Assembly (NCBI RefSeq): GCF_003315205.1
Contig: NZ_QNRR01000013.1
Coordinates: 131,959-195,958, forward strand
Reading direction: 5' to 3'
Origin: Roseimicrobium gellanilyticum
GTDB taxonomy: Bacteria > Verrucomicrobiota > Verrucomicrobiia > Verrucomicrobiales > Verrucomicrobiaceae
DNA: 64,000 nt
The notes below the pieces were generated by a model, which worked only from the letters and a program-made list of their open reading frames with translations, did not search any database and was not told the origin of the DNA. The position numbers and the translations under genes were made by a program. This document shows positions 1 through 64,000 of the stretch, piece after piece; positions within the stretch are counted from its first letter, which is position 1; every line of letters starts with the position of its first letter.

Positions 1-120
1 CGCCCGGATCTAAGCCAGCCAGTGGTGGAGTGGGTATTGAAGTTCATGCAGCGCGACCCCAATGAGCGGCATCAGTCGGCCGTGGAGGCGTTGCAGAGCT
101 TTGAGGAGACCCAGCGATGA
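1..120 (+). CDS. 3' end of an upstream gene; the C-terminal residues resemble the end of a Ser/Thr protein kinase catalytic domain (…VLKFMQRDPNERHQSAVEAL…). Partial; it runs off the window start.
   Basis: In-frame translation of 1-117 gives RPDLSQPVVEWVLKFMQRDPNERHQSAVEALQSFEETQR, ending at TGA 118-120. The 'KDPxxRxxSAxE' pattern is typical of kinase subdomain XI. The ATGA overlaps the next start. Confidence 0.4.
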   Translation, partial: RPDLSQPVVEWVLKFMQRDPNERHQSAVEALQSFEETQR

Positions 121-584
121 ACCACGCTTCGGCATCGGGGCCACGGAATCTGCCGAACAAGCAAAACTACCTTCGCTTCGCACTGTTCACCATTGGCCTT
201 TTCTGGGGTGTCTATGTCGTGGAGCTACTCACCCCTATTCGAGTTGGGGACGCACAACGCGATGCCATGCCGTGGATTGTTCCCGTGATCGCCACGCCCA
301 TCACGGCGCTTTGCACATGGTGGCGTTTCTGTCGCGCCGTGACCTTCGCCGCAGGTTCCGCTGAGGTCATGGCCACGGTCGCCAGGATCGGCCGGGGAGG
401 CGTGGGTGTTCACACCAGGGTCCGACTCCGCTACGACTTCAACGACCGCTCGTATGAACGGAGTGTGCCCCTTTACGATTCCGTCGTCGCCCACCTTCAA
501 GTGGGCAGCCAGATTCCCATTCTGGTATCTCGCAATTCCCCGAAACGCATCCAAGTGCCCCTGAATATGGAGTGGATGGGGTAA
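117..584 (+). CDS. Small membrane protein, DUF3592-like (two TM helices, then a beta-rich C-terminal domain).
   Basis: 155-aa ORF with hydrophobic helices (FALFTIGLFWGVYVVELL; MPWIVPVIATPITALCTWW) and a C-terminal RVRLRYDFNDRSYERSV…ILVSRNSP pattern reminiscent of DUF3592. Confidence 0.45.
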   Translation: MNHASASGPRNLPNKQNYLRFALFTIGLFWGVYVVELLTPIRVGDAQRDAMPWIVPVIATPITALCTWWRFCRAVTFAAGSAEVMATVARIGRGGVGVHTRVRLRYDFNDRSYERSVPLYDSVVAHLQVGSQIPILVSRNSPKRIQVPLNMEWMG

Positions 585-587
585 ACG

Positions 588-1679
588 TTACCGCCCCAGC
601 ACATCGGCGATCAGTGCATACGCCTTCTCCCGCACCTCATCTGGAAAGTCATGGTCGCAATCTGGATGCTCTACGGCAATCCGGTCCGCAGCATCATGCA
701 GTGCATACACACGCCGCGCGGCCTCCACCACACGGTCCACGCTCTCCCATTTGAAGTTGGAGTCCTTCAGCGGGGCATTGATCAGCACATGGCGCGGCGC
801 CAGGGCCGCGAGTAGCTCTGGAAAATCGAAGGGGATCTCTGCGAGTTTGTTCTGATAGGTTGCGAGCTTCGGCATGTAGCGCGTCTGGCACCAGCCCTTC
901 TCCAGCACCCACTTGGTAGGATCACCCCCGTAATAGTCACGATAGGAATCGAGACCACAGCTTGAGACGATGACCTGGATGCGTGGGTCGAATACGGCGG
1001 TGTACACCGAGTTATGCCCGCCTAGTGAGTGCCCGATGGCAGCATACTTGCCGTGTTTCACGAAGGGCAGTGAATCAAGCAGGTCCAGAGCGCGCATGTT
1101 ATCCCACACTGCTTTCAGGGTACCACTCCCCCACCCCAGCGCCTTGATGTCGGGCTGGTAATTTGCGAGCAGTGGATAGCTGGGGGAGATGGTGACAAAG
1201 CCACGCTCCGCGAGCTCGCTGGCGTACTGACGGTTCTGCTTGCCGCCGAGCCCCACCACCACCTTGTGGCCGACGGTGCTGTCCGTAGGATGAAGGCAGA
1301 GGACGGCAGGCGCTGGCTTGCCATTCAGAGCCGTCTTCGGGATGCACAGGTATGCGGGTGTGCGGCTTCCAGGTTCTGAGGCGTAGCTGATGAGCCGCCG
1401 TAGATACGTCCCGCAATCCACTTCCTCCTCCACTTGAACCTCGAGCGGAATGCGTTTCTCATCGCCCGGCAGCTTGCCCATGATGGCCTGCATCCCTTCC
1501 AGGATCATCTTTCGCCGGGGGTTCCATTCCACTGGTGTCGTCGCCTTGCCCCCGCCGGGCACCGCCAGTGTATTGAAGGCGTCCACGCTACGCTGGACCG
1601 TTTCGCCTCGAAGTGCCGGACCAATGCCAAGGGAACCAATGGTGGCCAGCAACAGAATCGGAAAGGGAAGTGTCCGCAT
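588..1679 (-). CDS. Secreted alpha/beta-fold serine hydrolase (esterase / dienelactone-hydrolase-like).
   Basis: GHSLGG nucleophile-elbow motif. The N-terminal signal peptide MRTLPFPILLLATIGSLG was chosen as the start, with ATG at 1679. ~360-aa fold typical of AXE/DLH-type esterases. Confidence 0.7.
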   Translation of the reverse strand: MRTLPFPILLLATIGSLGIGPALRGETVQRSVDAFNTLAVPGGGKATTPVEWNPRRKMILEGMQAIMGKLPGDEKRIPLEVQVEEEVDCGTYLRRLISYASEPGSRTPAYLCIPKTALNGKPAPAVLCLHPTDSTVGHKVVVGLGGKQNRQYASELAERGFVTISPSYPLLANYQPDIKALGWGSGTLKAVWDNMRALDLLDSLPFVKHGKYAAIGHSLGGHNSVYTAVFDPRIQVIVSSCGLDSYRDYYGGDPTKWVLEKGWCQTRYMPKLATYQNKLAEIPFDFPELLAALAPRHVLINAPLKDSNFKWESVDRVVEAARRVYALHDAADRIAVEHPDCDHDFPDEVREKAYALIADVLGR

Positions 1680-1687
1680 GAGGGAAG

Positions 1688-4600
1688 CTACGCTTCCACA
1701 ACCGGCAAGTTTTCGTCCTTGGATTCCGACGGAGGCATGATGGCATTCCACCACCGAAGAATCACCTGCCCCACGTCATTCAGCGCCATGTAGCACATGG
1801 GCACCAGGTAGAGGCAAATCACGGTGGCAAAGAGACTGCCATAACCCATGGCCACCGACACCGGCGTGAGGAACTGTGCGTGGGTGCTCTGCGCTCCCTG
1901 GCTGAAAAAGAAGGGCGCGACCTTCGCAATCCACGTGCCATCAAAGATCAAGGGTACCAGGCCGAAGAAGGTGGTGATTTGGGTGAGGAAGATGGCGCGG
2001 AATCGCGCAGCACCGCCTTCCCGCACCGCACTGAGGATGCCGTCCGTCTGCTTTCGGTGATTGATCTCATCCACCAGCACAAGGGTGTCATTCACAATCA
2101 CACCGGATACTGCCAGCATGCCGAGAATGCTCATCTGGCTCACAGGAAAGCCGTGAAAGAGATGCCCCAGTATTGCCCCCACCACCCCAAATGGGATCAC
2201 CACCAGCACCACAAAGGGAAGGAAGTAGCTCTTGAACGGGATCGCCGTGAGGCAATAGAGCCCAAAGAGCACAATGAAGAACATCACCACGCCCGCGGTG
2301 GCGCTCTCCCGCTCCGCGCGAGCCTCGCCTTCAAAGCTCCACTTCACCTGCGGATGCGAACGCATGAACTCCTCAAGATGATTGCCGATGTCTGTGCGCA
2401 GGGCCGCAAGGTCCACGGACTTCTTGTCCACATCCGCAGTGATGTTCAGCGCACGCTCGCGATTCACACGGCGGATGGCAGAAAAACCCTTGCCCACTTT
2501 CATTTCCGCCACGCGGTTGAAGGGTATCTCCAACCCATCCGTCGTGCGCACGCGCATGGTCTCCAGGGTGGAGAGGCTCCGGCGCTCATCACGCGGATAA
2601 CGCAGCATGACCTTCAGCTCATTACGCCCACGCTGGATGCGCTGCACTTCACTGCCATAAAAGGCCTGACGCACCTGACGTGCGAGGTCGCTCACAGTGA
2701 CGCCGAACTGCCGGGCCTCCGGCTTCAGGCGGAGCTGGATTTCATTCCGTCCGGTGTCGAGTGAGTCGTTGATATCAAACACACCGGGATACTTGGCCAG
2801 TTGATCTTTGATCTTGGAGGAGAGTTCCAACAACTCCGTGGGATTTGTGCCGGTGAGCTGGATATTGATGGGATCCCCTGCGCGGAAGATCTCCGAACGG
2901 AAGCTCACCTCCTCTGCTCCCACGATGGTGCCGATGCGCTTGCGCCACTCATTGGCCATGTCCACGGTATTCACCTTCATGGTGCGTTCCTCAGGGCCAT
3001 AGGTTTCGATATTCACCTCACCAATGTGCGCCTGCCCGCCGCTGCCTGAGCTGGAGGTGAGACGCGTGGTCCCGGTGGTGGCAATGATGTGCCGAATCAC
3101 TGGCGTGCCATCCGGCCCCACGTATTCCTTCCGCATCTGCTCAGCGATTTCATAGATGCGATTGATGTGCCCATCCGTCACCTCGAAGGGCGTACCCTCC
3201 AGCATGGTGAGGCGCGCCTCGATGCGCTCACTGGCGATGCGGGGAAACTGCACATACTGGATGCGCCCGCTGAAGAACATGCCGCACAGGATGGCGAGTC
3301 CACCGAAGCTGCACGCCAGCACCGTGTAGCGATGCTCCAGACAGAACCTCAGCGAGGGCCTGTAGACGCGATTCACGAACCCCTCGAGAGCCCGGTCCGC
3401 TCCGCGATGCAAGGGATCCAGCAGGTGCCCCACCTTCTCCAGTGGCCGGATGGGATGCGCGAGGTGCGCGGGGAGAATGATCTTCGTCTCCACCAGCGCG
3501 ATGAGCATCACCATGATGAACACGAGAGCAATGGGCACGAACATTTTACCCATGTCGCTGGCCTCAAAGACCATGGGGAGGAACGCCATCACCGTGGTGA
3601 GCACACCAAAGGTAATGGGCACCGCCATGCGCTTGGTGCCCTCGATCGCTGCCTGAAGAGGTGGCATGCCCTGCCTTCGCAAGGTGTCCACGTGCTCACT
3701 GATCACGATGGCATCATCCACCACAATGCCCAGCACGAGGATGAATCCGAATAGCGTGGAGATATTGATCGTGATGTCGAAATAAGGCATCAGCGCGAAG
3801 GCGCCAAGGAAGGAGACCGGCAGGCCCACGACAATCCAGAACACCGACTCCAATCGCAGGAAGAGGCCGATGCAAAGCAACACGAGGATGAGACTGCTCC
3901 GGGCATTGTCCAGAAGCAGGTCGATGCGCCCCTTCACAATCTTCGCGCGGTCATTCCAGAACTCGATGCTCACACCATCCGGCATGCGGTGGCGGGCCTC
4001 CTCGACGTACTTCTTCACATTCTCCGCGATGGTGATGGCGTTTTGGTTGCCCTCGCGCATCACATTCACCACCACACACCGTTTTCCGTTCAGGCGGGCA
4101 TAGAGGAGGTTCTCATTGAAGCCGTCCTCAATTTTGGCGATTTCGCCCAGTGTGAGCTTGGAGCCATCCGGCCGCGTGAGGACCACCACATTCGCGTAGT
4201 CGTCGCCGGTGTAAGCTCGCCCCTTGGTGCGGATGGAAACGTCTCCGGACTCCGTGCGCACGACACCCGCAGGGAGGTCGATGGCGGCATTGCGAATCGC
4301 GGAACTGATGGACTCCAGCGTGAGACCGTACTTCCGCAGCGTCTCCTCGGAGACTTCGATGGCGATCTCAAGAGGCCGTGAGCCAGCCAGTGACACGTAG
4401 GAAATGCCAGGCTGGGAGGCGAGCTCGTCCCGCACCTGCTCGCCGAGACGGCGCAGATCACGCTCGCTCATGTCCGCCGCGATCACGACGGTGATGACCG
4501 AGCGCCTTTCATCCTCCACCTGAATGACGGGCTTCTCCGCCTCTTCCGGAAACTCAGGGATGGCGTCTGTGCGAATTTTGATATCCTCCAGCACCTGTCG

Positions 4601-4903
4601 AGGGTCAAGCCCCTCCTCCACCTCGACCCAGATAGACGCTCCGCTGGACGAAGCGAGGGAGTTGATCTCCTTGATGCCTGCGACCGTTGAAATGGCCTCC
4701 TCGATCTTGACGACGATCATCTCCTCGACCTCCTCCGGGTCGGAAGCCGGGTACGGGACGTTGATGTTGACCATCCGGGAGGGGATTTCCGGGAAGACCT
4801 CCAGGGGGATCTTTTCCGCCCAAAGCGTCCAGCCGCCGGCGACAATCACTGCAAGCATCAGCAGGTTGGCGGCGACACTGTTGCGGGCGAACCACGAAAT
4901 CAT
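1688..4903 (-). CDS. RND (HAE1/AcrB family) efflux transporter permease.
   Basis: ~1070 aa with 12 predicted TM segments and two large periplasmic loops. It has the typical AcrB N-terminus (MISWFARNSVAANLLMLAVIVAGG) and the conserved ...DDAIV..E... motif. Start set to ATG at 4903. No adjacent MFP/OMF gene. Confidence 0.9.
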   Translation of the reverse strand: MISWFARNSVAANLLMLAVIVAGGWTLWAEKIPLEVFPEIPSRMVNINVPYPASDPEEVEEMIVVKIEEAISTVAGIKEINSLASSSGASIWVEVEEGLDPRQVLEDIKIRTDAIPEFPEEAEKPVIQVEDERRSVITVVIAADMSERDLRRLGEQVRDELASQPGISYVSLAGSRPLEIAIEVSEETLRKYGLTLESISSAIRNAAIDLPAGVVRTESGDVSIRTKGRAYTGDDYANVVVLTRPDGSKLTLGEIAKIEDGFNENLLYARLNGKRCVVVNVMREGNQNAITIAENVKKYVEEARHRMPDGVSIEFWNDRAKIVKGRIDLLLDNARSSLILVLLCIGLFLRLESVFWIVVGLPVSFLGAFALMPYFDITINISTLFGFILVLGIVVDDAIVISEHVDTLRRQGMPPLQAAIEGTKRMAVPITFGVLTTVMAFLPMVFEASDMGKMFVPIALVFIMVMLIALVETKIILPAHLAHPIRPLEKVGHLLDPLHRGADRALEGFVNRVYRPSLRFCLEHRYTVLACSFGGLAILCGMFFSGRIQYVQFPRIASERIEARLTMLEGTPFEVTDGHINRIYEIAEQMRKEYVGPDGTPVIRHIIATTGTTRLTSSSGSGGQAHIGEVNIETYGPEERTMKVNTVDMANEWRKRIGTIVGAEEVSFRSEIFRAGDPINIQLTGTNPTELLELSSKIKDQLAKYPGVFDINDSLDTGRNEIQLRLKPEARQFGVTVSDLARQVRQAFYGSEVQRIQRGRNELKVMLRYPRDERRSLSTLETMRVRTTDGLEIPFNRVAEMKVGKGFSAIRRVNRERALNITADVDKKSVDLAALRTDIGNHLEEFMRSHPQVKWSFEGEARAERESATAGVVMFFIVLFGLYCLTAIPFKSYFLPFVVLVVIPFGVVGAILGHLFHGFPVSQMSILGMLAVSGVIVNDTLVLVDEINHRKQTDGILSAVREGGAARFRAIFLTQITTFFGLVPLIFDGTWIAKVAPFFFSQGAQSTHAQFLTPVSVAMGYGSLFATVICLYLVPMCYMALNDVGQVILRWWNAIMPPSESKDENLPVVEA

Positions 4904-5022
4904 GAAATGGGGGCGGTGGAGCACAGACCAAACCCGTGAAACGTGAAGCGGTTTCGCGGGAAGGGAGGGGGGAGAGGTTAGTTTGCATGGTTGGGGCGAA
5001 GGGTGCAACGTCCGTGTAAGCC

Positions 5023-5247
5023 ATGACTGACGACTCAAAGCCTCCGATCATCCGGATGAATGAGCCCATCACCCTCGAAGATTGGGAGAAGGGGCGAGAG
5101 GCGCGCCGTCTGTCTGGGCTGAAAGTCGCCCCGGCATCCATTCGCCGGAAGGAAAGTTCGTCCGACAAGCGCCTCCGGGCGGCTTTTGGAGGGAAGCGGG
5201 CTCCGGTGCCGGACCAGCCCGACGAGACTCCCCCTCCCCAAGGCTGA
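5023..5247 (+). CDS. Small hypothetical protein (74 aa).
   Basis: ORF in the gap between the divergently oriented RND gene and rpe. Composition is protein-like, with no recognisable domain. Confidence 0.3.
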   Translation: MTDDSKPPIIRMNEPITLEDWEKGREARRLSGLKVAPASIRRKESSSDKRLRAAFGGKRAPVPDQPDETPPPQG

Positions 5248-5304
5248 ACTGTCAGAACGAGGCCGTTGCGATCCCTCAGGTTGTCCGCATACTGGGCGAG
5301 ACCC

Positions 5305-5979
5305 ATGGACTGCCATACGCCCCTTATCCTCCCCTCCCTGCTCGCCGCTGATTTCGCCAATGTCGCCTCTGAGGTGAAGCGCGCTGAAGATGCCGGCGCC
5401 AAGTGGCTGCATCTGGACGTGATGGACGGGAACTTCGTGGACAATATCTCCTTTGGCCCGGCCATGGTGCAGGCAGTGAGGAAGCACACGGAAATGTTCC
5501 TCGACGTGCACCTCATGATCCACCGCCCGGACCACTATCTGGACCGTTTTGTGAAAGCCGGTGCGAACAACATCAGCATCCACGTGGAAGCGGAGTACAA
5601 CACGGATGTGGAGACCACCCTGAAGCGCATCCGCTCCTCTGGTGTGCAGGCCGGACTGGTGCTGAATCCGGCAACCCCCTTTGAGGCGGTGAAACCCTAC
5701 CTCGGCATGATTGACCTGCTGCTCATCATGACCGTGGTACCCGGCTTCGGCGGACAGGCCTTCATGGAGGCGGAGACCATGCCGAAGCTTCTGGAGGCGA
5801 AAAAATATCGCGACACCCACAACCTGCGCTACCACCTGGAGGTGGATGGCGGCATCTATGTGAACACGGCCCCCATCGCGAAACGACACGGCGCCAATCT
5901 CTTTGTCTGCGGGACCTCTGCCTACGGACCGCCCGATATGAAGGTCGCCATGGAAGGACTGGCAGCCGCCGTCAGCTAA
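5305..5979 (+). CDS. rpe: Ribulose-phosphate 3-epimerase.
   Basis: LHLDVMDGNFV, DVHLMI, MTVVPGFGGQ(A)F and EVDGG motifs are diagnostic of Rpe. ~224 aa from ATG 5305. Confidence 0.9.
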   Translation: MDCHTPLILPSLLAADFANVASEVKRAEDAGAKWLHLDVMDGNFVDNISFGPAMVQAVRKHTEMFLDVHLMIHRPDHYLDRFVKAGANNISIHVEAEYNTDVETTLKRIRSSGVQAGLVLNPATPFEAVKPYLGMIDLLLIMTVVPGFGGQAFMEAETMPKLLEAKKYRDTHNLRYHLEVDGGIYVNTAPIAKRHGANLFVCGTSAYGPPDMKVAMEGLAAAVS

Positions 5980-6004
5980 CCTTTACCCGCTGCCGCTGAT
6001 TTTC

Positions 6005-7195
6005 ATGCGACTCGCCCTTTTCCTCTCCCTCCTGCTGACCACTGCAACCATCGGCGTTTCCCAGGAGGGTGAGCCGGAGGAGAGGTGGCCAGATGCCTTC
6101 AGCCGTCAGTACAAGGGGACCATCGGGGAGAAGTTGGCGATCCAGATGCAACTCGAATGCGAACCGACCCGTGGTCTGCACGGGGGCGAATATGTCTTCC
6201 GCGGTCAGTACTGGTACGAGAGTAAGGGCACGCTCATCACGTTATGGGGCAATGACGCTGGCTGGCATGAGATTAAACTGGATGAACAAATCTACGCCGG
6301 TGCGAAGAAGGGCTATGAACAGACTGGCTCCTTCAGCGGCAAGCTGAACGATGACGGCACCATCAGCGGCACCTGGAGTGATGGCGAAGGCAAGAAGAAG
6401 CTGCCCTTCACGCTGACTCCCTTCGCACCCCAGGGCTCCGCCAGGATCAAGGTGCATGCGCTGGAGTCCTCCTGGCAGGAGCGCACGACGAAAGGCCTCT
6501 CCAGCCTGGAACATACCGCGACGGTGGTGGAGGTGAGCGGAGTCAAAGGCGCGGAGAAGATCAATCAGACGCTGCGCCAATCAGTCGTGGCCACCTTCAA
6601 GGAGGCGGAGGTCGAGGAAGACGGATCCCAGGAGGAGGCATCCAAAAAGAAGAAACCGGAGAAACCCGCCACGCTGGAGGACATCAGCAAAGCGATGCTG
6701 GCAGAGCGTGATGACGACATGATCGCGAATCAGGAGAAGTGGAGCCTGAACTACATTTCCGGAGTGCGGCTGAATGCGAATGGCGTGCTTTGCACCGAAC
6801 ACATCACTTCCGACTACATGGGCGGCGCACATCCCAACAGCGTCACTGAGTTTCACACCTTCGACACGAACACCGGCGCTGAACTCACCCTGGCAGCACT
6901 CTTCAAGCCAGAGTTCTTGAAAGCGCTGCCAAAGCTTGGGGTGGAAAAGTTGCACAAGGCAGAAGGCTTGGCACCCGCTGAAGAAATTGGTCCAGACGCC
7001 GGTCTCAGCCTGGGCGAGGTAGAATACGAGGAAGGCAAGTTCACCTGGTTCCTCTCACCCGGCGGTTTTGTGGTGCACTTCAATCCCTATGAAGTCTCCG
7101 CCTATGCCCGCGGCAATGTGCAGTACACCATTCCGTGGATGGAGTTGAAACCCTGGCTCACGGAGAAGAGTCCGCTGCACAAGTTCATCCCGTAG
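6005..7195 (+). CDS. Secreted DUF4163/DUF3298 (RsiV-like, lysozyme-binding-type) domain protein.
   Basis: Signal peptide MRLALFLSLLLTTATIGVS. C-terminal …YMGGAHPNSVTEFHTFD… motif is characteristic of DUF3298. Confidence 0.65.
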   Translation: MRLALFLSLLLTTATIGVSQEGEPEERWPDAFSRQYKGTIGEKLAIQMQLECEPTRGLHGGEYVFRGQYWYESKGTLITLWGNDAGWHEIKLDEQIYAGAKKGYEQTGSFSGKLNDDGTISGTWSDGEGKKKLPFTLTPFAPQGSARIKVHALESSWQERTTKGLSSLEHTATVVEVSGVKGAEKINQTLRQSVVATFKEAEVEEDGSQEEASKKKKPEKPATLEDISKAMLAERDDDMIANQEKWSLNYISGVRLNANGVLCTEHITSDYMGGAHPNSVTEFHTFDTNTGAELTLAALFKPEFLKALPKLGVEKLHKAEGLAPAEEIGPDAGLSLGEVEYEEGKFTWFLSPGGFVVHFNPYEVSAYARGNVQYTIPWMELKPWLTEKSPLHKFIP

Positions 7196-7245
7196 TGGCC
7201 CTGGGAGCGCTGGCTCCCAGCTGGCGTCATTGTCAGCTCAGCCAT

Positions 7246-9594
7246 TCACTCCACCATCTCCACCTTCACCTCACAGGTGGAGCTGCGACCATGATCGTCC
7301 AGCACATGGAGCTTCCATGAGCCTGCCGTAGCTTTCCAGAGCAAGGATTCTGCGGGCGTGCTGCTGCCCAGGAACTTCGCTCCTGCAAACCAGAAGATGG
7401 TGCGCACACCGGCGGACGTCTCGGCTCGAAGTGGAATGACCTGCTTGCTGGAGTCATTCACCCGCAATGAATACGTCAGCCTCGGTTGTGGCGACACGAT
7501 GCGCGGGATGTCTTGTGACTGTGCGGCGCGCAGGGCCACGGTGCTCGCTTCCAACGGAGGTGCCTCACGACGCGGCACGCCTGCCAGTCGGAAGAGCGCC
7601 AGCATGTCGGGCGGCCAAAACTCATACACTTCGCGGCGCAGGTCGCGCTTACCGTCATCGGCGATGACGCGCAGGCCGGTGCCCTGGTCGATCAGCACTT
7701 CACGATGGATATCACACGGCGCGATGGGCGACTTCCCAGGAATGAACCAACCCATGCGGCAGTGCTGGCAGTGCGGTGTGGGGATTTGTCCGGATACAGC
7801 GCAGAGTTGCACTTCACGCACGCCCTCCGGTGGCACGTCGCGATGCCACGGAAGGCGCAGGCGATGGAAGATTTCGAAGAGCAGGGGTGCCGCGCATTTA
7901 CGCGCGATGAAGGAGGGATTGGATTTGCCGTTGAAGTTCCCGATCCACACCACGCACACATATTCACCGCGAATGCCTGCGGCCCAGGCATCGCGGAAGC
8001 CGTGGGAGGTGCCAGTCTTCCATGAGATGGTGGGGTCGCTGAGTCCGGCTTCCTCTTCACGTGAAGCGAGCATGCGGCGCACGAGGAAGCAGGCTTCGGG
8101 AATGAGGAGTGCGTTTCCGGAAGGGTGCGAAACAGGGGCCGCGTGAGAATAGCGCAACGCACGGGGAGTGCCATCCGTAGCCAGCATGGCGTACATGGAA
8201 GCCAGTTCTTCCATGCTCACCTCGGCGCCACCGAGGGGAAGCGAGAGGCCATAGTGGTCTGCGGGACGCGGCAGGGAGACGCCCGCCTGTTTCAGGAAAC
8301 CATAAAGGCCCGGCTCGGCCAGCTTTCGCGTGAGGGCGACCGCGGGAATGTTGCGACTTCGGAAGAGTGCATCCTCCGCGGAGATGGGACCGGTGAATTC
8401 GCGGTCGAAGTTCTCGGGGTTGTAGTCACCGAAAGCGACCTGGCCATCACGCAAGAGGCTGCGCGGGTGAAGGAGGCCCTGTTGCAGAGCGAGCGCATAG
8501 ATGAAGGGCTTCAATGCGGAGCCGGGTGAGCGGCGGGCGGTGATGCCATCGACTTGGCCTGAGATGTCCACATTCAGGAAACTGGCGGAGCCTGCATAGG
8601 CGAGCACCTCGCGAGTGGGAGCGTGCACGAGCAAGGCACAGGCGTTGGTCATACCGACCTCGCGACGCACGGAGAGATAGTCGCGAAGCGAGCTCTCGAT
8701 CTGCTTCTGCATGCCGAGATCGATGGTGGTGGAGAGAGGGGGATACTGGATGGTGCCGGGTGTCGTGGCGTCTGCCAACAAGCGGCGAGCGAGGTGTGGG
8801 GCCTCGCGGGGAGGCTTGGCTTCTGGCTGCAGGACGAAAGTGGCATCGAGTCCGTCTGCGCGCAGGCCATGAGCTTCCTGCCAACGCTGCCAGAGGCGGA
8901 ACTGGGCAGCGGCAAGGGCATCATTGCCTCCGGAGATTTTCGGTCGACGCCGCGTGGGGCTCTGGGGCAGCACGCTGAGGCTCACGGCTTCTCGTGGTGT
9001 GAGATCTTTTGCGGACTTCCCACACCAGAGCAGTGATGCTGCGCCGATGCCCTCCACGTTGCCTCCGTAGGGGGCGAGATTGAGATATGCCTCCAGGATT
9101 TCTTCTTTCGAATAGTGCCTCTCGAGTTGCAGTGCCCGCAGCATCTGGACGAATTTTCCTGAGAAGGATTTCGTGGAGAGGTCATAGCGAAGTCGCGCCA
9201 GTTGCATCGTCACGGTGGAGGCACCGCCACGTCGCGTACCCGTCACCACACCCCAGCAAGCACGGCCGAGCGACAGTGGATTGATTCCCGGGTGCGAATG
9301 GAAGTGCCGGTCTTCCAGGAGCAGTGTCGCCTCGATGAGATCCGGACTGATCTCCGCGAGTGGGGTGTGCAGACGGTAGCGGGCATCCCCAGCCAGCGTG
9401 AGATGGATTACCTTGCCGTCACGGTCGAGTAATGCGCGAGAGAAGGTGAGGCCGGGAGGGTAGAGAGCGGGTTTGGGGCAGAGGGCGTAGGCGAGGAGGC
9501 AGCCCAGCAATAATACCGCGAATCCGGCAGTCCCCTTCCGAACCCAGCGACGTTTCCAAACACTAGAACCCACTGCCCTCAGAACTCCCTTCAT
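7246..9594 (-). CDS. pbpC: Penicillin-binding protein 1C (transglycosylase + transpeptidase-like + PBP1C C-terminal domain).
   Basis: N-terminal TM anchor. The GT51 region and transpeptidase fold are recognisable. ~780 aa, typical PbpC length. ORF could extend to 9738; start chosen at MKGVLRA (ATG 9594). Confidence 0.85.
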   Translation of the reverse strand: MKGVLRAVGSSVWKRRWVRKGTAGFAVLLLGCLLAYALCPKPALYPPGLTFSRALLDRDGKVIHLTLAGDARYRLHTPLAEISPDLIEATLLLEDRHFHSHPGINPLSLGRACWGVVTGTRRGGASTVTMQLARLRYDLSTKSFSGKFVQMLRALQLERHYSKEEILEAYLNLAPYGGNVEGIGAASLLWCGKSAKDLTPREAVSLSVLPQSPTRRRPKISGGNDALAAAQFRLWQRWQEAHGLRADGLDATFVLQPEAKPPREAPHLARRLLADATTPGTIQYPPLSTTIDLGMQKQIESSLRDYLSVRREVGMTNACALLVHAPTREVLAYAGSASFLNVDISGQVDGITARRSPGSALKPFIYALALQQGLLHPRSLLRDGQVAFGDYNPENFDREFTGPISAEDALFRSRNIPAVALTRKLAEPGLYGFLKQAGVSLPRPADHYGLSLPLGGAEVSMEELASMYAMLATDGTPRALRYSHAAPVSHPSGNALLIPEACFLVRRMLASREEEAGLSDPTISWKTGTSHGFRDAWAAGIRGEYVCVVWIGNFNGKSNPSFIARKCAAPLLFEIFHRLRLPWHRDVPPEGVREVQLCAVSGQIPTPHCQHCRMGWFIPGKSPIAPCDIHREVLIDQGTGLRVIADDGKRDLRREVYEFWPPDMLALFRLAGVPRREAPPLEASTVALRAAQSQDIPRIVSPQPRLTYSLRVNDSSKQVIPLRAETSAGVRTIFWFAGAKFLGSSTPAESLLWKATAGSWKLHVLDDHGRSSTCEVKVEMVE

Positions 9595-9600
9595 CTTTGC

Positions 9601-9720
9601 CAGTGCCTTGGAACTCGCTGTCTGAAAGACAGCAGGAGCCCAGCCCAGGGTTAGGGAGCCTGAGCGACCGACACCCTGGGTATGCCAGGAACGGAATCGC
9701 GCTCTGAAAGAGCGCAGGAG
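9601..9720. repeat. Left ~120-bp inverted-repeat arm flanking the transposase. It contains two palindromic hairpins (CTGTCTGAAAGACAG; GCGCTCTGAAAGAGCGC).
   Basis: Reverse complement matches 10190-10315 almost base-for-base (e.g. GCGCTCTGAAAGAGCGCAGGAG vs CTCCTGCGCTCTTTCAGAGCGC). Confidence 0.8.
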
Positions 9721-9724
9721 ATGG

Positions 9725-10177
9725 TCAATCCCAGACATAACGTTCGTCGAATTCGACGTCGTGTTTCCTCAGGAAGGCGCGGAACTCGTCTTGAAAGGAG
9801 TGTTTTTGGTGGTGTTCGCGTTGATTGCGGATGTATTCGCTCACAGCATCCACGTTAGAGGAACTCACGGAGAAGGCTCCGTAACCGTGCTGCCAGTAAA
9901 AATCACGGAACTGGACGTGTTGTCCACGAAGCCAATTCGTGGAACCCTTCTTCAAGTCTCGCACCACATTGCTGATAGTCGCGGTCCGTGACAGGAGAAA
10001 CAACAAGTGCGCATGATCAGGCTCCGTGTTGATTTCCACGGATGAACAATCCGCCTCACGCAATACCCCACCCATGTAGTCGTGCAGCGCGGGACGGATT
10101 TCGTCCGGCAACACGCGCACGCGATCTTTCGTGGAGAAGATCAAGTGGAGGTAAACCTTGGCGAGGGACTGGGCCAT
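9725..10177 (-). CDS. tnpA: IS200/IS605-family Y1 (HUH) transposase, probably a REP-associated tyrosine transposase (RAYT).
   Basis: 150 aa. HUH motif DHAHLL. Catalytic-Tyr region FRDFYWQHGYGAFSV matches the IS200 TnpA 'W.RGY..S' signature. Local GC is clearly lower than the surroundings. Confidence 0.85.
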   Translation of the reverse strand: MAQSLAKVYLHLIFSTKDRVRVLPDEIRPALHDYMGGVLREADCSSVEINTEPDHAHLLFLLSRTATISNVVRDLKKGSTNWLRGQHVQFRDFYWQHGYGAFSVSSSNVDAVSEYIRNQREHHQKHSFQDEFRAFLRKHDVEFDERYVWD

Positions 10178-10189
10178 GACGGGGTATAC

Positions 10190-10315
10190 TACAACTCCTG
10201 CGCTCTTTCAGAGCGCCATGCTTTCCACCGCATACCCAGGGTGTCGGTCGCTTAGGCTCCCTAACCCTGGGCTAGGCTCCTGCTGTCTTTCAGACAGCGA
10301 GCTTCGGTAAGCTTG
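10190..10315. repeat. Right inverted-repeat arm of the transposase unit (reverse complement of 9601-9720).
   Basis: CTCCTGCGCTCTTTCAGAGCGC … CATACCCAGGGTGTCGGTCGCT … CTGCTGTCTTTCAGACAGCGAG mirror the left arm. Confidence 0.8.
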
Positions 10316-10422
10316 CGTGCCTATCATGAATACGCACGCTGAGCTCGAGTTCTCACTGCGAGGGAGACGAGTTCTCGGAAGGCACGAGATGAATGAATCG
10401 ACGCTCATTTGTACTTTCCAAA

Positions 10423-13400
10423 CTACTGCGCCGCCTCCACCACCAGCTTCCCTCCGAGGGCACGACCCTTGAAATTCTGGTCGTACATCGACTCGGCATA
10501 CACTGGCGGTATCACAAAAGTGCCGGCGGCGATGGGTTTGATGCGGTAGGTGAAGACCTGGACGTCGCCTTTGCGCACGTTGGTGAAGAAGACGTTTCGG
10601 TCTTCGCGGACCTCTACGAAATCGGCACCGGGCATGGTGTTGCGGCCGGGGCGCAGGGTGCCCTGCTCCACTTCGAAACTGCCGGGGAGCAGATCCAGCA
10701 GGGCCACGTTTGTCTGGTCTTCGGGACTGATGTTTCGGATTACCAGTTTCACGGTGGCGCTCTGACCGACCTTCAGCTTTTCAATCGGCTTGCCATCTTT
10801 ATCCATAAGCTCACGGAAGACTTCGAAGCCGTCTGTGATCTTGTCCTTGGCATCCCCCTTCTCGAACCCTGCTTCCACCACTTGGTAGAAGGCGCCGAGG
10901 TCTGAGTTGCCCTGATCCAGGTTGAACCGAATCGTGCCGGCATTGGCGCCAAAGGGCACATTCAAGATGCCCGCACTGGGTGGCACCAACAGCTTCGGCT
11001 CCACACCGGCGGCGCGGGCCACTTCGGTGATGCTCAGTTTCACATCGGACTTCTTCGCCAATGCGGTGTAGGCCTTGAGGGCCATGATGCTGGTGGCGCT
11101 GCTGATGGTATTGAAGCGATGCTTCGCGATTGGCTCCGTGATGACGGCGAGATCCTTGTAACCGAAATCACCCGCGATGTTCGGGAAATGGCGGCACATC
11201 AATGCAAAGGCCTGAGCATTGCGGACCTGCGGATCACTCCACCAGCCACCGAGCCAGCGTTCGAAGAACGGCTTGGGATCAGACTTGCGACGATACAGGT
11301 CCATGAGCGTGCGGCCTTCTTTCTCCTGCTTCAGCAACATGTAGGTGCTGGCAAGGTAGGCGGCGCTCAAGGTGCCCTCCCACTTGTCCTTGTACTCCTT
11401 CTCCAGCGTGTCACGGAGATTGAGCACCTGGTTCGTGGTGACTTCGCCGTTGCGCGTGAGCAGGTAGATCGCCGCCGCCTGGAAGTTCGCTTCTTCGAGG
11501 TTCGCTGTCTTGGCGCGGGCCATCTGCTTCATGCGATTGCGTGCGGCATCGAGGATGTCGCTCGGCACGGCATAGCCGGCATCGCGGGCTTCGGTGAGAA
11601 ACTCGGTGACGTACACACTCAGGAAGTCCGGTTTGGCATCGCAGAAGCCGTCCCAGTAGCCGAAGCCACCGTTGCCGTGCTGTCGCGTACGCAAGAGCAT
11701 GAAGGCAGCATCGAGTTGCTCGTTCGCCTCGGCCTTGTCGAAGCCGAAGTCGACTTCATCTGCGAGCAGCAGACGCGACATGGCGCGACTGGTGATCTGC
11801 TCCGAACAGCCGTAGGGATACTCGCGCAGGTAGGACTCCAGGCCGCGTGCCAGGCCGAGTGGCGCCGTGCTCACCGTGGCCGAGGTCTTTCGGAACTCGG
11901 GGAACATGTCACGGTTCACCGCGATGTCCTGCTTCCCAAGCCGGAAGTAACCGCTCTGCACATGCGTCATGTACGGCGTCGCGGGGCGCACGCTCAGTGT
12001 TGTGGATCGCTTCGCCTCTTCCCCACCGGCACTGGCGTGAAAGGTGAGCTCAGCGCCACCCAGTTCCCCCTTCACGCGCACCTTGAAGCGCGCCGTGGCT
12101 TCCTTACCAGGACCCACTTCCAGATTGCTCTCCAGCGGAGGCAGCACTACGAGATGCTCGGTGCCCTCAACCTTCAAGGCGATGGTTCCCGGTGCGGACG
12201 GACCTTCCAGGTTGTTCGCCACGGTGAGGCTTGCGGTGAATTCATCTCCCGGGGCGGCGAAGAAGGGCGCATTCGGCGTGAGCACGAACGGTCCTTTCAC
12301 CGTGGCCTGAGCCTGGGCGGTGCCCACGATGTCCTCCGACACGGCTACAGCCATGATCTTCAGGCTGCCAGCAAAGTAGTCGGGCACATCATAGGTCACT
12401 TCCTGGCGGTCCGGGCCGCACTCTACAAGGCCACTCCAGAAGACGACGGGCGCTTCCTTGCGACGCTTGAAGGGATTGAGGTGCATCTTCAGCGCCACGT
12501 CTTCACTACCGCCGAAGGCCTTCTGCTTCATGAGCTGGCTGAATTCCGGCAAGATGAGATCGAGGATCTGCTCGCTCTCCACTTCGAGCGCGCGCTTGCG
12601 CATGAAGTGCTTCAGTGGATCCGGCAGCTTGTAGTTAGTCACCTGGTGGATGCCTTCATCCACGGCATACACCACGATGCGTCCCGGTTTGGTCGTCTTG
12701 AAACCGATGGTCATGGTGGTGCCGGGCTTCACGCGCTGCGGTGCATCCAGTTCCACGAGCATGCGACGCTTGTTCTCATCCACAGCGAAAGGCTGCACGG
12801 CATAGCTCAAAGGACTGGTGAAGACCTCCGGTGAATCCAAGGCACGCACGAAGGAGACGTTCACGTAACCGGTGCCCTCCAGGCCTTCCGGCACCATGAT
12901 GCTGTGGGTTGCGCTGGGCGTGCCCTGCTTGATCCACTGCCAGCCGAGCACACGGTCACGCTCAATGGTTGCCAGACCAGCTCCCGTGAATGGCGCACGC
13001 AGGCTGAACTCCAGCGGCTGACCGCTCTGCAGGCTCGTACGCGCCAGCTTCATTTCCAGCTCGGCGTCACGTTCCAGGCTGCGCTCGGCGTCACCCTTGC
13101 CTACCACGGTAAAGGCGGTGGCGCACACCACGTTCCCTTCGCCATCGCGCAGCTCGAAGCGGTACTCACCCGCCTTGTTCGTCGGCAGGGTGAAGCTCGC
13201 ACCATCGGCGGCCAGCGGCAGAGCGCCTTCGCTGATGGACTGCTCCCGCTTCGTGGAGACGTAGGCGTAGTTGCCGTTCTCCTGCTTGGTGAGCACGGAC
13301 ACATGCTTGATGTGCAGGATGTGCTGCGTCAGGCCGGGCACGGCCAGCAGGCTCTGGTCCGGCCCCACTGCGATCATCTTCAGGCTGCGTGGTGTATCCA

Positions 13401-16400
13401 ATCCTATGTAGGAAAGGTCGCCATCTGCCTTCCAGCCGACCACATACGGCAGCGGCGCCACCAGGAAGGTCTGCGCGCCACGCACGCTGCGCCCCCCATC
13501 CGGCTCGAACCCTTCCGTGAAAAACTCCGCGCTGAAGACACCGTCGCTGAAGCGCTCCAGAGCCAGGTTGAAGACGGCGTTGCCATTGTCATCCGTGGTC
13601 TGCTCGCCGAGTTGCACCTCCGTGCCTGCAGCGGCGGATTCGTTGTCCTGCTCCTCCTCGTCTTCATCCTTCAAGCGATTGTGGAAGGTGAAGTCGGGAA
13701 ATTTCGGGAAGGAGAAGTTCGCGGGATCCAGCGTGAGCTTGGCCGTCACGCGACGCTTCGCGGCGGGCATGCCGAAGAGTGTCTGTAGATTGATGGTGGC
13801 CTTCACATCACCCGGCTGCACCCAGGCGAGTCCCGGAGGCGTGCTCAGGGTGACGCCCAGCTTCATGCGGTCCGGCTGGAAGTCCTCCACGCGGAAGCCT
13901 GTCCGGCTTAGCAGGATGCGATTCCCCTCATCGTCCGGGTTCGGCAGCAAGTAGAGTCGCGCGGTGTAGGTGCCAGTCGGCGACTCTTCTGCGGTCTCCA
14001 CTTCTGTATCAAAGAAACCGTCTTCACTGAGGGCTATCTGCTGGGTATCGAGCAGTTCCTCTTTCGAGTCACGCACCTCCAGTACGAGGGGCAACCCATC
14101 CAGCTGGCCAGCCCAGTCGCGGCGCTTGGCAATGCCGCCCACGTGTACCTTGTCACCCGGGCGATAGACGCCACGTTCGGTGAAGAGAAAGCCATCCAGC
14201 GCTTCCTTTTCTGAGGCGAGAACACCTTCGATATCGAAGCGCGAGAAATCCAGCAGACGATCCGGCCGATGGAAGGGCAAGAAGGCCACATCATTCCCCG
14301 AGCGGGCGATGACACACACGGGCAGCTTCTCACGACGGAAGTGCTCCACGTTCGGCACGCTGGCGTGACCCTGCGCATCCGTGGTAGTTTCATGCAGGAA
14401 CTCGCCATTCTTCGCCAGCGTGATGATCTTCACCTCCGCCGCGGGTTCACCCTTCATCAGGCTCTGCACGAAGATCTCACGCGAGGCATCCGCATTCCGC
14501 TTTTGCAGAATGCCAAGATCGGTCACGAGGATGAAGCGACTCGCCGCCACATTCTCACCCACGCGCACCCACTTGGCCTCGGCTTCCTCGGAGTCCGTGC
14601 CCACATCCTCGCCTTCTTCGTTCTGCTGCTCATCTTCGTTGCGCTCGCGCACGCCTTCCACGGTCAGGAAGAAGAGACCGCGCGAGGCATCCGGATCATT
14701 GGTGTCCTGGGAGTTCAGTGCGTTGGTGAAGTCAAAGGTGCTGTAGTTCGCCTGGTATTCATTCGGCATCACCACGTCGCGCACTTCGCGGTGCACGCGG
14801 GAGATGTTGTACTCATCGAAGTCCGTTTTCCAGTAGGGCGACTCGAAGTCACCACCCGTGAGCCGGGCGAGGTGATTGATCTGGCTGAAGGGCACGCGAG
14901 CGAGTGTGATGCGCAGGTGCTGCACACCACGGTATTTCAGGCTCAGCTTCTTTTCCCCGTTCAGGGCCAGCACGCCACCGGCACCCTGGATTTCCACTTC
15001 CTTGGGAAGCTCCGGCACATCATCCAGAGCGAGGTGTTCCTTGCCCAGGCGGAAGCCGCCGAGGGCCTGCACACCATTGGTGATGCGTACAAAGAGACGC
15101 CCCACTCCGGGCGGCTGCATCTTGAAGGCGTGCATCGCGGCCATGGGAGCGTCTTCATCCTTCTCTGCCTCCACGCGCTTCAGCGGGATGGGCTTCGAGG
15201 CGCTGATGACCGCCGGGGTGATCTCACCCGTGTTCGGCCAGTCATAGTCTTCCACCGCAGGACCCGCCGGGCTGGCGGCTTTGTCCTTGGGCAAGAGCCA
15301 GACGGAGACATGTTTCTCCAGTTCTTCCCCTGTGACATAGCCGGTCGTTTCCAGGAAGAGGAACTGCTCGGGCTCACCCTCTTCCGTGCGCACGATGTCG
15401 GTGCGTACTTCCTTGATGAAGAAACCGGTGGTCACGTCGGGCACACGCACCTTCGTGGTGACACCCGTTTCGGTCACTGCTCCGCCTTGGGTATTGGCGA
15501 GCCCTTTCGTGAGGGTCACGTTCACAAAGTCTTCCTTCTCCGGAACCGCAATGCGCGTCGTGCGCACATAGTACTCCCGCTGATGCGCCCCTTCCGTCAC
15601 GGTGAAGAAGGTATCGGGGGTCTTGCCCCCGTAGTTGAAGATGGGCGTCTTCCCCAGCACGTCGAGAGTGATGTGTTTCTCCACCTCATCCTTCGTCACC
15701 GGGTGGCTGAAGTTCAGGTTCACCGTGATCTGGTGCACCGAAGGGTCCTTCGGGTCCGTGTAAAACTCACTGCTCGTCACCTTGGCCACGAGCGGCGGGG
15801 TGGTGAATTTCCACTGTGCCTCCTTGAGCTTTGTGGCAGGAGGCAGGGTTTCCTTGTCAAAGGACACAGTGTACTCGTTAGCAGCGGGCCAGTAGTCCTG
15901 CGAAGTCTGGAAGACGAGTTTCTTGTCCGTCACCCATTTCCACTCGCCGGGCATGGCAGGCTTCATGGTCACGCCCTTGGTGGCGGCTTTGCCCACGGAT
16001 TCCAGAGGGGCGATGGAGCTGGAGAAGTCCAGCACCACGGGCTGCACGACCGGTTTGTTCTTCACGATGGGCGTGACGCCCGGAGCCACGAGCTTGCTGG
16101 TGATTTCCCGAATCTCCACCAGTGGCGTGGGTCGCGATTTGTATTTCTCCACCCAATGGTACCACCCGTATCCACCCGCGATCGTCACACCCGTCGCTAC
16201 AATGATCGATGCCCAAACGCCGGGGCCCCGGCGCATGCTATCAAGGACACTTCCGCTGGTGGACACGAGCCACCCGGGAGGCTGGTACTTGAAATCTCCA
16301 AAGACCGCGCGGGAAAGCCGTCCCCAGTTGCGCGGCATCAACAAAGCCAGATGTCGGAACATATAAAGTCTTCCGAGTGGATGTAGTACTGCATCCGGCA

Positions 16401-16410
16401 GTGACAGCAA
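10423..16410 (-). CDS. yfhM: Bacterial alpha-2-macroglobulin (YfhM/ECAM-like, MG-domain protein), ~1995 aa, with a CSEQ thioester-type motif.
   Basis: Enormous beta-rich protein. PYGCSEQITS is the canonical thioester-site context (CxEQ). N-terminal TM segment VWASIIVATGVTIAGGYGWYHWV. Same strand as pbpC, the known conserved A2M partner. Alternative start ATG at 16236. Confidence 0.85.
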   Translation of the reverse strand: MLSLPDAVLHPLGRLYMFRHLALLMPRNWGRLSRAVFGDFKYQPPGWLVSTSGSVLDSMRRGPGVWASIIVATGVTIAGGYGWYHWVEKYKSRPTPLVEIREITSKLVAPGVTPIVKNKPVVQPVVLDFSSSIAPLESVGKAATKGVTMKPAMPGEWKWVTDKKLVFQTSQDYWPAANEYTVSFDKETLPPATKLKEAQWKFTTPPLVAKVTSSEFYTDPKDPSVHQITVNLNFSHPVTKDEVEKHITLDVLGKTPIFNYGGKTPDTFFTVTEGAHQREYYVRTTRIAVPEKEDFVNVTLTKGLANTQGGAVTETGVTTKVRVPDVTTGFFIKEVRTDIVRTEEGEPEQFLFLETTGYVTGEELEKHVSVWLLPKDKAASPAGPAVEDYDWPNTGEITPAVISASKPIPLKRVEAEKDEDAPMAAMHAFKMQPPGVGRLFVRITNGVQALGGFRLGKEHLALDDVPELPKEVEIQGAGGVLALNGEKKLSLKYRGVQHLRITLARVPFSQINHLARLTGGDFESPYWKTDFDEYNISRVHREVRDVVMPNEYQANYSTFDFTNALNSQDTNDPDASRGLFFLTVEGVRERNEDEQQNEEGEDVGTDSEEAEAKWVRVGENVAASRFILVTDLGILQKRNADASREIFVQSLMKGEPAAEVKIITLAKNGEFLHETTTDAQGHASVPNVEHFRREKLPVCVIARSGNDVAFLPFHRPDRLLDFSRFDIEGVLASEKEALDGFLFTERGVYRPGDKVHVGGIAKRRDWAGQLDGLPLVLEVRDSKEELLDTQQIALSEDGFFDTEVETAEESPTGTYTARLYLLPNPDDEGNRILLSRTGFRVEDFQPDRMKLGVTLSTPPGLAWVQPGDVKATINLQTLFGMPAAKRRVTAKLTLDPANFSFPKFPDFTFHNRLKDEDEEEQDNESAAAGTEVQLGEQTTDDNGNAVFNLALERFSDGVFSAEFFTEGFEPDGGRSVRGAQTFLVAPLPYVVGWKADGDLSYIGLDTPRSLKMIAVGPDQSLLAVPGLTQHILHIKHVSVLTKQENGNYAYVSTKREQSISEGALPLAADGASFTLPTNKAGEYRFELRDGEGNVVCATAFTVVGKGDAERSLERDAELEMKLARTSLQSGQPLEFSLRAPFTGAGLATIERDRVLGWQWIKQGTPSATHSIMVPEGLEGTGYVNVSFVRALDSPEVFTSPLSYAVQPFAVDENKRRMLVELDAPQRVKPGTTMTIGFKTTKPGRIVVYAVDEGIHQVTNYKLPDPLKHFMRKRALEVESEQILDLILPEFSQLMKQKAFGGSEDVALKMHLNPFKRRKEAPVVFWSGLVECGPDRQEVTYDVPDYFAGSLKIMAVAVSEDIVGTAQAQATVKGPFVLTPNAPFFAAPGDEFTASLTVANNLEGPSAPGTIALKVEGTEHLVVLPPLESNLEVGPGKEATARFKVRVKGELGGAELTFHASAGGEEAKRSTTLSVRPATPYMTHVQSGYFRLGKQDIAVNRDMFPEFRKTSATVSTAPLGLARGLESYLREYPYGCSEQITSRAMSRLLLADEVDFGFDKAEANEQLDAAFMLLRTRQHGNGGFGYWDGFCDAKPDFLSVYVTEFLTEARDAGYAVPSDILDAARNRMKQMARAKTANLEEANFQAAAIYLLTRNGEVTTNQVLNLRDTLEKEYKDKWEGTLSAAYLASTYMLLKQEKEGRTLMDLYRRKSDPKPFFERWLGGWWSDPQVRNAQAFALMCRHFPNIAGDFGYKDLAVITEPIAKHRFNTISSATSIMALKAYTALAKKSDVKLSITEVARAAGVEPKLLVPPSAGILNVPFGANAGTIRFNLDQGNSDLGAFYQVVEAGFEKGDAKDKITDGFEVFRELMDKDGKPIEKLKVGQSATVKLVIRNISPEDQTNVALLDLLPGSFEVEQGTLRPGRNTMPGADFVEVREDRNVFFTNVRKGDVQVFTYRIKPIAAGTFVIPPVYAESMYDQNFKGRALGGKLVVEAAQ

Positions 16411-16520
16411 GAAACGCAGTAGGGAAATGTTTTTACAATTGGGTGCTTTCGGAAGCCTCGCCTTCCGCTTGACCCCGCCACGGATCGTCCGAAGCTGACA
16501 TTCTTTCCCTCTCCCCTTCC

Positions 16521-17579
16521 ATGAAAGCGCTCACCCTCACTGCCCCCTCCGAGTTTGAATTTGGCGACGCCCCGGCTCCCCAGCCTGCCGCCGGACAGGT
16601 GCTGGTGGATGTGAAGGCCTGTGGCATCTGCGGCAGCGACCTGCATGGCATGGATGGACGCAGCGGCCGCCGCATCCCCCCCATCATCATGGGCCACGAA
16701 GCCGCTGGCGAAATCAGCGCCGTGGGTGAAGGCGTGAGCGACTGGAAGGTGGGCGACCGCGTGACCTTCGACTCCACGGAATACTGCGGCGAGTGCCCCG
16801 ACTGCAAGGCGGGCTTCGTGAATCTCTGCAAAAACCGCCGCGTGCTCGGCGTGTCCTGCGGCGACTACCGCCGCCACGGCTGCTTTGCCGAGCAGGTGGT
16901 GCTGCCCCAGCACATCCTTTTCAGCATCCCGGACGCCCTCAGCTATGAAAAGGCGGCCTTCGCTGAGCCGGTGAGCATCGCGCTGCACGCGGTGAACCTG
17001 GCGCCGAAGCCCAACCAGGGCGCCATGGCCACCACCACCCGGCAGGAATGCGCCGTGGTCGTGGGCGCTGGCTTGATTGGCCTCCTGGTACTACAGGCGC
17101 TGAAGGCGCGCGGCTGGTCCCGCGTGTATGCAGTGGACCTTGATGACTCCCGTCTCGCCCTGGCGAAGAAGCTGGGTGCGGAGGAAGTCTTCAATGCCAA
17201 GGAGGAGAACCTTGCCGCCAAGCTGAAGGAACTCGGCGGTGGCGATGGTCTCGATGCCAGCTTCGAAGTGGTGGGCGCAGCCCAGCCTCTGGACTTGGCC
17301 ATCCGCAGCGTGCGCAAGGGTGGCACCGTGGTGCTGGTGGGCAACCTCCAGCCGAATACCCCCTTCCCCCTGCAGGAAGTCGTCACCCGCCAGATCACCC
17401 TGCGCGGCTCCTGCTCCAGCGCCGGTGAGTATCCGGAAGCCATTGAGCGCATCCAGGATGGCAGCATCCAGGTCGAGCCCCTGCTCAGCATCGTGGCCCC
17501 CCTGAGCGAAGGCGCCCAGTGGTTCCACAAGGGCGTGCAGCCGGGAAATGGGCTGCTCAAGGTGGTGCTGAAGCCTTGA
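16521..17579 (+). CDS. Zinc-dependent alcohol dehydrogenase, MDR family (sorbitol / threonine dehydrogenase-like).
   Basis: CGICGSDLH…GHEAAG catalytic-Zn motif. CGECPDCKAGFVNLC structural-Zn motif. GAGLIGLL Rossmann motif. Confidence 0.9.
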   Translation: MKALTLTAPSEFEFGDAPAPQPAAGQVLVDVKACGICGSDLHGMDGRSGRRIPPIIMGHEAAGEISAVGEGVSDWKVGDRVTFDSTEYCGECPDCKAGFVNLCKNRRVLGVSCGDYRRHGCFAEQVVLPQHILFSIPDALSYEKAAFAEPVSIALHAVNLAPKPNQGAMATTTRQECAVVVGAGLIGLLVLQALKARGWSRVYAVDLDDSRLALAKKLGAEEVFNAKEENLAAKLKELGGGDGLDASFEVVGAAQPLDLAIRSVRKGGTVVLVGNLQPNTPFPLQEVVTRQITLRGSCSSAGEYPEAIERIQDGSIQVEPLLSIVAPLSEGAQWFHKGVQPGNGLLKVVLKP

Positions 17580-17617
17580 GGTGATTTCACCTCAGGGACG
17601 GAAATCCCACTGATTTT

Positions 17618-17737
17618 TAGCCGCAAAAAAGACGCAAAAAACACAAGAGGGATGGCCTCTTGGGTGGCGCTGCACCACTTGAGGTAGCAGTACCCAGCAC
17701 CGATCCCTTTTGAGTTTTTTGCGTCTTTTTGCGGCTA
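17618..17737. repeat. ~24-nt near-perfect A/T-rich inverted repeat (TAGCCGCAAAAAAGACGCAAAAAAC / GTTTTTTGCGTCTTTTTGCGGCTA) with a ~71-nt spacer, between convergent genes.
   Basis: Arms at 17618-17642 and 17714-17737. Arm 2 has one fewer T. The spacer contains a smaller hairpin (CAAGAGG-GATGG-CCTCTTG). Confidence 0.6.
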
Positions 17738-17794
17738 ACTCGGTCTGGTCAACATGCCCACACACGTGAACATGCCGACCGACTCTCAACGTCA

Positions 17795-19051
17795 CTACGG
17801 CTTGTAGTAGCGGCCCATGTACTTGAGGATTTCCGCGCGGAGTTCTTCGCCGTCGATCAGCCCGCTGTGGCGCCAGATGACGCTTCCGTCCGGGGCGACG
17901 AGGACGGTGTGGGGCAGCGGGCCGGGCCACTCGGGATCGAGGGCTTTCACGAGGGCGTCCGGGCTGGGGCCGGTGTAGATGTAGCTGTTGGTGGTGCGGT
18001 TCTCCGCCTTGAGGGAGGCTTTGATTTTGTCCGGCATGGCGGCCTGATACTTCTCCAGGAAGGTCTTCACCTGATCCTTCAGCTGAGGGCGGTCCATGCT
18101 GATGGTGATCATCTCAAAGTCACGCAGGCCGAACTTGCGGGCGGTCTTGGCCAGCTCGGGAAACTCCTCCACACACGGCGCGCACCACGTGGCCCAGACA
18201 TTGAAGAGGCGGACTTTCTTGGTGCCGTTCTTGCGCAGGGCGGCGACGCCATCAGCATCGATGAGTTCCACGTCCACGGTGGCCTTGGCCCATTTCTCGT
18301 CATCCACGGCGACGGCGGATTTTTTGGTGAGCCACTTGGTGGAGCAGCCATGGGGACGCGTCTCCGCCACCGGGACGGGCTTGCCTGCCAACAAAGCTTC
18401 AATGGCATTCTGCGCACTCGGCGTCTTCACGGAACCTTCATCGACGAAGCGCGAGTCATCGAACTCACCCTTGTAGGCCAGCTTCCGCTTGCCATCGAAG
18501 ATGAAGATGTGGGGAGTCGCGAGGCAGCCGTACGCCATGGCCATCGCCTGGGTCTCGCCGTCGTAGAGGTAGGGGAAGTTGAAGCCCTGCTCCTTCGCGT
18601 GCAGCTTCATCTCGGGGAAGCTGTCGTTGTATTTGGAATAGCCCAGCTCATCCGGACGCAGACCCACCGGGTTATTTGGATTCACCGCCACAAAAGTCAC
18701 CCCCTTGTCCTTGGTCTGCTCCACCAGCTTTTTCAGGCGTCCTTCGATGGCTTGCGATTCTGGGCAGTGATTTGAGATGAAGGCGATGACCAGAATCTGC
18801 GCGTCCTTGTAGCTATCCAGCGTGTGCGTCTTGTCATCGATGCCCGACAACGAGAAGGGCGGGGCGACATCGCCGATGGCCAGCTCACGGAAGGCTTCGG
18901 GCATGCCGGAGGATTTTTTCTTGGCAGGAGCGGGGGCCGATGGAGAAGCCGGAACTGGTGCAACCGATTTTGGAGGCTCCGATTGGGCGGAAAGCACCCC
19001 GCCAACAAGTGAAGCAGCCAGCAAATAGAAGAGTCGGACATTCATGATCAT
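17795..19051 (-). CDS. Secreted thioredoxin-fold protein with two TlpA/AhpC-like redoxin domains.
   Basis: Signal peptide MIMNVRLFYLLAASLVGGVLSAQS, start ATG 19051. WCAPCVEEFPEL is a CxxC active site. A second redoxin-like domain has HCPES (CxxS). Confidence 0.75.
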   Translation of the reverse strand: MIMNVRLFYLLAASLVGGVLSAQSEPPKSVAPVPASPSAPAPAKKKSSGMPEAFRELAIGDVAPPFSLSGIDDKTHTLDSYKDAQILVIAFISNHCPESQAIEGRLKKLVEQTKDKGVTFVAVNPNNPVGLRPDELGYSKYNDSFPEMKLHAKEQGFNFPYLYDGETQAMAMAYGCLATPHIFIFDGKRKLAYKGEFDDSRFVDEGSVKTPSAQNAIEALLAGKPVPVAETRPHGCSTKWLTKKSAVAVDDEKWAKATVDVELIDADGVAALRKNGTKKVRLFNVWATWCAPCVEEFPELAKTARKFGLRDFEMITISMDRPQLKDQVKTFLEKYQAAMPDKIKASLKAENRTTNSYIYTGPSPDALVKALDPEWPGPLPHTVLVAPDGSVIWRHSGLIDGEELRAEILKYMGRYYKP

Positions 19052-19083
19052 AGGGGGCGGGCGAAGAGCCAGACACACTTGGC

Positions 19084-19413
19084 TTAGCGAGAGGAAATCA
19101 GAAAAAGAGGTGCAATGCCAACCATCATTCCAACGACGTTCAAGGTGAAGAAAATCGCCCTCGGAACGCGAGCCCTGACCTGCCGTTCGACTTTGTGCAT
19201 AGAAATGCAGCTGAACACCAAGGTCACCGGCGCTCCATATAGGGACACTATCTCGACCATCCCCCAGAACGAGTAAGGCAGCTTGGACCACACCATGCTG
19301 TCTGCGGTGTATGACATGGCTATCGCCGCCACCGTCCCAAGCGTAGCGACACAACTCGCTACAAGCCACCCAAAGGTGGATGATTCAGAGAACGATCCAT
19401 CTCTTCTGCGCAT
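19084..19413 (-). CDS. Small hypothetical membrane protein (109 aa).
   Basis: Three hydrophobic segments. Co-oriented between the redoxin and cupin genes. Confidence 0.35.
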   Translation of the reverse strand: MRRRDGSFSESSTFGWLVASCVATLGTVAAIAMSYTADSMVWSKLPYSFWGMVEIVSLYGAPVTLVFSCISMHKVERQVRARVPRAIFFTLNVVGMMVGIAPLFLISSR

Positions 19414-19428
19414 GGTATCCGCGCCATT

Positions 19429-19818
19429 TTATACCTCAAACTCATCCGCCGGGTCAAACGGCGGCATGGGCACATTGATGATGCGGAGGTTTCCCACGGC
19501 GCGGTGCACGCAGCCGGGGCGGATCATGATGCTGGTCATCGGCTTGAGCGGGATGCGTTCGCCATCCGCTTCCAGATAGCCTTCGCCCTCCAGCACGATG
19601 TAGATCTCCGTCATCTTCTTGTGGTAGTGGAGCTTGCTGTCCACGGAGATGTCCGTGAGGTGCACACTGGCGAGGGTATTCCAGGGTTCCTTGAAGGCCC
19701 GGCGCGCCTGGCCGCAGGGACATGGCGTTGGCGGAATGTCATCGAGCTGGGCAACGGCGAAACGCTTCTGGCCGGAAGCTACAGAGACCGGAGCAATGTC
19801 GGGGGAAGTGGCAGACAT
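19429..19818 (-). CDS. Cupin-domain protein.
   Basis: Conserved cupin motifs: HYHKKMTEIYIVLEGEG (G(X)5HXH…E…G) and PGCVHRAVGN. Confidence 0.7.
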   Translation of the reverse strand: MSATSPDIAPVSVASGQKRFAVAQLDDIPPTPCPCGQARRAFKEPWNTLASVHLTDISVDSKLHYHKKMTEIYIVLEGEGYLEADGERIPLKPMTSIMIRPGCVHRAVGNLRIINVPMPPFDPADEFEV

Positions 19819-19875
19819 GATGACCCAACGAAGCAGGGGCGGGTGATTTCACAAGGAAGAGTGAAATCCGGGTAT

Positions 19876-19956
19876 CCAGTAAACAGTGTTCAGTAATCAG
19901 TATTCAGAAGCTTCCCTCTGATTACTGACTTACTGTTTACTGACCTACTGAATACT
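19876..19956. promoter_or_regulatory. Array of short tandem repeats just upstream of the cupin gene: 5x CAGT (period 7-8 bp) followed by 4x ACTG(A) (period 8-9 bp). Candidate operator or iteron-like site.
   Basis: cCAGTaaaCAGTgttCAGTaatCAGTattCAGaag … ttACTGActtACTGtttACTGAcctACTGAatac. Confidence 0.5.
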
Positions 19957-19965
19957 TCGGCGCTG

Positions 19966-20835
19966 CTACTTCACCGGCTTCACGGTCCGCTTCAGCGTAA
20001 ACGGAGCGCTCAATTCCAGCGCTGTGCCCGGGGGCAGCTTCGGGTCATTGGCTTTCGCGCCGGAGACCTTGAGCGTGCCTTGCAGGTTCATTTCCACATC
20101 GACCATGTCGCGAGGTTCGCGCCAGATGTCCCCCTGCACATCCAGCGTGATGGTGGCGGGATTTTTCTCGCTGGGGGCGATTTTGAAGAAACCGGTCACT
20201 CCAAGCCGGGCGCAGCGGGAGCCAGCCTTTTCCTCTACGTCCACGAAGGTGAAGTTCAGGTCGATGGTCAAGGGCGACGCCGTCTTCCCATTTCCCTTGG
20301 TGAGAAAGGTGGTGTCCGCCTTCCACGTCTCACCCTTTTTCCGGGCCTGGGTGCCATAAAGGTAAGGCCAGAGGGCGAGCAGACCGGTGCGACCGGCGAA
20401 GGCATCGAGTGCCTTCTGTTCCTCCTGCGAAGGCTTCACGTCCTTGAACTCGAACTTCCACGCATCTTGTTCCTTCTTCCCGAGCATCTTCTTGCCTAGC
20501 AGCACACCGCCCTGCATTTGATCTGCTGTCTGCCCGAGAAAGGCGAGCGTGCCCTGCAGGGTGCTCTCCTGCATCCGGGCCTCCTGCCTGCCCACGCCGG
20601 TGTGCTTCCGCTCCACGATCTCGTGAAAGCTGAAGTATCCGCCACCATCAATGGCTTGATTCCCGGAGCCCACACTGATCTTCATCCCAGCGACTTCCAT
20701 GCTGACGTCCTCCTGCCAGGTGGATCCGCGTTGAGGCTCCTGCGGTCGCCAGAGCACGGCGGACTGGGAGAAACACGGGGTGGCCAAAAAAATGGTGAGC
20801 GCCGTGATGAGGAGCAGGTGGGAAGGCGGAAGCAT
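19966..20835 (-). CDS. Secreted hypothetical protein.
   Basis: Signal peptide MLPPSHLLLITALTIFLATPCFSQS (ATG 20835). No recognisable domain. ORF could extend to 20901. Confidence 0.5.
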   Translation of the reverse strand: MLPPSHLLLITALTIFLATPCFSQSAVLWRPQEPQRGSTWQEDVSMEVAGMKISVGSGNQAIDGGGYFSFHEIVERKHTGVGRQEARMQESTLQGTLAFLGQTADQMQGGVLLGKKMLGKKEQDAWKFEFKDVKPSQEEQKALDAFAGRTGLLALWPYLYGTQARKKGETWKADTTFLTKGNGKTASPLTIDLNFTFVDVEEKAGSRCARLGVTGFFKIAPSEKNPATITLDVQGDIWREPRDMVDVEMNLQGTLKVSGAKANDPKLPPGTALELSAPFTLKRTVKPVK

Positions 20836-20970
20836 GGACGCGAACAGGTCGGAAGTCAGGGAGTCAATGTTCAACGGGGATGACGTGGTGCGTGAGAACA
20901 TGGTTACTGTGGGCCGGAATCAGAAACCTCGCGCTTGCAGTCGTGGCAGTCACCGCCACGGTGGGCAGCG

Positions 20971-21663
<693 letters not shown>

Positions 21664-21820
21664 GTGGTTTCGTGCAGAAAACCGCCGACCTCGCGCCAGA
21701 GGGAAATGGTCGGTGGGGTCAAGAGCCGGGCAAATGAGAAACAGTCCCCCAGATTCACCGGTATGACAGGCCACACCGGGCTTGCACTTCTGGCTACTTC
21801 AGGCATCCTTCGCCCCTCCC

Positions 21821-22711
21821 ATGGCCAAGCCCCTTCTCATCTACCTCGATGGCAACCTCGTTCCGGAAACGGAGGCGAAGATCAGTGTGTTCGATCACGG
21901 TCTGCTTTATGGCGATGGGGTCTTTGAAGGCATCCGCTTTTACAATGGCCGTGTGTTCCGCCTGACGGAGCACCTCAACCGTCTGTACGAGTCCTCCAAG
22001 TCCATCCTGCTGAACGTGCCCCTCACCTTTGAGGAGATGGAAAAGGCCACGCTGGATACCATCGCCGCCAACGGCCTGCGCGACGGCTACATCCGCCTGG
22101 TGATCACCCGTGGTGTGGGTCCCCTGGGGCTGAACCCTTACCAGTGCCCAAAGGCGAGCGTGTTTGTCATCGCCAGCAGCATCTCCCTGTATCCGCAGGA
22201 GAAGTATGATTGCGGTCTCACCATGGTGACCTGCGCCACGCGCCGCCCCACGGTGGCTGCACTCAGCCCGCAGGTGAAATCGCTCAACTACCTGAACAAC
22301 GTGATGGCCAAGATCGAGGCCATCCAAGGTGGCGGCGAAGAAGGCGTGATGCTCAATGAACAGGGCTATGTGGCCGAGTGCACGGGCGACAATCTCTTCC
22401 TCGTGAAGCGCGGTGAAGTCTTCACCCCGCCCATCTCCGCCGGTGGCCTTGATGGCATCACCCGCCGCGCCGCCATGGACCTGCTCACGGAAATGGGTGT
22501 GCGCATCCACGAGGTGAACATGACCCGTCATGACATCTTCACCGCGGATGAGTGCTTCCTCACCGGTACTGCCGCTGAGGTCATCGCCGCCGTGGCGCTC
22601 GACCGCCGTCTCATCGGCGATGGCAAGCCGGGCCCGCTCACGCAGAAGCTCGTGGCGAAGTTTAAGGCGCTGGTAAACTCCACCGGCACTCCGGTGACGT
22701 ATCCAGTTTGA
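21821..22711 (+). CDS. ilvE: Branched-chain amino acid aminotransferase (class IV PLP enzyme).
   Basis: Class IV aminotransferase pattern (…ISVFDHGLLYGDGVFEGIR…EC(T)GDNLF…). ~297 aa from ATG 21821. Confidence 0.85.
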   Translation: MAKPLLIYLDGNLVPETEAKISVFDHGLLYGDGVFEGIRFYNGRVFRLTEHLNRLYESSKSILLNVPLTFEEMEKATLDTIAANGLRDGYIRLVITRGVGPLGLNPYQCPKASVFVIASSISLYPQEKYDCGLTMVTCATRRPTVAALSPQVKSLNYLNNVMAKIEAIQGGGEEGVMLNEQGYVAECTGDNLFLVKRGEVFTPPISAGGLDGITRRAAMDLLTEMGVRIHEVNMTRHDIFTADECFLTGTAAEVIAAVALDRRLIGDGKPGPLTQKLVAKFKALVNSTGTPVTYPV

Positions 22712-22824
22712 TGGGTGATGCGTTAGCATCTAGTAGTAGGACAACGTAAGCCGCCTCGTGCGATACACGTGCCGTCCTGCTGCGTTCCTTTCTGTCACTC
22801 TCATCCTCCTACGCGCCTCCTTCC

Positions 22825-23403
22825 ATGAAATGTGACATGTGTGACAACGAAGCCACCGTCTTCCTGACCCAGATCGTGGATGGGAAGATGACCAAGGCAA
22901 ATCTCTGCGAGAAATGCTCGAAGGAGAAGGGTGTCACCGATCCTGCGGGCTTCCAGCTCGCGGACTTCCTGCTGGGCACTGGTCAGCAGAAGAAGAGTCG
23001 CGCTGCCGCCGTGGAAGATGATACCCTGGCCTGCCCGGCCTGTGGCTTCACCCGTGCCCACCTCAAGAAGATTGGCCGCATGGGCTGCCCCGAGTGCTAC
23101 CACACCTTTGCCGACGATCTGGAAAACATGCTGCGCGCCATGCACAAGGGCACCCGGCACGTGGGCAAGGTGCCAGGCAAGCAGCCCGCCTTCTCCTCAT
23201 CTGCGCCGGCGAGGGAGGAAATCGGCAGACCAGCCCCCGTGGCCACGGCACCACCGCCTCCTGCACCCAAGCCTGTGAGCCCCAAGAAACGCATGGCCGA
23301 CCTCAAGGCTCAAATCGAGCGGGCAGTCGCGGAAGAACGCTTCGAGGATGCTGCCAAGCTGCGGGATGAAATCCGGGCTCTGGAGAGCGAAACCCAGGCC
23401 TGA
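22825..23403 (+). CDS. UVR-domain protein with two N-terminal CxxC zinc ribbons (McsA/YacH-like).
   Basis: CDMC…CEKC and CPAC…CPEC zinc-finger pairs. C-terminal UvrB/UvrC-type motif ERFEDAAKLRDEIRALE. A Pro/Ala-rich linker between them. Confidence 0.6.
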   Translation: MKCDMCDNEATVFLTQIVDGKMTKANLCEKCSKEKGVTDPAGFQLADFLLGTGQQKKSRAAAVEDDTLACPACGFTRAHLKKIGRMGCPECYHTFADDLENMLRAMHKGTRHVGKVPGKQPAFSSSAPAREEIGRPAPVATAPPPPAPKPVSPKKRMADLKAQIERAVAEERFEDAAKLRDEIRALESETQA

Positions 23404-23474
23404 GGTGAAATGCCGGGGGCAGGTGGCAAATTTCCTGCAACAAAGGCCCGGCAGGTGAGTTAAATTGGGCAGTC

Positions 23475-23924
23475 ATGGAACCCTTCTCGAAAGACGATCC
23501 GCTTCACAAGCTCCTCGGCAAAAGCCGGGTGGCGGAGCCTCGTCCCAACTTCACACAGAACGTGTTGCGCGCCGTCCGGCAGGAACCCCAGAGGATGGGT
23601 TTCTGGGAGCGCTGCCGTGCGTGGCTGGAGGAGGAAAGTGCCTTCAAGAAGCTCAACCATGGTGTTTTGGCCACTGCTGCCGTCCTAACCTTGTCGCTGG
23701 TGGTCTGGAAACAGACCGACACGTCTGCGGGCAACCGTACTGATGTGGCAGCTTCCAAGTCAGCTACCTCCAGTGAAGCAGTGGAAGCAGTCTCTACTGC
23801 GGATGTGCCTGTGGAAGCTGTGGTGGCCTCAGAGCTGGAGAGTCTGGATCACCTGAGCGTGATGCTGGCCCAGCAGGATGCGTCCGCAATGACGGACAGT
23901 GAAATCGTCTCGCTCTTGTATTGA
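23475..23924 (+). CDS. Hypothetical single-pass membrane protein (anti-sigma-factor-like topology).
   Basis: N-terminal cytoplasmic segment, one TM (LATAAVLTLSLVVW), Ser/Ala/Thr-rich tail. Follows the UVR-domain gene by 72 bp. Confidence 0.4.
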   Translation: MEPFSKDDPLHKLLGKSRVAEPRPNFTQNVLRAVRQEPQRMGFWERCRAWLEEESAFKKLNHGVLATAAVLTLSLVVWKQTDTSAGNRTDVAASKSATSSEAVEAVSTADVPVEAVVASELESLDHLSVMLAQQDASAMTDSEIVSLLY

Positions 23925-24255
23925 TCCTCAATTCCAGGATCTGCTCCCTCGTCCAAAAAGACGACCATGGACGCGGCCGACTGCGATGAGCCATGCATGC
24001 CACACTGATACGGCGAAGGAATGCATTCTACTCATTACAGAAACGAAGCGTTGCTTTCCGTCTGGGGCTAAAACTTTTGCCAATGCTTCGTCATTACAGG
24101 CAGCGGAATGCAAAATTGTTGACTTCCATTTCGGGAAGGCGACATATGCGCGCCGCTTTCCGTCAGGGGGCTGGCAGGTTAGTGTATCTGGTTTTACGCC
24201 ATGGAATCGATTCACTCTGTGCAAACCATGGCGGCTTTAGTGAAAGATAAACCAG

Positions 24256-24732
24256 ATGAACCTCTACGTCAGTAACCTCAGCTACAACCTGACCGACAAC
24301 GAACTGCGCGAAACTTTTGAGCGGTATGGTGCCGTCTCGCATGCGCGGATTATCCTCGATCGCGAAACCGGGCGTTCCCGTGGTTTTGCCTTCGTCGAAA
24401 TGCCCAATGATGAAGAAGCCCGTGCGGCAATCAATGGCCTGAACAACGCAGACCTCGGCGGTCGCCCCCTCAAGGTGGTGGAAGCCCGTCCCCGTGAAGA
24501 GCGTCCCTACACTCCCCGTCCTGGCGGTGGCGGTGGCGGCGGCGGCGGTTACAAAGGCGGCGGCGGTGGCGGTGGTGGTGGCGGCGGCTACAAAGGCGGT
24601 GGCGGCGGCGGTGGTGGTTACAAGGGCGGCGGCGGTGGCGGTGGCGGTGGCTATCGCGACAAGGACAAGCGCGGCAGCTGGGATCGCGGCAAGCGCGATG
24701 GCGGCTTCGGCGGCGACGACGGCGGCTGGTAA
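24256..24732 (+). CDS. RRM-type RNA-binding protein with a glycine-rich (GGGYKGG-repeat) C-terminus.
   Basis: RNP2 LYVSNL and RNP1 RGFAFVEM motifs. C-terminal G/Y/K repeats. Confidence 0.85.
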   Translation: MNLYVSNLSYNLTDNELRETFERYGAVSHARIILDRETGRSRGFAFVEMPNDEEARAAINGLNNADLGGRPLKVVEARPREERPYTPRPGGGGGGGGGYKGGGGGGGGGGGYKGGGGGGGGYKGGGGGGGGGYRDKDKRGSWDRGKRDGGFGGDDGGW

Positions 24733-24934
24733 TCCCACCCCGGAGCTGGTTTTTCCTGCTTCCTGAAACGAACAATCTTCAAAAGCGGCACAGGGTTCCT
24801 GCGCCGCTTTTTTGTGTGCCATGGACTTCAAGGTTCAAGTAGAGCGCGGTGAGCTTTCCAAGACAGAGAGCTTGCCACCTTTCTGAGGGGACAAGAGTGT
24901 CCCCTTGGTGCTTACAAGCACTTGAGATCCCACT

Positions 24935-26092
24935 TCACCCCAACGCTCGCACCAGCGATAGCGTCCTCTCACCCGGCAGCGCTCCGAGTTCCATCTGGTT
25001 CATCACATAGGCAAATGAGAGCTTCCGCCCCGGGTCTGCAAAGGCGAGGCTACCGCCGGCGCCGGGATGACCAAACGCGCGAACGCCTGAGCCATAGATG
25101 TTGCGGAGTTTTTCTCCACTCGCATCCACCGCATCCTTCATCACGCCTGCGGCGAAGGCGATGGGGGCGTGCAGCACGGCATCCTCCTGCTGGGAAATGG
25201 TGGTCTCCAGCCATGACAGCACCGTTTCGCTCACATACCGCCTGCCGCGCCACTCCCCGCCTTGGGCCAGCATCGCGTAGAAACTGGCCAATCCACGAGC
25301 GGACCCCACGCCACCCATGCTGGCATAACCCGGCGCGAGTGATTCATACCGGTTCATCTCCTGCACCGCGCTCAGCCCGGCCGGTGATGCAAAGGTGCGT
25401 GATGTGACCGACCCGCGTGCATTGAAGGCCTGAAAAAAAGGCTCCTTCCCCAGCTCCGGCCGCAACTTCCCCGGATAGAGCGTGGCCACGCGCGACATCA
25501 ACTCCTGTGGAAGCCCAATCCAGAAGTCGATGCCCATGGGGTCCCTGAAACGCTCGTGAAAGTGAGCACCCAGCGAGCTGGCTCCCGTGAGTCGACGGAC
25601 GATTTCATCCAGCAGAAAGCCAAACGTTCGCGCATGATACCCCTGCTGTGTGCCGGGAGGAAACAGAGGTGCCTGTTTCTCAATCGCGGCAATCACCAAA
25701 GCGTAGTCGTTCATCGGCACCGCTTCATCCAACACGCTCAGGCCCGCTGTGTGGGAGAGCAACTGACGCAGGGTGACGTCCTGCTTCCCTCCCCCAGCGA
25801 ACTCCGGCCAGATTTCACAGACTCGCGATTCCAGGGAAATGCCTGCCTCCTCCATGGCCACAAGGCAGATCACGGCAGCCGGTCCTTTCGTGGCACTCCA
25901 CACCGGCACCATGCTATCCTCGGTCCATGGCTGGGTCCGCTCGCGCGTTGTGTGCCCTTGGGACAAGTGGACCACTTCCTCGCCCTCAATGAAGACCGAT
26001 ACGGAGGCGCCGATCTCACCGCGCTCGCAGAAGTTTGCTTCAAAAGCGTCCGTCAGCGCCTGCTTGAGATTCCCGATATCCGTGGATGCCAT
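24935..26092 (-). CDS. Serine hydrolase of the beta-lactamase / esterase (class C-like) family.
   Basis: S-x-x-K motif SATKG. ~385 aa. Fold-typical downstream motifs. Confidence 0.75.
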   Translation of the reverse strand: MASTDIGNLKQALTDAFEANFCERGEIGASVSVFIEGEEVVHLSQGHTTRERTQPWTEDSMVPVWSATKGPAAVICLVAMEEAGISLESRVCEIWPEFAGGGKQDVTLRQLLSHTAGLSVLDEAVPMNDYALVIAAIEKQAPLFPPGTQQGYHARTFGFLLDEIVRRLTGASSLGAHFHERFRDPMGIDFWIGLPQELMSRVATLYPGKLRPELGKEPFFQAFNARGSVTSRTFASPAGLSAVQEMNRYESLAPGYASMGGVGSARGLASFYAMLAQGGEWRGRRYVSETVLSWLETTISQQEDAVLHAPIAFAAGVMKDAVDASGEKLRNIYGSGVRAFGHPGAGGSLAFADPGRKLSFAYVMNQMELGALPGERTLSLVRALG

Positions 26093-26100
26093 GACCTGCT

Positions 26101-26580
26101 CTACAGCAGGTCCTTCACATCCACCAGATCCGGGTCGCGACGCGCGGACTTTTTCAGGGCGGCATCCATCTCGAAGGATCGCTCCAGCATCACGAGCGCA
26201 TTGGTGAAATCACCAAGTCTCGCGTGATAGCACCCGACATTGTAAAAGAAGACCGCGCGCTCCTGCAGCGAGGGCGGGCCGTTCACCAGGAGGTCCAGAG
26301 CTTCCTTGGTGCGACCCAGCTCATGCAGGCAGTAGGCTTCATGGATGAAGCCGCCAGGCTCGGTGGGTTGCTTCTCACGGAGACGGCGGGCGAGAGCCAG
26401 GGCATCCTCCCAGCGCTTTTCCCCCATGAGACTGAGGACAAAAATCTCCATCACGTCGCCACGCGAGAGCATTTCCGCAGGGAGCGAGTTCAGCTCGCGC
26501 CACACTTCCTGGTACATGCCGAGCTCAAGGTATCCCTGCGCGGCGAGGATGCTGCGATCATGGGGATTCATGCGGTACAC
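26101..26580 (-). CDS. TPR-repeat protein.
   Basis: Three to four TPR-like helical repeats (…EDALALARRLREKQP…; …VGCYHARLGDFTNALVMLERSFEMD…). Confidence 0.55.
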   Translation of the reverse strand: MYRMNPHDRSILAAQGYLELGMYQEVWRELNSLPAEMLSRGDVMEIFVLSLMGEKRWEDALALARRLREKQPTEPGGFIHEAYCLHELGRTKEALDLLVNGPPSLQERAVFFYNVGCYHARLGDFTNALVMLERSFEMDAALKKSARRDPDLVDVKDLL

Positions 26581-26660
26581 AATGCCTGGCGGTCATGAGC
26601 AGTATGCGGGCAAACTCGCATCTCATTTGCAAGCGTGCCATGAGAACGTAAATCGAACCC

Positions 26661-27626
26661 ATGAACAAGGCTTTTGTTTTGGGCGCGGGACTTGGCACGA
26701 GGCTGCGACCTCTCACGGATCAGCTTCCCAAGCCGCTGATCCCTGTGTTTCACAAGCCGCTGATCACCTGTGCGTTTGAGCATTTGCTGAGAGCTGGAGT
26801 GCGCGAGTTCATTGTGAATACGCATCATCTCCCCGAATGCTACGCAGAAGCGTTTCCCACCGGTGAATATCATGGCGCCCCCATCACCTTCCGTCACGAG
26901 CCGGTACTGCTGGAGACTGCAGGAGGCATCGCCAACATCGCGGACCTCGTGCGCAATGAATCTTTCCTTGTGTACAACGGTGACATCCTCACGGACCTGC
27001 CCCTGCAGCCGTTGCTTGAGGAGCACGCGAAGGGGAAGAACCTGGTGACGCTGGTGCTGCGCTCGAGCGGACCCTCGAAGCACATCGCCTTTGACGCCTC
27101 GTCGGGGACAGTGACTGATATCCGAGGCAAACTGGGCACCGGAGACATGGGCACGCATCAGTTCACGGGCATCTACGCCGTGAGCCCGGAATTTCTGAAT
27201 CGCCTTACACCGGGGAAGATCGAATCCGTCATCCCGGTATGGCTGGAGTGCATCAAACGCGGTGAACGCATTGGCGCGGTGGTGGCAGATGAAGGCCAGT
27301 GGTGGGATCTGGGAGATCGCGAGAGCTACCTGGATGCGCACGCAGCCCTCTGGGGCGGCGTGGAGAACGGCCAGCTCAAGTACCTGGCTGATGGACTCGC
27401 GCCAGCCAATGTCAGCTTTGTCTCGCCCAAGGCTGAGGTGCATCATTCGGCCTCGCTGAAGGGCGTGAATGTGATCTCCGATGGTGCAGTGGTGGGTGTG
27501 AATGCCACCCTGAGGGATTGCATCCTCTGGCCCGGAGCCAAGGTCGCGAACCTGGCGTTCCTGAACCGTTGCATTGTGCGCAGTGGCATGACGGCTGAAG
27601 GAGTGCTCAACGGGAAAGATGTGTAG
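26661..27626 (+). CDS. Sugar-phosphate nucleotidyltransferase (MurU-like N-acetylmuramate-1-phosphate uridylyltransferase candidate).
   Basis: N-terminal GAGLGTRLRPLT…KPL motif of the NTP_transferase family. 3' end overlaps the kinase ORF. Confidence 0.7.
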   Translation: MNKAFVLGAGLGTRLRPLTDQLPKPLIPVFHKPLITCAFEHLLRAGVREFIVNTHHLPECYAEAFPTGEYHGAPITFRHEPVLLETAGGIANIADLVRNESFLVYNGDILTDLPLQPLLEEHAKGKNLVTLVLRSSGPSKHIAFDASSGTVTDIRGKLGTGDMGTHQFTGIYAVSPEFLNRLTPGKIESVIPVWLECIKRGERIGAVVADEGQWWDLGDRESYLDAHAALWGGVENGQLKYLADGLAPANVSFVSPKAEVHHSASLKGVNVISDGAVVGVNATLRDCILWPGAKVANLAFLNRCIVRSGMTAEGVLNGKDV

Positions 27627-27681
27627 GGATGGCTTGCAATCCGGGCCGGGGCATCCAAGACTCCGCCCTTCCGCCCCGCCC

Positions 27682-28662
27682 ATGCCCGACGACTCCGAAC
27701 TGCTTCAGCTTACCCGCAAGGCCCTTCCAGACTGGCCCCGTGCCATGGCGTTGGAGGCGATTGTGAAGGGGGGCTCGGATCGGCGCTTCTATCGTTTGGG
27801 CTTTGAGAGCTCCACGGAAGCCGGCGTGATCCTCATGGTGTACACCATGGCGCGTCCGGACAATCCCCGCTTCGTTCCCGCCACCTACCGTCTTGCCGGA
27901 TTGGGTGTGCAGGTGCCGCGCATCTTCGCCCATGATGCGGAGGCCATGTGCGTGTGGGTGGAGGATCTCGGCAATGTCGATCTGCACGCCTATCGCGAGG
28001 AACCGTGGGAAACACGGCGCCCCCTCTACCAGGCGACCCTCACAGAAGTAGCACATCTGCATAGCGTGGATGCGGCAGCGCTCAGCACGGAAGACATCGC
28101 CGAGATGGAACTGTGCTTCGACGAAGCGCTGTATGAGTGGGAGCAGAACTACTTCCTCACGCACTTCGTGAAGGGATTCTCCGGAAGGGACACGAGCACG
28201 CCTGAGTTTGCAAAGGCGCGCGAGGCCCTCCAATCCCTGCGCTGCCATCTTGCCTCACTGCCACGCGGGCTCGTACATCGTGATTTCCAGAGCCAGAACG
28301 TGCTCATTCGTGAAGGCTCCGCCTGGCTCATCGACTATCAAGGTGTGCGCCCCGGTCTTGCGGAGTATGACCTTGCCTCACTGCTCCTGGATCCGTATGT
28401 GACGCTTTCGGATGAAGAGCGTGATGAGCTGCTGGCGTGGTACGCCTCACATACCGGGCGCGATCTCTCAGCGATGCATGAGACTTATCTTTTGTGCGCC
28501 GCGCAGCGTCTCATGCAGGCTCTCGGTGCGTATGCCAATCTCAGCCGCAACCTGAACAAGCCGCACTTCGAGCAGCACATTCCCGTGGCGGTGGAGCGAC
28601 TGAAGACCGTATATCAGGGGCATCCGATGCTGAAGGCATTGCTGCCGTTGCTGGGAGAGTAG
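27682..28662 (+). CDS. Aminoglycoside-phosphotransferase-fold kinase (AmgK-like anomeric MurNAc/GlcNAc kinase candidate).
   Basis: Catalytic loop HRDFQSQNVLI and DYQG motif of APH-family kinases. Coupled to the upstream NTP-transferase. Confidence 0.65.
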   Translation: MPDDSELLQLTRKALPDWPRAMALEAIVKGGSDRRFYRLGFESSTEAGVILMVYTMARPDNPRFVPATYRLAGLGVQVPRIFAHDAEAMCVWVEDLGNVDLHAYREEPWETRRPLYQATLTEVAHLHSVDAAALSTEDIAEMELCFDEALYEWEQNYFLTHFVKGFSGRDTSTPEFAKAREALQSLRCHLASLPRGLVHRDFQSQNVLIREGSAWLIDYQGVRPGLAEYDLASLLLDPYVTLSDEERDELLAWYASHTGRDLSAMHETYLLCAAQRLMQALGAYANLSRNLNKPHFEQHIPVAVERLKTVYQGHPMLKALLPLLGE

Positions 28663-28730
28663 CCCATCTGGTTTGGAGTCCTGGCACTGGCGTTCATTTA
28701 GGCGGGAGCAATATCCGCCGGTAGCTGACC

Positions 28731-29858
28731 TCACATACTTCTCCAATACCGCATCCCAAAAAACGTCGCTTCGGGCGGAAGCATGCCATTCTGCACTGTC
28801 CTCGCCAGCACCTCACCCATCGCTGAGGAAAGCTTGAATCCGTGCCCCGAGCAACAAGACGCCAGCAGCACCTGCGGATGCTCGGGATGGAATGCGACGA
28901 TGAAATTCCTGTCTTCAGCATCCGTGTAGAGACAGGTCTTCGCACGGTCCACTTCATGAACCAGGGCAGGGAATGCCGTGTGCAGAAACGGAGTAAGCGC
29001 CTCATCATCGTCCCGGCGGATACTGAAGTCACGCGCGTCTGGATGCTCCAGATATTCACCACCACTATCTTCCGCGCTCTTCATGGTTGCGCCATCCAGC
29101 GTGGGAAACCCATAGAACGCGTGATCTTGCCGGGCCCATATCCAGACCGGCGTGCTGCGGAATCGTTCCGGCTCTGAAATGCGATGCCAGAACATCACCT
29201 TGCGGCGCACGCGCAGCGGGATGCCAAGCTTCGCAAACTCCGGCATCGCCCAGGCACCGGTGGTGAGGATAAGCTTGCTCGCGGTGAGCGTACGATTCGC
29301 CGTGCGCACACGCACGCCATCTCCATCCGCGCTCCACTCCAGCAAGGGTTCGCCTGCAAACAGAGCGGCGCCATGAGCACAGGCGCGTTCGGCATGGGTG
29401 CTCACGCAATTCTCCGGTGAGAGGTATCCACCATCACGATCGTGGTAGATCACCAGGTCCTCCGGCACCTGCATCGCCGGATGAAGTTCGCGCGCTTCTG
29501 CCGCAGTGATGCAATCCAACGCAAGCCCCGCCTCCCACGAGGCCTCTTCGAGCTTGGCGATGAATTCACTCTCCGATTCCCCGATGCACAGCAGTCCACA
29601 GATCTTCATCAGCTCTTTGCCTGACTCCGCCTCCAGCTCACGCCACAGCTCATAGCTGCGCTCCAACAGAGGCAGGTAGTTCCCGTCGAGGAAATAGGCC
29701 TTGCGGATGATGCGCGTCTCACCATGCGAACTCCCAAACGCGTGTCCCGGAGGATGCGGGTCGATACCCGCGACACGCAGCCCCTGTTTTGCCAGATGAT
29801 ACAGCGTGGCGCTGCCCATGGCCCCCACTCCAGCGACGATGACATCGTACGATTTCAT
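28731..29858 (-). CDS. FAD-dependent monomeric sarcosine oxidase / N-methyltryptophan oxidase-like oxidoreductase.
   Basis: [12 protein letters not shown] dinucleotide-binding motif. C-terminal CSGHGFK, the covalent-FAD Cys context of the MSOX/MTOX family. Confidence 0.75.
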
Positions 29859-29980
29859 GTGCGTTCCCAGTGCCGACAACTCAGCCAGTTCTGGCTCTCG
29901 TGGTCAATGGGCAAAACGACACAGGCACCCCCTCCTGCCCCGAGGCTTGCATGGGAGCCAGCCCTCGGCTACCGAAACTC

Positions 29981-30859
29981 ATGCAGTTGATTCAGGGAGC
30001 CAAAGTCGCAGCCACCGTGCTGGAAGAATGCCAGCGTGAAATCGCCGAACTCGCCAAGCTGGGAAAGAAGCCCGGGCTGGCCGTGGTGCTGGTGGGCGAT
30101 GATCCCGCGTCCCGCGCCTATGTGCGCAGCAAGGACAAGAAGTGCAAAGACCTGGGCCTGCACTCCGTGAAGCATGAACTGCCCGAGAACACCACGCAGG
30201 AGGAACTGCTCGCACTCGTGGCCCAGCTGAACGCAGACCCGTCCATCCACGGCATCCTGGTGCAGAGCCCGCCGCCGAGGCACATCGATGAAAGCGCCAT
30301 CGTGCGTGCCATCGATCCGCGCAAGGACGTGGACGGCTTTCATCCAGAGAATGTGGCCAAGCTCACACTGGAAGACCCCACCGGTTTCGTGCCCTGCACC
30401 CCCGCAGGCTGCATCCGCCTGCTGCAGGACGCCGGCGTCGCCACAGACGGCGCCCATGTGGTGGTGCTGGGCCGCAGCATGATTGTGGGCAAGCCGGTGG
30501 CGCTCCTGCTCATGGCGAAGAATTCCAACGGCGGCAATGCCACCGTGACCGTGGCGCATTCCCGCACGAAGAATCTCGCGGAACTCACCCGTACCGCCGA
30601 CATCCTCATCGCCGCCATCGGTCGCCCCCTCTTTGTGAAGGCGGACATGGTGAAGGAAGGCGCCGTGGTCATCGACGTGGGAATCAATCGCGTGGAAGCC
30701 CCCGGCACGGAAAAGGGCTACAAAATCGTGGGTGACGTGGATTTTGACGCCGTGGCACCCAAGTGCCGGGCCATCACCCCAGTCCCCGGCGGGGTGGGTC
30801 CCATGACCATCGCCCTGCTCATGGCGAACACCATCAAGGCCTGCCGCCAGCTCGGCTAG
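29981..30859 (+). CDS. folD: Bifunctional 5,10-methylene-THF dehydrogenase / methenyl-THF cyclohydrolase.
   Basis: YVRSK…[13 protein letters not shown]…[12 protein letters not shown]…[12 protein letters not shown] are FolD hallmark motifs. Confidence 0.9.
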
Positions 30860-31027
30860 TCCGGGATTTCGACCCCAAATCAGGAATCTGAAAAAATCGC
30901 GAATTTTTTTGCGACTTTGGGTGAGTTCCCGCGTTTCACCCCGCATCCACGCGTCTCGTCTCGGGGCGTGTTGGGGGGATTTCCGTGTACTTCGGGGCAC
31001 CTCTTGGTCTGCTCACTGGTCACGGCA

Positions 31028-31075
31028 TGAATGAAGGTGGTGGTCCGGGGGGACCACCACCTTCCTCGTTTTCAG
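31028..31075 (+). terminator. Rho-independent terminator downstream of folD.
   Basis: GAAGGTGGTGGTCC-gggg-GGACCACCACCTTC perfect 14-bp stem followed by CTCGTTTT. Confidence 0.7.
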
Positions 31076-31100
31076 GGCTCTACCCGCAAGGCTGGCCGGA

Positions 31101-32900
31101 TTAGTTGTGCAGGATCTTCCGCGTCTCCGCGGCCTCGACGTCGCGGCGGACCATCAGGGCCATGAGGGCATCCATGAGGCCATTGGCGCCTTGGGCCCCG
31201 GTCACCGCCACGTCGGGCACCACCTGCACATTCCGTTCGCCGATGATCTGCATGAGCTGGATCAAGGCGTAGTTCTGGGAACCCAACGCGTCCACACCCA
31301 CACGGTACGCTTCCGCCTTGGCCTGGCCGGTGGCACGGATGGCATCCGACTCACCACCGGCACGCAATCTGGTGCTCTCTGCCTCACCTTCGCTCTGGCG
31401 CACGGTGGCGCGGGCATGGAGCTCGGCGATCTGCACACCCTGCTCGGCACCCACCACCTGCTGCTGGATGTCCGCTAATGACGTCTGGCGCACGAGCTGC
31501 TGGCGCTGCGTCTCGGCGGCCTCCTGCACCTCATAGGTCTTGCGCTGCTCCTCCGCGATCTTGCGGTCCGTTTGCGTCTTCATCAGGGCCTCGGGTGGTG
31601 TGATGTCTCCTATCAGGGTGTCGATGGCTTCGACGTCATACTCGCGCAGGGCCACCTCAATATGGCTCGCGGCTTCCTCCTGGCGGTGACTGCGCGCGCT
31701 CAGGAAGTCCAGCACGGTGTAGTCCTGCGCGCTATTGCGAAAGTAGTTTCCCACCAGTGGCTGCAGCACGTGGTCCACGAGGTTCTGCAAGGAGCCGGCA
31801 CGGCTGATGACACGCGGGGCTTCATTGGCACCGATGTGGATGATCTGCGAGACGTCGAGATTGAAGGCGAAGCCGTCTCGTGAGCGCACCGTGATGCTGT
31901 TAAGCTTCGCGTCATAGGCATGCGCCTCTGTCCGCGTGGCCCAGTTCAGCACGATGTTCGTGGTCGGCACGAGTTCCACACGGGCAACGCGCGTGTTGAT
32001 GGGGTGCTTGCCCGGCAGCAGCGGCGTGACCCACACGCCCTTGTGCCCCACCAGCACGAGATCGCCATGCTTGAAGTCCACCCCGCTCACGTCCTCGTGC
32101 GCCTTGCCCACGAAGCTGATGACCACACCCACATGGCCGATGGGAATCTCCACCATGTGCACCTGCTCGATCTCGGCGAACCAGGGATTGAGGTTCCACT
32201 GACCGCTGAGCAGCACCTGCTCCTGCAGACCACGACGTCCGCCATGATCCAGGAAAGACTGCGCATCCTGGAAGTTGTCGTGCCCCGGGACCAAGGTGCC
32301 GGCGATTTCGCCTTCATCAATGGGAGCACCGTCAAGCGTGGTCACGATGCCCACGAGGTCCTGCTCCACCTTGTAAATGCGCAGGGAGGAGGGATTGATG
32401 CCACGCTGCGTCGCATTCCACGGGGTGATGATATCAAACAACGCTGTATTGATGCGGTAGGTACCCGCGGTGAGGATGGCGTTTTGACGGCCCTTTTCAC
32501 CCCCGCCCGTAAGGAACTCACGGGCGTCCTGGAAGTGGTTGCACGGCACATTACGACCAAGGATGCGACCGGCGGGGATGGGCTCCCCGGCGATGGCGAC
32601 CACAAGGGCAATGTGATCCTGGGGCACCTCAATCAACCCTGTGCGGGTGATGCTGTACTGCCAGACCCAGTAGAAGAAGTGAAGACCCGGAGTGAGTGTA
32701 TCCGCCTGGATACCGGCCTCACCGCGCAAGGCGATGATCTGGCCGGGCGGGAGATTCCGCATGCCGAAACGCTTTACGACGATGCCAACCTGACGCTCGC
32801 CGATGTAGACGACGCCAAGCAGCAGGTAGAGGAAGACGAGAGTGGCCGGGATGAGCGGCCACCACACGGGTGAACTGAAGGCAAGAGCAAGTGTGTTCAT
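31101..32900 (-). CDS. Flotillin-like SPFH/band-7 domain protein.
   Basis: N-terminal TM. SPFH domain. Long C-terminal Ala/Glu/Gln-rich coiled-coil region (…EEQRKTYEVQEAAETQRQQL…) typical of FloT/YqiK. Confidence 0.8.
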   Translation of the reverse strand: MNTLALAFSSPVWWPLIPATLVFLYLLLGVVYIGERQVGIVVKRFGMRNLPPGQIIALRGEAGIQADTLTPGLHFFYWVWQYSITRTGLIEVPQDHIALVVAIAGEPIPAGRILGRNVPCNHFQDAREFLTGGGEKGRQNAILTAGTYRINTALFDIITPWNATQRGINPSSLRIYKVEQDLVGIVTTLDGAPIDEGEIAGTLVPGHDNFQDAQSFLDHGGRRGLQEQVLLSGQWNLNPWFAEIEQVHMVEIPIGHVGVVISFVGKAHEDVSGVDFKHGDLVLVGHKGVWVTPLLPGKHPINTRVARVELVPTTNIVLNWATRTEAHAYDAKLNSITVRSRDGFAFNLDVSQIIHIGANEAPRVISRAGSLQNLVDHVLQPLVGNYFRNSAQDYTVLDFLSARSHRQEEAASHIEVALREYDVEAIDTLIGDITPPEALMKTQTDRKIAEEQRKTYEVQEAAETQRQQLVRQTSLADIQQQVVGAEQGVQIAELHARATVRQSEGEAESTRLRAGGESDAIRATGQAKAEAYRVGVDALGSQNYALIQLMQIIGERNVQVVPDVAVTGAQGANGLMDALMALMVRRDVEAAETRKILHN

Positions 32901-33050
32901 GATGTGAAACAGTGTGAAATATTAGGTGATGATACTTTGATTTCTGGGCGCGGGCGCAGCTCCGCCGTGCAGGCGGTGGTTGGGTCCGCAGTGACGCGGA
33001 AAAGAGTCCGCAAGGAGCGCGCTGGCACTCGTTGTGCCAGCATCCGGCTC

Positions 33051-33266
33051 CTACGGCGCCGTCATTTCGACGCGATGGCCATTGGCGCATCGGTACTCAA
33101 TGACCCGCGAGGCACGTCGTTCTTGCAGCACGCGCATCACGAAGGACGCGGCGATGACGTTTCCGTTTTCGCGCTGGGTCTGCGGCGGTGGTTCGCTCCG
33201 CAAGAGGCAGCGGGCATGGTGCACGGTGCCTCGGTCCAGGGGAGTCTGGCAGTAGGGGCAGTTCAT
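33051..33266 (-). CDS. Small zinc-ribbon protein (71 aa).
   Basis: CPYC … C…H / C..GH cysteine pairs. Sits immediately upstream of, and co-oriented with, the flotillin gene. Confidence 0.35.
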   Translation of the reverse strand: MNCPYCQTPLDRGTVHHARCLLRSEPPPQTQRENGNVIAASFVMRVLQERRASRVIEYRCANGHRVEMTAP

Positions 33267-33702
33267 GTTCTTCTCTCAGGGGTGTGCCGCCCGTGACGGT
33301 CTCCCGCCGCGCGCAGCATGGTTGCTGTGGGGAAGACCATGAAGCCCGCGGTGCGAGCCTCAGAGATCGTCCCTCCCAATGATGCCTGCGAGGTTAGCTG
33401 GCGGGCTGGGCCTTGGAAGTGACCCCTGCGAGTGGTTACCCACCCCGTACGCCCCGTCCTGAGTTCTTGCGTTCCCAGGAGTTCGGTTCCCCCGCGCCAC
33501 TACTGAGGAAGCAGTAATGACTTCGGCTGACAGTGGGAAGATCCCATTATTTTTGTCTTTGTCAAATCGACCCGATGCCGTGCCATGAGGCTCAACGGGA
33601 TAATTCTTTCCAATACACCTTCCTGCACCACGACTTTCTGCCTCCCTTCGATTCTGCATTCTCATTCCTTGCAAACTAGATACATTATCCGTTCATCGCG
33701 CG

Positions 33703-34590
33703 ATGTCTGAATCCCCTCTCCCCACTCCCCTCAGCAGTCATCCCATCGGTGTTTTTGACAGCGGGTATGGCGGCTTGAGCGTGTTGCGGGAGTTGCGCCG
33801 TGTGCTGCCCAATGAGGACTACATCTACCTCGGCGACAGTGGCCGCGCTCCCTACGGCGGACGCGATCTCGCCACGGTGCTGGACTTCGCGGAGCAGTGC
33901 GTGGACTTGCTGTTCGCCGAAGGCTGTCGTGTCGTGGTGGTAGCCTGCCACACCGTTTCCTGTGTGGCGCTGCGTCATCTCCAGCAACTGCATGCTGGCA
34001 CGGATCGCCGCATCCTTGGCGTGACCATTCCCGCAGCGGAGAATGCCGTGGCAGTGAGCAAGGGCCACATCGGTTTCCTCGGCACGCGACGCACGGTGTC
34101 TTCACACACGTTCCGCACGGAGGTGGCGAAGCTCGACTCCCACGTGAAGGTGACAGAAGTCGCCGCACCGCTGCTCGCACCGATTGTGGAAGAAGGCTGG
34201 GAGGACAGCGACATCGCGCGCCTTTCCGTGGAGCAGTATCTTTCCCAAGTGGGTGATGTGGACACGCTCGTACTGGGCTGCACACACTACCCGCTGCTGC
34301 GTGCGGTGTTTGAGCAGAGTCTTCCCAAGGAGGTGCACCTGCTGGATCCCGCGCCGTATGTGGCCCTGCGACTGGTGGACTGGTTCGGGCGGCATCCGGA
34401 GTTTCGCAGTCAGGGTACCGGCAAGCTGCGTGTGCTCTCCTCCGGTGACACCGTGCGGTTTGCGAAGAACGCCACACGGTTCCTCGGCTCGGTGCCGCCA
34501 CTGATTGAGCACGTGGCGGAGAGGAATGGCAGGCTGATTTTCTCTCCTGAGGGAGAAGAGCCGACGGGGCAGTTTGTGCGGGTGGTGTAA
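33703..34590 (+). CDS. murI: Glutamate racemase.
   Basis: GVFDSGYGGLSVL and VVVACHT motifs with the two catalytic Cys contexts. ~295 aa. Confidence 0.9.
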   Translation: MSESPLPTPLSSHPIGVFDSGYGGLSVLRELRRVLPNEDYIYLGDSGRAPYGGRDLATVLDFAEQCVDLLFAEGCRVVVVACHTVSCVALRHLQQLHAGTDRRILGVTIPAAENAVAVSKGHIGFLGTRRTVSSHTFRTEVAKLDSHVKVTEVAAPLLAPIVEEGWEDSDIARLSVEQYLSQVGDVDTLVLGCTHYPLLRAVFEQSLPKEVHLLDPAPYVALRLVDWFGRHPEFRSQGTGKLRVLSSGDTVRFAKNATRFLGSVPPLIEHVAERNGRLIFSPEGEEPTGQFVRVV

Positions 34591-34644
34591 GTCGTGGTGG
34601 AGACATCTCCGTCACGTACCAAGGTCTATTGGAGCCGAGCCGAA

Positions 34645-34820
34645 GGCCTTGGACTGCGTGCAGCCTGCTGCCGCTTTGAAGAGTTCACAGCCTGCTGTGA
34701 CGATGATGACGCTCGCTCGCAAAGTGGCATGCCCATGAAGTGTGGCGACTTCGTCGCGGTGAAGCGTGCAGCAGGCTGCACTGAGGGAAAGCGGCAGCAG
34801 GCTGCACGCAGTCCAAGGCC
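34645..34820. repeat. Compound inverted-repeat element: a 33-bp perfect IR (34645-34677 / 34788-34820) enclosing three smaller palindromes (CACAGCCTGCTGTG; GCGACTTCGTCGC; GTGCAGCAGGCTGCAC).
   Basis: GGCCTTGGACTGCGTGCAGCCTGCTGCCGCTTT has its exact reverse complement at 34788-34820. Lies between convergent murI and amidase genes. Confidence 0.65.
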
Positions 34821-34844
34821 GCTGCGCGGCTGAGCTTCCAGCTT

Positions 34845-35435
34845 CTACCGAGACCTTAGTATCCCCCGCGCAATCGCCTCGGCGAGCTTCTGCCGATGCG
34901 CCGCGCTGCCGCAGCGACTGGCTTCGGCCTTGTTGCTGATGAATCCGCACTCCACGAGCACGGCGGTGCCGCGGGTGTGCTTCAGCACGGCGTAGTTCCC
35001 CCGCTTGATGCCGCGATTGTTCGCCGAGACCTTGCTGATCAGAGACTGCTGAATCGTGTAGGCAACCTTGCGTCCACGATCACTGCGGTAATAGGTCTCA
35101 ATGCCTTTGATGGCCGTAAGGCGTGTGGAATTGAAGTGAATGCTGACAAAGAGCGAATTGCGGTAGCGGTTCGCGATGGCCGCTCGTGACTCCAGAGCCA
35201 CCGCACGATCCGTTCTGCGCGTCATCACAGTCGTCACACCGTTTCGTTTCAGGATGGTCTCCACTCGCTTCGCGACATCGAGCGTGAGATTCTTTTCCGA
35301 AAGGCCATTCCAACGCGTACCACGATCCGAGCCACCATGCCCCGCATCGATGACTACAACCGCCGCGAAAGATCGCGTTGCCAGCAACAGCACCAACGCA
35401 AAGGCACACAAGAGGCCCCGACACTTCCCCGACAT
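34845..35435 (-). CDS. N-acetylmuramoyl-L-alanine amidase (Amidase_3, AmiC/CwlD-like).
   Basis: VVIDAGHGG…D.G, …SIHFNS…, and E in LVECGF are Amidase_3 Zn ligands. Signal peptide present. Start ambiguous (35435, 35450 or 35489). Confidence 0.8.
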   Translation of the reverse strand: MSGKCRGLLCAFALVLLLATRSFAAVVVIDAGHGGSDRGTRWNGLSEKNLTLDVAKRVETILKRNGVTTVMTRRTDRAVALESRAAIANRYRNSLFVSIHFNSTRLTAIKGIETYYRSDRGRKVAYTIQQSLISKVSANNRGIKRGNYAVLKHTRGTAVLVECGFISNKAEASRCGSAAHRQKLAEAIARGILRSR

Positions 35436-35519
35436 GGTGTGGATGTGCATGTCCAGAGATGTCATGAAACAGCCATGCGTGACAAGCATGACTGTGATTG
35501 TCAGCCCTTTTATTTAGGA

Positions 35520-36059
35520 CTAGGGAATGCGCAGCACTTTGCCAATGCTCAGGAAATCGGAAGACATCCCATTGGCAGCCTTGAGCTTGGCCACGGAAGT
35601 GGAGTTCCGTGAGGCAATGGCCGAGAGCGTGTCGCCCTTCTTCACCGTGTAGGAGCGGCCGCCACCCTTCTTGGAGGAAGAGGCCACCTTGGACTTCGAG
35701 CCCGACTTGGACTTGCTGCTGGAGGTCTTCGCCACCGTGCGTTTCTTGCCCGTGGCAGCACCGCCATAGGAGCCGCTCCACTTGCTCACATCCGCGCTCG
35801 TGGCGCCGGCAGATCTCCCGGCCCGGCGCTCTCCAGCCGCGGCCCAGTCTGACATGTAACGCCCGCTCGAATCGAAGGGATAGTCTTCCTTCGAAAGGCT
35901 ATGCGACGGTGTCGAGGTGTTCCCGTGCAAGGTGATTTTGGGGAGGTTGCTGGGGATGCCTTCAATCTTGTTCGAGCTGCAGGAACTGAGCGAAAGCATG
36001 AGCGCCACCGCAGCGGCGCAGGCAGCTGCAGAATGGGGATTCTTCCAAAATCTCAACAT
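35520..36059 (-). CDS. LysM-domain lipoprotein.
   Basis: Lipobox …LSLSSC. C-terminal LysM YTVKKGDTLSAIASRN…KLKAANG…IGKVLRIP. Ser/Lys-rich linker. Confidence 0.65.
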   Translation of the reverse strand: MLRFWKNPHSAAACAAAVALMLSLSSCSSNKIEGIPSNLPKITLHGNTSTPSHSLSKEDYPFDSSGRYMSDWAAAGERRAGRSAGATSADVSKWSGSYGGAATGKKRTVAKTSSSKSKSGSKSKVASSSKKGGGRSYTVKKGDTLSAIASRNSTSVAKLKAANGMSSDFLSIGKVLRIP

Positions 36060-36215
36060 GGCGGAAACGCTAGCACGCACTGTCAAATCTGCCACTGCCG
36101 GATGGTTCGTTTCACGACTGAAATGCCCATGCAAAACACGGGATGAGGCACAGTGCCACACTGGTGCGTCAGGCACGCTGGCATCTCACAATCAGTGAAA
36201 TCACCACACCTCGAA

Positions 36216-37313
36216 TCAGTTCAACTTTTGCAACTCACGCGGAAGAAACTTTCCGTTCTTGCGAATGCACTTGTCATCGAACCAAATCTCACCGCCGCCG
36301 TAGTCTGGGCGCTGGATGCACACGAGGTCCCAGTGCACCTGGCTGCGGTTGCCATTGTCCGCCACCCCTTCATACGCCTGGCCGGGCGTGAAGTGGAAGG
36401 AACCGGCGATCTTCTCGTCGAAGAGGATGTCACGCATGGGCTCGCGGATCTCGCGATTGAAGCCGATGGCGAACTCGCCGATGTAGCGGGCGCCTTCGTC
36501 GCTGTCGAGAATCTTGTTGATGGCCTTGGTGTTGTTCGCGGTCGCCTTCACAATCTTGCCCTGGCTGAACTCGAGCTTCACGTTGTCGAAGGCGATACCC
36601 TGGTACACGGTCGGTGCGTTGTAGCTCAGGACACCCTCCACACTGTCCTTCACGGGCGCAGTGAAGACCTCGCCATCAGGAATGTTGTGCGTGCCACCAC
36701 AGGCGATGGCCTTGAGTCCCTTCAGGCTGAAGCGCAGATCGGTGCCCGGTCCCTTGATGTGGACCTTGTTGGTCTTGTCCATGAGCTTCTTCAGCGCGGT
36801 CATGGCGGGCATCAGCGACTTGTAATCCAGGAGGCAAACCTTGAAGAAGAAGTCCTCGAAGGCCTCTGTGCTCATGCCGGCCTGCTGGGCCATGGCGGAG
36901 GTGGGCCAGCGCAGCACACACCAGCGGGTGTTGTTCACGCGCTCGTTGATCACGGGACGCATCTTTTCCATGACCAGCTTCATCTTGTCCGCCGGCACAT
37001 CCGACATCTCGGTGATGTTGTGGCTGCCACGCACCGCGATGTACGCGTCGATCTCCTTCATGAGATCGAGGTTGTTCTTGCAGAGCATCTCGTAACCTTC
37101 GGGGTCCGCGTGCTTCATGAGCTCGCGGGTCACCACGGTGTCATGCAGCTTCACGACGGGAATAGCCTTGGCGGCGACCACCTGGCGGATGAGCGCCAGG
37201 GTGATCGTGTTCGGCGCATCATAGATGTCCAGGAGCACCCGGTCCCCTTTTTGCACACTGGTGGAGTAGCGGATGAGCTGGCGTGCGAGCTGGTCGATGC
37301 GCGGGTCTTGCAT
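36216..37313 (-). CDS. M29-family aminopeptidase (AmpS/PepS-like).
   Basis: ~365 aa from ATG 37313. Thermophilic-metalloprotease (M29) pattern, including …HWDLV… near the C-terminus. Confidence 0.8.
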
Positions 37314-37407
37314 GGCAATCTTGTAACCGGGCTGTCGTGGAAGTTCAACCGCCTTCGTTGCAAGGCCCCGGTGATAGAAGCGCGGACGACCGGGCGTTCG
37401 CGGTGGG

Positions 37408-38325
37408 ATGCACTTGCGCCGAATCCTCCCCTCCCTCCTTCCCTGCCTGGCTGCCCTATGTCTGGGCAGCGCGCCCCTTGGTGCCGAATCCCCTGTGCTT
37501 CCGGTCGTGGAGAATCCGGACATGGTCGTCTACCAGCACGATGTGGTCTACGGCCACAAGGACGGCATGGCACTCATCTTCGATGTGGTGCAGCCCCCAA
37601 AGGCCAATGGCGGCGCCATCATGAGCATCCAGAGCGGGGGCTGGTACTCCGGCTGGCGCGACTCCAGACAGATGTTCCCCGCCCTGCAACCTCTCCTGGC
37701 GAAGGGATTCACCGTCTTCGTGGTCTGGCACGGAAGCTCGCCGCGCTATCCCGTGCCGGATGCGGTGGCCGATGTGCGCCGTGCCTCCCGCTTCATCCAT
37801 GCCAATGCCAGCCGCTGGGGCATCGACCCGAATCGGATCGGCGCCTACGGCGGCAGTGCGGGCGGACACCTTGCACTGATGCTCGCCACCACGGGTGACG
37901 ATGGGGATCCCAAGGCGAAAGATCCCGTCTTGCAGGCCAGCAGCCGCATCGCCGCTTCCGTTTCGCTGTATCCGCCCACAGACCTGCGCAAGTGGACCAC
38001 CGAGCCGCCCGAAGAGATTCGCAAGCATCCGAACCTCAAGCCCTCACTCACCTTCGACGCAAAGCTGGAGCCTGAGGTCTCCCCGATTCTGCATGTGGAT
38101 GCGAAAGACGCCGCTGTACTGCTCATCCACGGCGACAAGGACCTGCTGGTACCCATCTCTCACAGCACGAACATCATGCCGGTGCTGCAGGAGCAGAAGG
38201 TCCCTGCGAAGCTCGTGACCATCGAAGGCGCCGCCCATGGATTTAACAAGGAGCAGAATGTGATCGTGGTGCAGGAGATGGTGGATTGGTTTGTGAAGTA
38301 TTTGGGGAAGGCTGCGGGGGCATAA
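37408..38325 (+). CDS. Secreted alpha/beta hydrolase (esterase / peptidase S9-like).
   Basis: Signal peptide. GGSAGG nucleophile motif. Downstream Asp and His (HGDKD…AAHGF). Confidence 0.75.
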
Positions 38326-38500
38326 CGGGGTGGCTCCATGGTGGTCCGTTCACTCCGTGAGCGGTCAGTGGGGTAGCAACCTTCCTGATTTCTGAAACAA
38401 CCTTCGTGCTGCTCTGAATCCATTGGATGGAGAATACTTGGTCGCGTGCTTCCACGCTGACCGCACACGGAGTGGGCGGACCACTTTGGGGGCACCACAC

Positions 38501-39721
38501 TCACCCCTCCGTCTCCTGATCCGGAATCCGCGTGAAGGCGATGCGCATGGGCGCGTATTCCAAGGCGCCGAGGGCCCCGCCGAAGGTGACGGTATTCTTC
38601 CCGAGGCGCCGGTTCAGCATGTCCATGGCCTGGCAGATTTTCTCGTGGGCGGGATTGTGCAGGAGCAGGTCCGGTGTCACGCGTGAGGCGGGAATGAGAG
38701 GTGCGAAGGTCACGCCGGTGGCCTGTGGTGGGATACCGCCTTTTCGGGGACGGTGTTCCCAGAGTTTTTCCAACGCATCCAGAAACACAAAGGAGTCCTG
38801 CGTTTCTGTGAAGCGGATCTCGCGGGTCCACTCCTGCTTGTCCTCGTACTTGATGAAGGCCTGCAAGCCGGAGGCGTACATGTCCAGCTTCCGCAGGCGG
38901 GTGGCGGCTTTTTGCAGAAGACGATGCGACACGGCGCGCACGCCGATTTCGTTGCGCAGCTTTGTGGGCAGGATATGGGAGTGGCCGATGGTGCGGCGCT
39001 GCGTGGGCGGCAGCTCGGTCACTTCGCCGCGCAGCCAGTGATACATGTGGAAGCCATTGATGCTGCCCCACACGGCATGCAGGGTTTCACGCGACGCCGA
39101 GGTGAGCTGGGCCACGGTGGTGATGCCGTGATCATTGAGACGCCGCTCCATGTTCCGGCCAATGCCGCAGAAGTCGCGCAGCTTCAGGCGATGCAGGCAT
39201 TGTGGGAGGTCGGGCTTCTGGATGAGCGTGAAGCCATTCGGCTTGCCCATGTCTGAGGCGAGCTTGGCCAGGAAACGATTCGGAGCCATGCCCACAGAAC
39301 ACGTCACCACCTCGCCCATCTGGGCACGCAGGGTCTCCTTCACGCGCTGGAAGAACTTCGCGGCGTCTTCCGGTGTTTTGACGTGGTCCGGAAGGCGGCA
39401 CCAGACTTCGTCGATGGACATGACCTCGGCCACCGGCATGAAGACTTCCAGCGCAGTGAGGAAGCGGCGGTGGAACTCCAGGTATAAGGCGGGTCGCGAC
39501 TCCACGAGCACCACGTCCGGGTGCAGTTGCCGCGCCTCCCGCACCCGTGTGCCGGTCTTGATGCCGAATTTCTTCGCCTCCTTGCTGGCGGCGATGCAGG
39601 AGGTGGACTCCGCGACCACCGGCACAATACCGACGGGACGCCCCCTCAGCTCCGGACGTAGTTCCTGCTCCACCGAAGCGAAGAAGCAATCGAGGTCGAT
39701 GATGACATCTCGCGGAATCAC
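38501..39721 (-). CDS. dinB: Y-family DNA polymerase (DinB / Pol IV-like).
   Basis: N-terminal IIDLDCFFASVE and SIDEVW catalytic D/E motifs. ~406 aa. GTG start at 39721. Confidence 0.85.
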   Translation of the reverse strand: MIPRDVIIDLDCFFASVEQELRPELRGRPVGIVPVVAESTSCIAASKEAKKFGIKTGTRVREARQLHPDVVLVESRPALYLEFHRRFLTALEVFMPVAEVMSIDEVWCRLPDHVKTPEDAAKFFQRVKETLRAQMGEVVTCSVGMAPNRFLAKLASDMGKPNGFTLIQKPDLPQCLHRLKLRDFCGIGRNMERRLNDHGITTVAQLTSASRETLHAVWGSINGFHMYHWLRGEVTELPPTQRRTIGHSHILPTKLRNEIGVRAVSHRLLQKAATRLRKLDMYASGLQAFIKYEDKQEWTREIRFTETQDSFVFLDALEKLWEHRPRKGGIPPQATGVTFAPLIPASRVTPDLLLHNPAHEKICQAMDMLNRRLGKNTVTFGGALGALEYAPMRIAFTRIPDQETEG

Positions 39722-39730
39722 GGCCCGAGA

Positions 39731-39752
39731 TTACTGTTCTCGCGAACAGTAA
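39731..39752. promoter_or_regulatory. LexA-type SOS box: TGTTC-tcgc-GAACA inside the 22-bp palindrome TTACTGTTCTCGCGAACAGTAA, 10 bp upstream of the Y-family polymerase start.
   Basis: Perfect dyad. Matches the TGTTC-N4-GAACA motif reported for Verrucomicrobia LexA, and also CTGT-N8-ACAG. Confidence 0.6.
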
Positions 39753-39801
39753 TCAAGCTCGGATTTCACGGTTCTGCCATGCGGTGCCCATGACGGAAAG
39801 G

Positions 39802-39993
39802 TCAAGTCGGCAGCGGCGGATACAGGGGCATCATGCGCAGGCCCGCCGGTCCCAAAGTGTGTCGGACCGGGGGTGGCGGCGCGGAAGAAGAGTAGTTTCC
39901 GGTGCTGGCACAGGAGGCCAAGGTGCCTGAGGCCACGACGACCAGCAGCGAGCGAGTTGCCCAGAAGGTGATTTTCGTTTTCATACGAAGCAC
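39802..39993 (-). CDS. Small putative lipoprotein (63 aa).
   Basis: Signal + lipobox (LVVVASGTLASCAS), Pro-rich tail. Weak. Confidence 0.3.
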   Translation of the reverse strand: MLRMKTKITFWATRSLLVVVASGTLASCASTGNYSSSAPPPPVRHTLGPAGLRMMPLYPPLPT

Positions 39994-40142
39994 CTAAAGA
40001 ATCGTCTGTGTGCGTGGCGGTGGTGGCACTGGGTGCCATATGGTCTTTGTAAGTCTGCCGCTTTTCAAAGTGGTGGCTTGGTTGGAGATGGAGCGGTCAA
40101 AAGTCATAGCCGCTGAAGCCCAAGATAACGCCTTATGTCACT

Positions 40143-40350
40143 CCTCTGGTCTATCGCTTGGCGCGCTTGGTACACCGGTGGGGAGCCGCTGCGCCGGCTT
40201 CCTAACTAAAGCGGGCGGAGGCAGGGCGGAGCATCCGGGTGCCGGCAGCTTGCCACGCGCTAGTTCCACACCGCCCCCGCCCACCTAATTTGGAAGCCGG
40301 CGCAGCGGCTCCCCACCGGTTTTTTGGTTGGCACGGTGGTAGACCAGAGG
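40143..40350 (+). repeat. ~208-bp structured element, a MITE-like or ncRNA candidate. Three nested stems: 11-bp terminal inverted repeats (CCTCTGGTCTA / TAGACCAGAGG), a perfect 28-bp IR (40175-40202 / 40292-40319) followed by TTTTTT, and an inner G-rich/C-rich stem.
   Basis: CCGGTGGGGAGCCGCTGCGCCGGCTTCC vs GGAAGCCGGCGCAGCGGCTCCCCACCGG. A U-tract follows on the + strand. Confidence 0.6.
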
Positions 40351-40614
40351 AATGCGCAAGGGTCAGCATCGCTTCTGTATATTCATCTCCTCAATACGTC
40401 CCCGGCAGTGGTGGCAACGGTGGGCGAGGCAGGCCGAGCACGCGATGGGGCGGAGGTGGAAGCCTGGGTGGCGGTAGATCCGCACACGAGGTGACCATGC
40501 CACAGGCCATGCTTAGAAGAAGCAGCCCCGCGGCCCAACGTGCGATGTTAAAATTCGTTCCTCTCATGATGGGGAGGGAATCGCCGGTGCCGCAGCTTGT
40601 GGTGGTAAGCGCGC

Positions 40615-42024
40615 TCAATCGACCGCGTCCTCGTCCAGCACGACGTGCTTGGGCTTGAGCACGAGATAAAGCACCAAGCCGATTGCGATGATGACGCCGG
40701 CGATGAGGGGTGCCCGTTGCGCTGCGACGTTGCTGCTGTCAAAAGCCTGCTTCACCCGAACGACAATCAATGTCGCACAAACCAGAGCGCCCAAGATGGG
40801 CACTGCCACGGGTACTTCGAACTTCCCCTTCGGCTCTCCTTTGCGACGCTTCAGAATAACCAGAGCCACGTTCACCACGGTGAAAACCATCAACAGGAGA
40901 AGCGAAGTGGATTCCGCCAGTTGCTTCACGTCGGCCATCAAGATGAGCGTGGTTACAATCAGGAAGAGAACAACCACCGCAACGTGTGGAGTTCTGCGCT
41001 TGGGATGAATGCGTCCGATCCATGCCGGAAGGAGCCCTTGAGCACTCATGCCGTAGATCAATCTCGATCCCATCAGATAGTTCAGCAGGGCTGTATTGCC
41101 GATGGCGAAAATCGCGACTACGGCGAACACCTTGTCCACATTGGCGAACCATGGCGCCGCAGCCGCAGCCACGTCCACGAGCGGCGATTTGCTGCTGGCC
41201 AGCTTTTCCCATGGCACCACCGACACCGCTGTGATGGCCACTGCCATATAGATGACAGTCGATGCCATCATTGCCACCACGAGTCCGCGAGGAAGATTTC
41301 GCGGGGCATCTTTCACTTCCTCGCTTACATTTAAAATGTCCTCAAATCCGATAAACGAATAGAAGGTAAGCACCGCTCCCTGCAATACCACCAGTGCCAG
41401 AATGCTCTCCGCACCTGATTTGGCGGGAGGAATCTCCAGGTAATTCACGGATCCCCACCAAGGAATGCCCACTGCGAGGATGAATATGAGACCGCTGGCC
41501 TCGACAATGGTGCAGAGGATATTCACCCACATGCTCTCCCGAATGCCGCGATAGATGACGCTGCCAATGATGAATACCACCCCGATGGCAAGCAATTTGA
41601 TGTCCCATCGAACATCGCCTGACTTCCATGCTTCAGTATCCCAACGAAATGCGTGGAACTTTTCCGCCTGCTCAAGGATCGCCTGCGCGCCAGTACCCAT
41701 GCTCGTGAGACCGCTCATCATCACAGCAATGCCGACGACATACGTGAGCCATGCTCTTCCATAAGCACGCTGGGAGACGTAGGCGGCACCCGCAGCGCGA
41801 GGACAACGGCTCCCGACACACGCGTAGCTAAGACCAGTCAACAAGGCGGCGACCATGGCAGCAGCAAACGCCAGCCACACCGCATTCCCCAGCGAATCAG
41901 CAGCCCGCCCAATCAGAGTATAAATCCCCGCGCCCAACATCGAGCCCAGTCCATAGAGGGCCACCTGCCAGAAGCCGAGGGTTTGCTTGAGCTTCGGTCC
42001 TGTGGAGGAGTGGTCGTCCGGCAT
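40615..42024 (-). CDS. APC-superfamily amino acid permease.
   Basis: 12 TM. N-terminal …GSMLGAGIY… motif typical of the APC family. 469 aa. Confidence 0.85.
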   Translation of the reverse strand: MPDDHSSTGPKLKQTLGFWQVALYGLGSMLGAGIYTLIGRAADSLGNAVWLAFAAAMVAALLTGLSYACVGSRCPRAAGAAYVSQRAYGRAWLTYVVGIAVMMSGLTSMGTGAQAILEQAEKFHAFRWDTEAWKSGDVRWDIKLLAIGVVFIIGSVIYRGIRESMWVNILCTIVEASGLIFILAVGIPWWGSVNYLEIPPAKSGAESILALVVLQGAVLTFYSFIGFEDILNVSEEVKDAPRNLPRGLVVAMMASTVIYMAVAITAVSVVPWEKLASSKSPLVDVAAAAAPWFANVDKVFAVVAIFAIGNTALLNYLMGSRLIYGMSAQGLLPAWIGRIHPKRRTPHVAVVVLFLIVTTLILMADVKQLAESTSLLLLMVFTVVNVALVILKRRKGEPKGKFEVPVAVPILGALVCATLIVVRVKQAFDSSNVAAQRAPLIAGVIIAIGLVLYLVLKPKHVVLDEDAVD

Positions 42025-42080
42025 GCGCCCTTATGACAGAGGTTCATTCCTCTGCCAAGCAGAAGGCACGCCACCGAGGG

Positions 42081-43208
42081 CTACACACCTGCCGCAATCG
42101 TCTTGCGCTGCTCTGGAATGGCGCTGTCGATGATGCCATCCGCGGTTTCCTGCTTCAGGCGAAGCTGGCCACACGCCGCCGCGATGTCGTGCCCCTTCTC
42201 CGTGCGGAGCGTGGCCATCACATCATAGGACGCCACGGTGTCGCGGAAGAGTTTCTGCACCTTCTCACTCGGTCGCACCCAGGGGAGACCTTCAACGGTG
42301 TTGTACGGGATGAGATTCACCTTCGCATTGAGACGCGCCGCGACTTCCCCGAGGAGATTCGCCTGCTCGCGGGAATCGTTCACGTCCTTGATGAGGATGA
42401 ACTCAAAGGTGATGTACTGCTTCTTTTTCTCATTCCAGTACTCCAGCGCCTCGAAGAGCTCAGCGAGCGGGTACTTGCGATTCACCGGCATGATGCGGTC
42501 GCGCACAGGGTCGCTGGCACCGTGCAAGGAGATGGCAATGCGAACCTGGAGCGGAAAGTCAGCGAGCTTCTTGATCTGCGGAGCGAGGCCGCTGGTGCTC
42601 ACCGTCATGTGACGGGCACCGATGTTCATGCCCCACTGAGCATTCAGAATCGTGATGGCCTTGGTGACATTCGTGTAGTTCGCCATCGGCTCGCCCATGC
42701 CCATGAAGACGAGATTGTCCACGCGTACGCCGGCGAGCTTTTCCACCTGCACGACCTGCTCCACGATTTCACCCGCGGTCAGATTGCGCGTGAATCCTGC
42801 GAGGCCGCTCGCACAGAATTTGCAGTCATAGGCGCAGCCCACCTGCGAAGACACACACAGCGTGCGGCGATCGGAGCGGCCACCGAGCAGGCCCATGGAG
42901 GCCGGGATGAGCACGGTCTCGATGAAGCGGCCGTCATGCAGCTTGAAGAGGTACTTCCGCGTCGTGTCTTCGGAACCTTCCACCCGCGCGTACTTCATCG
43001 TGCGCAGGCTGAAGCGCTCGGCCAGTGCAGCCTGCAGCGGCTTGGAGAGGCTGGACATCTCCTCAAACGTTTCCGTGCGCTTCCGGTAAACCCACTCCAT
43101 GATCTGCTTCGCGCGGAAGGGCTTCTCATTCCACTCCGCGAGCATGGGCACCAGTTCCTCAGGAGTGGTGGCTAGCAGGGACGGGGGAATGGCAGGGGTG
43201 GACGACAT
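42081..43208 (-). CDS. rlmN: Radical-SAM 23S rRNA (A2503-C2) / tRNA methyltransferase.
   Basis: CVSSQVGCAYDCKFCASG radical-SAM motif. The N- and C-terminal regions are conserved. 375 aa. Confidence 0.9.
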   Translation of the reverse strand: MSSTPAIPPSLLATTPEELVPMLAEWNEKPFRAKQIMEWVYRKRTETFEEMSSLSKPLQAALAERFSLRTMKYARVEGSEDTTRKYLFKLHDGRFIETVLIPASMGLLGGRSDRRTLCVSSQVGCAYDCKFCASGLAGFTRNLTAGEIVEQVVQVEKLAGVRVDNLVFMGMGEPMANYTNVTKAITILNAQWGMNIGARHMTVSTSGLAPQIKKLADFPLQVRIAISLHGASDPVRDRIMPVNRKYPLAELFEALEYWNEKKKQYITFEFILIKDVNDSREQANLLGEVAARLNAKVNLIPYNTVEGLPWVRPSEKVQKLFRDTVASYDVMATLRTEKGHDIAAACGQLRLKQETADGIIDSAIPEQRKTIAAGV

Positions 43209-43309
43209 GAGCAGGGTAGTTTACCCCAGATTGACCGGGGTGCAAAAAGGAAGGCACCTCCGGAGAGGTGCCTTTCGGGGAAACAGGAGCTTGCGCTTCT
43301 GTATGAGGC

Positions 43310-43795
43310 TCAGTCACCGCGTGAGCGGCCTTTGCTGTCCCCCTTGCTGGAGGACTTGCTGCTGGAGCCGGAGCTCTTCTTGCTGGAAGAAGAACTGCTG
43401 CTGCTCATGTTGCTGTGCTGGACGCGCTTCTCCCGGCTGGAGTGGTAGTGGTCACCATGGGCGTAGCCTTTGCCGGGCACGTAGTTGGGACCACGACTGG
43501 AGGACGAAGACGAGGACTTCTTGTAGTAGTGCTTGTGGTCATCATGGTCGTGATGATCGTGGTCATGGTAATTGCGACGGTAGTAGGAGCTGCCGTAGTA
43601 CCCGCCATAGTAGCCTCCTCCCCCGTAATAGCCGGGGTAGTAGGAGCTGCGCGGGTAGTAGCCGCCTCCGCCGTAGTAGCCACCGTCATAGTAACCGCCG
43701 TCGTTGTAGGCGTAGGGATCAACCACACAACTTGAGAGGAGCAGGGAAAGACCCGCCAGAGTGAGGAGGGAAAGCTTCGCGTAGAGGGATTTCAT
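43310..43795 (-). CDS. Low-complexity lipoprotein: (G)YY repeats, an HDHDHHDHDDH histidine/aspartate block, and Ser-rich tracts.
   Basis: Lipobox LSLLLSSC after MKSLYAKLSLLTLAG (ATG 43795). Composition is strongly biased to G/Y/S/H/D. Confidence 0.55.
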   Translation of the reverse strand: MKSLYAKLSLLTLAGLSLLLSSCVVDPYAYNDGGYYDGGYYGGGGYYPRSSYYPGYYGGGGYYGGYYGSSYYRRNYHDHDHHDHDDHKHYYKKSSSSSSSRGPNYVPGKGYAHGDHYHSSREKRVQHSNMSSSSSSSSKKSSGSSSKSSSKGDSKGRSRGD

Positions 43796-43882
43796 GTTCG
43801 TAAGGGGTTTGGACGCGAGGATGGATAAAACATTCAAATACAGATCGAAACCCCAGCGTCAGTCGGGCGGGTCTTCGGAAAA

Positions 43883-44953
43883 TCAGGAGGAGAGGTGCAT
43901 CCAGTCCGGATTGGCCTCCGCAAATTTCGCCACCTCGGAAAAGATGGCGTCGCGGCGGATTTCCGGCTGCCATCCCCAGAGGGAGCGGGCCTTGCTGTCA
44001 TCCAGCGCCAGCCAGGCAATGTCGAAGGGGCGCTCACTCCCATCCTCCTGAACCTCATTGCGATAACCAAAGTGCTGCTCACACCAGGCGCTGAGCTCCG
44101 CCAGGGAGAAGGTGCTCTCCGGGCCGCCGGCCACATTCAGCACCCGAGGCCGGTCCTCCGCCTCACCCTGCTGGATCTGGCTGAACACAAGGCCCGCAAC
44201 ATCATCGGGATGAACCACATCCCGAACCTGCCACCCCTTCCCGCCGAAGCCAAGGTACCGGAGACGCCGACTCTCCCGCCAGGAGTGAATCCAGAAGGCC
44301 ACGATGCCCTGGTCTGCCCGGCCAAACTGGCCTGCACCGGCCATGACGCCGCAGCGGTTGATGTGCACGGGGAGGTCGAAGGCGCTCGCGTATTCCAGCG
44401 CCAGATCCTCGCTCATCTTCTTGCTCACGCCATAAAGAGAGAGGGGCGGCGTGGTGGAGAAGTCCTCCGTCACGCCCCGAGCGGAGACGCCAACCGGCAA
44501 GCTTTGCTCTTCATCCAGCACAAAGCGGCTGCCCTTCTGCGCAACTGGCAGGGAGGCGAGCGGTCCTACGCCATACACGCGGCTGGTGCTCAGCAGCACA
44601 AAGCCCGCCGACTGGCGGCGGCAGAACTCCAGCATGTTCACCGTACCCTGGAGGTTGTGCTCGATGACCTGGCGACTGCTGCTCAGGCCATCCACACCAG
44701 CCAACACGCTCGGGTTCGCCGCGGCGTCGATGACCCAGTCCACGGGCGGCAGGTTGTCGAAGTCACTGGCACAGCGCACGTCGCCGTGGAAGAAACCCAC
44801 GCCGAGGTCCTTCAGCACAGGGCGGTTCCGCTCACTGCCCATGCGGCAGAGATTGTCCATGCCCAGCAGGGTCCAGCCCTCCGTGCTCTCCCGCAGACGG
44901 CGCAGAATCCGGCTTCCGACAAATCCACAAGCTCCTGTGACCAATACTCTCAT
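43883..44953 (-). CDS. NAD-dependent epimerase/dehydratase (extended SDR).
   Basis: VLVTGACGFVGS Rossmann motif. Y-x-x-x-K region. 356 aa. Confidence 0.8.
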   Translation of the reverse strand: MRVLVTGACGFVGSRILRRLRESTEGWTLLGMDNLCRMGSERNRPVLKDLGVGFFHGDVRCASDFDNLPPVDWVIDAAANPSVLAGVDGLSSSRQVIEHNLQGTVNMLEFCRRQSAGFVLLSTSRVYGVGPLASLPVAQKGSRFVLDEEQSLPVGVSARGVTEDFSTTPPLSLYGVSKKMSEDLALEYASAFDLPVHINRCGVMAGAGQFGRADQGIVAFWIHSWRESRRLRYLGFGGKGWQVRDVVHPDDVAGLVFSQIQQGEAEDRPRVLNVAGGPESTFSLAELSAWCEQHFGYRNEVQEDGSERPFDIAWLALDDSKARSLWGWQPEIRRDAIFSEVAKFAEANPDWMHLSS

Positions 44954-45129
44954 GCTGCGCCGATGGTGGCGTAGGCATGGCGGGCGTCAATGAAGAAGCC
45001 GGGAATCCCACGTCATGTCCCGTGAGACACCTGCCAGAGTCACGTTGCCTGCCTGCCACGATCCTCCTTTGCGACTTCGCTGCTTTGCGATAGAACTCTC
45101 AAGTCGCTCATTCCCCACCCTCTGCAACC

Positions 45130-45504
45130 ATGGCCGCCCCTGCAAAGCCACAAAGCGTGACGGAGTACATTGATGATGCTGCGCCGGAGGCCCGGAAGCG
45201 TTTGCGTGAAATGCGTGCCTGTCTTCGCAAGGCGGCGCCGGGTGCGGAGGAGAGCCTGAAGTGGGGAGTACCGGCATTTTCATATGAGCGCATCCTGTTC
45301 ACGTATGCGGCGTTCAAGAAACATGTGAGCCTGTTCCCCACGCCCGCAGTGTTGAAGGTCTTTGCAAAAGAACTCTCCGGCTACAAGACCTCAAGCAGCA
45401 CGGTCCAATTTCCCTTGGACAAACCTCTTCCCGTGGATCTCATTCACCGCATTGCGCTGCTTCGCGTGAAGGAGTGCACGGAAAACGATGCGAAGTGGAT
45501 GTAG
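45130..45504 (+). CDS. DUF1801 (YdhG-like) domain protein.
   Basis: …ESLKWGVPAF…VSLFP… pattern typical of DUF1801. 124 aa. Confidence 0.6.
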   Translation: MAAPAKPQSVTEYIDDAAPEARKRLREMRACLRKAAPGAEESLKWGVPAFSYERILFTYAAFKKHVSLFPTPAVLKVFAKELSGYKTSSSTVQFPLDKPLPVDLIHRIALLRVKECTENDAKWM

Positions 45505-45544
45505 CTGAAAGCGGCAGTGCCTCCGGAACCTCACCGAATCTCAT

Positions 45545-46129
45545 ATGAGCACACCTTCACGTTTCGCCACGAGGGCTCTTTTCGCTCCGGTCATCGTGCT
45601 TTCATGCATGCTTGTCTTCAGTTCGAAAGCGAAGGCTGGGTGGGATGTATCCCAAACGGCCGCCAGGGAGAGCCATGGGCTGCCTGCGCAGGTGGTATTC
45701 GTGTGGGTGCCAGGCCCGGCGGCGGAATACCCCACCATGGCAGTGGCACTCCAGGACGTCGCGGACGACGGGAAGCTGAACCAGCTCCGACTGCTCTCCG
45801 TGACAAAACTGCTTTCAGATGACAACTTCCAGAAGGAGGTCTTCCAACAGCTTGAAGCCATCGCCCCGAAGGATCTGAAGGAAGCCCTCGAGTCAGCGGG
45901 GAACATGCACAATCCCAAGATGACGGCACTGCGCCCAAGCTTTGAGAAAGCAGTGCTGACCACGCCCACGGTGTTGCGGTTCAAGGAAGACCTTGCGCGC
46001 CACCAGTTGGAGATTGCCGGGGCATCGTGTGAGAAGTTTTCGTTCGCGACTACTGGAGGCTCCAAACGCGTCTTCGGCTTCTTGACGTTGACCCTTGCCG
46101 GGGCTTCGAACAAGGCGCCCGCGCCCTGA
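45545..46129 (+). CDS. Hypothetical secreted protein.
   Basis: Signal peptide. No recognisable domain. Confidence 0.4.
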   Translation: MSTPSRFATRALFAPVIVLSCMLVFSSKAKAGWDVSQTAARESHGLPAQVVFVWVPGPAAEYPTMAVALQDVADDGKLNQLRLLSVTKLLSDDNFQKEVFQQLEAIAPKDLKEALESAGNMHNPKMTALRPSFEKAVLTTPTVLRFKEDLARHQLEIAGASCEKFSFATTGGSKRVFGFLTLTLAGASNKAPAP

Positions 46130-46179
46130 GCACGGCCTTCTCGTCACTTCCCGCTTCGGACAGGCAGCCACCACCACCA

Positions 46180-46545
46180 ATGCCCTCTCCCCACTTCACC
46201 TCTGTCATGCCAAGCGTGCCTGTCGCGGAACTGCCGCGCGCGGTCGCCTTCTACGCCGAGAATCTCGGCTTTGAGGTCGAATTCCAGAATGGCACCACCT
46301 ACGCCATTGTGTCGCGCGACGGCATCCAGCTTGGGATTGGCGCGCCGCCCATCTCCACAGTGCCGGCAGGTCATGGGCGCTGCTACTTCAAGCTCTCCAC
46401 CGGCATCGATGAACTGTACGAGGGTTATCGTTCCCGCGGGGTGACAATAATTCACGAGCTGCGCGATGAGAGCTACGGCATGAGGGAGTTCATGATTTCC
46501 GATCTGGATGGGAACCAGATCAATTTTGGCCAACCGCTGCCGTAG
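46180..46545 (+). CDS. VOC-family (glyoxalase / bleomycin-resistance-like) protein.
   Basis: Paired beta-alpha-beta-beta-beta modules. …FYAENLGFEV… N-terminal motif. 121 aa. Confidence 0.7.
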   Translation: MPSPHFTSVMPSVPVAELPRAVAFYAENLGFEVEFQNGTTYAIVSRDGIQLGIGAPPISTVPAGHGRCYFKLSTGIDELYEGYRSRGVTIIHELRDESYGMREFMISDLDGNQINFGQPLP

Positions 46546-46608
46546 GAACCCAGCTTCCGCATTCCTTTCGGTTGAGCGAACGCGAGATGCGTCTAGCCTC
46601 GGCGCTTC

Positions 46609-48396
46609 ATGACTTCGCCAAACCGGAAACCGCTGCTCAGCAGGCTGCTGTTTGTCCTGGGCTGGACGCTGGCGTGGTCGCCGGCTTTGCTCATTCTCAC
46701 CATGCTGCTGCCTCTCCGGGTGCCGGTGCCCTTCGAGGATGCGTGGGCATTCGTGAAACAGTATCGCGATTGGTGGGAGGGTGACTATGGCTGGCGCGAG
46801 TTCCTTGCGCCGCACAACAACCACCCTTCCGCTTCGGGGAAGGTGTTCTACTTCATCGCACTTCACTGGCTGGGTGGTGACGTGGGTGTGCTGCCGCTCG
46901 TAGCATGGGCATTCTCCCTCATCATCGCCGTATCCGTGTGGGTGATGGCACGCTCGCTCTGGATGGGGCGTTCATCACGCGGGATGCTGCTGATGTTCTG
47001 TGCGAATCTCACCATCTTCACGGCAGCGCAGGGGCATTCGTGGGTGTGGGACTTCGTGTTTCAGAACTTCATTCCAGGAATGGCTTTCTGCGCCGCGCTG
47101 GCCACCTTGTGGAAATGGCCGGGGTCATGGTCTGCCCTCGTCGTGGCGTGGTGTCTTTCCATCATGGCCACATTCTCCTTCGGCACGGGGTTTCTCGCCG
47201 GGCTGCTGCTGACACCGATGGTGGCAATGCATTTCCGGGAGAAGCCCCTGGCGTGGCGTGGCGCGGTCACCGCGATCTGGTTGCTGCTGACAGGTGGCGC
47301 GGCCTTTCTCGCGCTCTCTGCCTTTGGCGAAGCGACCTACACCGGGGATGAATCCCGCGTTGGCAGCCTGTTGGAGCAGCCCGTACTCTTGGCACAATTT
47401 GTCCTCGTCCTGCTGGGCTATCTGCTCGGTAATGGCACCACCATGGAACCGGCCCTGCTCTGCGCTCTCGCCGGACTGGGGCTTGTCGTCATCCTGCTGG
47501 CATGCGTCTTTCGCGTGTGGCAGCTGCGCAAGGAGCCGGGCATGGTCCAGGCAGCCATGCCCTGGGTGCTGACGACCCTCTTTGGGTTGCTCAATGCCGG
47601 ACTCATCAGCTACGGAAGGCTGCGGTCGTCAATGATTTCCGCGATGGCTCCCCGGTATGTGACGTTCACGCTCTTCTTCACCCTGGGTGTGCTCCTGCTG
47701 GCAGCGGTCGTCGCGGTACGCGACAAGCCTTCAGGCTGGTTCCGCGTTGGCATGCGGCGCGCGGGGCTGTTGCTGGTGGGGGGACTCATTGCCCTGCACG
47801 TGGTGAACTGGAATCATGGCTGGCAACACATGAAGTGGGAGCACGAGCGGATGCAGCAGGACCGGGCGCTGCTCTCCTTTGCCAAGGTGCTGCCGCTGGA
47901 CCCGGAGGTGATGTGGCAGAATCTCGACCACAAAGATCTGACGACGCGGCTGGCCCTGTTCCTTCATGAGCATGACCGATTGAAGAGCGTGCGCCTGGTA
48001 AAGGGCGTGGCCATCACGGATTTCCGTCGCGGCTCCCCACTGCCGGACAAATGGGCCTGGCTGGAAGCGCCCGTGGTGCACGAGGGTGTGATGCATCTCA
48101 GCGGCGCCTGTGGCGTCTCCAAGGACATGGTCAGCCTTCCGGAACTTGTGCTCATCACCGCCCAGTCGGCGGATGCGGGCGAGAGCGTGGTCTCGTTTGC
48201 CACACCGCGACAGCCTTTCGACTTCTATGAGAATGAATGGCTGCGACGCCAGCATCCGGGGCACTACTTCGGCTGGGCGCGAGAGCTCCCTGTGTCGAGA
48301 TTTCCGAAGGGGAAGGTCACGGTCCGCGCGTATGGGTATTGGATGAAGGGATTCACCGTGCGGGCGCTGGACCGGGAGCATGTGATTGACCTTTGA
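46609..48396 (+). CDS. Polytopic membrane protein with a C-terminal soluble domain (GT-C-like architecture). Paralog of 54011-56041.
   Basis: About 11 TM segments. First-loop acidic motif PFEDAWAF. Shared motifs with the paralog (APRY…; …HG(W)QH(M)…W…R; P(L/V)(D/N)P…). Confidence 0.65.
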   Translation: MTSPNRKPLLSRLLFVLGWTLAWSPALLILTMLLPLRVPVPFEDAWAFVKQYRDWWEGDYGWREFLAPHNNHPSASGKVFYFIALHWLGGDVGVLPLVAWAFSLIIAVSVWVMARSLWMGRSSRGMLLMFCANLTIFTAAQGHSWVWDFVFQNFIPGMAFCAALATLWKWPGSWSALVVAWCLSIMATFSFGTGFLAGLLLTPMVAMHFREKPLAWRGAVTAIWLLLTGGAAFLALSAFGEATYTGDESRVGSLLEQPVLLAQFVLVLLGYLLGNGTTMEPALLCALAGLGLVVILLACVFRVWQLRKEPGMVQAAMPWVLTTLFGLLNAGLISYGRLRSSMISAMAPRYVTFTLFFTLGVLLLAAVVAVRDKPSGWFRVGMRRAGLLLVGGLIALHVVNWNHGWQHMKWEHERMQQDRALLSFAKVLPLDPEVMWQNLDHKDLTTRLALFLHEHDRLKSVRLVKGVAITDFRRGSPLPDKWAWLEAPVVHEGVMHLSGACGVSKDMVSLPELVLITAQSADAGESVVSFATPRQPFDFYENEWLRRQHPGHYFGWARELPVSRFPKGKVTVRAYGYWMKGFTVRALDREHVIDL

Positions 48397-48561
48397 CGTC
48401 CTTCTCGTGTCGACGAGTCCGAGACTATCGTTTTCTCCCAAGCGCCATAATGGCATTGACACGCCCCTCCCCTTTCTCAAACATCCATGCACCTGAGTGT
48501 TCGCCGGGAAACCTTTCCGGGAAGTGGCGCAGCGTCTGCTCTTACGGAGCGCCGATGCGGC

Positions 48562-49107
48562 ATGCCTGGCATCATCACAGTTCCAGCCGCCACCGTGAAA
48601 CCCGTTCCAACATCTGACAACCGCTATGGGGGAGGCCGTCCGCCGAAGTTTGACGAGCCCAGCCGTCCCATCACGGTCACGTTGCCGGAAAGCACGCTGC
48701 AGGGACTCCAGAAGATCGACCCCGACCGCGGTCGTGCGATCGTGCGCCTGACTCAGGAAGCGCTGCGTGATCAGGAACAGGAGCAACCGCTCGTGGAAGT
48801 GCTGGAGATGGCGCCCAATACCGGGCTCATTGTCGTTGGCCCCAGTCTCACGCTACAGCGCATCCCGTTTCTCCATCTGGTGGAAGTGTCCCCAACCCGT
48901 TTCCTCATCGCACTGGATACCGGCAACGATTACCGTGCGCTGGAACTGGCTGTCAGGGACATCTTGGAGGAAGTGCCAGCCGCTGAAACTCGGGAGCGCG
49001 CCCTGCTCAACCAGCTTCTGGATGTCACCAAGAAGCTCCGCCAAAGCGAGCGGGTCAGCATGGCTGAAATCCTGCTGGTGAAGTTGGACGGCAAGCGCAA
49101 GCGCTGA
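48562..49107 (+). CDS. Hypothetical protein.
   Basis: ORF in the right orientation between membrane paralog A and the PSCyt gene. No domain recognised. Confidence 0.35.
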   Translation: MPGIITVPAATVKPVPTSDNRYGGGRPPKFDEPSRPITVTLPESTLQGLQKIDPDRGRAIVRLTQEALRDQEQEQPLVEVLEMAPNTGLIVVGPSLTLQRIPFLHLVEVSPTRFLIALDTGNDYRALELAVRDILEEVPAAETRERALLNQLLDVTKKLRQSERVSMAEILLVKLDGKRKR

Positions 49108-49285
49108 CGTCCCGCTTCCGTTTGAGCACCACCCTCGACAGGCAAAAATCCTTTTTTTGCTTTTCTTTGCTTCGCTTGGCGGCAATTTCTACGTAAAAAT
49201 ACAGCAAAGTTTTCTATTTCTAAGTAGAAATTCGTGGTGGATAAGCCATAGAAACGTAGCATCGTCCATCCCCGCCGCTCGTCTC
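49108..49285 (+). promoter_or_regulatory. Unusually AT-rich promoter region with three copies of a TTTCTAcGTA-like motif, two of them forming a 12-bp IR (AATTTCTACGTA / TAAGTAGAAATT).
   Basis: 49184-49195, 49221-49232 and 49247-49260. Local GC is far below the genome background. Confidence 0.45.
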
Positions 49286-52200
49286 ATGACCCTCATGACT
49301 TCTCCGCAACGCTGGATTGCGGTTGGTGCATGTCTTATCTGCACCAACGGGCTGGCGCATGCTGCGCAGGAAGTTCTCCCTCAAAAACTCGAGTACAACA
49401 AACACATCCGCCCCATCCTGGCAGACCGGTGTTTTCGCTGCCACGGAGCGGATGAACGGGCACGCAAGGCCAAGCTACGGCTCGATGATTTCGACCAAGC
49501 CGTTTCAGCGAAGGCCCTGATTCCGGGAGACGCGGAGCACAGCGCGCTGGTGCAGCGCATCCTCACCGCGGACCAGGAGGATGTGATGCCTCCGCCGGAC
49601 TCTCACCTGTCCCTGAGCGCGGACGAAAAGGCACTGTTGAAACGCTGGGTCGAGGAAGGGGCTGCGTATCAAAAGCACTGGGCATTCATACCGCCGGTGA
49701 TGCCTGCAGTGCCCCAGGTTTCCCATGAGGGGACACAGCCGGAGAACCCGATCGATGCCTTTGTTCTCGCCAACCTGAAGGCACACGGACTCAAGGCAGC
49801 GCCACCCGCAGAGCGTGCGGCGTGGCTGCGCCGCGTCACGTTTGCATTGACGGGTCTGCCACCCAGCACCGCAGAGCTGGAGGCATTCTTCGCAGACACG
49901 TCGCCGGTAGCACGTGAGAAGGTGGTGGATCGTCTTCTGGATGCGCCAGCCTATGGGGAGCATTTTGGAAAACAGTGGATGGATGCCGCCCGCTACGCGG
50001 ACAGCTATGGGCGCCACGAAGATGGCGACATGATCGCATGGCCGTGGCGTGACTGGGTGATTCACGCCTTCAACTCCAATCTGCCCTACAATCGTTTCGT
50101 CGAATGGCAGACGGCGGGAGATCTTTTGCCCGGAGCCACCGTGGAGCAGCGTGTGGCCACCGCCTTCAACCGCTTCTCCCCGCAGTCCAACGAGAGCGGC
50201 AGTGACCCGCTGGAGTTTCGCCTCGACCAAGTGAGTGACCGCGTGCGAGTGAATGGCCTGGCATTCATGGGACTCACCATGGAGTGCGCGAAGTGCCACG
50301 ACCACAAGTACGATCCCATCTCCCAAAAGGAGTATTGGCAGATGGCCGCGATGTTCGACAACATCGAGGAAAATGGCGTCTACTCGCAGTACTGCCCGAA
50401 GGCCGTGCCCTCGCCGTCCATCCTGCTGCCAAACCAGGCGGAACAACTGCGCCTCGGTGCCTTGCAATGGCAGATCGCAGCAGTGGAACGTGAGCTCGAT
50501 GACATCAAAAAGCGCGTGCGCCCCCAGTACGATGCGTGGATCGCCGCGAATGGTGTGCCCGGAGAGCTGACCCCCGGCGCGTGGAACCGGGTAAAAGGCT
50601 GGTTCGGTGGGGGTGATATCGCTCCCTACAAGCCGCAAGCCAAGGGGCGCTTCCTCTTCGATGACGCGAAACCCAAGGGCGGCAAGGACGTGGTCAACAA
50701 CGCGAACAAGAAGAAGCCCGGTCGTGAGCGTGCCAAATTGGAGTCCATCGAAGGACCCCCAGGACGGGGGCGCGCGGTGCTGCTGAAGGGGGATGACGAA
50801 ATCACCTTCCCGGGGCTCGGCGAGTATCACAAGCACGACCGCTTCAGCTTTGCTCTCTGGATGCAACCGCGGGAACATCGCGACCGCGCGGTGGTGATCT
50901 CCTGGTCACGCGGCGGACTGGATGATGGCCGTGGATATGAAGTGCTGCTGGAGAATGAAGTGCCCTCCTTCGCCCTGATGCATTTCCATCCCGGCAATGA
51001 GATCCGCATCCGCGCCAAGTCACCGCTGCCGCTGAATCAATGGACCCATTTCGCGGTGAGCTATGATGGCAGCAGCCGCGCCTCGGGCCTGAAGATGTGG
51101 ATCAACGGTGAGCCTGTGGCCAGCGAGACCGTGCAAGATCATTTGCAGAAGGACATCGCCCGGCGTGAGGAGTGGGGCGACATCGATCGCGATGCCATCT
51201 TCTTCGCGCTGGGCGGGCGGTTCCACGATTCACCGCTCAAGAACTGTGCCGTAGATGAGTTCCATGTCTTCAGCCGCTCCCTGAGCGATGGCGAAACCAG
51301 ACATCTCGCCGGGCTGCATGCGACCGCCGATGACTGGTATGACTGGTGGCTGCAAACGAAGTGCCAGGAGTGGAAGGACATGGCGCACTCGGCCATGCTT
51401 CTGCGGAAAAAACTCACCGCCACCACGAATGACGTGCTGGAGATGATGGTAATGCAGGAGCGGCCTGCACTGCGGCCAAGCTTTGTCCGCGTGCGTGGTG
51501 ACTACCGGCAGCCTTCCGCTGAGGTGAAGCCGGGAATGCCGGAGGCCGTGCTCCCCTTCCCGGACAAACTGCCGCGCAACCGTCTGGGTCTCGCCCAGTG
51601 GCTCACCAGTTCCGAGCACCCGCTGACCAGTCGCGTGGCGGTGAACCGGCTGTGGCAGACTGTGTTTGGCCGTGGGCTCGTGGGGACACCAGAGGACTTC
51701 GGCACGCGTGGCGAACTGCCCACCCATCCTGAACTGCTGGACTGGCTGGCCTGCACCTTCACCCAACACGGATGGGACGTGAAGCGCATGGTACGTCTCA
51801 TGGTGCTGAGCGAAACGTTTGGACAGAGCATACGCCCTGAAAACGCGGCCACCCTTTCCCAGGACCCGGAAAACAAACTGCTGGCGCGTGGCCCACACGT
51901 GCGACTGACCGCGGAAGAACTGCGCGACCAGGCGCTCGCGACCTGTGGTCTGCTCAATCCCAAAATAGGCGGTCCCAGCGCGCGTCCGTATGTGCCGGAA
52001 CATTTCTATCAGGAGTCCGGTCTCCAGCAGAGCTACAAGACGGATACAGGGGGGAACCTGTACCGCCGCAGCCTCTACACCTTCTGGCGCCGCACCCTGC
52101 CACCACCGGATCTCGCCGCGTTCGATGCGCCTTCACGCGAGTTCTGCGTGGTGCGTCGTGAGCAGACCACCTCCCCAGCCCAGGCACTCATGCTGCTGAA

Positions 52201-52519
52201 CAACACGCAGTATGTGGAAGCTCAGCGCGTCCTCGCGGAGCGACTGGTAAACGAACATCGCGATGACTCGCAAGCACGCTGCGTGGAAGCGTTCCGCCTT
52301 TTCACGTCACGCGAGCCCACCGGGGCGGAGACCACGGCCATGATGCATCTGCTGGAAGTGGAACTGGAATTTTTCCATGCAAACCCAACCGAAGCCTCCA
52401 CCCTGCTGCACAGCAATGGGCAGGCTCCGGTGAAACAAAACCTGCCTCCCGATGAGGTGGCCGCCACCACACTGCTGGTACGCGCGCTCATGAGTCACGA
52501 CGAATCCCTGCACCGTTGA
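49286..52519 (+). CDS. PSCyt (planctomycete cytochrome-c-like) + DUF1549 + LamG-like + DUF1553 multidomain protein.
   Basis: Signal peptide. CFRCHG haem-binding-like motif. DUF1549 region (…RRVTFALTGLPPS…). ECAKCHDHKYDP is the DUF1553 hallmark. Central concanavalin/LamG-like segment. Confidence 0.85.
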   Translation: MTLMTSPQRWIAVGACLICTNGLAHAAQEVLPQKLEYNKHIRPILADRCFRCHGADERARKAKLRLDDFDQAVSAKALIPGDAEHSALVQRILTADQEDVMPPPDSHLSLSADEKALLKRWVEEGAAYQKHWAFIPPVMPAVPQVSHEGTQPENPIDAFVLANLKAHGLKAAPPAERAAWLRRVTFALTGLPPSTAELEAFFADTSPVAREKVVDRLLDAPAYGEHFGKQWMDAARYADSYGRHEDGDMIAWPWRDWVIHAFNSNLPYNRFVEWQTAGDLLPGATVEQRVATAFNRFSPQSNESGSDPLEFRLDQVSDRVRVNGLAFMGLTMECAKCHDHKYDPISQKEYWQMAAMFDNIEENGVYSQYCPKAVPSPSILLPNQAEQLRLGALQWQIAAVERELDDIKKRVRPQYDAWIAANGVPGELTPGAWNRVKGWFGGGDIAPYKPQAKGRFLFDDAKPKGGKDVVNNANKKKPGRERAKLESIEGPPGRGRAVLLKGDDEITFPGLGEYHKHDRFSFALWMQPREHRDRAVVISWSRGGLDDGRGYEVLLENEVPSFALMHFHPGNEIRIRAKSPLPLNQWTHFAVSYDGSSRASGLKMWINGEPVASETVQDHLQKDIARREEWGDIDRDAIFFALGGRFHDSPLKNCAVDEFHVFSRSLSDGETRHLAGLHATADDWYDWWLQTKCQEWKDMAHSAMLLRKKLTATTNDVLEMMVMQERPALRPSFVRVRGDYRQPSAEVKPGMPEAVLPFPDKLPRNRLGLAQWLTSSEHPLTSRVAVNRLWQTVFGRGLVGTPEDFGTRGELPTHPELLDWLACTFTQHGWDVKRMVRLMVLSETFGQSIRPENAATLSQDPENKLLARGPHVRLTAEELRDQALATCGLLNPKIGGPSARPYVPEHFYQESGLQQSYKTDTGGNLYRRSLYTFWRRTLPPPDLAAFDAPSREFCVVRREQTTSPAQALMLLNNTQYVEAQRVLAERLVNEHRDDSQARCVEAFRLFTSREPTGAETTAMMHLLEVELEFFHANPTEASTLLHSNGQAPVKQNLPPDEVAATTLLVRALMSHDESLHR

Positions 52520-52523
52520 TCCC

Positions 52524-53993
52524 ATGATTGGCTCCCACACCACACGTCGCCAGCTTCTCAGCCGTCTGGGCCTGGGGTTCGGCGGCATGGCATTTTCCAG
52601 CCTGCTCGCGGGGAATGCGTCTTCCCATGACAATCTTGCAGCGATGCCTGCGGGCAACGCACTGCCAGGGCTCCCGCATTTCGCCCCCCAGGCGAAGCGC
52701 GTCATCTTCCTTTTCATGAGCGGTGGGCCGTCCCATGTGGACAGCTTCGATTACAAGCCTGAGTTGCAGAAGCTGCAGGGACAGAGTCTGCCAGATTCCT
52801 TCCGCAAGGGCCGCCAGTCACTGCCCGGCATGTCGGGAAACCAAACGCTCTTCCAGCTGAAAGGTTCCTCCCATCCCTTCACCCGCTGCGGACAGAGCGG
52901 TGCCTGGGTGAGCAATGCGTTTCCGCACATCGCGCGCGTGGCGGATGAGTTGTGCTTTGTGAAGTCGATGGTCTCGGAGTCGGTGAATCACGATCCAGCC
53001 ATCACCTTCATCCAGACAGGCTCCCCCATCGCGGGGCGTCCCAGCGCAGGCTCATGGATCCAGTACGGGCTCGGTCGCGAGAATGAAAACCTGCCTGCCT
53101 TCATTGTGCTCATCTCCCGGAGGTCTGTGGACCAGCCCTTGAGCAGCAAACTGTGGGGCAGTGGCTTCCTTCCTGCGAGATACGATGGTGTGCAGCTTCG
53201 TGCCTCCAAAGACCCTGTACTCTACCTGAGCGACCCTCCCGGCATCCCTCGTGAAGCGAACCGGCGCATGCTGGATGGCCTGAAAGAACTGCAGTCCGTA
53301 CAACCGGGCACAGCGGTGAGTGCGGATGCGGATGCGCGCTGGGAATCCTACGAGATGGCCTTCCGCATGCAGACGGCCATTCCAGACGTGATGGACCTGA
53401 GCAAGGAGCAGTCCCATGTCTTTGATTTGTACGGTCCTGACTCACGCACCCCGGGCACCTTCGCAGCAAACTGTCTGCAGGCGCGCCGACTGGCGGAGAG
53501 AGGAGTGCGCTTCATCCAGCTCTTCCATCCGGGATGGGACCAGCACAGCAACATGGAACAGGACTTCCCCATCAGTTCCCGTGAAGTGGACCAGGCCAGC
53601 GCCGCGCTCATCATGGATCTGAAGGAGCGTGGCATGCTCAAGGATACGCTGGTGGTATGGGGTGGCGAATTTGGCCGCACGCCCTACCTGCAGGGCCGTG
53701 TGGGCAAGGGGGACAAAGGAGGACGCGATCACCATCCGAACTGCTTCACCTTCTGGATGGCCGGAGGCGGCATCAAGCCTGGAATCACCCACGGAGAATC
53801 TGATGAACTCGGATATCATGTGGCACAAACTCCGGTGCACGTGCACGACTTCCATGCCACCATGCTTCACCTCCTGGGCATCAACCACGAACGCTTCACC
53901 TACCACTTCCAAGGCCGCGACTTCCGTCTCACTGATGTCTCCGGCACTGTCGTGAAGGACATTCTCAGCAAAGCCGCCAGTCACGGAGTCTGA
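52524..53993 (+). CDS. DUF1501 protein (sulfatase / alkaline-phosphatase superfamily) with a twin-arginine signal.
   Basis: TRRQLLSRLGLGFGG Tat motif. Canonical partner of DUF1549/DUF1553 genes. Confidence 0.85.
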   Translation: MIGSHTTRRQLLSRLGLGFGGMAFSSLLAGNASSHDNLAAMPAGNALPGLPHFAPQAKRVIFLFMSGGPSHVDSFDYKPELQKLQGQSLPDSFRKGRQSLPGMSGNQTLFQLKGSSHPFTRCGQSGAWVSNAFPHIARVADELCFVKSMVSESVNHDPAITFIQTGSPIAGRPSAGSWIQYGLGRENENLPAFIVLISRRSVDQPLSSKLWGSGFLPARYDGVQLRASKDPVLYLSDPPGIPREANRRMLDGLKELQSVQPGTAVSADADARWESYEMAFRMQTAIPDVMDLSKEQSHVFDLYGPDSRTPGTFAANCLQARRLAERGVRFIQLFHPGWDQHSNMEQDFPISSREVDQASAALIMDLKERGMLKDTLVVWGGEFGRTPYLQGRVGKGDKGGRDHHPNCFTFWMAGGGIKPGITHGESDELGYHVAQTPVHVHDFHATMLHLLGINHERFTYHFQGRDFRLTDVSGTVVKDILSKAASHGV

Positions 53994-54010
53994 CACATCG
54001 CACATCCTTC

Positions 54011-56041
54011 ATGGTGGAATCCTCCCTGTCCCCCCAACCGGCCGCACCCGCGGTTTCCCAGTCCACCTTGCCGGGCACGGTCCAGAAGCCGGCAACCTTC
54101 ATCGAGAGATTCCGGCTGGTCCTGGGCTGCCTTCTGGTCAGCCTGCCGGGTATCGCGCTTTTCCTGCTCATCCGTGAGCACCGTGTGAACATCCCCTTCC
54201 TCGATGACTGGATGTTTGTGCATATGTTCGAGAAGGACGCCCTGGGCACACTGACGGTGGCGGACTACTTCATGGTGCAGATGGAGCACCGCATGGCATT
54301 TGTGCGGGCGGTGATCATGGTGTTTCACAAGGTGTGGCCCACGGACTGGACCATGCAGATGTTCTTCTGCTGGTTTCTCCTTGTCCTCACCCAGGTGAAT
54401 GTGGGCGTCCTCATCAAGCGCACCTCGGGGAAGTCCTTCCTCACGTGGTGGCCCCTGCTCATGCTGGCAGCGCTCACCCTCTTCTCACCGGTGCAGTACC
54501 GCATCGTGCTCTGGGCGATGATGTTTCAGGTGGCCTGTCCGGCCTTCTTCCTGAGCACGGCGCTGGTGGCCGTCACTTCTCCGTGGCCACTGTGGCTGCG
54601 GTGGATCGTGGGTGTGCTGGCCGCAAGCTGCGCCACGCAGAGTTTCGCCTCCGGCATCCTTGTGTGGCTCCTGCCGCTGCCCATCGTCTGGTTCGGCGGT
54701 GTCATCCGCAATTCCCTAGCGCGGCACATTTTCGGCGCGCTGTGGCTGGTGGCCTTCGGCATCACCATGGTCCTCTACTTCCATGACCTGAAGAATGAGG
54801 TGGACTCCGCCTTCGCGTACAAGCAGCAGGATGGTCATGAAACGCTGAAGAGTGACCTAGCAGGATTCCTCAAGGAGCCTGGAAGGGCCGTCCCGTATGT
54901 GCTGCGTTTCCTTGGCGGGCATCTGGGGCGTGGCAGCAGTCTCAGCGTGATGCACGCGAGTTTTTATGCGGGCCTCATCTCCGTCCTCCTGTACACGGGT
55001 GCAATGGCGTACCTCCTGTGGCATTGGAAACGGTTGGACATCCGGGCGAAGCTTCTGCCCTGGCTGATGTTCGGCGCGTACTCCATCGCGACCGCCTGCC
55101 TCGTGGCGGTGGGACGCATGTGGGCGTCCACGAATGGAGACAATGCGATCGCCCCACGGTATGCCATTCATCCGGTTCCGCTGACCGTTTCGCTCATCGT
55201 GCTCACCTGGCTGATTGTGCGGGACTGGCAGAAGCAGCGCGAAACTCCTGTGCGCACCGTGAACCGCGCGATGCTGGCCATGGCGGTGGTGCTCTGCTGT
55301 GTGCAGGCGGCCTCCTGGGTGCATGGACAGCACCTCATGGAGATGTGGCAGTCCTCACGCCTGCGCGGCGCGGTCACCACGCGCTTCGTGAAAGTGATGC
55401 CCGAGATGGACAACGTGGTGCCGGTGAATCCCCACTACGCGATCCTTGCGGACAGGCTGGGCCTGCTGGACCCACCCCTGCTGAAGGATCGCCAGCTCAA
55501 CAATTTCCGCCTCGCGCCAAAGATGCTGAGCTCAAACACCGCGAGGTTCAAGAACATCGAGATTGGCATGGATGACGATGGGTTCTACGGCATCGCTGAA
55601 GGGTATGCGTGCCTGGCTTCACGAGAGCGTGTGGCGGACGGTGTCTTCCTCACGCGGCGTATTCCACGCGAGGGACGCTGGGAAATCTTCCACGTGGAGC
55701 AGGTCACGGGCATGCCGCTGTTCCTTGGTGAGATGTTCTTCAAGGACACACAGTTTGTGCATTTGCCAGGGCAAAGTGTGACGCAGGAGGTGCTGGCCGG
55801 GTTCTCAGGGCGCTTCCGATTGAATGAACTGCCTCCGGGGCTGCATGACATCATGGCCTGGGCATATGATTCCAAGAAAAACACCGTCTTTCCCATCGCG
55901 GGATTCTTCGAGTTGGATACCAGGGGCGCACACCCCAAGCTGAAGCGCTTGGGCACCAACCCGGCGGCGGTACATCTGAGCAAGTTCCTGGAGGGTGGGA
56001 AAAATCCACAGCCACAGTCACAGCCAGCGACGGAAGAGTAG
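54011..56041 (+). CDS. Polytopic membrane protein (GT-C-like architecture). Paralog of 46609-48396.
   Basis: Multi-TM N-terminal half with IPFLDDWMFV first-loop motif. Soluble C-terminal half. Confidence 0.65.
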   Translation: MVESSLSPQPAAPAVSQSTLPGTVQKPATFIERFRLVLGCLLVSLPGIALFLLIREHRVNIPFLDDWMFVHMFEKDALGTLTVADYFMVQMEHRMAFVRAVIMVFHKVWPTDWTMQMFFCWFLLVLTQVNVGVLIKRTSGKSFLTWWPLLMLAALTLFSPVQYRIVLWAMMFQVACPAFFLSTALVAVTSPWPLWLRWIVGVLAASCATQSFASGILVWLLPLPIVWFGGVIRNSLARHIFGALWLVAFGITMVLYFHDLKNEVDSAFAYKQQDGHETLKSDLAGFLKEPGRAVPYVLRFLGGHLGRGSSLSVMHASFYAGLISVLLYTGAMAYLLWHWKRLDIRAKLLPWLMFGAYSIATACLVAVGRMWASTNGDNAIAPRYAIHPVPLTVSLIVLTWLIVRDWQKQRETPVRTVNRAMLAMAVVLCCVQAASWVHGQHLMEMWQSSRLRGAVTTRFVKVMPEMDNVVPVNPHYAILADRLGLLDPPLLKDRQLNNFRLAPKMLSSNTARFKNIEIGMDDDGFYGIAEGYACLASRERVADGVFLTRRIPREGRWEIFHVEQVTGMPLFLGEMFFKDTQFVHLPGQSVTQEVLAGFSGRFRLNELPPGLHDIMAWAYDSKKNTVFPIAGFFELDTRGAHPKLKRLGTNPAAVHLSKFLEGGKNPQPQSQPATEE

Positions 56042-56262
56042 AAGGCAAATGGGGCTGCGAGAGGTCCGGCGGCGCGCAACTGCGCCTCGGTATCCGATGG
56101 AAGCGGCAAGCTGATGCCAACCTTTCCGCTCGTGCGCATCGAATGCTCCCCTCATGAGGAGTTATGGATGTCCGCCCAAAATGGCTGGTGGGCAGGAATA
56201 CCCGCCGGTCGATGTCCGGTCCGAAGGCCCGACTTCCTCAAAAGGCGCTTCCGCCCCGTGGT

Positions 56263-57513
56263 TCACTCTTCCCCACCTGTCGTCTCCACGGAGGCTTTCA
56301 GGCGGAAGCCTTGGACGCTGGTCTGACCCTCGTAGGAGTAGATGCGCTGCACGTCGCCAATCTTCATCAGCAGCCAGGGGGATGCGATGTTTTCACCGTT
56401 CTTGGTGTAGACGATGTCGTCCGCAACATAGACGCAGGAGTGGATGGCATTTCCCTGGGCATTGAGGAACATGAGCACATCGCCAAACTCAAAGGGAGCC
56501 TCGATGCGATTGTAGTTCTCCAGCACCGCAGCCGTCGCCAGGCGGGTGTCCAGATAGTACTCGCGGGGTTTGTAGTTGAAGAAATTGAGGGACGTCCAGT
56601 GGCAGTCCGGCATGCGGCCGAGGACGGCCAGTTCCATGGGCGGGTAGCCATAGAGGAATCGGCGGGCCAGCGAGGGCAGCAGTTGGATGACGTCCAGCTT
56701 GTTTTCGCCCTCGGTTTCCAGGGTAGAGCCGACCAGGGGCTCGATGTCCTTGTTTCGCTTGCGACCGCTCCAGTAGCGAACCACGCTTTTGAAGTCGGTG
56801 TTGTCATCCACGACCAGCTTGAGCATGAGAGACCGGGTGCGGGTCATGGTCTTGAAGAAGTCCTTCGCCTCGGCGTCCGTCTTCACATAGTTCAGCACAG
56901 CAGAGAGGTCGCTGAAGGCGAGCACCTCGCCACGCATGTAGGTGAATTTCTTGATCACCTCCCGGAGCTCTGGATTGAGACGGGACTGGCCCAGCCACTG
57001 GTCGACACTACCGCTGGTGATGAACACAGGGTTGAAGTAGAACTCGTTCTCCGGTGTCTTCGCCAGCTCGGCATAAATGACAGAGCGCTGGGCGGGAGTC
57101 ATGGCCGAAAGGTCCGGCAGCGGGGGGAAGACGGTGATTCTCCCGTCCTTGTTCACGCAGTTCTTGGCATCCAGCAGGTAGTCCTGAAGCGCCTGGGGAA
57201 GAGATGCGCGGGTGAATAGCGCTCTGAGGTCACCTTCCGTCGCGGCGGGGAATTCCCACTTGGTGACGGAGTTGGGCATGGGGAAATGCTCAATGAGGCT
57301 CTGGGGTGCCTCGAGGTAGATATAATAATACTCAAGCTGCCCCCAAGGGCCTGGGTTGCAATGATAGACCTTTCCGAACATCTCTGAGCTTGAGTTCCCT
57401 TCTGGCAATGGCGTACCTGCCTGAGCCGGACTCGATGCCTGGGGCAGCAGCAAACCGGCAACAGTACCGGCGAAGAGAGCGAGAAGACGGTGCGAAAGGG
57501 AACGGGGCATCAT
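56263..57513 (-). CDS. Secreted protein with a C-terminal papain-like (NlpC/P60-type Cys…His) region.
   Basis: Signal peptide. …MPDCHW… (candidate Cys) about 45 aa before GDVLMFLNAQGNAIHSCVYVADDIVYTKNG, which resembles the His-region of NlpC/P60. Confidence 0.5.
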   Translation of the reverse strand: MMPRSLSHRLLALFAGTVAGLLLPQASSPAQAGTPLPEGNSSSEMFGKVYHCNPGPWGQLEYYYIYLEAPQSLIEHFPMPNSVTKWEFPAATEGDLRALFTRASLPQALQDYLLDAKNCVNKDGRITVFPPLPDLSAMTPAQRSVIYAELAKTPENEFYFNPVFITSGSVDQWLGQSRLNPELREVIKKFTYMRGEVLAFSDLSAVLNYVKTDAEAKDFFKTMTRTRSLMLKLVVDDNTDFKSVVRYWSGRKRNKDIEPLVGSTLETEGENKLDVIQLLPSLARRFLYGYPPMELAVLGRMPDCHWTSLNFFNYKPREYYLDTRLATAAVLENYNRIEAPFEFGDVLMFLNAQGNAIHSCVYVADDIVYTKNGENIASPWLLMKIGDVQRIYSYEGQTSVQGFRLKASVETTGGEE

Positions 57514-57662
57514 TGAGAGGTGCGGAAACGGGGGGCGGTACTGGTGTGAAACGGATGGCCTTTGTCAATCATAGGCTCTCCGGCGTTGAATTCTGCTTTT
57601 CGTGCAGCAGAAGATTGTCATTCTCCGGCAAATACGCTCTAATCGCGACCTTGATTCTAAAA

Positions 57663-60149
57663 ATGCCCGGAGGTACCCCCCCACTGCCCATTTCAACGAC
57701 CGCCAGGAAGGCTCTTTGCCCTCTCCTGCTGGCTGGCAGCGTCTGGTGTGGAACCGCAACGCTCCTCCAGGCTGGCCCAGCAGGGGCCCCGACCTCCTCC
57801 GTTGCCGAAAGGGAAGTGGCCCGTCGTGCCGCCCTGATGCAACAGGCCAAAGTCTACATCGCCGAAGCCGCTCTCCTTGAACAGAAAGGGCAGCATGCGG
57901 AGGCCGCCGCCAGCTATCGTGAGGCGTGGAATCTCCTGCCGAATGCTCCCATGGCCGCTTCCCTGCGTGCCGAGGCCCGGGATGGCTACTCCCGCACGGC
58001 GGTGCTCTACGCTCGCCAACTGGCCAAAGAGGCTCGCTATGATGATGCCCGCACCCTGCTGAAATCCGTTCTCGCTGAAGATTTCAATCCGGGATATGCG
58101 GACGCCAAGCAGTTCGAAAAGGAACTGGATGATCCCGACCGCTACGAGCCGGCACTGACTCCGAAGCATGTCAAAGATGTAGCCAGGGTGGAGGAGCAAC
58201 TCCGCTTGGGCTGGAGCCATATCAATCTGGGCAATTTCGACAAGGCGAACGAACGCTTCAAGGAAGCCCTGAGAATCGACCCCTACAACAAGGCCGCCCG
58301 CCGTGGCATGGAGCAGTCGGAGCAGCACAAGGATGACTACTTCGATACCGCGAGGGACCACACCCGCGCCAAAATGCTGTCCGCGGTGGATCAGGGCTGG
58401 GAAGACTCTGTACCGGTCGATTTGTCCAAGCTTTTTGGCGCATCCGCTCAACTGGGCGTGATGGGAGGCACCCGCGAGTCCAATCTGGTGAAGCTGCGCA
58501 CTTTCATGGTGCCCATGGTGGAGCTGCAGGGTGCCGGTCTTGAGGAAGTCGTTGAGTTCCTGCGCATCCGCAGCCGCGAGATTGACCCCCAGAAGAAGGG
58601 CGTGGACTTCGTGCTCAAGGTCGCCCCGGAGTACGCAAACAAGCCCGTGACCCTCAACATGGTGGGCGTGCCGCTAGAGGAAGTGCTCCGGTATGCCACG
58701 GAAATGACCGGTACGATCTACCGGGTGGACGAATTCGCGGTGACCATCACCTCCCGTGCGGAGCGGTCTGATACCCTTGTTTCCCGCAGCTATCGCGTCC
58801 CTCCTGATTTCCTGCAGAACGCCCCGTCCGGTGGAGCCGCTGCTCCTCCTGCCAATCCCTTCGATCCGCAACCGGCGGCCACGGGTCTGACTATTCGGCG
58901 CATGGGCGTGCGGGAGTTCTTGGAGCAGCGCGGTGTGAAGTTCCCCGAAGGCGCTGCGGCATCCTACAGTCCCGCCACGAACATCCTCACCGTGCGCAAC
59001 ACCGAGGAGAATCTGGTGCTCGTCGACGCCATGGTGGACCAAATCGCCAGCGCGGTGCCTCGACAGGTGGAAATCCAGGTGCGGATGGTGGAAATCAACC
59101 AGAACCGCTTCAACGAATTCGGCTTCGACTGGCTTCTGGGACAGTTCAATCTGCCTGGCACGGAGAAGGTCTTCGGCAGCGGCGGCACGGTCGGCAATCA
59201 GCGTAACGCTCCCTTCGCGAGTTCTGACTTCGGTCTTGGCTATCCCGGTACAAACGTTCCGATTGGCGTGAATCCCATCACCTCGGGCCTGCGCAGCTCT
59301 GGAGCCATTCTGGGAACGCCATCGATTGACGGCCTCATCGGCCAGAGAAGAAATGTGGGCCTGGATTCCCGCTCGCCCGGCACTTTCTCCGTGACGGGGG
59401 TCTTCACCGACCCACAGTTCCAGATGGTGCTGCGCACGCTCGACCAGAACAAGGGTGTGGATTTCCTCGTCGCTCCGAATGTGGTCACCAAGAGCGGCCA
59501 GCGCGCCCGGGTGTCCGTCTCGCGTGAGTTCATCTACCCTACTGAGTTCGACCCGCCACAGATTCCCCAGAGCCTGGGTTCTTCTGAGACCGTTACCATC
59601 GTCAATGGTGTTCCTGTAAGCGTGGAAGTGAATGGCCCGGGCGTGGTTCCCGTGACCCCGACTACGCCAACCGCATTCGAGATGCGCGAGGTCGGTGTGA
59701 TTCTCGAGGTGGAACCCGTGGTGGGACCGGACAATCGCACGGTGGAACTCAACCTCGTCCCGAGCCTGGTCGAGTTTGAGGGTTTCATCAACTACGGCAC
59801 CCCCATCACACTGACCGGTTCCGATGTGCCGCCCAACACCATCGCGACGCCCAACGAAATCCTGCAGCCCATCTTCCGTACCAACAAGATCTCCACGAAT
59901 GTGACCGTGTATGACGGCCAGACGGTGGTGCTGGGTGGAGTGATGTACGAAAAGCGCCAGGACATCGATGACAAGGTCCCCATCATCGGTGACATCCCCA
60001 TCATCGGTCGCGCTTTCCAGAGCCAGCTCGGCAATGTGGAAAAGAAGAACGTGCTCTTCTATGTGTCCGTGAAGATTCTTGATCCGGGTGGCAATCGCGT
60101 AAACCCGATCATGACGGTCGAAGAAGGCGCGGCGACGGTGGCGCGCTAA
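57663..60149 (+). CDS. Secretin-family outer-membrane channel protein (GspD/PilQ-like) with an N-terminal TPR-like region.
   Basis: C-terminal secretin domain signature …TVVLGGVMYEKRQDIDDKVPIIGDIPIIGRAFQS…VLFYVSVKIL. Start ATG 57663 (signal MPGGTPPLPISTTARKALCPLLLAGSVWCG). Confidence 0.8.
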   Translation: MPGGTPPLPISTTARKALCPLLLAGSVWCGTATLLQAGPAGAPTSSVAEREVARRAALMQQAKVYIAEAALLEQKGQHAEAAASYREAWNLLPNAPMAASLRAEARDGYSRTAVLYARQLAKEARYDDARTLLKSVLAEDFNPGYADAKQFEKELDDPDRYEPALTPKHVKDVARVEEQLRLGWSHINLGNFDKANERFKEALRIDPYNKAARRGMEQSEQHKDDYFDTARDHTRAKMLSAVDQGWEDSVPVDLSKLFGASAQLGVMGGTRESNLVKLRTFMVPMVELQGAGLEEVVEFLRIRSREIDPQKKGVDFVLKVAPEYANKPVTLNMVGVPLEEVLRYATEMTGTIYRVDEFAVTITSRAERSDTLVSRSYRVPPDFLQNAPSGGAAAPPANPFDPQPAATGLTIRRMGVREFLEQRGVKFPEGAAASYSPATNILTVRNTEENLVLVDAMVDQIASAVPRQVEIQVRMVEINQNRFNEFGFDWLLGQFNLPGTEKVFGSGGTVGNQRNAPFASSDFGLGYPGTNVPIGVNPITSGLRSSGAILGTPSIDGLIGQRRNVGLDSRSPGTFSVTGVFTDPQFQMVLRTLDQNKGVDFLVAPNVVTKSGQRARVSVSREFIYPTEFDPPQIPQSLGSSETVTIVNGVPVSVEVNGPGVVPVTPTTPTAFEMREVGVILEVEPVVGPDNRTVELNLVPSLVEFEGFINYGTPITLTGSDVPPNTIATPNEILQPIFRTNKISTNVTVYDGQTVVLGGVMYEKRQDIDDKVPIIGDIPIIGRAFQSQLGNVEKKNVLFYVSVKILDPGGNRVNPIMTVEEGAATVAR

Positions 60150-60290
60150 GGTTGATTGCCAGCCGCAGCGGCACACAAAAGAAACACCGTGCGTCCCGTC
60201 ACGTTAGGGACGAAGGACTTTTCAGCGGAGCGCGGACAAGAGTGTCCGCACTCCTTTGAGAATTCCGGCATTCCACCTGGGAATGCCCGC

Positions 60291-61646
60291 CTACCACAGC
60301 GCCATCTGCTCGCCGCCTTCGGGAGTCACTATTTCTGACTGGGGCAGTTCGCGGGTGAGACTCTGCTGGAACCACGTTTGCGCCGGCGGGTCGCCATGCA
60401 CGAGGAGCACCTTGGCAGGAGCGACCTGCTTCACGTACTCCACAATGCTCTCGCGCGTGGAATGCGCGCTGAAATCATAGCTCTCCACGCGGCTGTTGAC
60501 TTCGACTGCAGGCAGCTTTGGATCGAGCACCACGAGCTCACCGGGCTTGGCATTTCTCACACGATAACCGGGCGTGAGCGGGTCCGTGTAGCCGACGAAG
60601 GCCACGGTGTTGCGAGGGTTCGGCAGGAACTGGCGCGCGAACTGGTTCGAAGTGGTACCCTCGCTCATCATGCCGCTGGAGAGGGCATAGATGGTCTGCG
60701 GATTGTAGGTGAGCTCCTTCTTCCGTTTGCGCGGGGCCACGAGCGTACGCATGTCTTCGAGGATGCGGAAGCCCTCGTAGTTGCGCCGGGTCTTGTGCGC
60801 GTACTGGTCGTAGGTGACGGTGACCTTGGTGCTCAAGCCACCAATGACCACCGGCGCCGGCGGGATGAGCTCCATCTCCACGAGCTCATGCATCATCACG
60901 AGCACTTCCTGGGATTTGCCCAGGGCGAAGACGGGAATGAGCACGGCGCCATTGGCCTGGAACGTTTCGCGGATGGCCTTGCCGAGCCGTTCCTTTTCCG
61001 AGCGGCGGGTGAAGTCCTCGGGACGCTGGTAATCACCACGCGTGGTCTCGATGATCAACACATCAATGTCTTCCGTGGGGAAGTCTGCCCCCTTGGTGAT
61101 GGTCTGGGATTCGAAATTGACGTCGCCGGAGTAGAAGAGCGTCTTGCCCTCATGCCGCAAGCGCACCCCCACAGAGCCCATGATGTGGCCGGCATCAAAA
61201 AAGGTGCACTCCACATTGGTGCCCGGGAGGATGAAGGGTTTGCGCAGGTCGCGGTAGTCCCACTGCGACACGATACCGTCGATCTCCTTGTGCGTGAAGA
61301 GCGGGTACTCGTGAATCTGCAACTCATCCCGCTGGCTGGACATCACGTTCACGGAATTGTGCAGCATGCCCGCGGTGAGTTCACCGGTAGCCTCGGTCAT
61401 GAAGACCGGCGTCTTCGGCTGCTGGCGCTGCAGCACGGGCAGCGACCCGATGTGATCGTGGTGCGCATGCGTGATGATGATGGCATCCACACTGTCATAG
61501 GGCACGGAGCTGAAGTTGGGCAGTGACTCCAGCCCTTTTTCACGAGGGTGCGCGCCGGCATCGAGGATGATGCGGCTGCCGCCTGCTTCGATGAGGTAGG
61601 AGTTTGCGCCGATTTCCTTGCGGCGCAGCAAACTGCGAAATGTCAT
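60291..61646 (-). CDS. Metallo-beta-lactamase / beta-CASP family ribonuclease (RNase J / CPSF-like).
   Basis: HAHHDH motif. Downstream D, H (beta-CASP motifs A-C). C-terminal RNA-metabolising MBL region. 451 aa. Confidence 0.8.
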   Translation of the reverse strand: MTFRSLLRRKEIGANSYLIEAGGSRIILDAGAHPREKGLESLPNFSSVPYDSVDAIIITHAHHDHIGSLPVLQRQQPKTPVFMTEATGELTAGMLHNSVNVMSSQRDELQIHEYPLFTHKEIDGIVSQWDYRDLRKPFILPGTNVECTFFDAGHIMGSVGVRLRHEGKTLFYSGDVNFESQTITKGADFPTEDIDVLIIETTRGDYQRPEDFTRRSEKERLGKAIRETFQANGAVLIPVFALGKSQEVLVMMHELVEMELIPPAPVVIGGLSTKVTVTYDQYAHKTRRNYEGFRILEDMRTLVAPRKRKKELTYNPQTIYALSSGMMSEGTTSNQFARQFLPNPRNTVAFVGYTDPLTPGYRVRNAKPGELVVLDPKLPAVEVNSRVESYDFSAHSTRESIVEYVKQVAPAKVLLVHGDPPAQTWFQQSLTRELPQSEIVTPEGGEQMALW

Positions 61647-61662
61647 GTGGATGAGGTCTAAC

Positions 61663-61682
61663 TAAAAATCGCGCCGCGGCGC
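61663..61682 (-). terminator. Palindromic GC hairpin (TCGCGCCGCGGCGCGA) followed by a T-run on the minus strand. Likely terminator for the CHASE2-like gene.
   Basis: Perfect 7-bp GC stem, with AAAAA on the + strand immediately upstream (T-tract in the minus sense). Confidence 0.4.
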
Positions 61683-61877
61683 GAGCCGGATTCCCTACGG
61701 GCAAAAAAGGAGCTTGGCAAGCGGAGGTGCAAAGGGGGGGCACCTTGTCGCTCCGTCCGGCTGGAGCGTATGAAGGGTCCCTGGGCCGTTGCAGGGACGC
61801 TGGATGTGGCGGGCTGCATTGGATTCAATACAGAGGCACGAAGATGAACACACCCCTGCACCTTCCGACTCTCACCG

Positions 61878-63155
61878 CTACGCCGCCGCATCCCCAACCA
61901 CGTCAGACAAATCCTGCGCCTTCGGCTCCGGAGCCGCCCGCTTGCGATGCGGCCACAAAAAACAAAACAGCGTGGTCGTGGCAAGCACGACGGTGGCCGG
62001 TGCGGGTGACCACCACCAGAGGGAGGACTGGAAGGTGAGCATGCAAACGATGGCTGCCAGCGCTGCGAGCAGGATGCCGGCAAGCAGGGCCTTGATGCGG
62101 CCACGACGAAACTGCCAGAGCGAGAACAGCGCCATGGCTCCTGCGAATGCCCACTCTCCCCACTGCGGTGCCCGGTGCAGGTGCGGTACGGCGAGCGCCT
62201 GCGCGATGGCCCGGGCCTGAGCCTGGGCAAAGGCACCGATGCCAATCACGACCACCTTGCCCTTCCCCAGAACATCCGTGGAGGTGTCCGGCACGGAGTC
62301 ATCGATGCGCGGTGTCAGCAGCATGAGCGCATCGAGCTTCGGCACGGTGGGTTTGTCATCCAGGACCATGGAGCCGCCTTTGTCGAGCGGTACCACATGC
62401 GTATCACTGAGGCTCAACCGTGCTCCGGGGCCGAAGCGCAGATGGAGATTGAAAGAAGCCATGCGCAGGAACCGCGATACAGTCTGCGCTGGGAGAGTCG
62501 GGACGAGATGCGAGCCATCACTGACCACGAACGGCAGGGCCTCATACGATTCCTTCACCGCAGTGCCGGGCAGCACGCGTGCGATGCCCACTTCCGTGCC
62601 GATGCGCAGGGCCTTGTCCGGCAGATGGGACACGCTTTGGAAGGTCGTTCCCGCTTGGGAGAAGTCACCCGCCTGGGCACGGAAGAACGGCAAGCCACTG
62701 GAGACAAACTCCTGCTGCTCGGGCGACGACTCTGCCTTCTCTGTGGAAACATCGAAGCCCAACACAACGGATGGCACGGGAAGCAGCAACTCGCGGAGCT
62801 TTCCAATGAACTGCGCGTCCGACGCCTCCCAGCGCAGTGGCTCGACAAACGCGATGACCTCCGGATTCGCCGGGGCGAGCTTCTTCATCAGCATGATGTA
62901 ATCCAGCGGTGCGGGTGGCCACGCGCTGAACTCAGCCTTGTCCTCCTCCCGGAATTCAACCAGAACCACATCCGCAGACGAATCCGGCACTGCCTTCTGG
63001 AAACTCTCCTGCGAATTCGCCATGAGGAAGTCCAGGAAGCCCTGCTCAAACTCCCGCACGCGCCCCTGATACTCAGGAGACATGCGCAAAGCAATGACAT
63101 GCCCCACCAAGGCCGCCGTGAGCAGGACAGCAAAGGTGGTGACGCGCGCTTTCAT
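61878..63155 (-). CDS. CHASE2-like extracytoplasmic sensor domain protein (signal/TM, ~330-aa periplasmic domain, three C-terminal TMs, no output domain).
   Basis: The topology matches CHASE2. The periplasmic domain has no other recognisable fold. Confidence 0.5.
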   Translation of the reverse strand: MKARVTTFAVLLTAALVGHVIALRMSPEYQGRVREFEQGFLDFLMANSQESFQKAVPDSSADVVLVEFREEDKAEFSAWPPAPLDYIMLMKKLAPANPEVIAFVEPLRWEASDAQFIGKLRELLLPVPSVVLGFDVSTEKAESSPEQQEFVSSGLPFFRAQAGDFSQAGTTFQSVSHLPDKALRIGTEVGIARVLPGTAVKESYEALPFVVSDGSHLVPTLPAQTVSRFLRMASFNLHLRFGPGARLSLSDTHVVPLDKGGSMVLDDKPTVPKLDALMLLTPRIDDSVPDTSTDVLGKGKVVVIGIGAFAQAQARAIAQALAVPHLHRAPQWGEWAFAGAMALFSLWQFRRGRIKALLAGILLAALAAIVCMLTFQSSLWWWSPAPATVVLATTTLFCFLWPHRKRAAPEPKAQDLSDVVGDAAA

Positions 63156-63197
63156 AGAGTCGGATGGGAGAGCCGGAAGGATGCGTGCCTCAAGACA

Positions 63198-64000
<803 letters not shown>

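Follow-up and report, generated by a model that had tools for sequence, protein, structure and literature searches.

Does the secretin gene in this stretch of the Roseimicrobium gellanilyticum genome (64,000 nucleotides, hereafter the window) belong to a pilus or secretion locus, or does it stand alone beside the secreted-protein gene transcribed away from it? A sequence-only reading had described an orphan 829-aa secretin diverging from a 416-aa secreted protein with a papain-like C-terminus, and we followed up both genes.

The secretin, its family and its surroundings

Both open reading frames were confirmed in place. The secretin is 828 aa long, the figure of 829 having counted the stop or one extra codon. 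The two genes and the region between them are arranged as follows.

56263..57513, minus strand: gene for the 416-aa secreted protein, no annotated family (no Pfam or NCBIfam match)
57514..57662, no strand: divergent intergenic region of 149 bp between the 416-aa gene and the secretin gene
57615..57643, plus strand: sigma-70-like promoter candidate for the secretin, TTGTCA-N17-TCTAAT (intergenic alignment and sequence check)
57663..60149, plus strand: secretin gene, 828 aa plus stop; Amuc_1098-family TPR-secretin, stand-alone "clade A" paralogue

The secretin gene is monocistronic. Its reading frame is open from 57306, and the start was placed at ATG 57663 because this is the sole ATG with a conserved promoter-like motif before it and a hydrophobic signal-like segment after it. 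In the intergenic alignment, the 11-mer TACGCTCTAAT (57633-57643) was identical across 7 related loci. A scan for consensus promoters reported nothing in the intergenic region, missing the candidate on account of the C at position 2 of its -10 hexamer. From sequence conservation, we infer that TTGTCA-N17-TCTAAT acts as the secretin promoter.

The NCBIfam model NF042912, "Amuc_1098 family type IV pilus outer membrane protein", matched the secretin over its full length (E = 1.4e-286, 952.8 bits, cutoff 750; residues 30-815 against model positions 8-804 of 805), and a RefSeq protein of R. gellanilyticum bearing the Amuc_1098-family name is 100% identical to it. The Pfam Secretin domain PF00263 was likewise detected (E = 8.9e-29, 100.7 bits, cutoff 27.5). 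Scores fell well under the curated NCBIfam cutoffs for PilQ (TIGR02515, 90.2 against 284 bits), GspD (TIGR02517, 111.3 against 351 bits) and MshL (TIGR02519, 92.1 against 250 bits). The secretin is a stand-alone extra copy of the already named Akkermansia-type (Amuc_1098) family, and the earlier notion of an uncharacterised module gives way to this curated and RefSeq-listed identity.

From the N-terminus, the protein comprises a signal-like segment, a TPR-like helical region, two N-type domains and the beta-core.

57801..58409, plus strand: all-alpha TPR-like region, model residues 48-250 (AF2 helices, pLDDT about 90)
58470..58799, plus strand: first alpha/beta N-type (ring-building-like) domain, model residues 271-380 (AF2, pLDDT about 85)
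58908..59099, plus strand: second N-type (N3-like) domain, model residues 417-480 (AF2)
59586..60080, plus strand: secretin beta-core, PF00263 (Pfam, AF2, Foldseek), including VPIIGDIPIIGRAFQS (aa 772-787, nt 59976-60023)

The C-terminal secretin domain and TPR-like N-terminus of the sequence-only reading were borne out, with TPR_2 and TPR_14 exceeding their own Pfam cut-offs and Foldseek matching TPR domains to the AF2 model at about 4e-4. Its further statement, that these helices replace the usual N0-N3 domains, was right about the helices but not about the replacement, since two alpha/beta N-type domains precede the core. Foldseek aligned the model with PilQ, BfpB, InvG and GspD (E about 1e-12 to 1e-9) over 575-650 columns that include the N-domains, and also matched the N0-N2 fragment of XcpQ and the N0-N1 fragment of MxiD. 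The GspD and MshL NCBIfam alignments begin at residues 423-438. No Secretin_N match at E ≤ 0.01 and no AMIN domain was found in the secretin by Pfam. Secretins of this superfamily form gated channels of 12-15 subunits in the outer membrane. In type IVa pilus and type II systems, a TPR module is tied to secretin assembly through the PilF/PilW/Tgl pilotin. The window protein resembles PilQ and GspD in its beta-core and N-type domains (Foldseek 8.8e-13 for V. cholerae PilQ, 1e-10 for GspD structures), but its TPR region is fused into the secretin instead of residing in a separate lipoprotein, and no pilMNOP or gspC-M genes lie alongside.

A Pfam search of every sizeable open reading frame in the 64-kb window, which covers 57 kb upstream and 3.9 kb downstream of the secretin, found no T2SS, T4P, T3SS or Tad family other than the secretin itself, and tblastn found no homologue of Amuc_1099, 1101 or 1102 either in the window or at 83 related loci. 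At the syntenic locus of Roseimicrobium sp. ORNL1, a related complete genome, pilus and secretion genes are absent within 10 kb on either side. The earlier observation that no machinery genes lie within 4 kb thus holds over a far longer span. ORNL1 carries three Amuc_1098-family members. P0274 is the 79%-identical orthologue of the window secretin and adjoins a 416-aa homologue; P0348 is the secretin of an Akkermansia-type pilus operon 0.6 Mb away (Amuc_1102, PilM-like, Amuc_1100, a 339-aa gene, secretin, CoaE, Rho). Because a different paralogue occupies the ORNL1 pilus operon, the window secretin is an extra copy and not the operon secretin. In a simple neighbour-joining tree, built like all our secretin trees without support values, all secretins whose genes adjoin a member of the 416-aa family group together in one clade, apart from P0348 and P0344. 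The sequence-only reading had itself named the case that would undo it, a PilQ whose pilus locus lies just beyond the inspected flanks. The downstream flank of only 3.9 kb leaves some room for this, but the lack of pil and gsp families on both sides and of the Amuc_1099, 1101 and 1102 homologues, the pilus-free surroundings in ORNL1 and the separate operon with its own paralogue make it very improbable. The GspE/PilB-GspF pair of ORNL1 stands alone too, with any secretin or pilin gene more than 10 kb away. Type II and type IV machinery genes are dispersed around the chromosome in Roseimicrobium, and an "orphan" secretin is the normal state there.

Amuc_1098 of Akkermansia muciniphila ("PilQ") belongs to the same curated family and is also a TPR-secretin fusion, 34% identical to the window secretin over residues 11-814. 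A 2016 paper described this fusion in Akkermansia PilQ, and it is for this homologue alone that an outer-membrane location has been shown (PMC4960237). Its gene is the last of the operon Amuc_1102-1101-1100-1099-1098 (PMC5332112). Akkermansia contigs showed the same order, with Amuc_1102, Amuc_1101 and Amuc_1099 placed by family scan and followed by a frameshifted Amuc_1100-like stretch, recognised by eye only, and by the secretin, coaE and rho. The window gene, by contrast, lies outside such an operon, belongs to another paralogue clade and is flanked by a different conserved gene. In Roseimicrobium, the gene orthologous to Amuc_1098 by position is P0348. The "type IV pilus" label of NF042912 rests on position in the Amuc_1102-1101-1100-1099 operon, a position that the window secretin does not hold. 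Since Verrucomicrobiaceae carry up to three paralogues, only one of them in a pilus-like operon, the "type IV pilus" name that pipelines give to every NF042912 member is probably too specific.

The 416-aa neighbour and its predicted fold

The neighbouring open reading frame is real, as judged from its coding GC3 pattern and its many homologues, which number at least 809 in one search and 1320 cluster representatives (50% identity) at E ≤ 1e-3 in another. All named members come from Verrucomicrobiota, and on these database sequences the family is apparently restricted to that phylum. It is slow-evolving (45-51% identity across genera) and usually single-copy, and it reaches Chthoniobacterales and distant Verrucomicrobiales, where it shows no secretin linkage; tblastn against 90 Akkermansia contigs found no homologue. 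Because the family spreads beyond the linkage, its core role cannot depend on the secretin. In unlinked Prosthecobacter loci, the gene sits in a stable context of GreA-like, AP-endonuclease-like, AMP-binding and methyltransferase genes. The idea that unlinked homologues are paralogues beside a linked copy was rejected, as inspection by eye found only one assembly twice among the best 80 loci.

57418..57513, minus strand: Sec-type signal-peptide-like N-terminus, aa 1 to about 32, with h-region ALFAGTVAGLLL then AQA/G (read from sequence)
56629..57372, minus strand: conserved N-terminal region, aa 48-295, matching no recognised fold
56296..56628, minus strand: C-terminal NlpC/P60-fold domain, aa 296-406
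56602..56604, minus strand: Cys304 codon, putative nucleophile at the N-terminus of helix 304-309 (conservation and AF2)
56440..56442, minus strand: His358 codon, putative general base in strand 356-364 (conservation and AF2)

The signal-like segment has no lipobox Cys. Neither Pfam nor NCBIfam matched the protein, and none of 42 homologues matched Pfam even at E ≤ 5. A family profile run against PDB sequences matched no NlpC/P60 chain; its sole result, CHMP1a at E = 0.015, was spurious. The AF2 model (overall pLDDT 86.3, pTM 0.83, low pLDDT at residues 1-40) predicts a papain-like alpha+beta fold for the C-terminal domain, at 10-19% identity to its structural matches. In its predicted fold, this domain agrees with the NlpC/P60 likeness first proposed. 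The proposed Cys-His likeness extends to fold and conserved residues but not to a PF00877 sequence match. Cys304 and His358 are both invariant in 42 close homologues; among 139 representatives at 26-49% identity they are retained in 87% and 98%, respectively, with Ser or Gly replacing Cys304 in about 10% of distant representatives. Cys304 at a helix N-terminus and His358 on a strand fit the placement expected of an NlpC/P60 catalytic pair, which makes them putative catalytic residues, and T370, K371 and N372 are candidates for the third. The peptidoglycan DL-endopeptidases MepS/Spr, CwlO, LytE, SagA and YkfC (PF00877, MEROPS C40) thus have the fold in common with the 416-aa protein but no sequence-level match to it, and its domain differs in being preceded by a 250-residue conserved region that matched no fold.

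Conservation of the divergent pair

The tight divergent pair occurs in 17 of 83 species loci (17 of the 70 informative ones), plus loci L177 and L178, so some of the relatives keep the arrangement; at each of the 18 linked loci, the two genes lie 110-280 bp apart. Comparing the match lists of the two proteins suggests at least 12 further co-located pairs, with only three verified directly. Linked pairs were found in Roseimicrobium, Verrucomicrobium, Phragmitibacter, Prosthecobacter and Brevifollis, although identity among their secretins is only 41-46%. Two synteny groups could be distinguished, one flanked by MBL/CHASE2 and membrane-protein genes and the other by FHA/purA and glgA/Rid, and the secretin/416-aa pair is the sole adjacency common to both. 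The pair is broken in 53 of the 70 informative loci, and one complete genome (GCA_965284365.1) keeps both genes 1.5 Mb apart. Given that the linked secretins form one clade while all other flanking genes differ, the adjacency looks to be under selection, though lost in most relatives. Literature searches turned up nothing relevant on orphan secretins in bacteria or on a connection between secretins and NlpC/P60 proteins in Verrucomicrobia; the pairing of clade-A secretins with an NlpC/P60-fold family, in related soil and freshwater bacteria, is new and so far undescribed.

Possible roles of the pair

A functional link between the secretin and the 416-aa protein is plausible. The reading we tentatively prefer, holding it as a whole at somewhat under an even chance, is that of a stand-alone secretin gate working in trans and paired with a wall-remodelling NlpC/P60-fold enzyme. 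The secretin would multimerise into an outer-membrane gate, its fused TPR region taking the job of a separate TPR pilotin (PilF/PilW/Tgl), and would serve an inner-membrane machine of the type IV-filament or type II-secretion kind whose genes lie elsewhere, possibly the isolated GspE/PilB-GspF pair. Exported by Sec, the 416-aa protein may work in the periplasm as a cysteine peptidase or amidase on the stem peptides of peptidoglycan, though another amide or an ester could also be its substrate; beside a clade-A secretin, local opening or remodelling of the wall by this enzyme would allow the secretin complex to assemble its wide periplasmic vestibule across the sacculus. Such a role would parallel that of wall hydrolases dedicated to other trans-envelope machines. 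EtgA, VirB1, FlgJ and TagX are wall-cleaving enzymes encoded beside envelope-spanning apparatus for passage through peptidoglycan; most of them are lytic transglycosylases or L,D-endopeptidases whose genes lie within the cluster for the machine itself. The 416-aa protein differs in its NlpC/P60 fold, its pairing with a secretin only and the dispensability of that pairing in most relatives. Secretion machines with a wall enzyme of their own usually employ a lytic transglycosylase and not an NlpC/P60 protein, which counts against our proposal, and the earlier suggestion of a hydrolase facilitating secretin insertion was overstated, the genes being unlinked in most informative loci. A stronger version, which we consider unlikely, holds that the two genes form a self-contained envelope module free of pilus or pseudopilus, in which the hydrolase either leaves the cell through the secretin as its dedicated exit gate or is indispensable for the assembly of this secretin clade in particular; the latter case would make it the first NlpC/P60-type enzyme devoted to the biogenesis of a secretin.

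A serious competitor, quite possible if short of probable, is that the two genes are neighbours through inherited synteny and are not functionally coupled. The secretin would then be a trans gate for a distal T4P or T2SS, and the 416-aa protein a housekeeping periplasmic hydrolase, active in peptidoglycan turnover or on another amide substrate, that shares an old divergent promoter region. The frequent unlinking speaks for it, as does the persistence of both genes apart in one complete genome. So do the breadth of the usually single-copy 416-aa family beyond the linked clade, its housekeeping-like rate of evolution, the stable housekeeping context in Prosthecobacter and the resemblance of the only conserved intergenic motif to the secretin's own promoter. 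It accounts poorly, however, for a pair that is the only adjacency to survive complete flank replacement on both sides in two lineages, for a tight divergent geometry that is always kept and for linked secretins that are all orthologues of one clade. The 416-aa protein could alternatively be cargo, a dedicated secreted hydrolase carried by Sec across the inner membrane and out through the secretin, where it might attack the walls of other bacteria or process a surface polymer. We think this distinctly unlikely: no immunity-like gene is conserved beside the 416-aa gene, slow evolution and single copy are not effector-like, no energy source for export is known for a secretin by itself, and the family usually does not adjoin any secretin.

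The practical importance of these results is modest, as the secretin family is known and current understanding is not overturned. The 416-aa family, with 1320 cluster representatives and no Pfam or NCBIfam model, gains a fold assignment and candidate catalytic residues. The stand-alone secretin clade with its recurrent 416-aa partner offers a lead on how outer-membrane gates are built through the wall.

Gene calls and family of the secretin

Both open reading frames proposed in the sequence-only reading are in place, a secretin gene and a divergent gene for a 416-aa protein; a candidate promoter lies between them:

57663-60149 (+), secretin
56263-57513 (-), 416-aa protein
57615-57643 (+), promoter candidate TTGTCA-N17-TCTAAT, 19 nt 5′ of the secretin ATG

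The secretin frame is open from 57306, and the ATG at 57663, giving 828 aa, is the plausible start judged from the sequence, because a conserved promoter-like element lies 5′ of it and a hydrophobic signal-like segment 3′. The element is probably the secretin promoter: seven loci, drawn from Roseimicrobium, Verrucomicrobium, Phragmitibacter and a metagenome scaffold, share the 11-mer TACGCTCTAAT without a single change, while the remaining intergenic sequence has diverged. Prosthecobacter-type loci carry another conserved word, AAGCATTTTC. The 416-aa frame has the GC3 signature of the coding type of its own genome and full-length homologues numbering in the hundreds.

Pfam matched the secretin domain (PF00263, E = 8.9e-29) as well as TPR repeats; the motif cited in the sequence-only reading falls on aa 772-787. 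A Pfam scan of every sizeable ORF in the 64-kb window identified no T2SS, T4P, T3SS or Tad family other than the secretin itself. With the ORFs in place, these results bear out the observation that no partner genes lie nearby and extend it to 57 kb upstream. Homologues of Amuc_1099, 1101 and 1102 were likewise absent from the window and from 83 related loci.

The secretin matched NCBIfam NF042912, “Amuc_1098 family type IV pilus outer membrane protein”, over its full length (E = 1.4e-286; 952.8 bits vs a curated cutoff of 750) and fell far under the cut-offs of GspD, PilQ, MshL and SctC. The gene is already annotated, since a deposited R. gellanilyticum protein bearing the same family name is 100% identical across the 94% of the query covered. 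A 2016 paper presented Akkermansia Amuc_1098, located in the Amuc_1098-1102 cluster (PMC5332112), as a secretin whose N-terminal BAM-like domain carries three tetratricopeptide repeats and resembles pilotins (PMC4960237). The window secretin is thus a member of a known, curated and annotated family, and the TPR fusion is already in print.

An AlphaFold model of the monomer, built with 40 homologues as input (pLDDT 70.7), contained four regions; its low pTM is attributed to the modelling of a single chain of a natively multimeric protein.

Residues 48-250, all-alpha region
Residues 271-380, first alpha/beta domain
Residues 417-480, second alpha/beta domain
Residues ~600-810, beta-rich core

Foldseek aligned 400-650 columns of this model with PilQ, BfpB, InvG and GspD (best E 8.8e-13); it also matched TPR proteins and stand-alone N0-N2 fragments of XcpQ and MxiD. 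The N-terminus had been read as TPR-like rather than N0-N3, which the model and these matches make half right: the TPR region is present, but it comes fused in addition to ordinary N-type domains, not in their place.

Paralogues and the pilus-like operon

On Akkermansia contigs, found with a published cloning primer, family-scanned ORFs are ordered on one strand as Amuc_1102, Amuc_1101 (PilM-like), Amuc_1099, secretin, coaE and rho; a frameshifted Amuc_1100-like stretch in the 1101-1099 interval was identified by eye only. In one Akkermansia metagenome contig (L128), the Amuc_1100 and Amuc_1098 frames (5577-6601, 7686-10414) are broken by frameshifts that most likely stem from the assembly and are not biological. 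The complete genome of Roseimicrobium sp. ORNL1 encodes three Amuc_1098-family members, listed with identity to the window secretin:

P0348, 47%, in an Akkermansia-type operon, coaE-rho included
P0344, 46%, alone, divergent from a response-regulator/histidine-kinase pair (two-component system)
P0274, 79%, positional orthologue of the window secretin, with matching neighbour genes on either side

The window secretin is an extra paralogue, distinct from the operon secretin. A neighbour-joining tree, computed without support values, placed all secretins adjoining 416-aa homologues, from Roseimicrobium to Prosthecobacter/Brevifollis, in one clade (clade A), apart from the clade containing P0348 and P0344. 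Only one of the three ORNL1 paralogues (CP049143.1; loci L174, L175, L001) lies in a pilus-like operon, and a product name of “type IV pilus”, given to all alike, probably says too much about the other two. In ORNL1 the genes for the GspE/PilB-type ATPase and the GspF platform stand together by themselves, and no gene for a secretin or pilin lies within 10 kb of them. Dispersed machinery is thus the norm in the genus, and “orphan” status alone is unremarkable. Between the ATPase and GspF genes (L180, 11788-12216) a gene for a 142-aa bAvd/23S_rRNA_IVP-type four-helix bundle is inserted.

The 416-aa neighbour

The 416-aa protein begins with a Sec-type signal-like segment lacking a lipobox. Neither it nor 42 homologues, even at E ≤ 5, matched any Pfam or NCBIfam family, and the family profile found no relatives among PDB sequences. 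At 50% identity the family falls into 1320 cluster representatives, almost all of ~400 aa and a single architecture, and its named members are without exception Verrucomicrobiota. Three metagenomic members of 706-808 aa (P0123, P0219, P0242), about twice as long, match the query in two stretches, as if the whole unit had been duplicated in tandem or fused.

The AlphaFold model was confident (pLDDT 86.3, pTM 0.83). In it, helix 304-309 begins with Cys304 and strand 356-364 carries His358, positions that fit the canonical arrangement. The two residues are invariant in 42 close homologues; among 139 representatives of 26-49% identity, His358 is 98% and Cys304 87% conserved, with Ser/Gly at 304 in ~10%. 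The papain-like fold suggested earlier is supported by the predicted structure, but membership of such a family was not recovered by sequence.

Recurrence and meaning of the divergent pair

Scanning a single genome for each species yielded 388 relatives of the 416-aa protein; the 80 best loci and three additional ones were analyzed. A clade-A secretin lies directly upstream and divergent in 17 of these loci and is absent in 53 with sufficient upstream sequence; the other 13 are too short to tell. The spacing is 110-280 bp throughout, and the linked state is scattered over several branches of the 416-family tree. Starting from the secretin, we found the same pair in Phragmitibacter flavus and another scaffold. 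The flanks comprise MBL/beta-CASP, CHASE2 and a large membrane protein in the Roseimicrobium/Verrucomicrobium/Phragmitibacter group, and an FHA protein, purA, glgA, Rid and acnA in the Prosthecobacter/Brevifollis group. Other features of the window are as follows:

60291-61646, 61878-63155 (-), metallo-beta-lactamase/beta-CASP/RMMBL (RNase J-like) gene, convergent with the secretin; then CHASE2-domain protein and GlgE
46609-48396, 54011-56041 (+), two large polytopic membrane proteins of 595 and 676 aa, paralogues of each other
7246-9738, 10423-16410 (-), bacterial alpha-2-macroglobulin (1995 aa) adjoining a PBP1C-type bifunctional penicillin-binding protein (Transgly, Transpeptidase, BiPBP_C)
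34845-35489, 35520-36176 (-), adjacent Amidase_3 (N-acetylmuramoyl-L-alanine amidase) and LysM-domain ORFs

The MBL/beta-CASP-CHASE2-GlgE set 3′ of the secretin is kept in Roseimicrobium, Verrucomicrobium and Phragmitibacter (L001, L007, L008, L177, L178) and not in Prosthecobacter. The two membrane proteins, without Pfam or NCBIfam match, bracket a PSCyt1/PSCyt2/PSD1 and DUF1501 gene pair; a homologue adjoins the 416-aa gene in Verrucomicrobium (L007, L008). The alpha-2-macroglobulin and PBP1C genes represent the classic A2M-PBP1C pairing, with an IS200-like Y1 transposase ORF (9725-10177) between them. The Amidase_3 and LysM ORFs, a further wall-remodelling locus, may be a single gene divided by the heuristic ORF call.

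The secretin-hydrolase adjacency is the only neighbourhood feature common to both groups, and its retention while all remaining neighbours differ argues for selection on it. Against this, linkage is lost in most species, one complete genome holds the two genes 1.5 Mb apart, and distant family members and those of Chthoniobacterales lack it; the Akkermansia loci fetched contained no 416-aa homologue. We tentatively favor a chain in which the secretin would act in trans as an outer-membrane gate, its fused TPR region replacing a separate pilotin, and the neighbour, a putative periplasmic NlpC/P60-type peptidoglycan peptidase, would help the secretin complex through the wall where the pair is retained. 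Family, domains, paralogy, conserved Cys/His, recurrent adjacency and, as modelled, the fold are shown, and we infer a multimeric gate, the inner-membrane machine it would serve, the hydrolase substrate and any functional coupling.

Almost as probable is a reading of the adjacency as conserved synteny, in which a hydrolase of general housekeeping function simply lies beside a secretin; this reading accommodates the frequent loss of linkage and has to face the pair's persistence between otherwise different neighbourhoods. That the 416-aa protein is cargo of the secretin is possible and distinctly less likely. A pilus locus just beyond the flanks is contradicted, with 57 kb upstream free of such genes, and is highly improbable.

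As far as the literature was searched, three elements appear new: the distinct stand-alone paralogue clade of the Amuc_1098 family in Verrucomicrobiaceae, its recurrent pairing with an unannotated Verrucomicrobiota-specific family, and the predicted NlpC/P60-like catalytic domain in that family. They would not surprise a specialist, and they offer a reasonable lead into the envelope biology of an understudied phylum.
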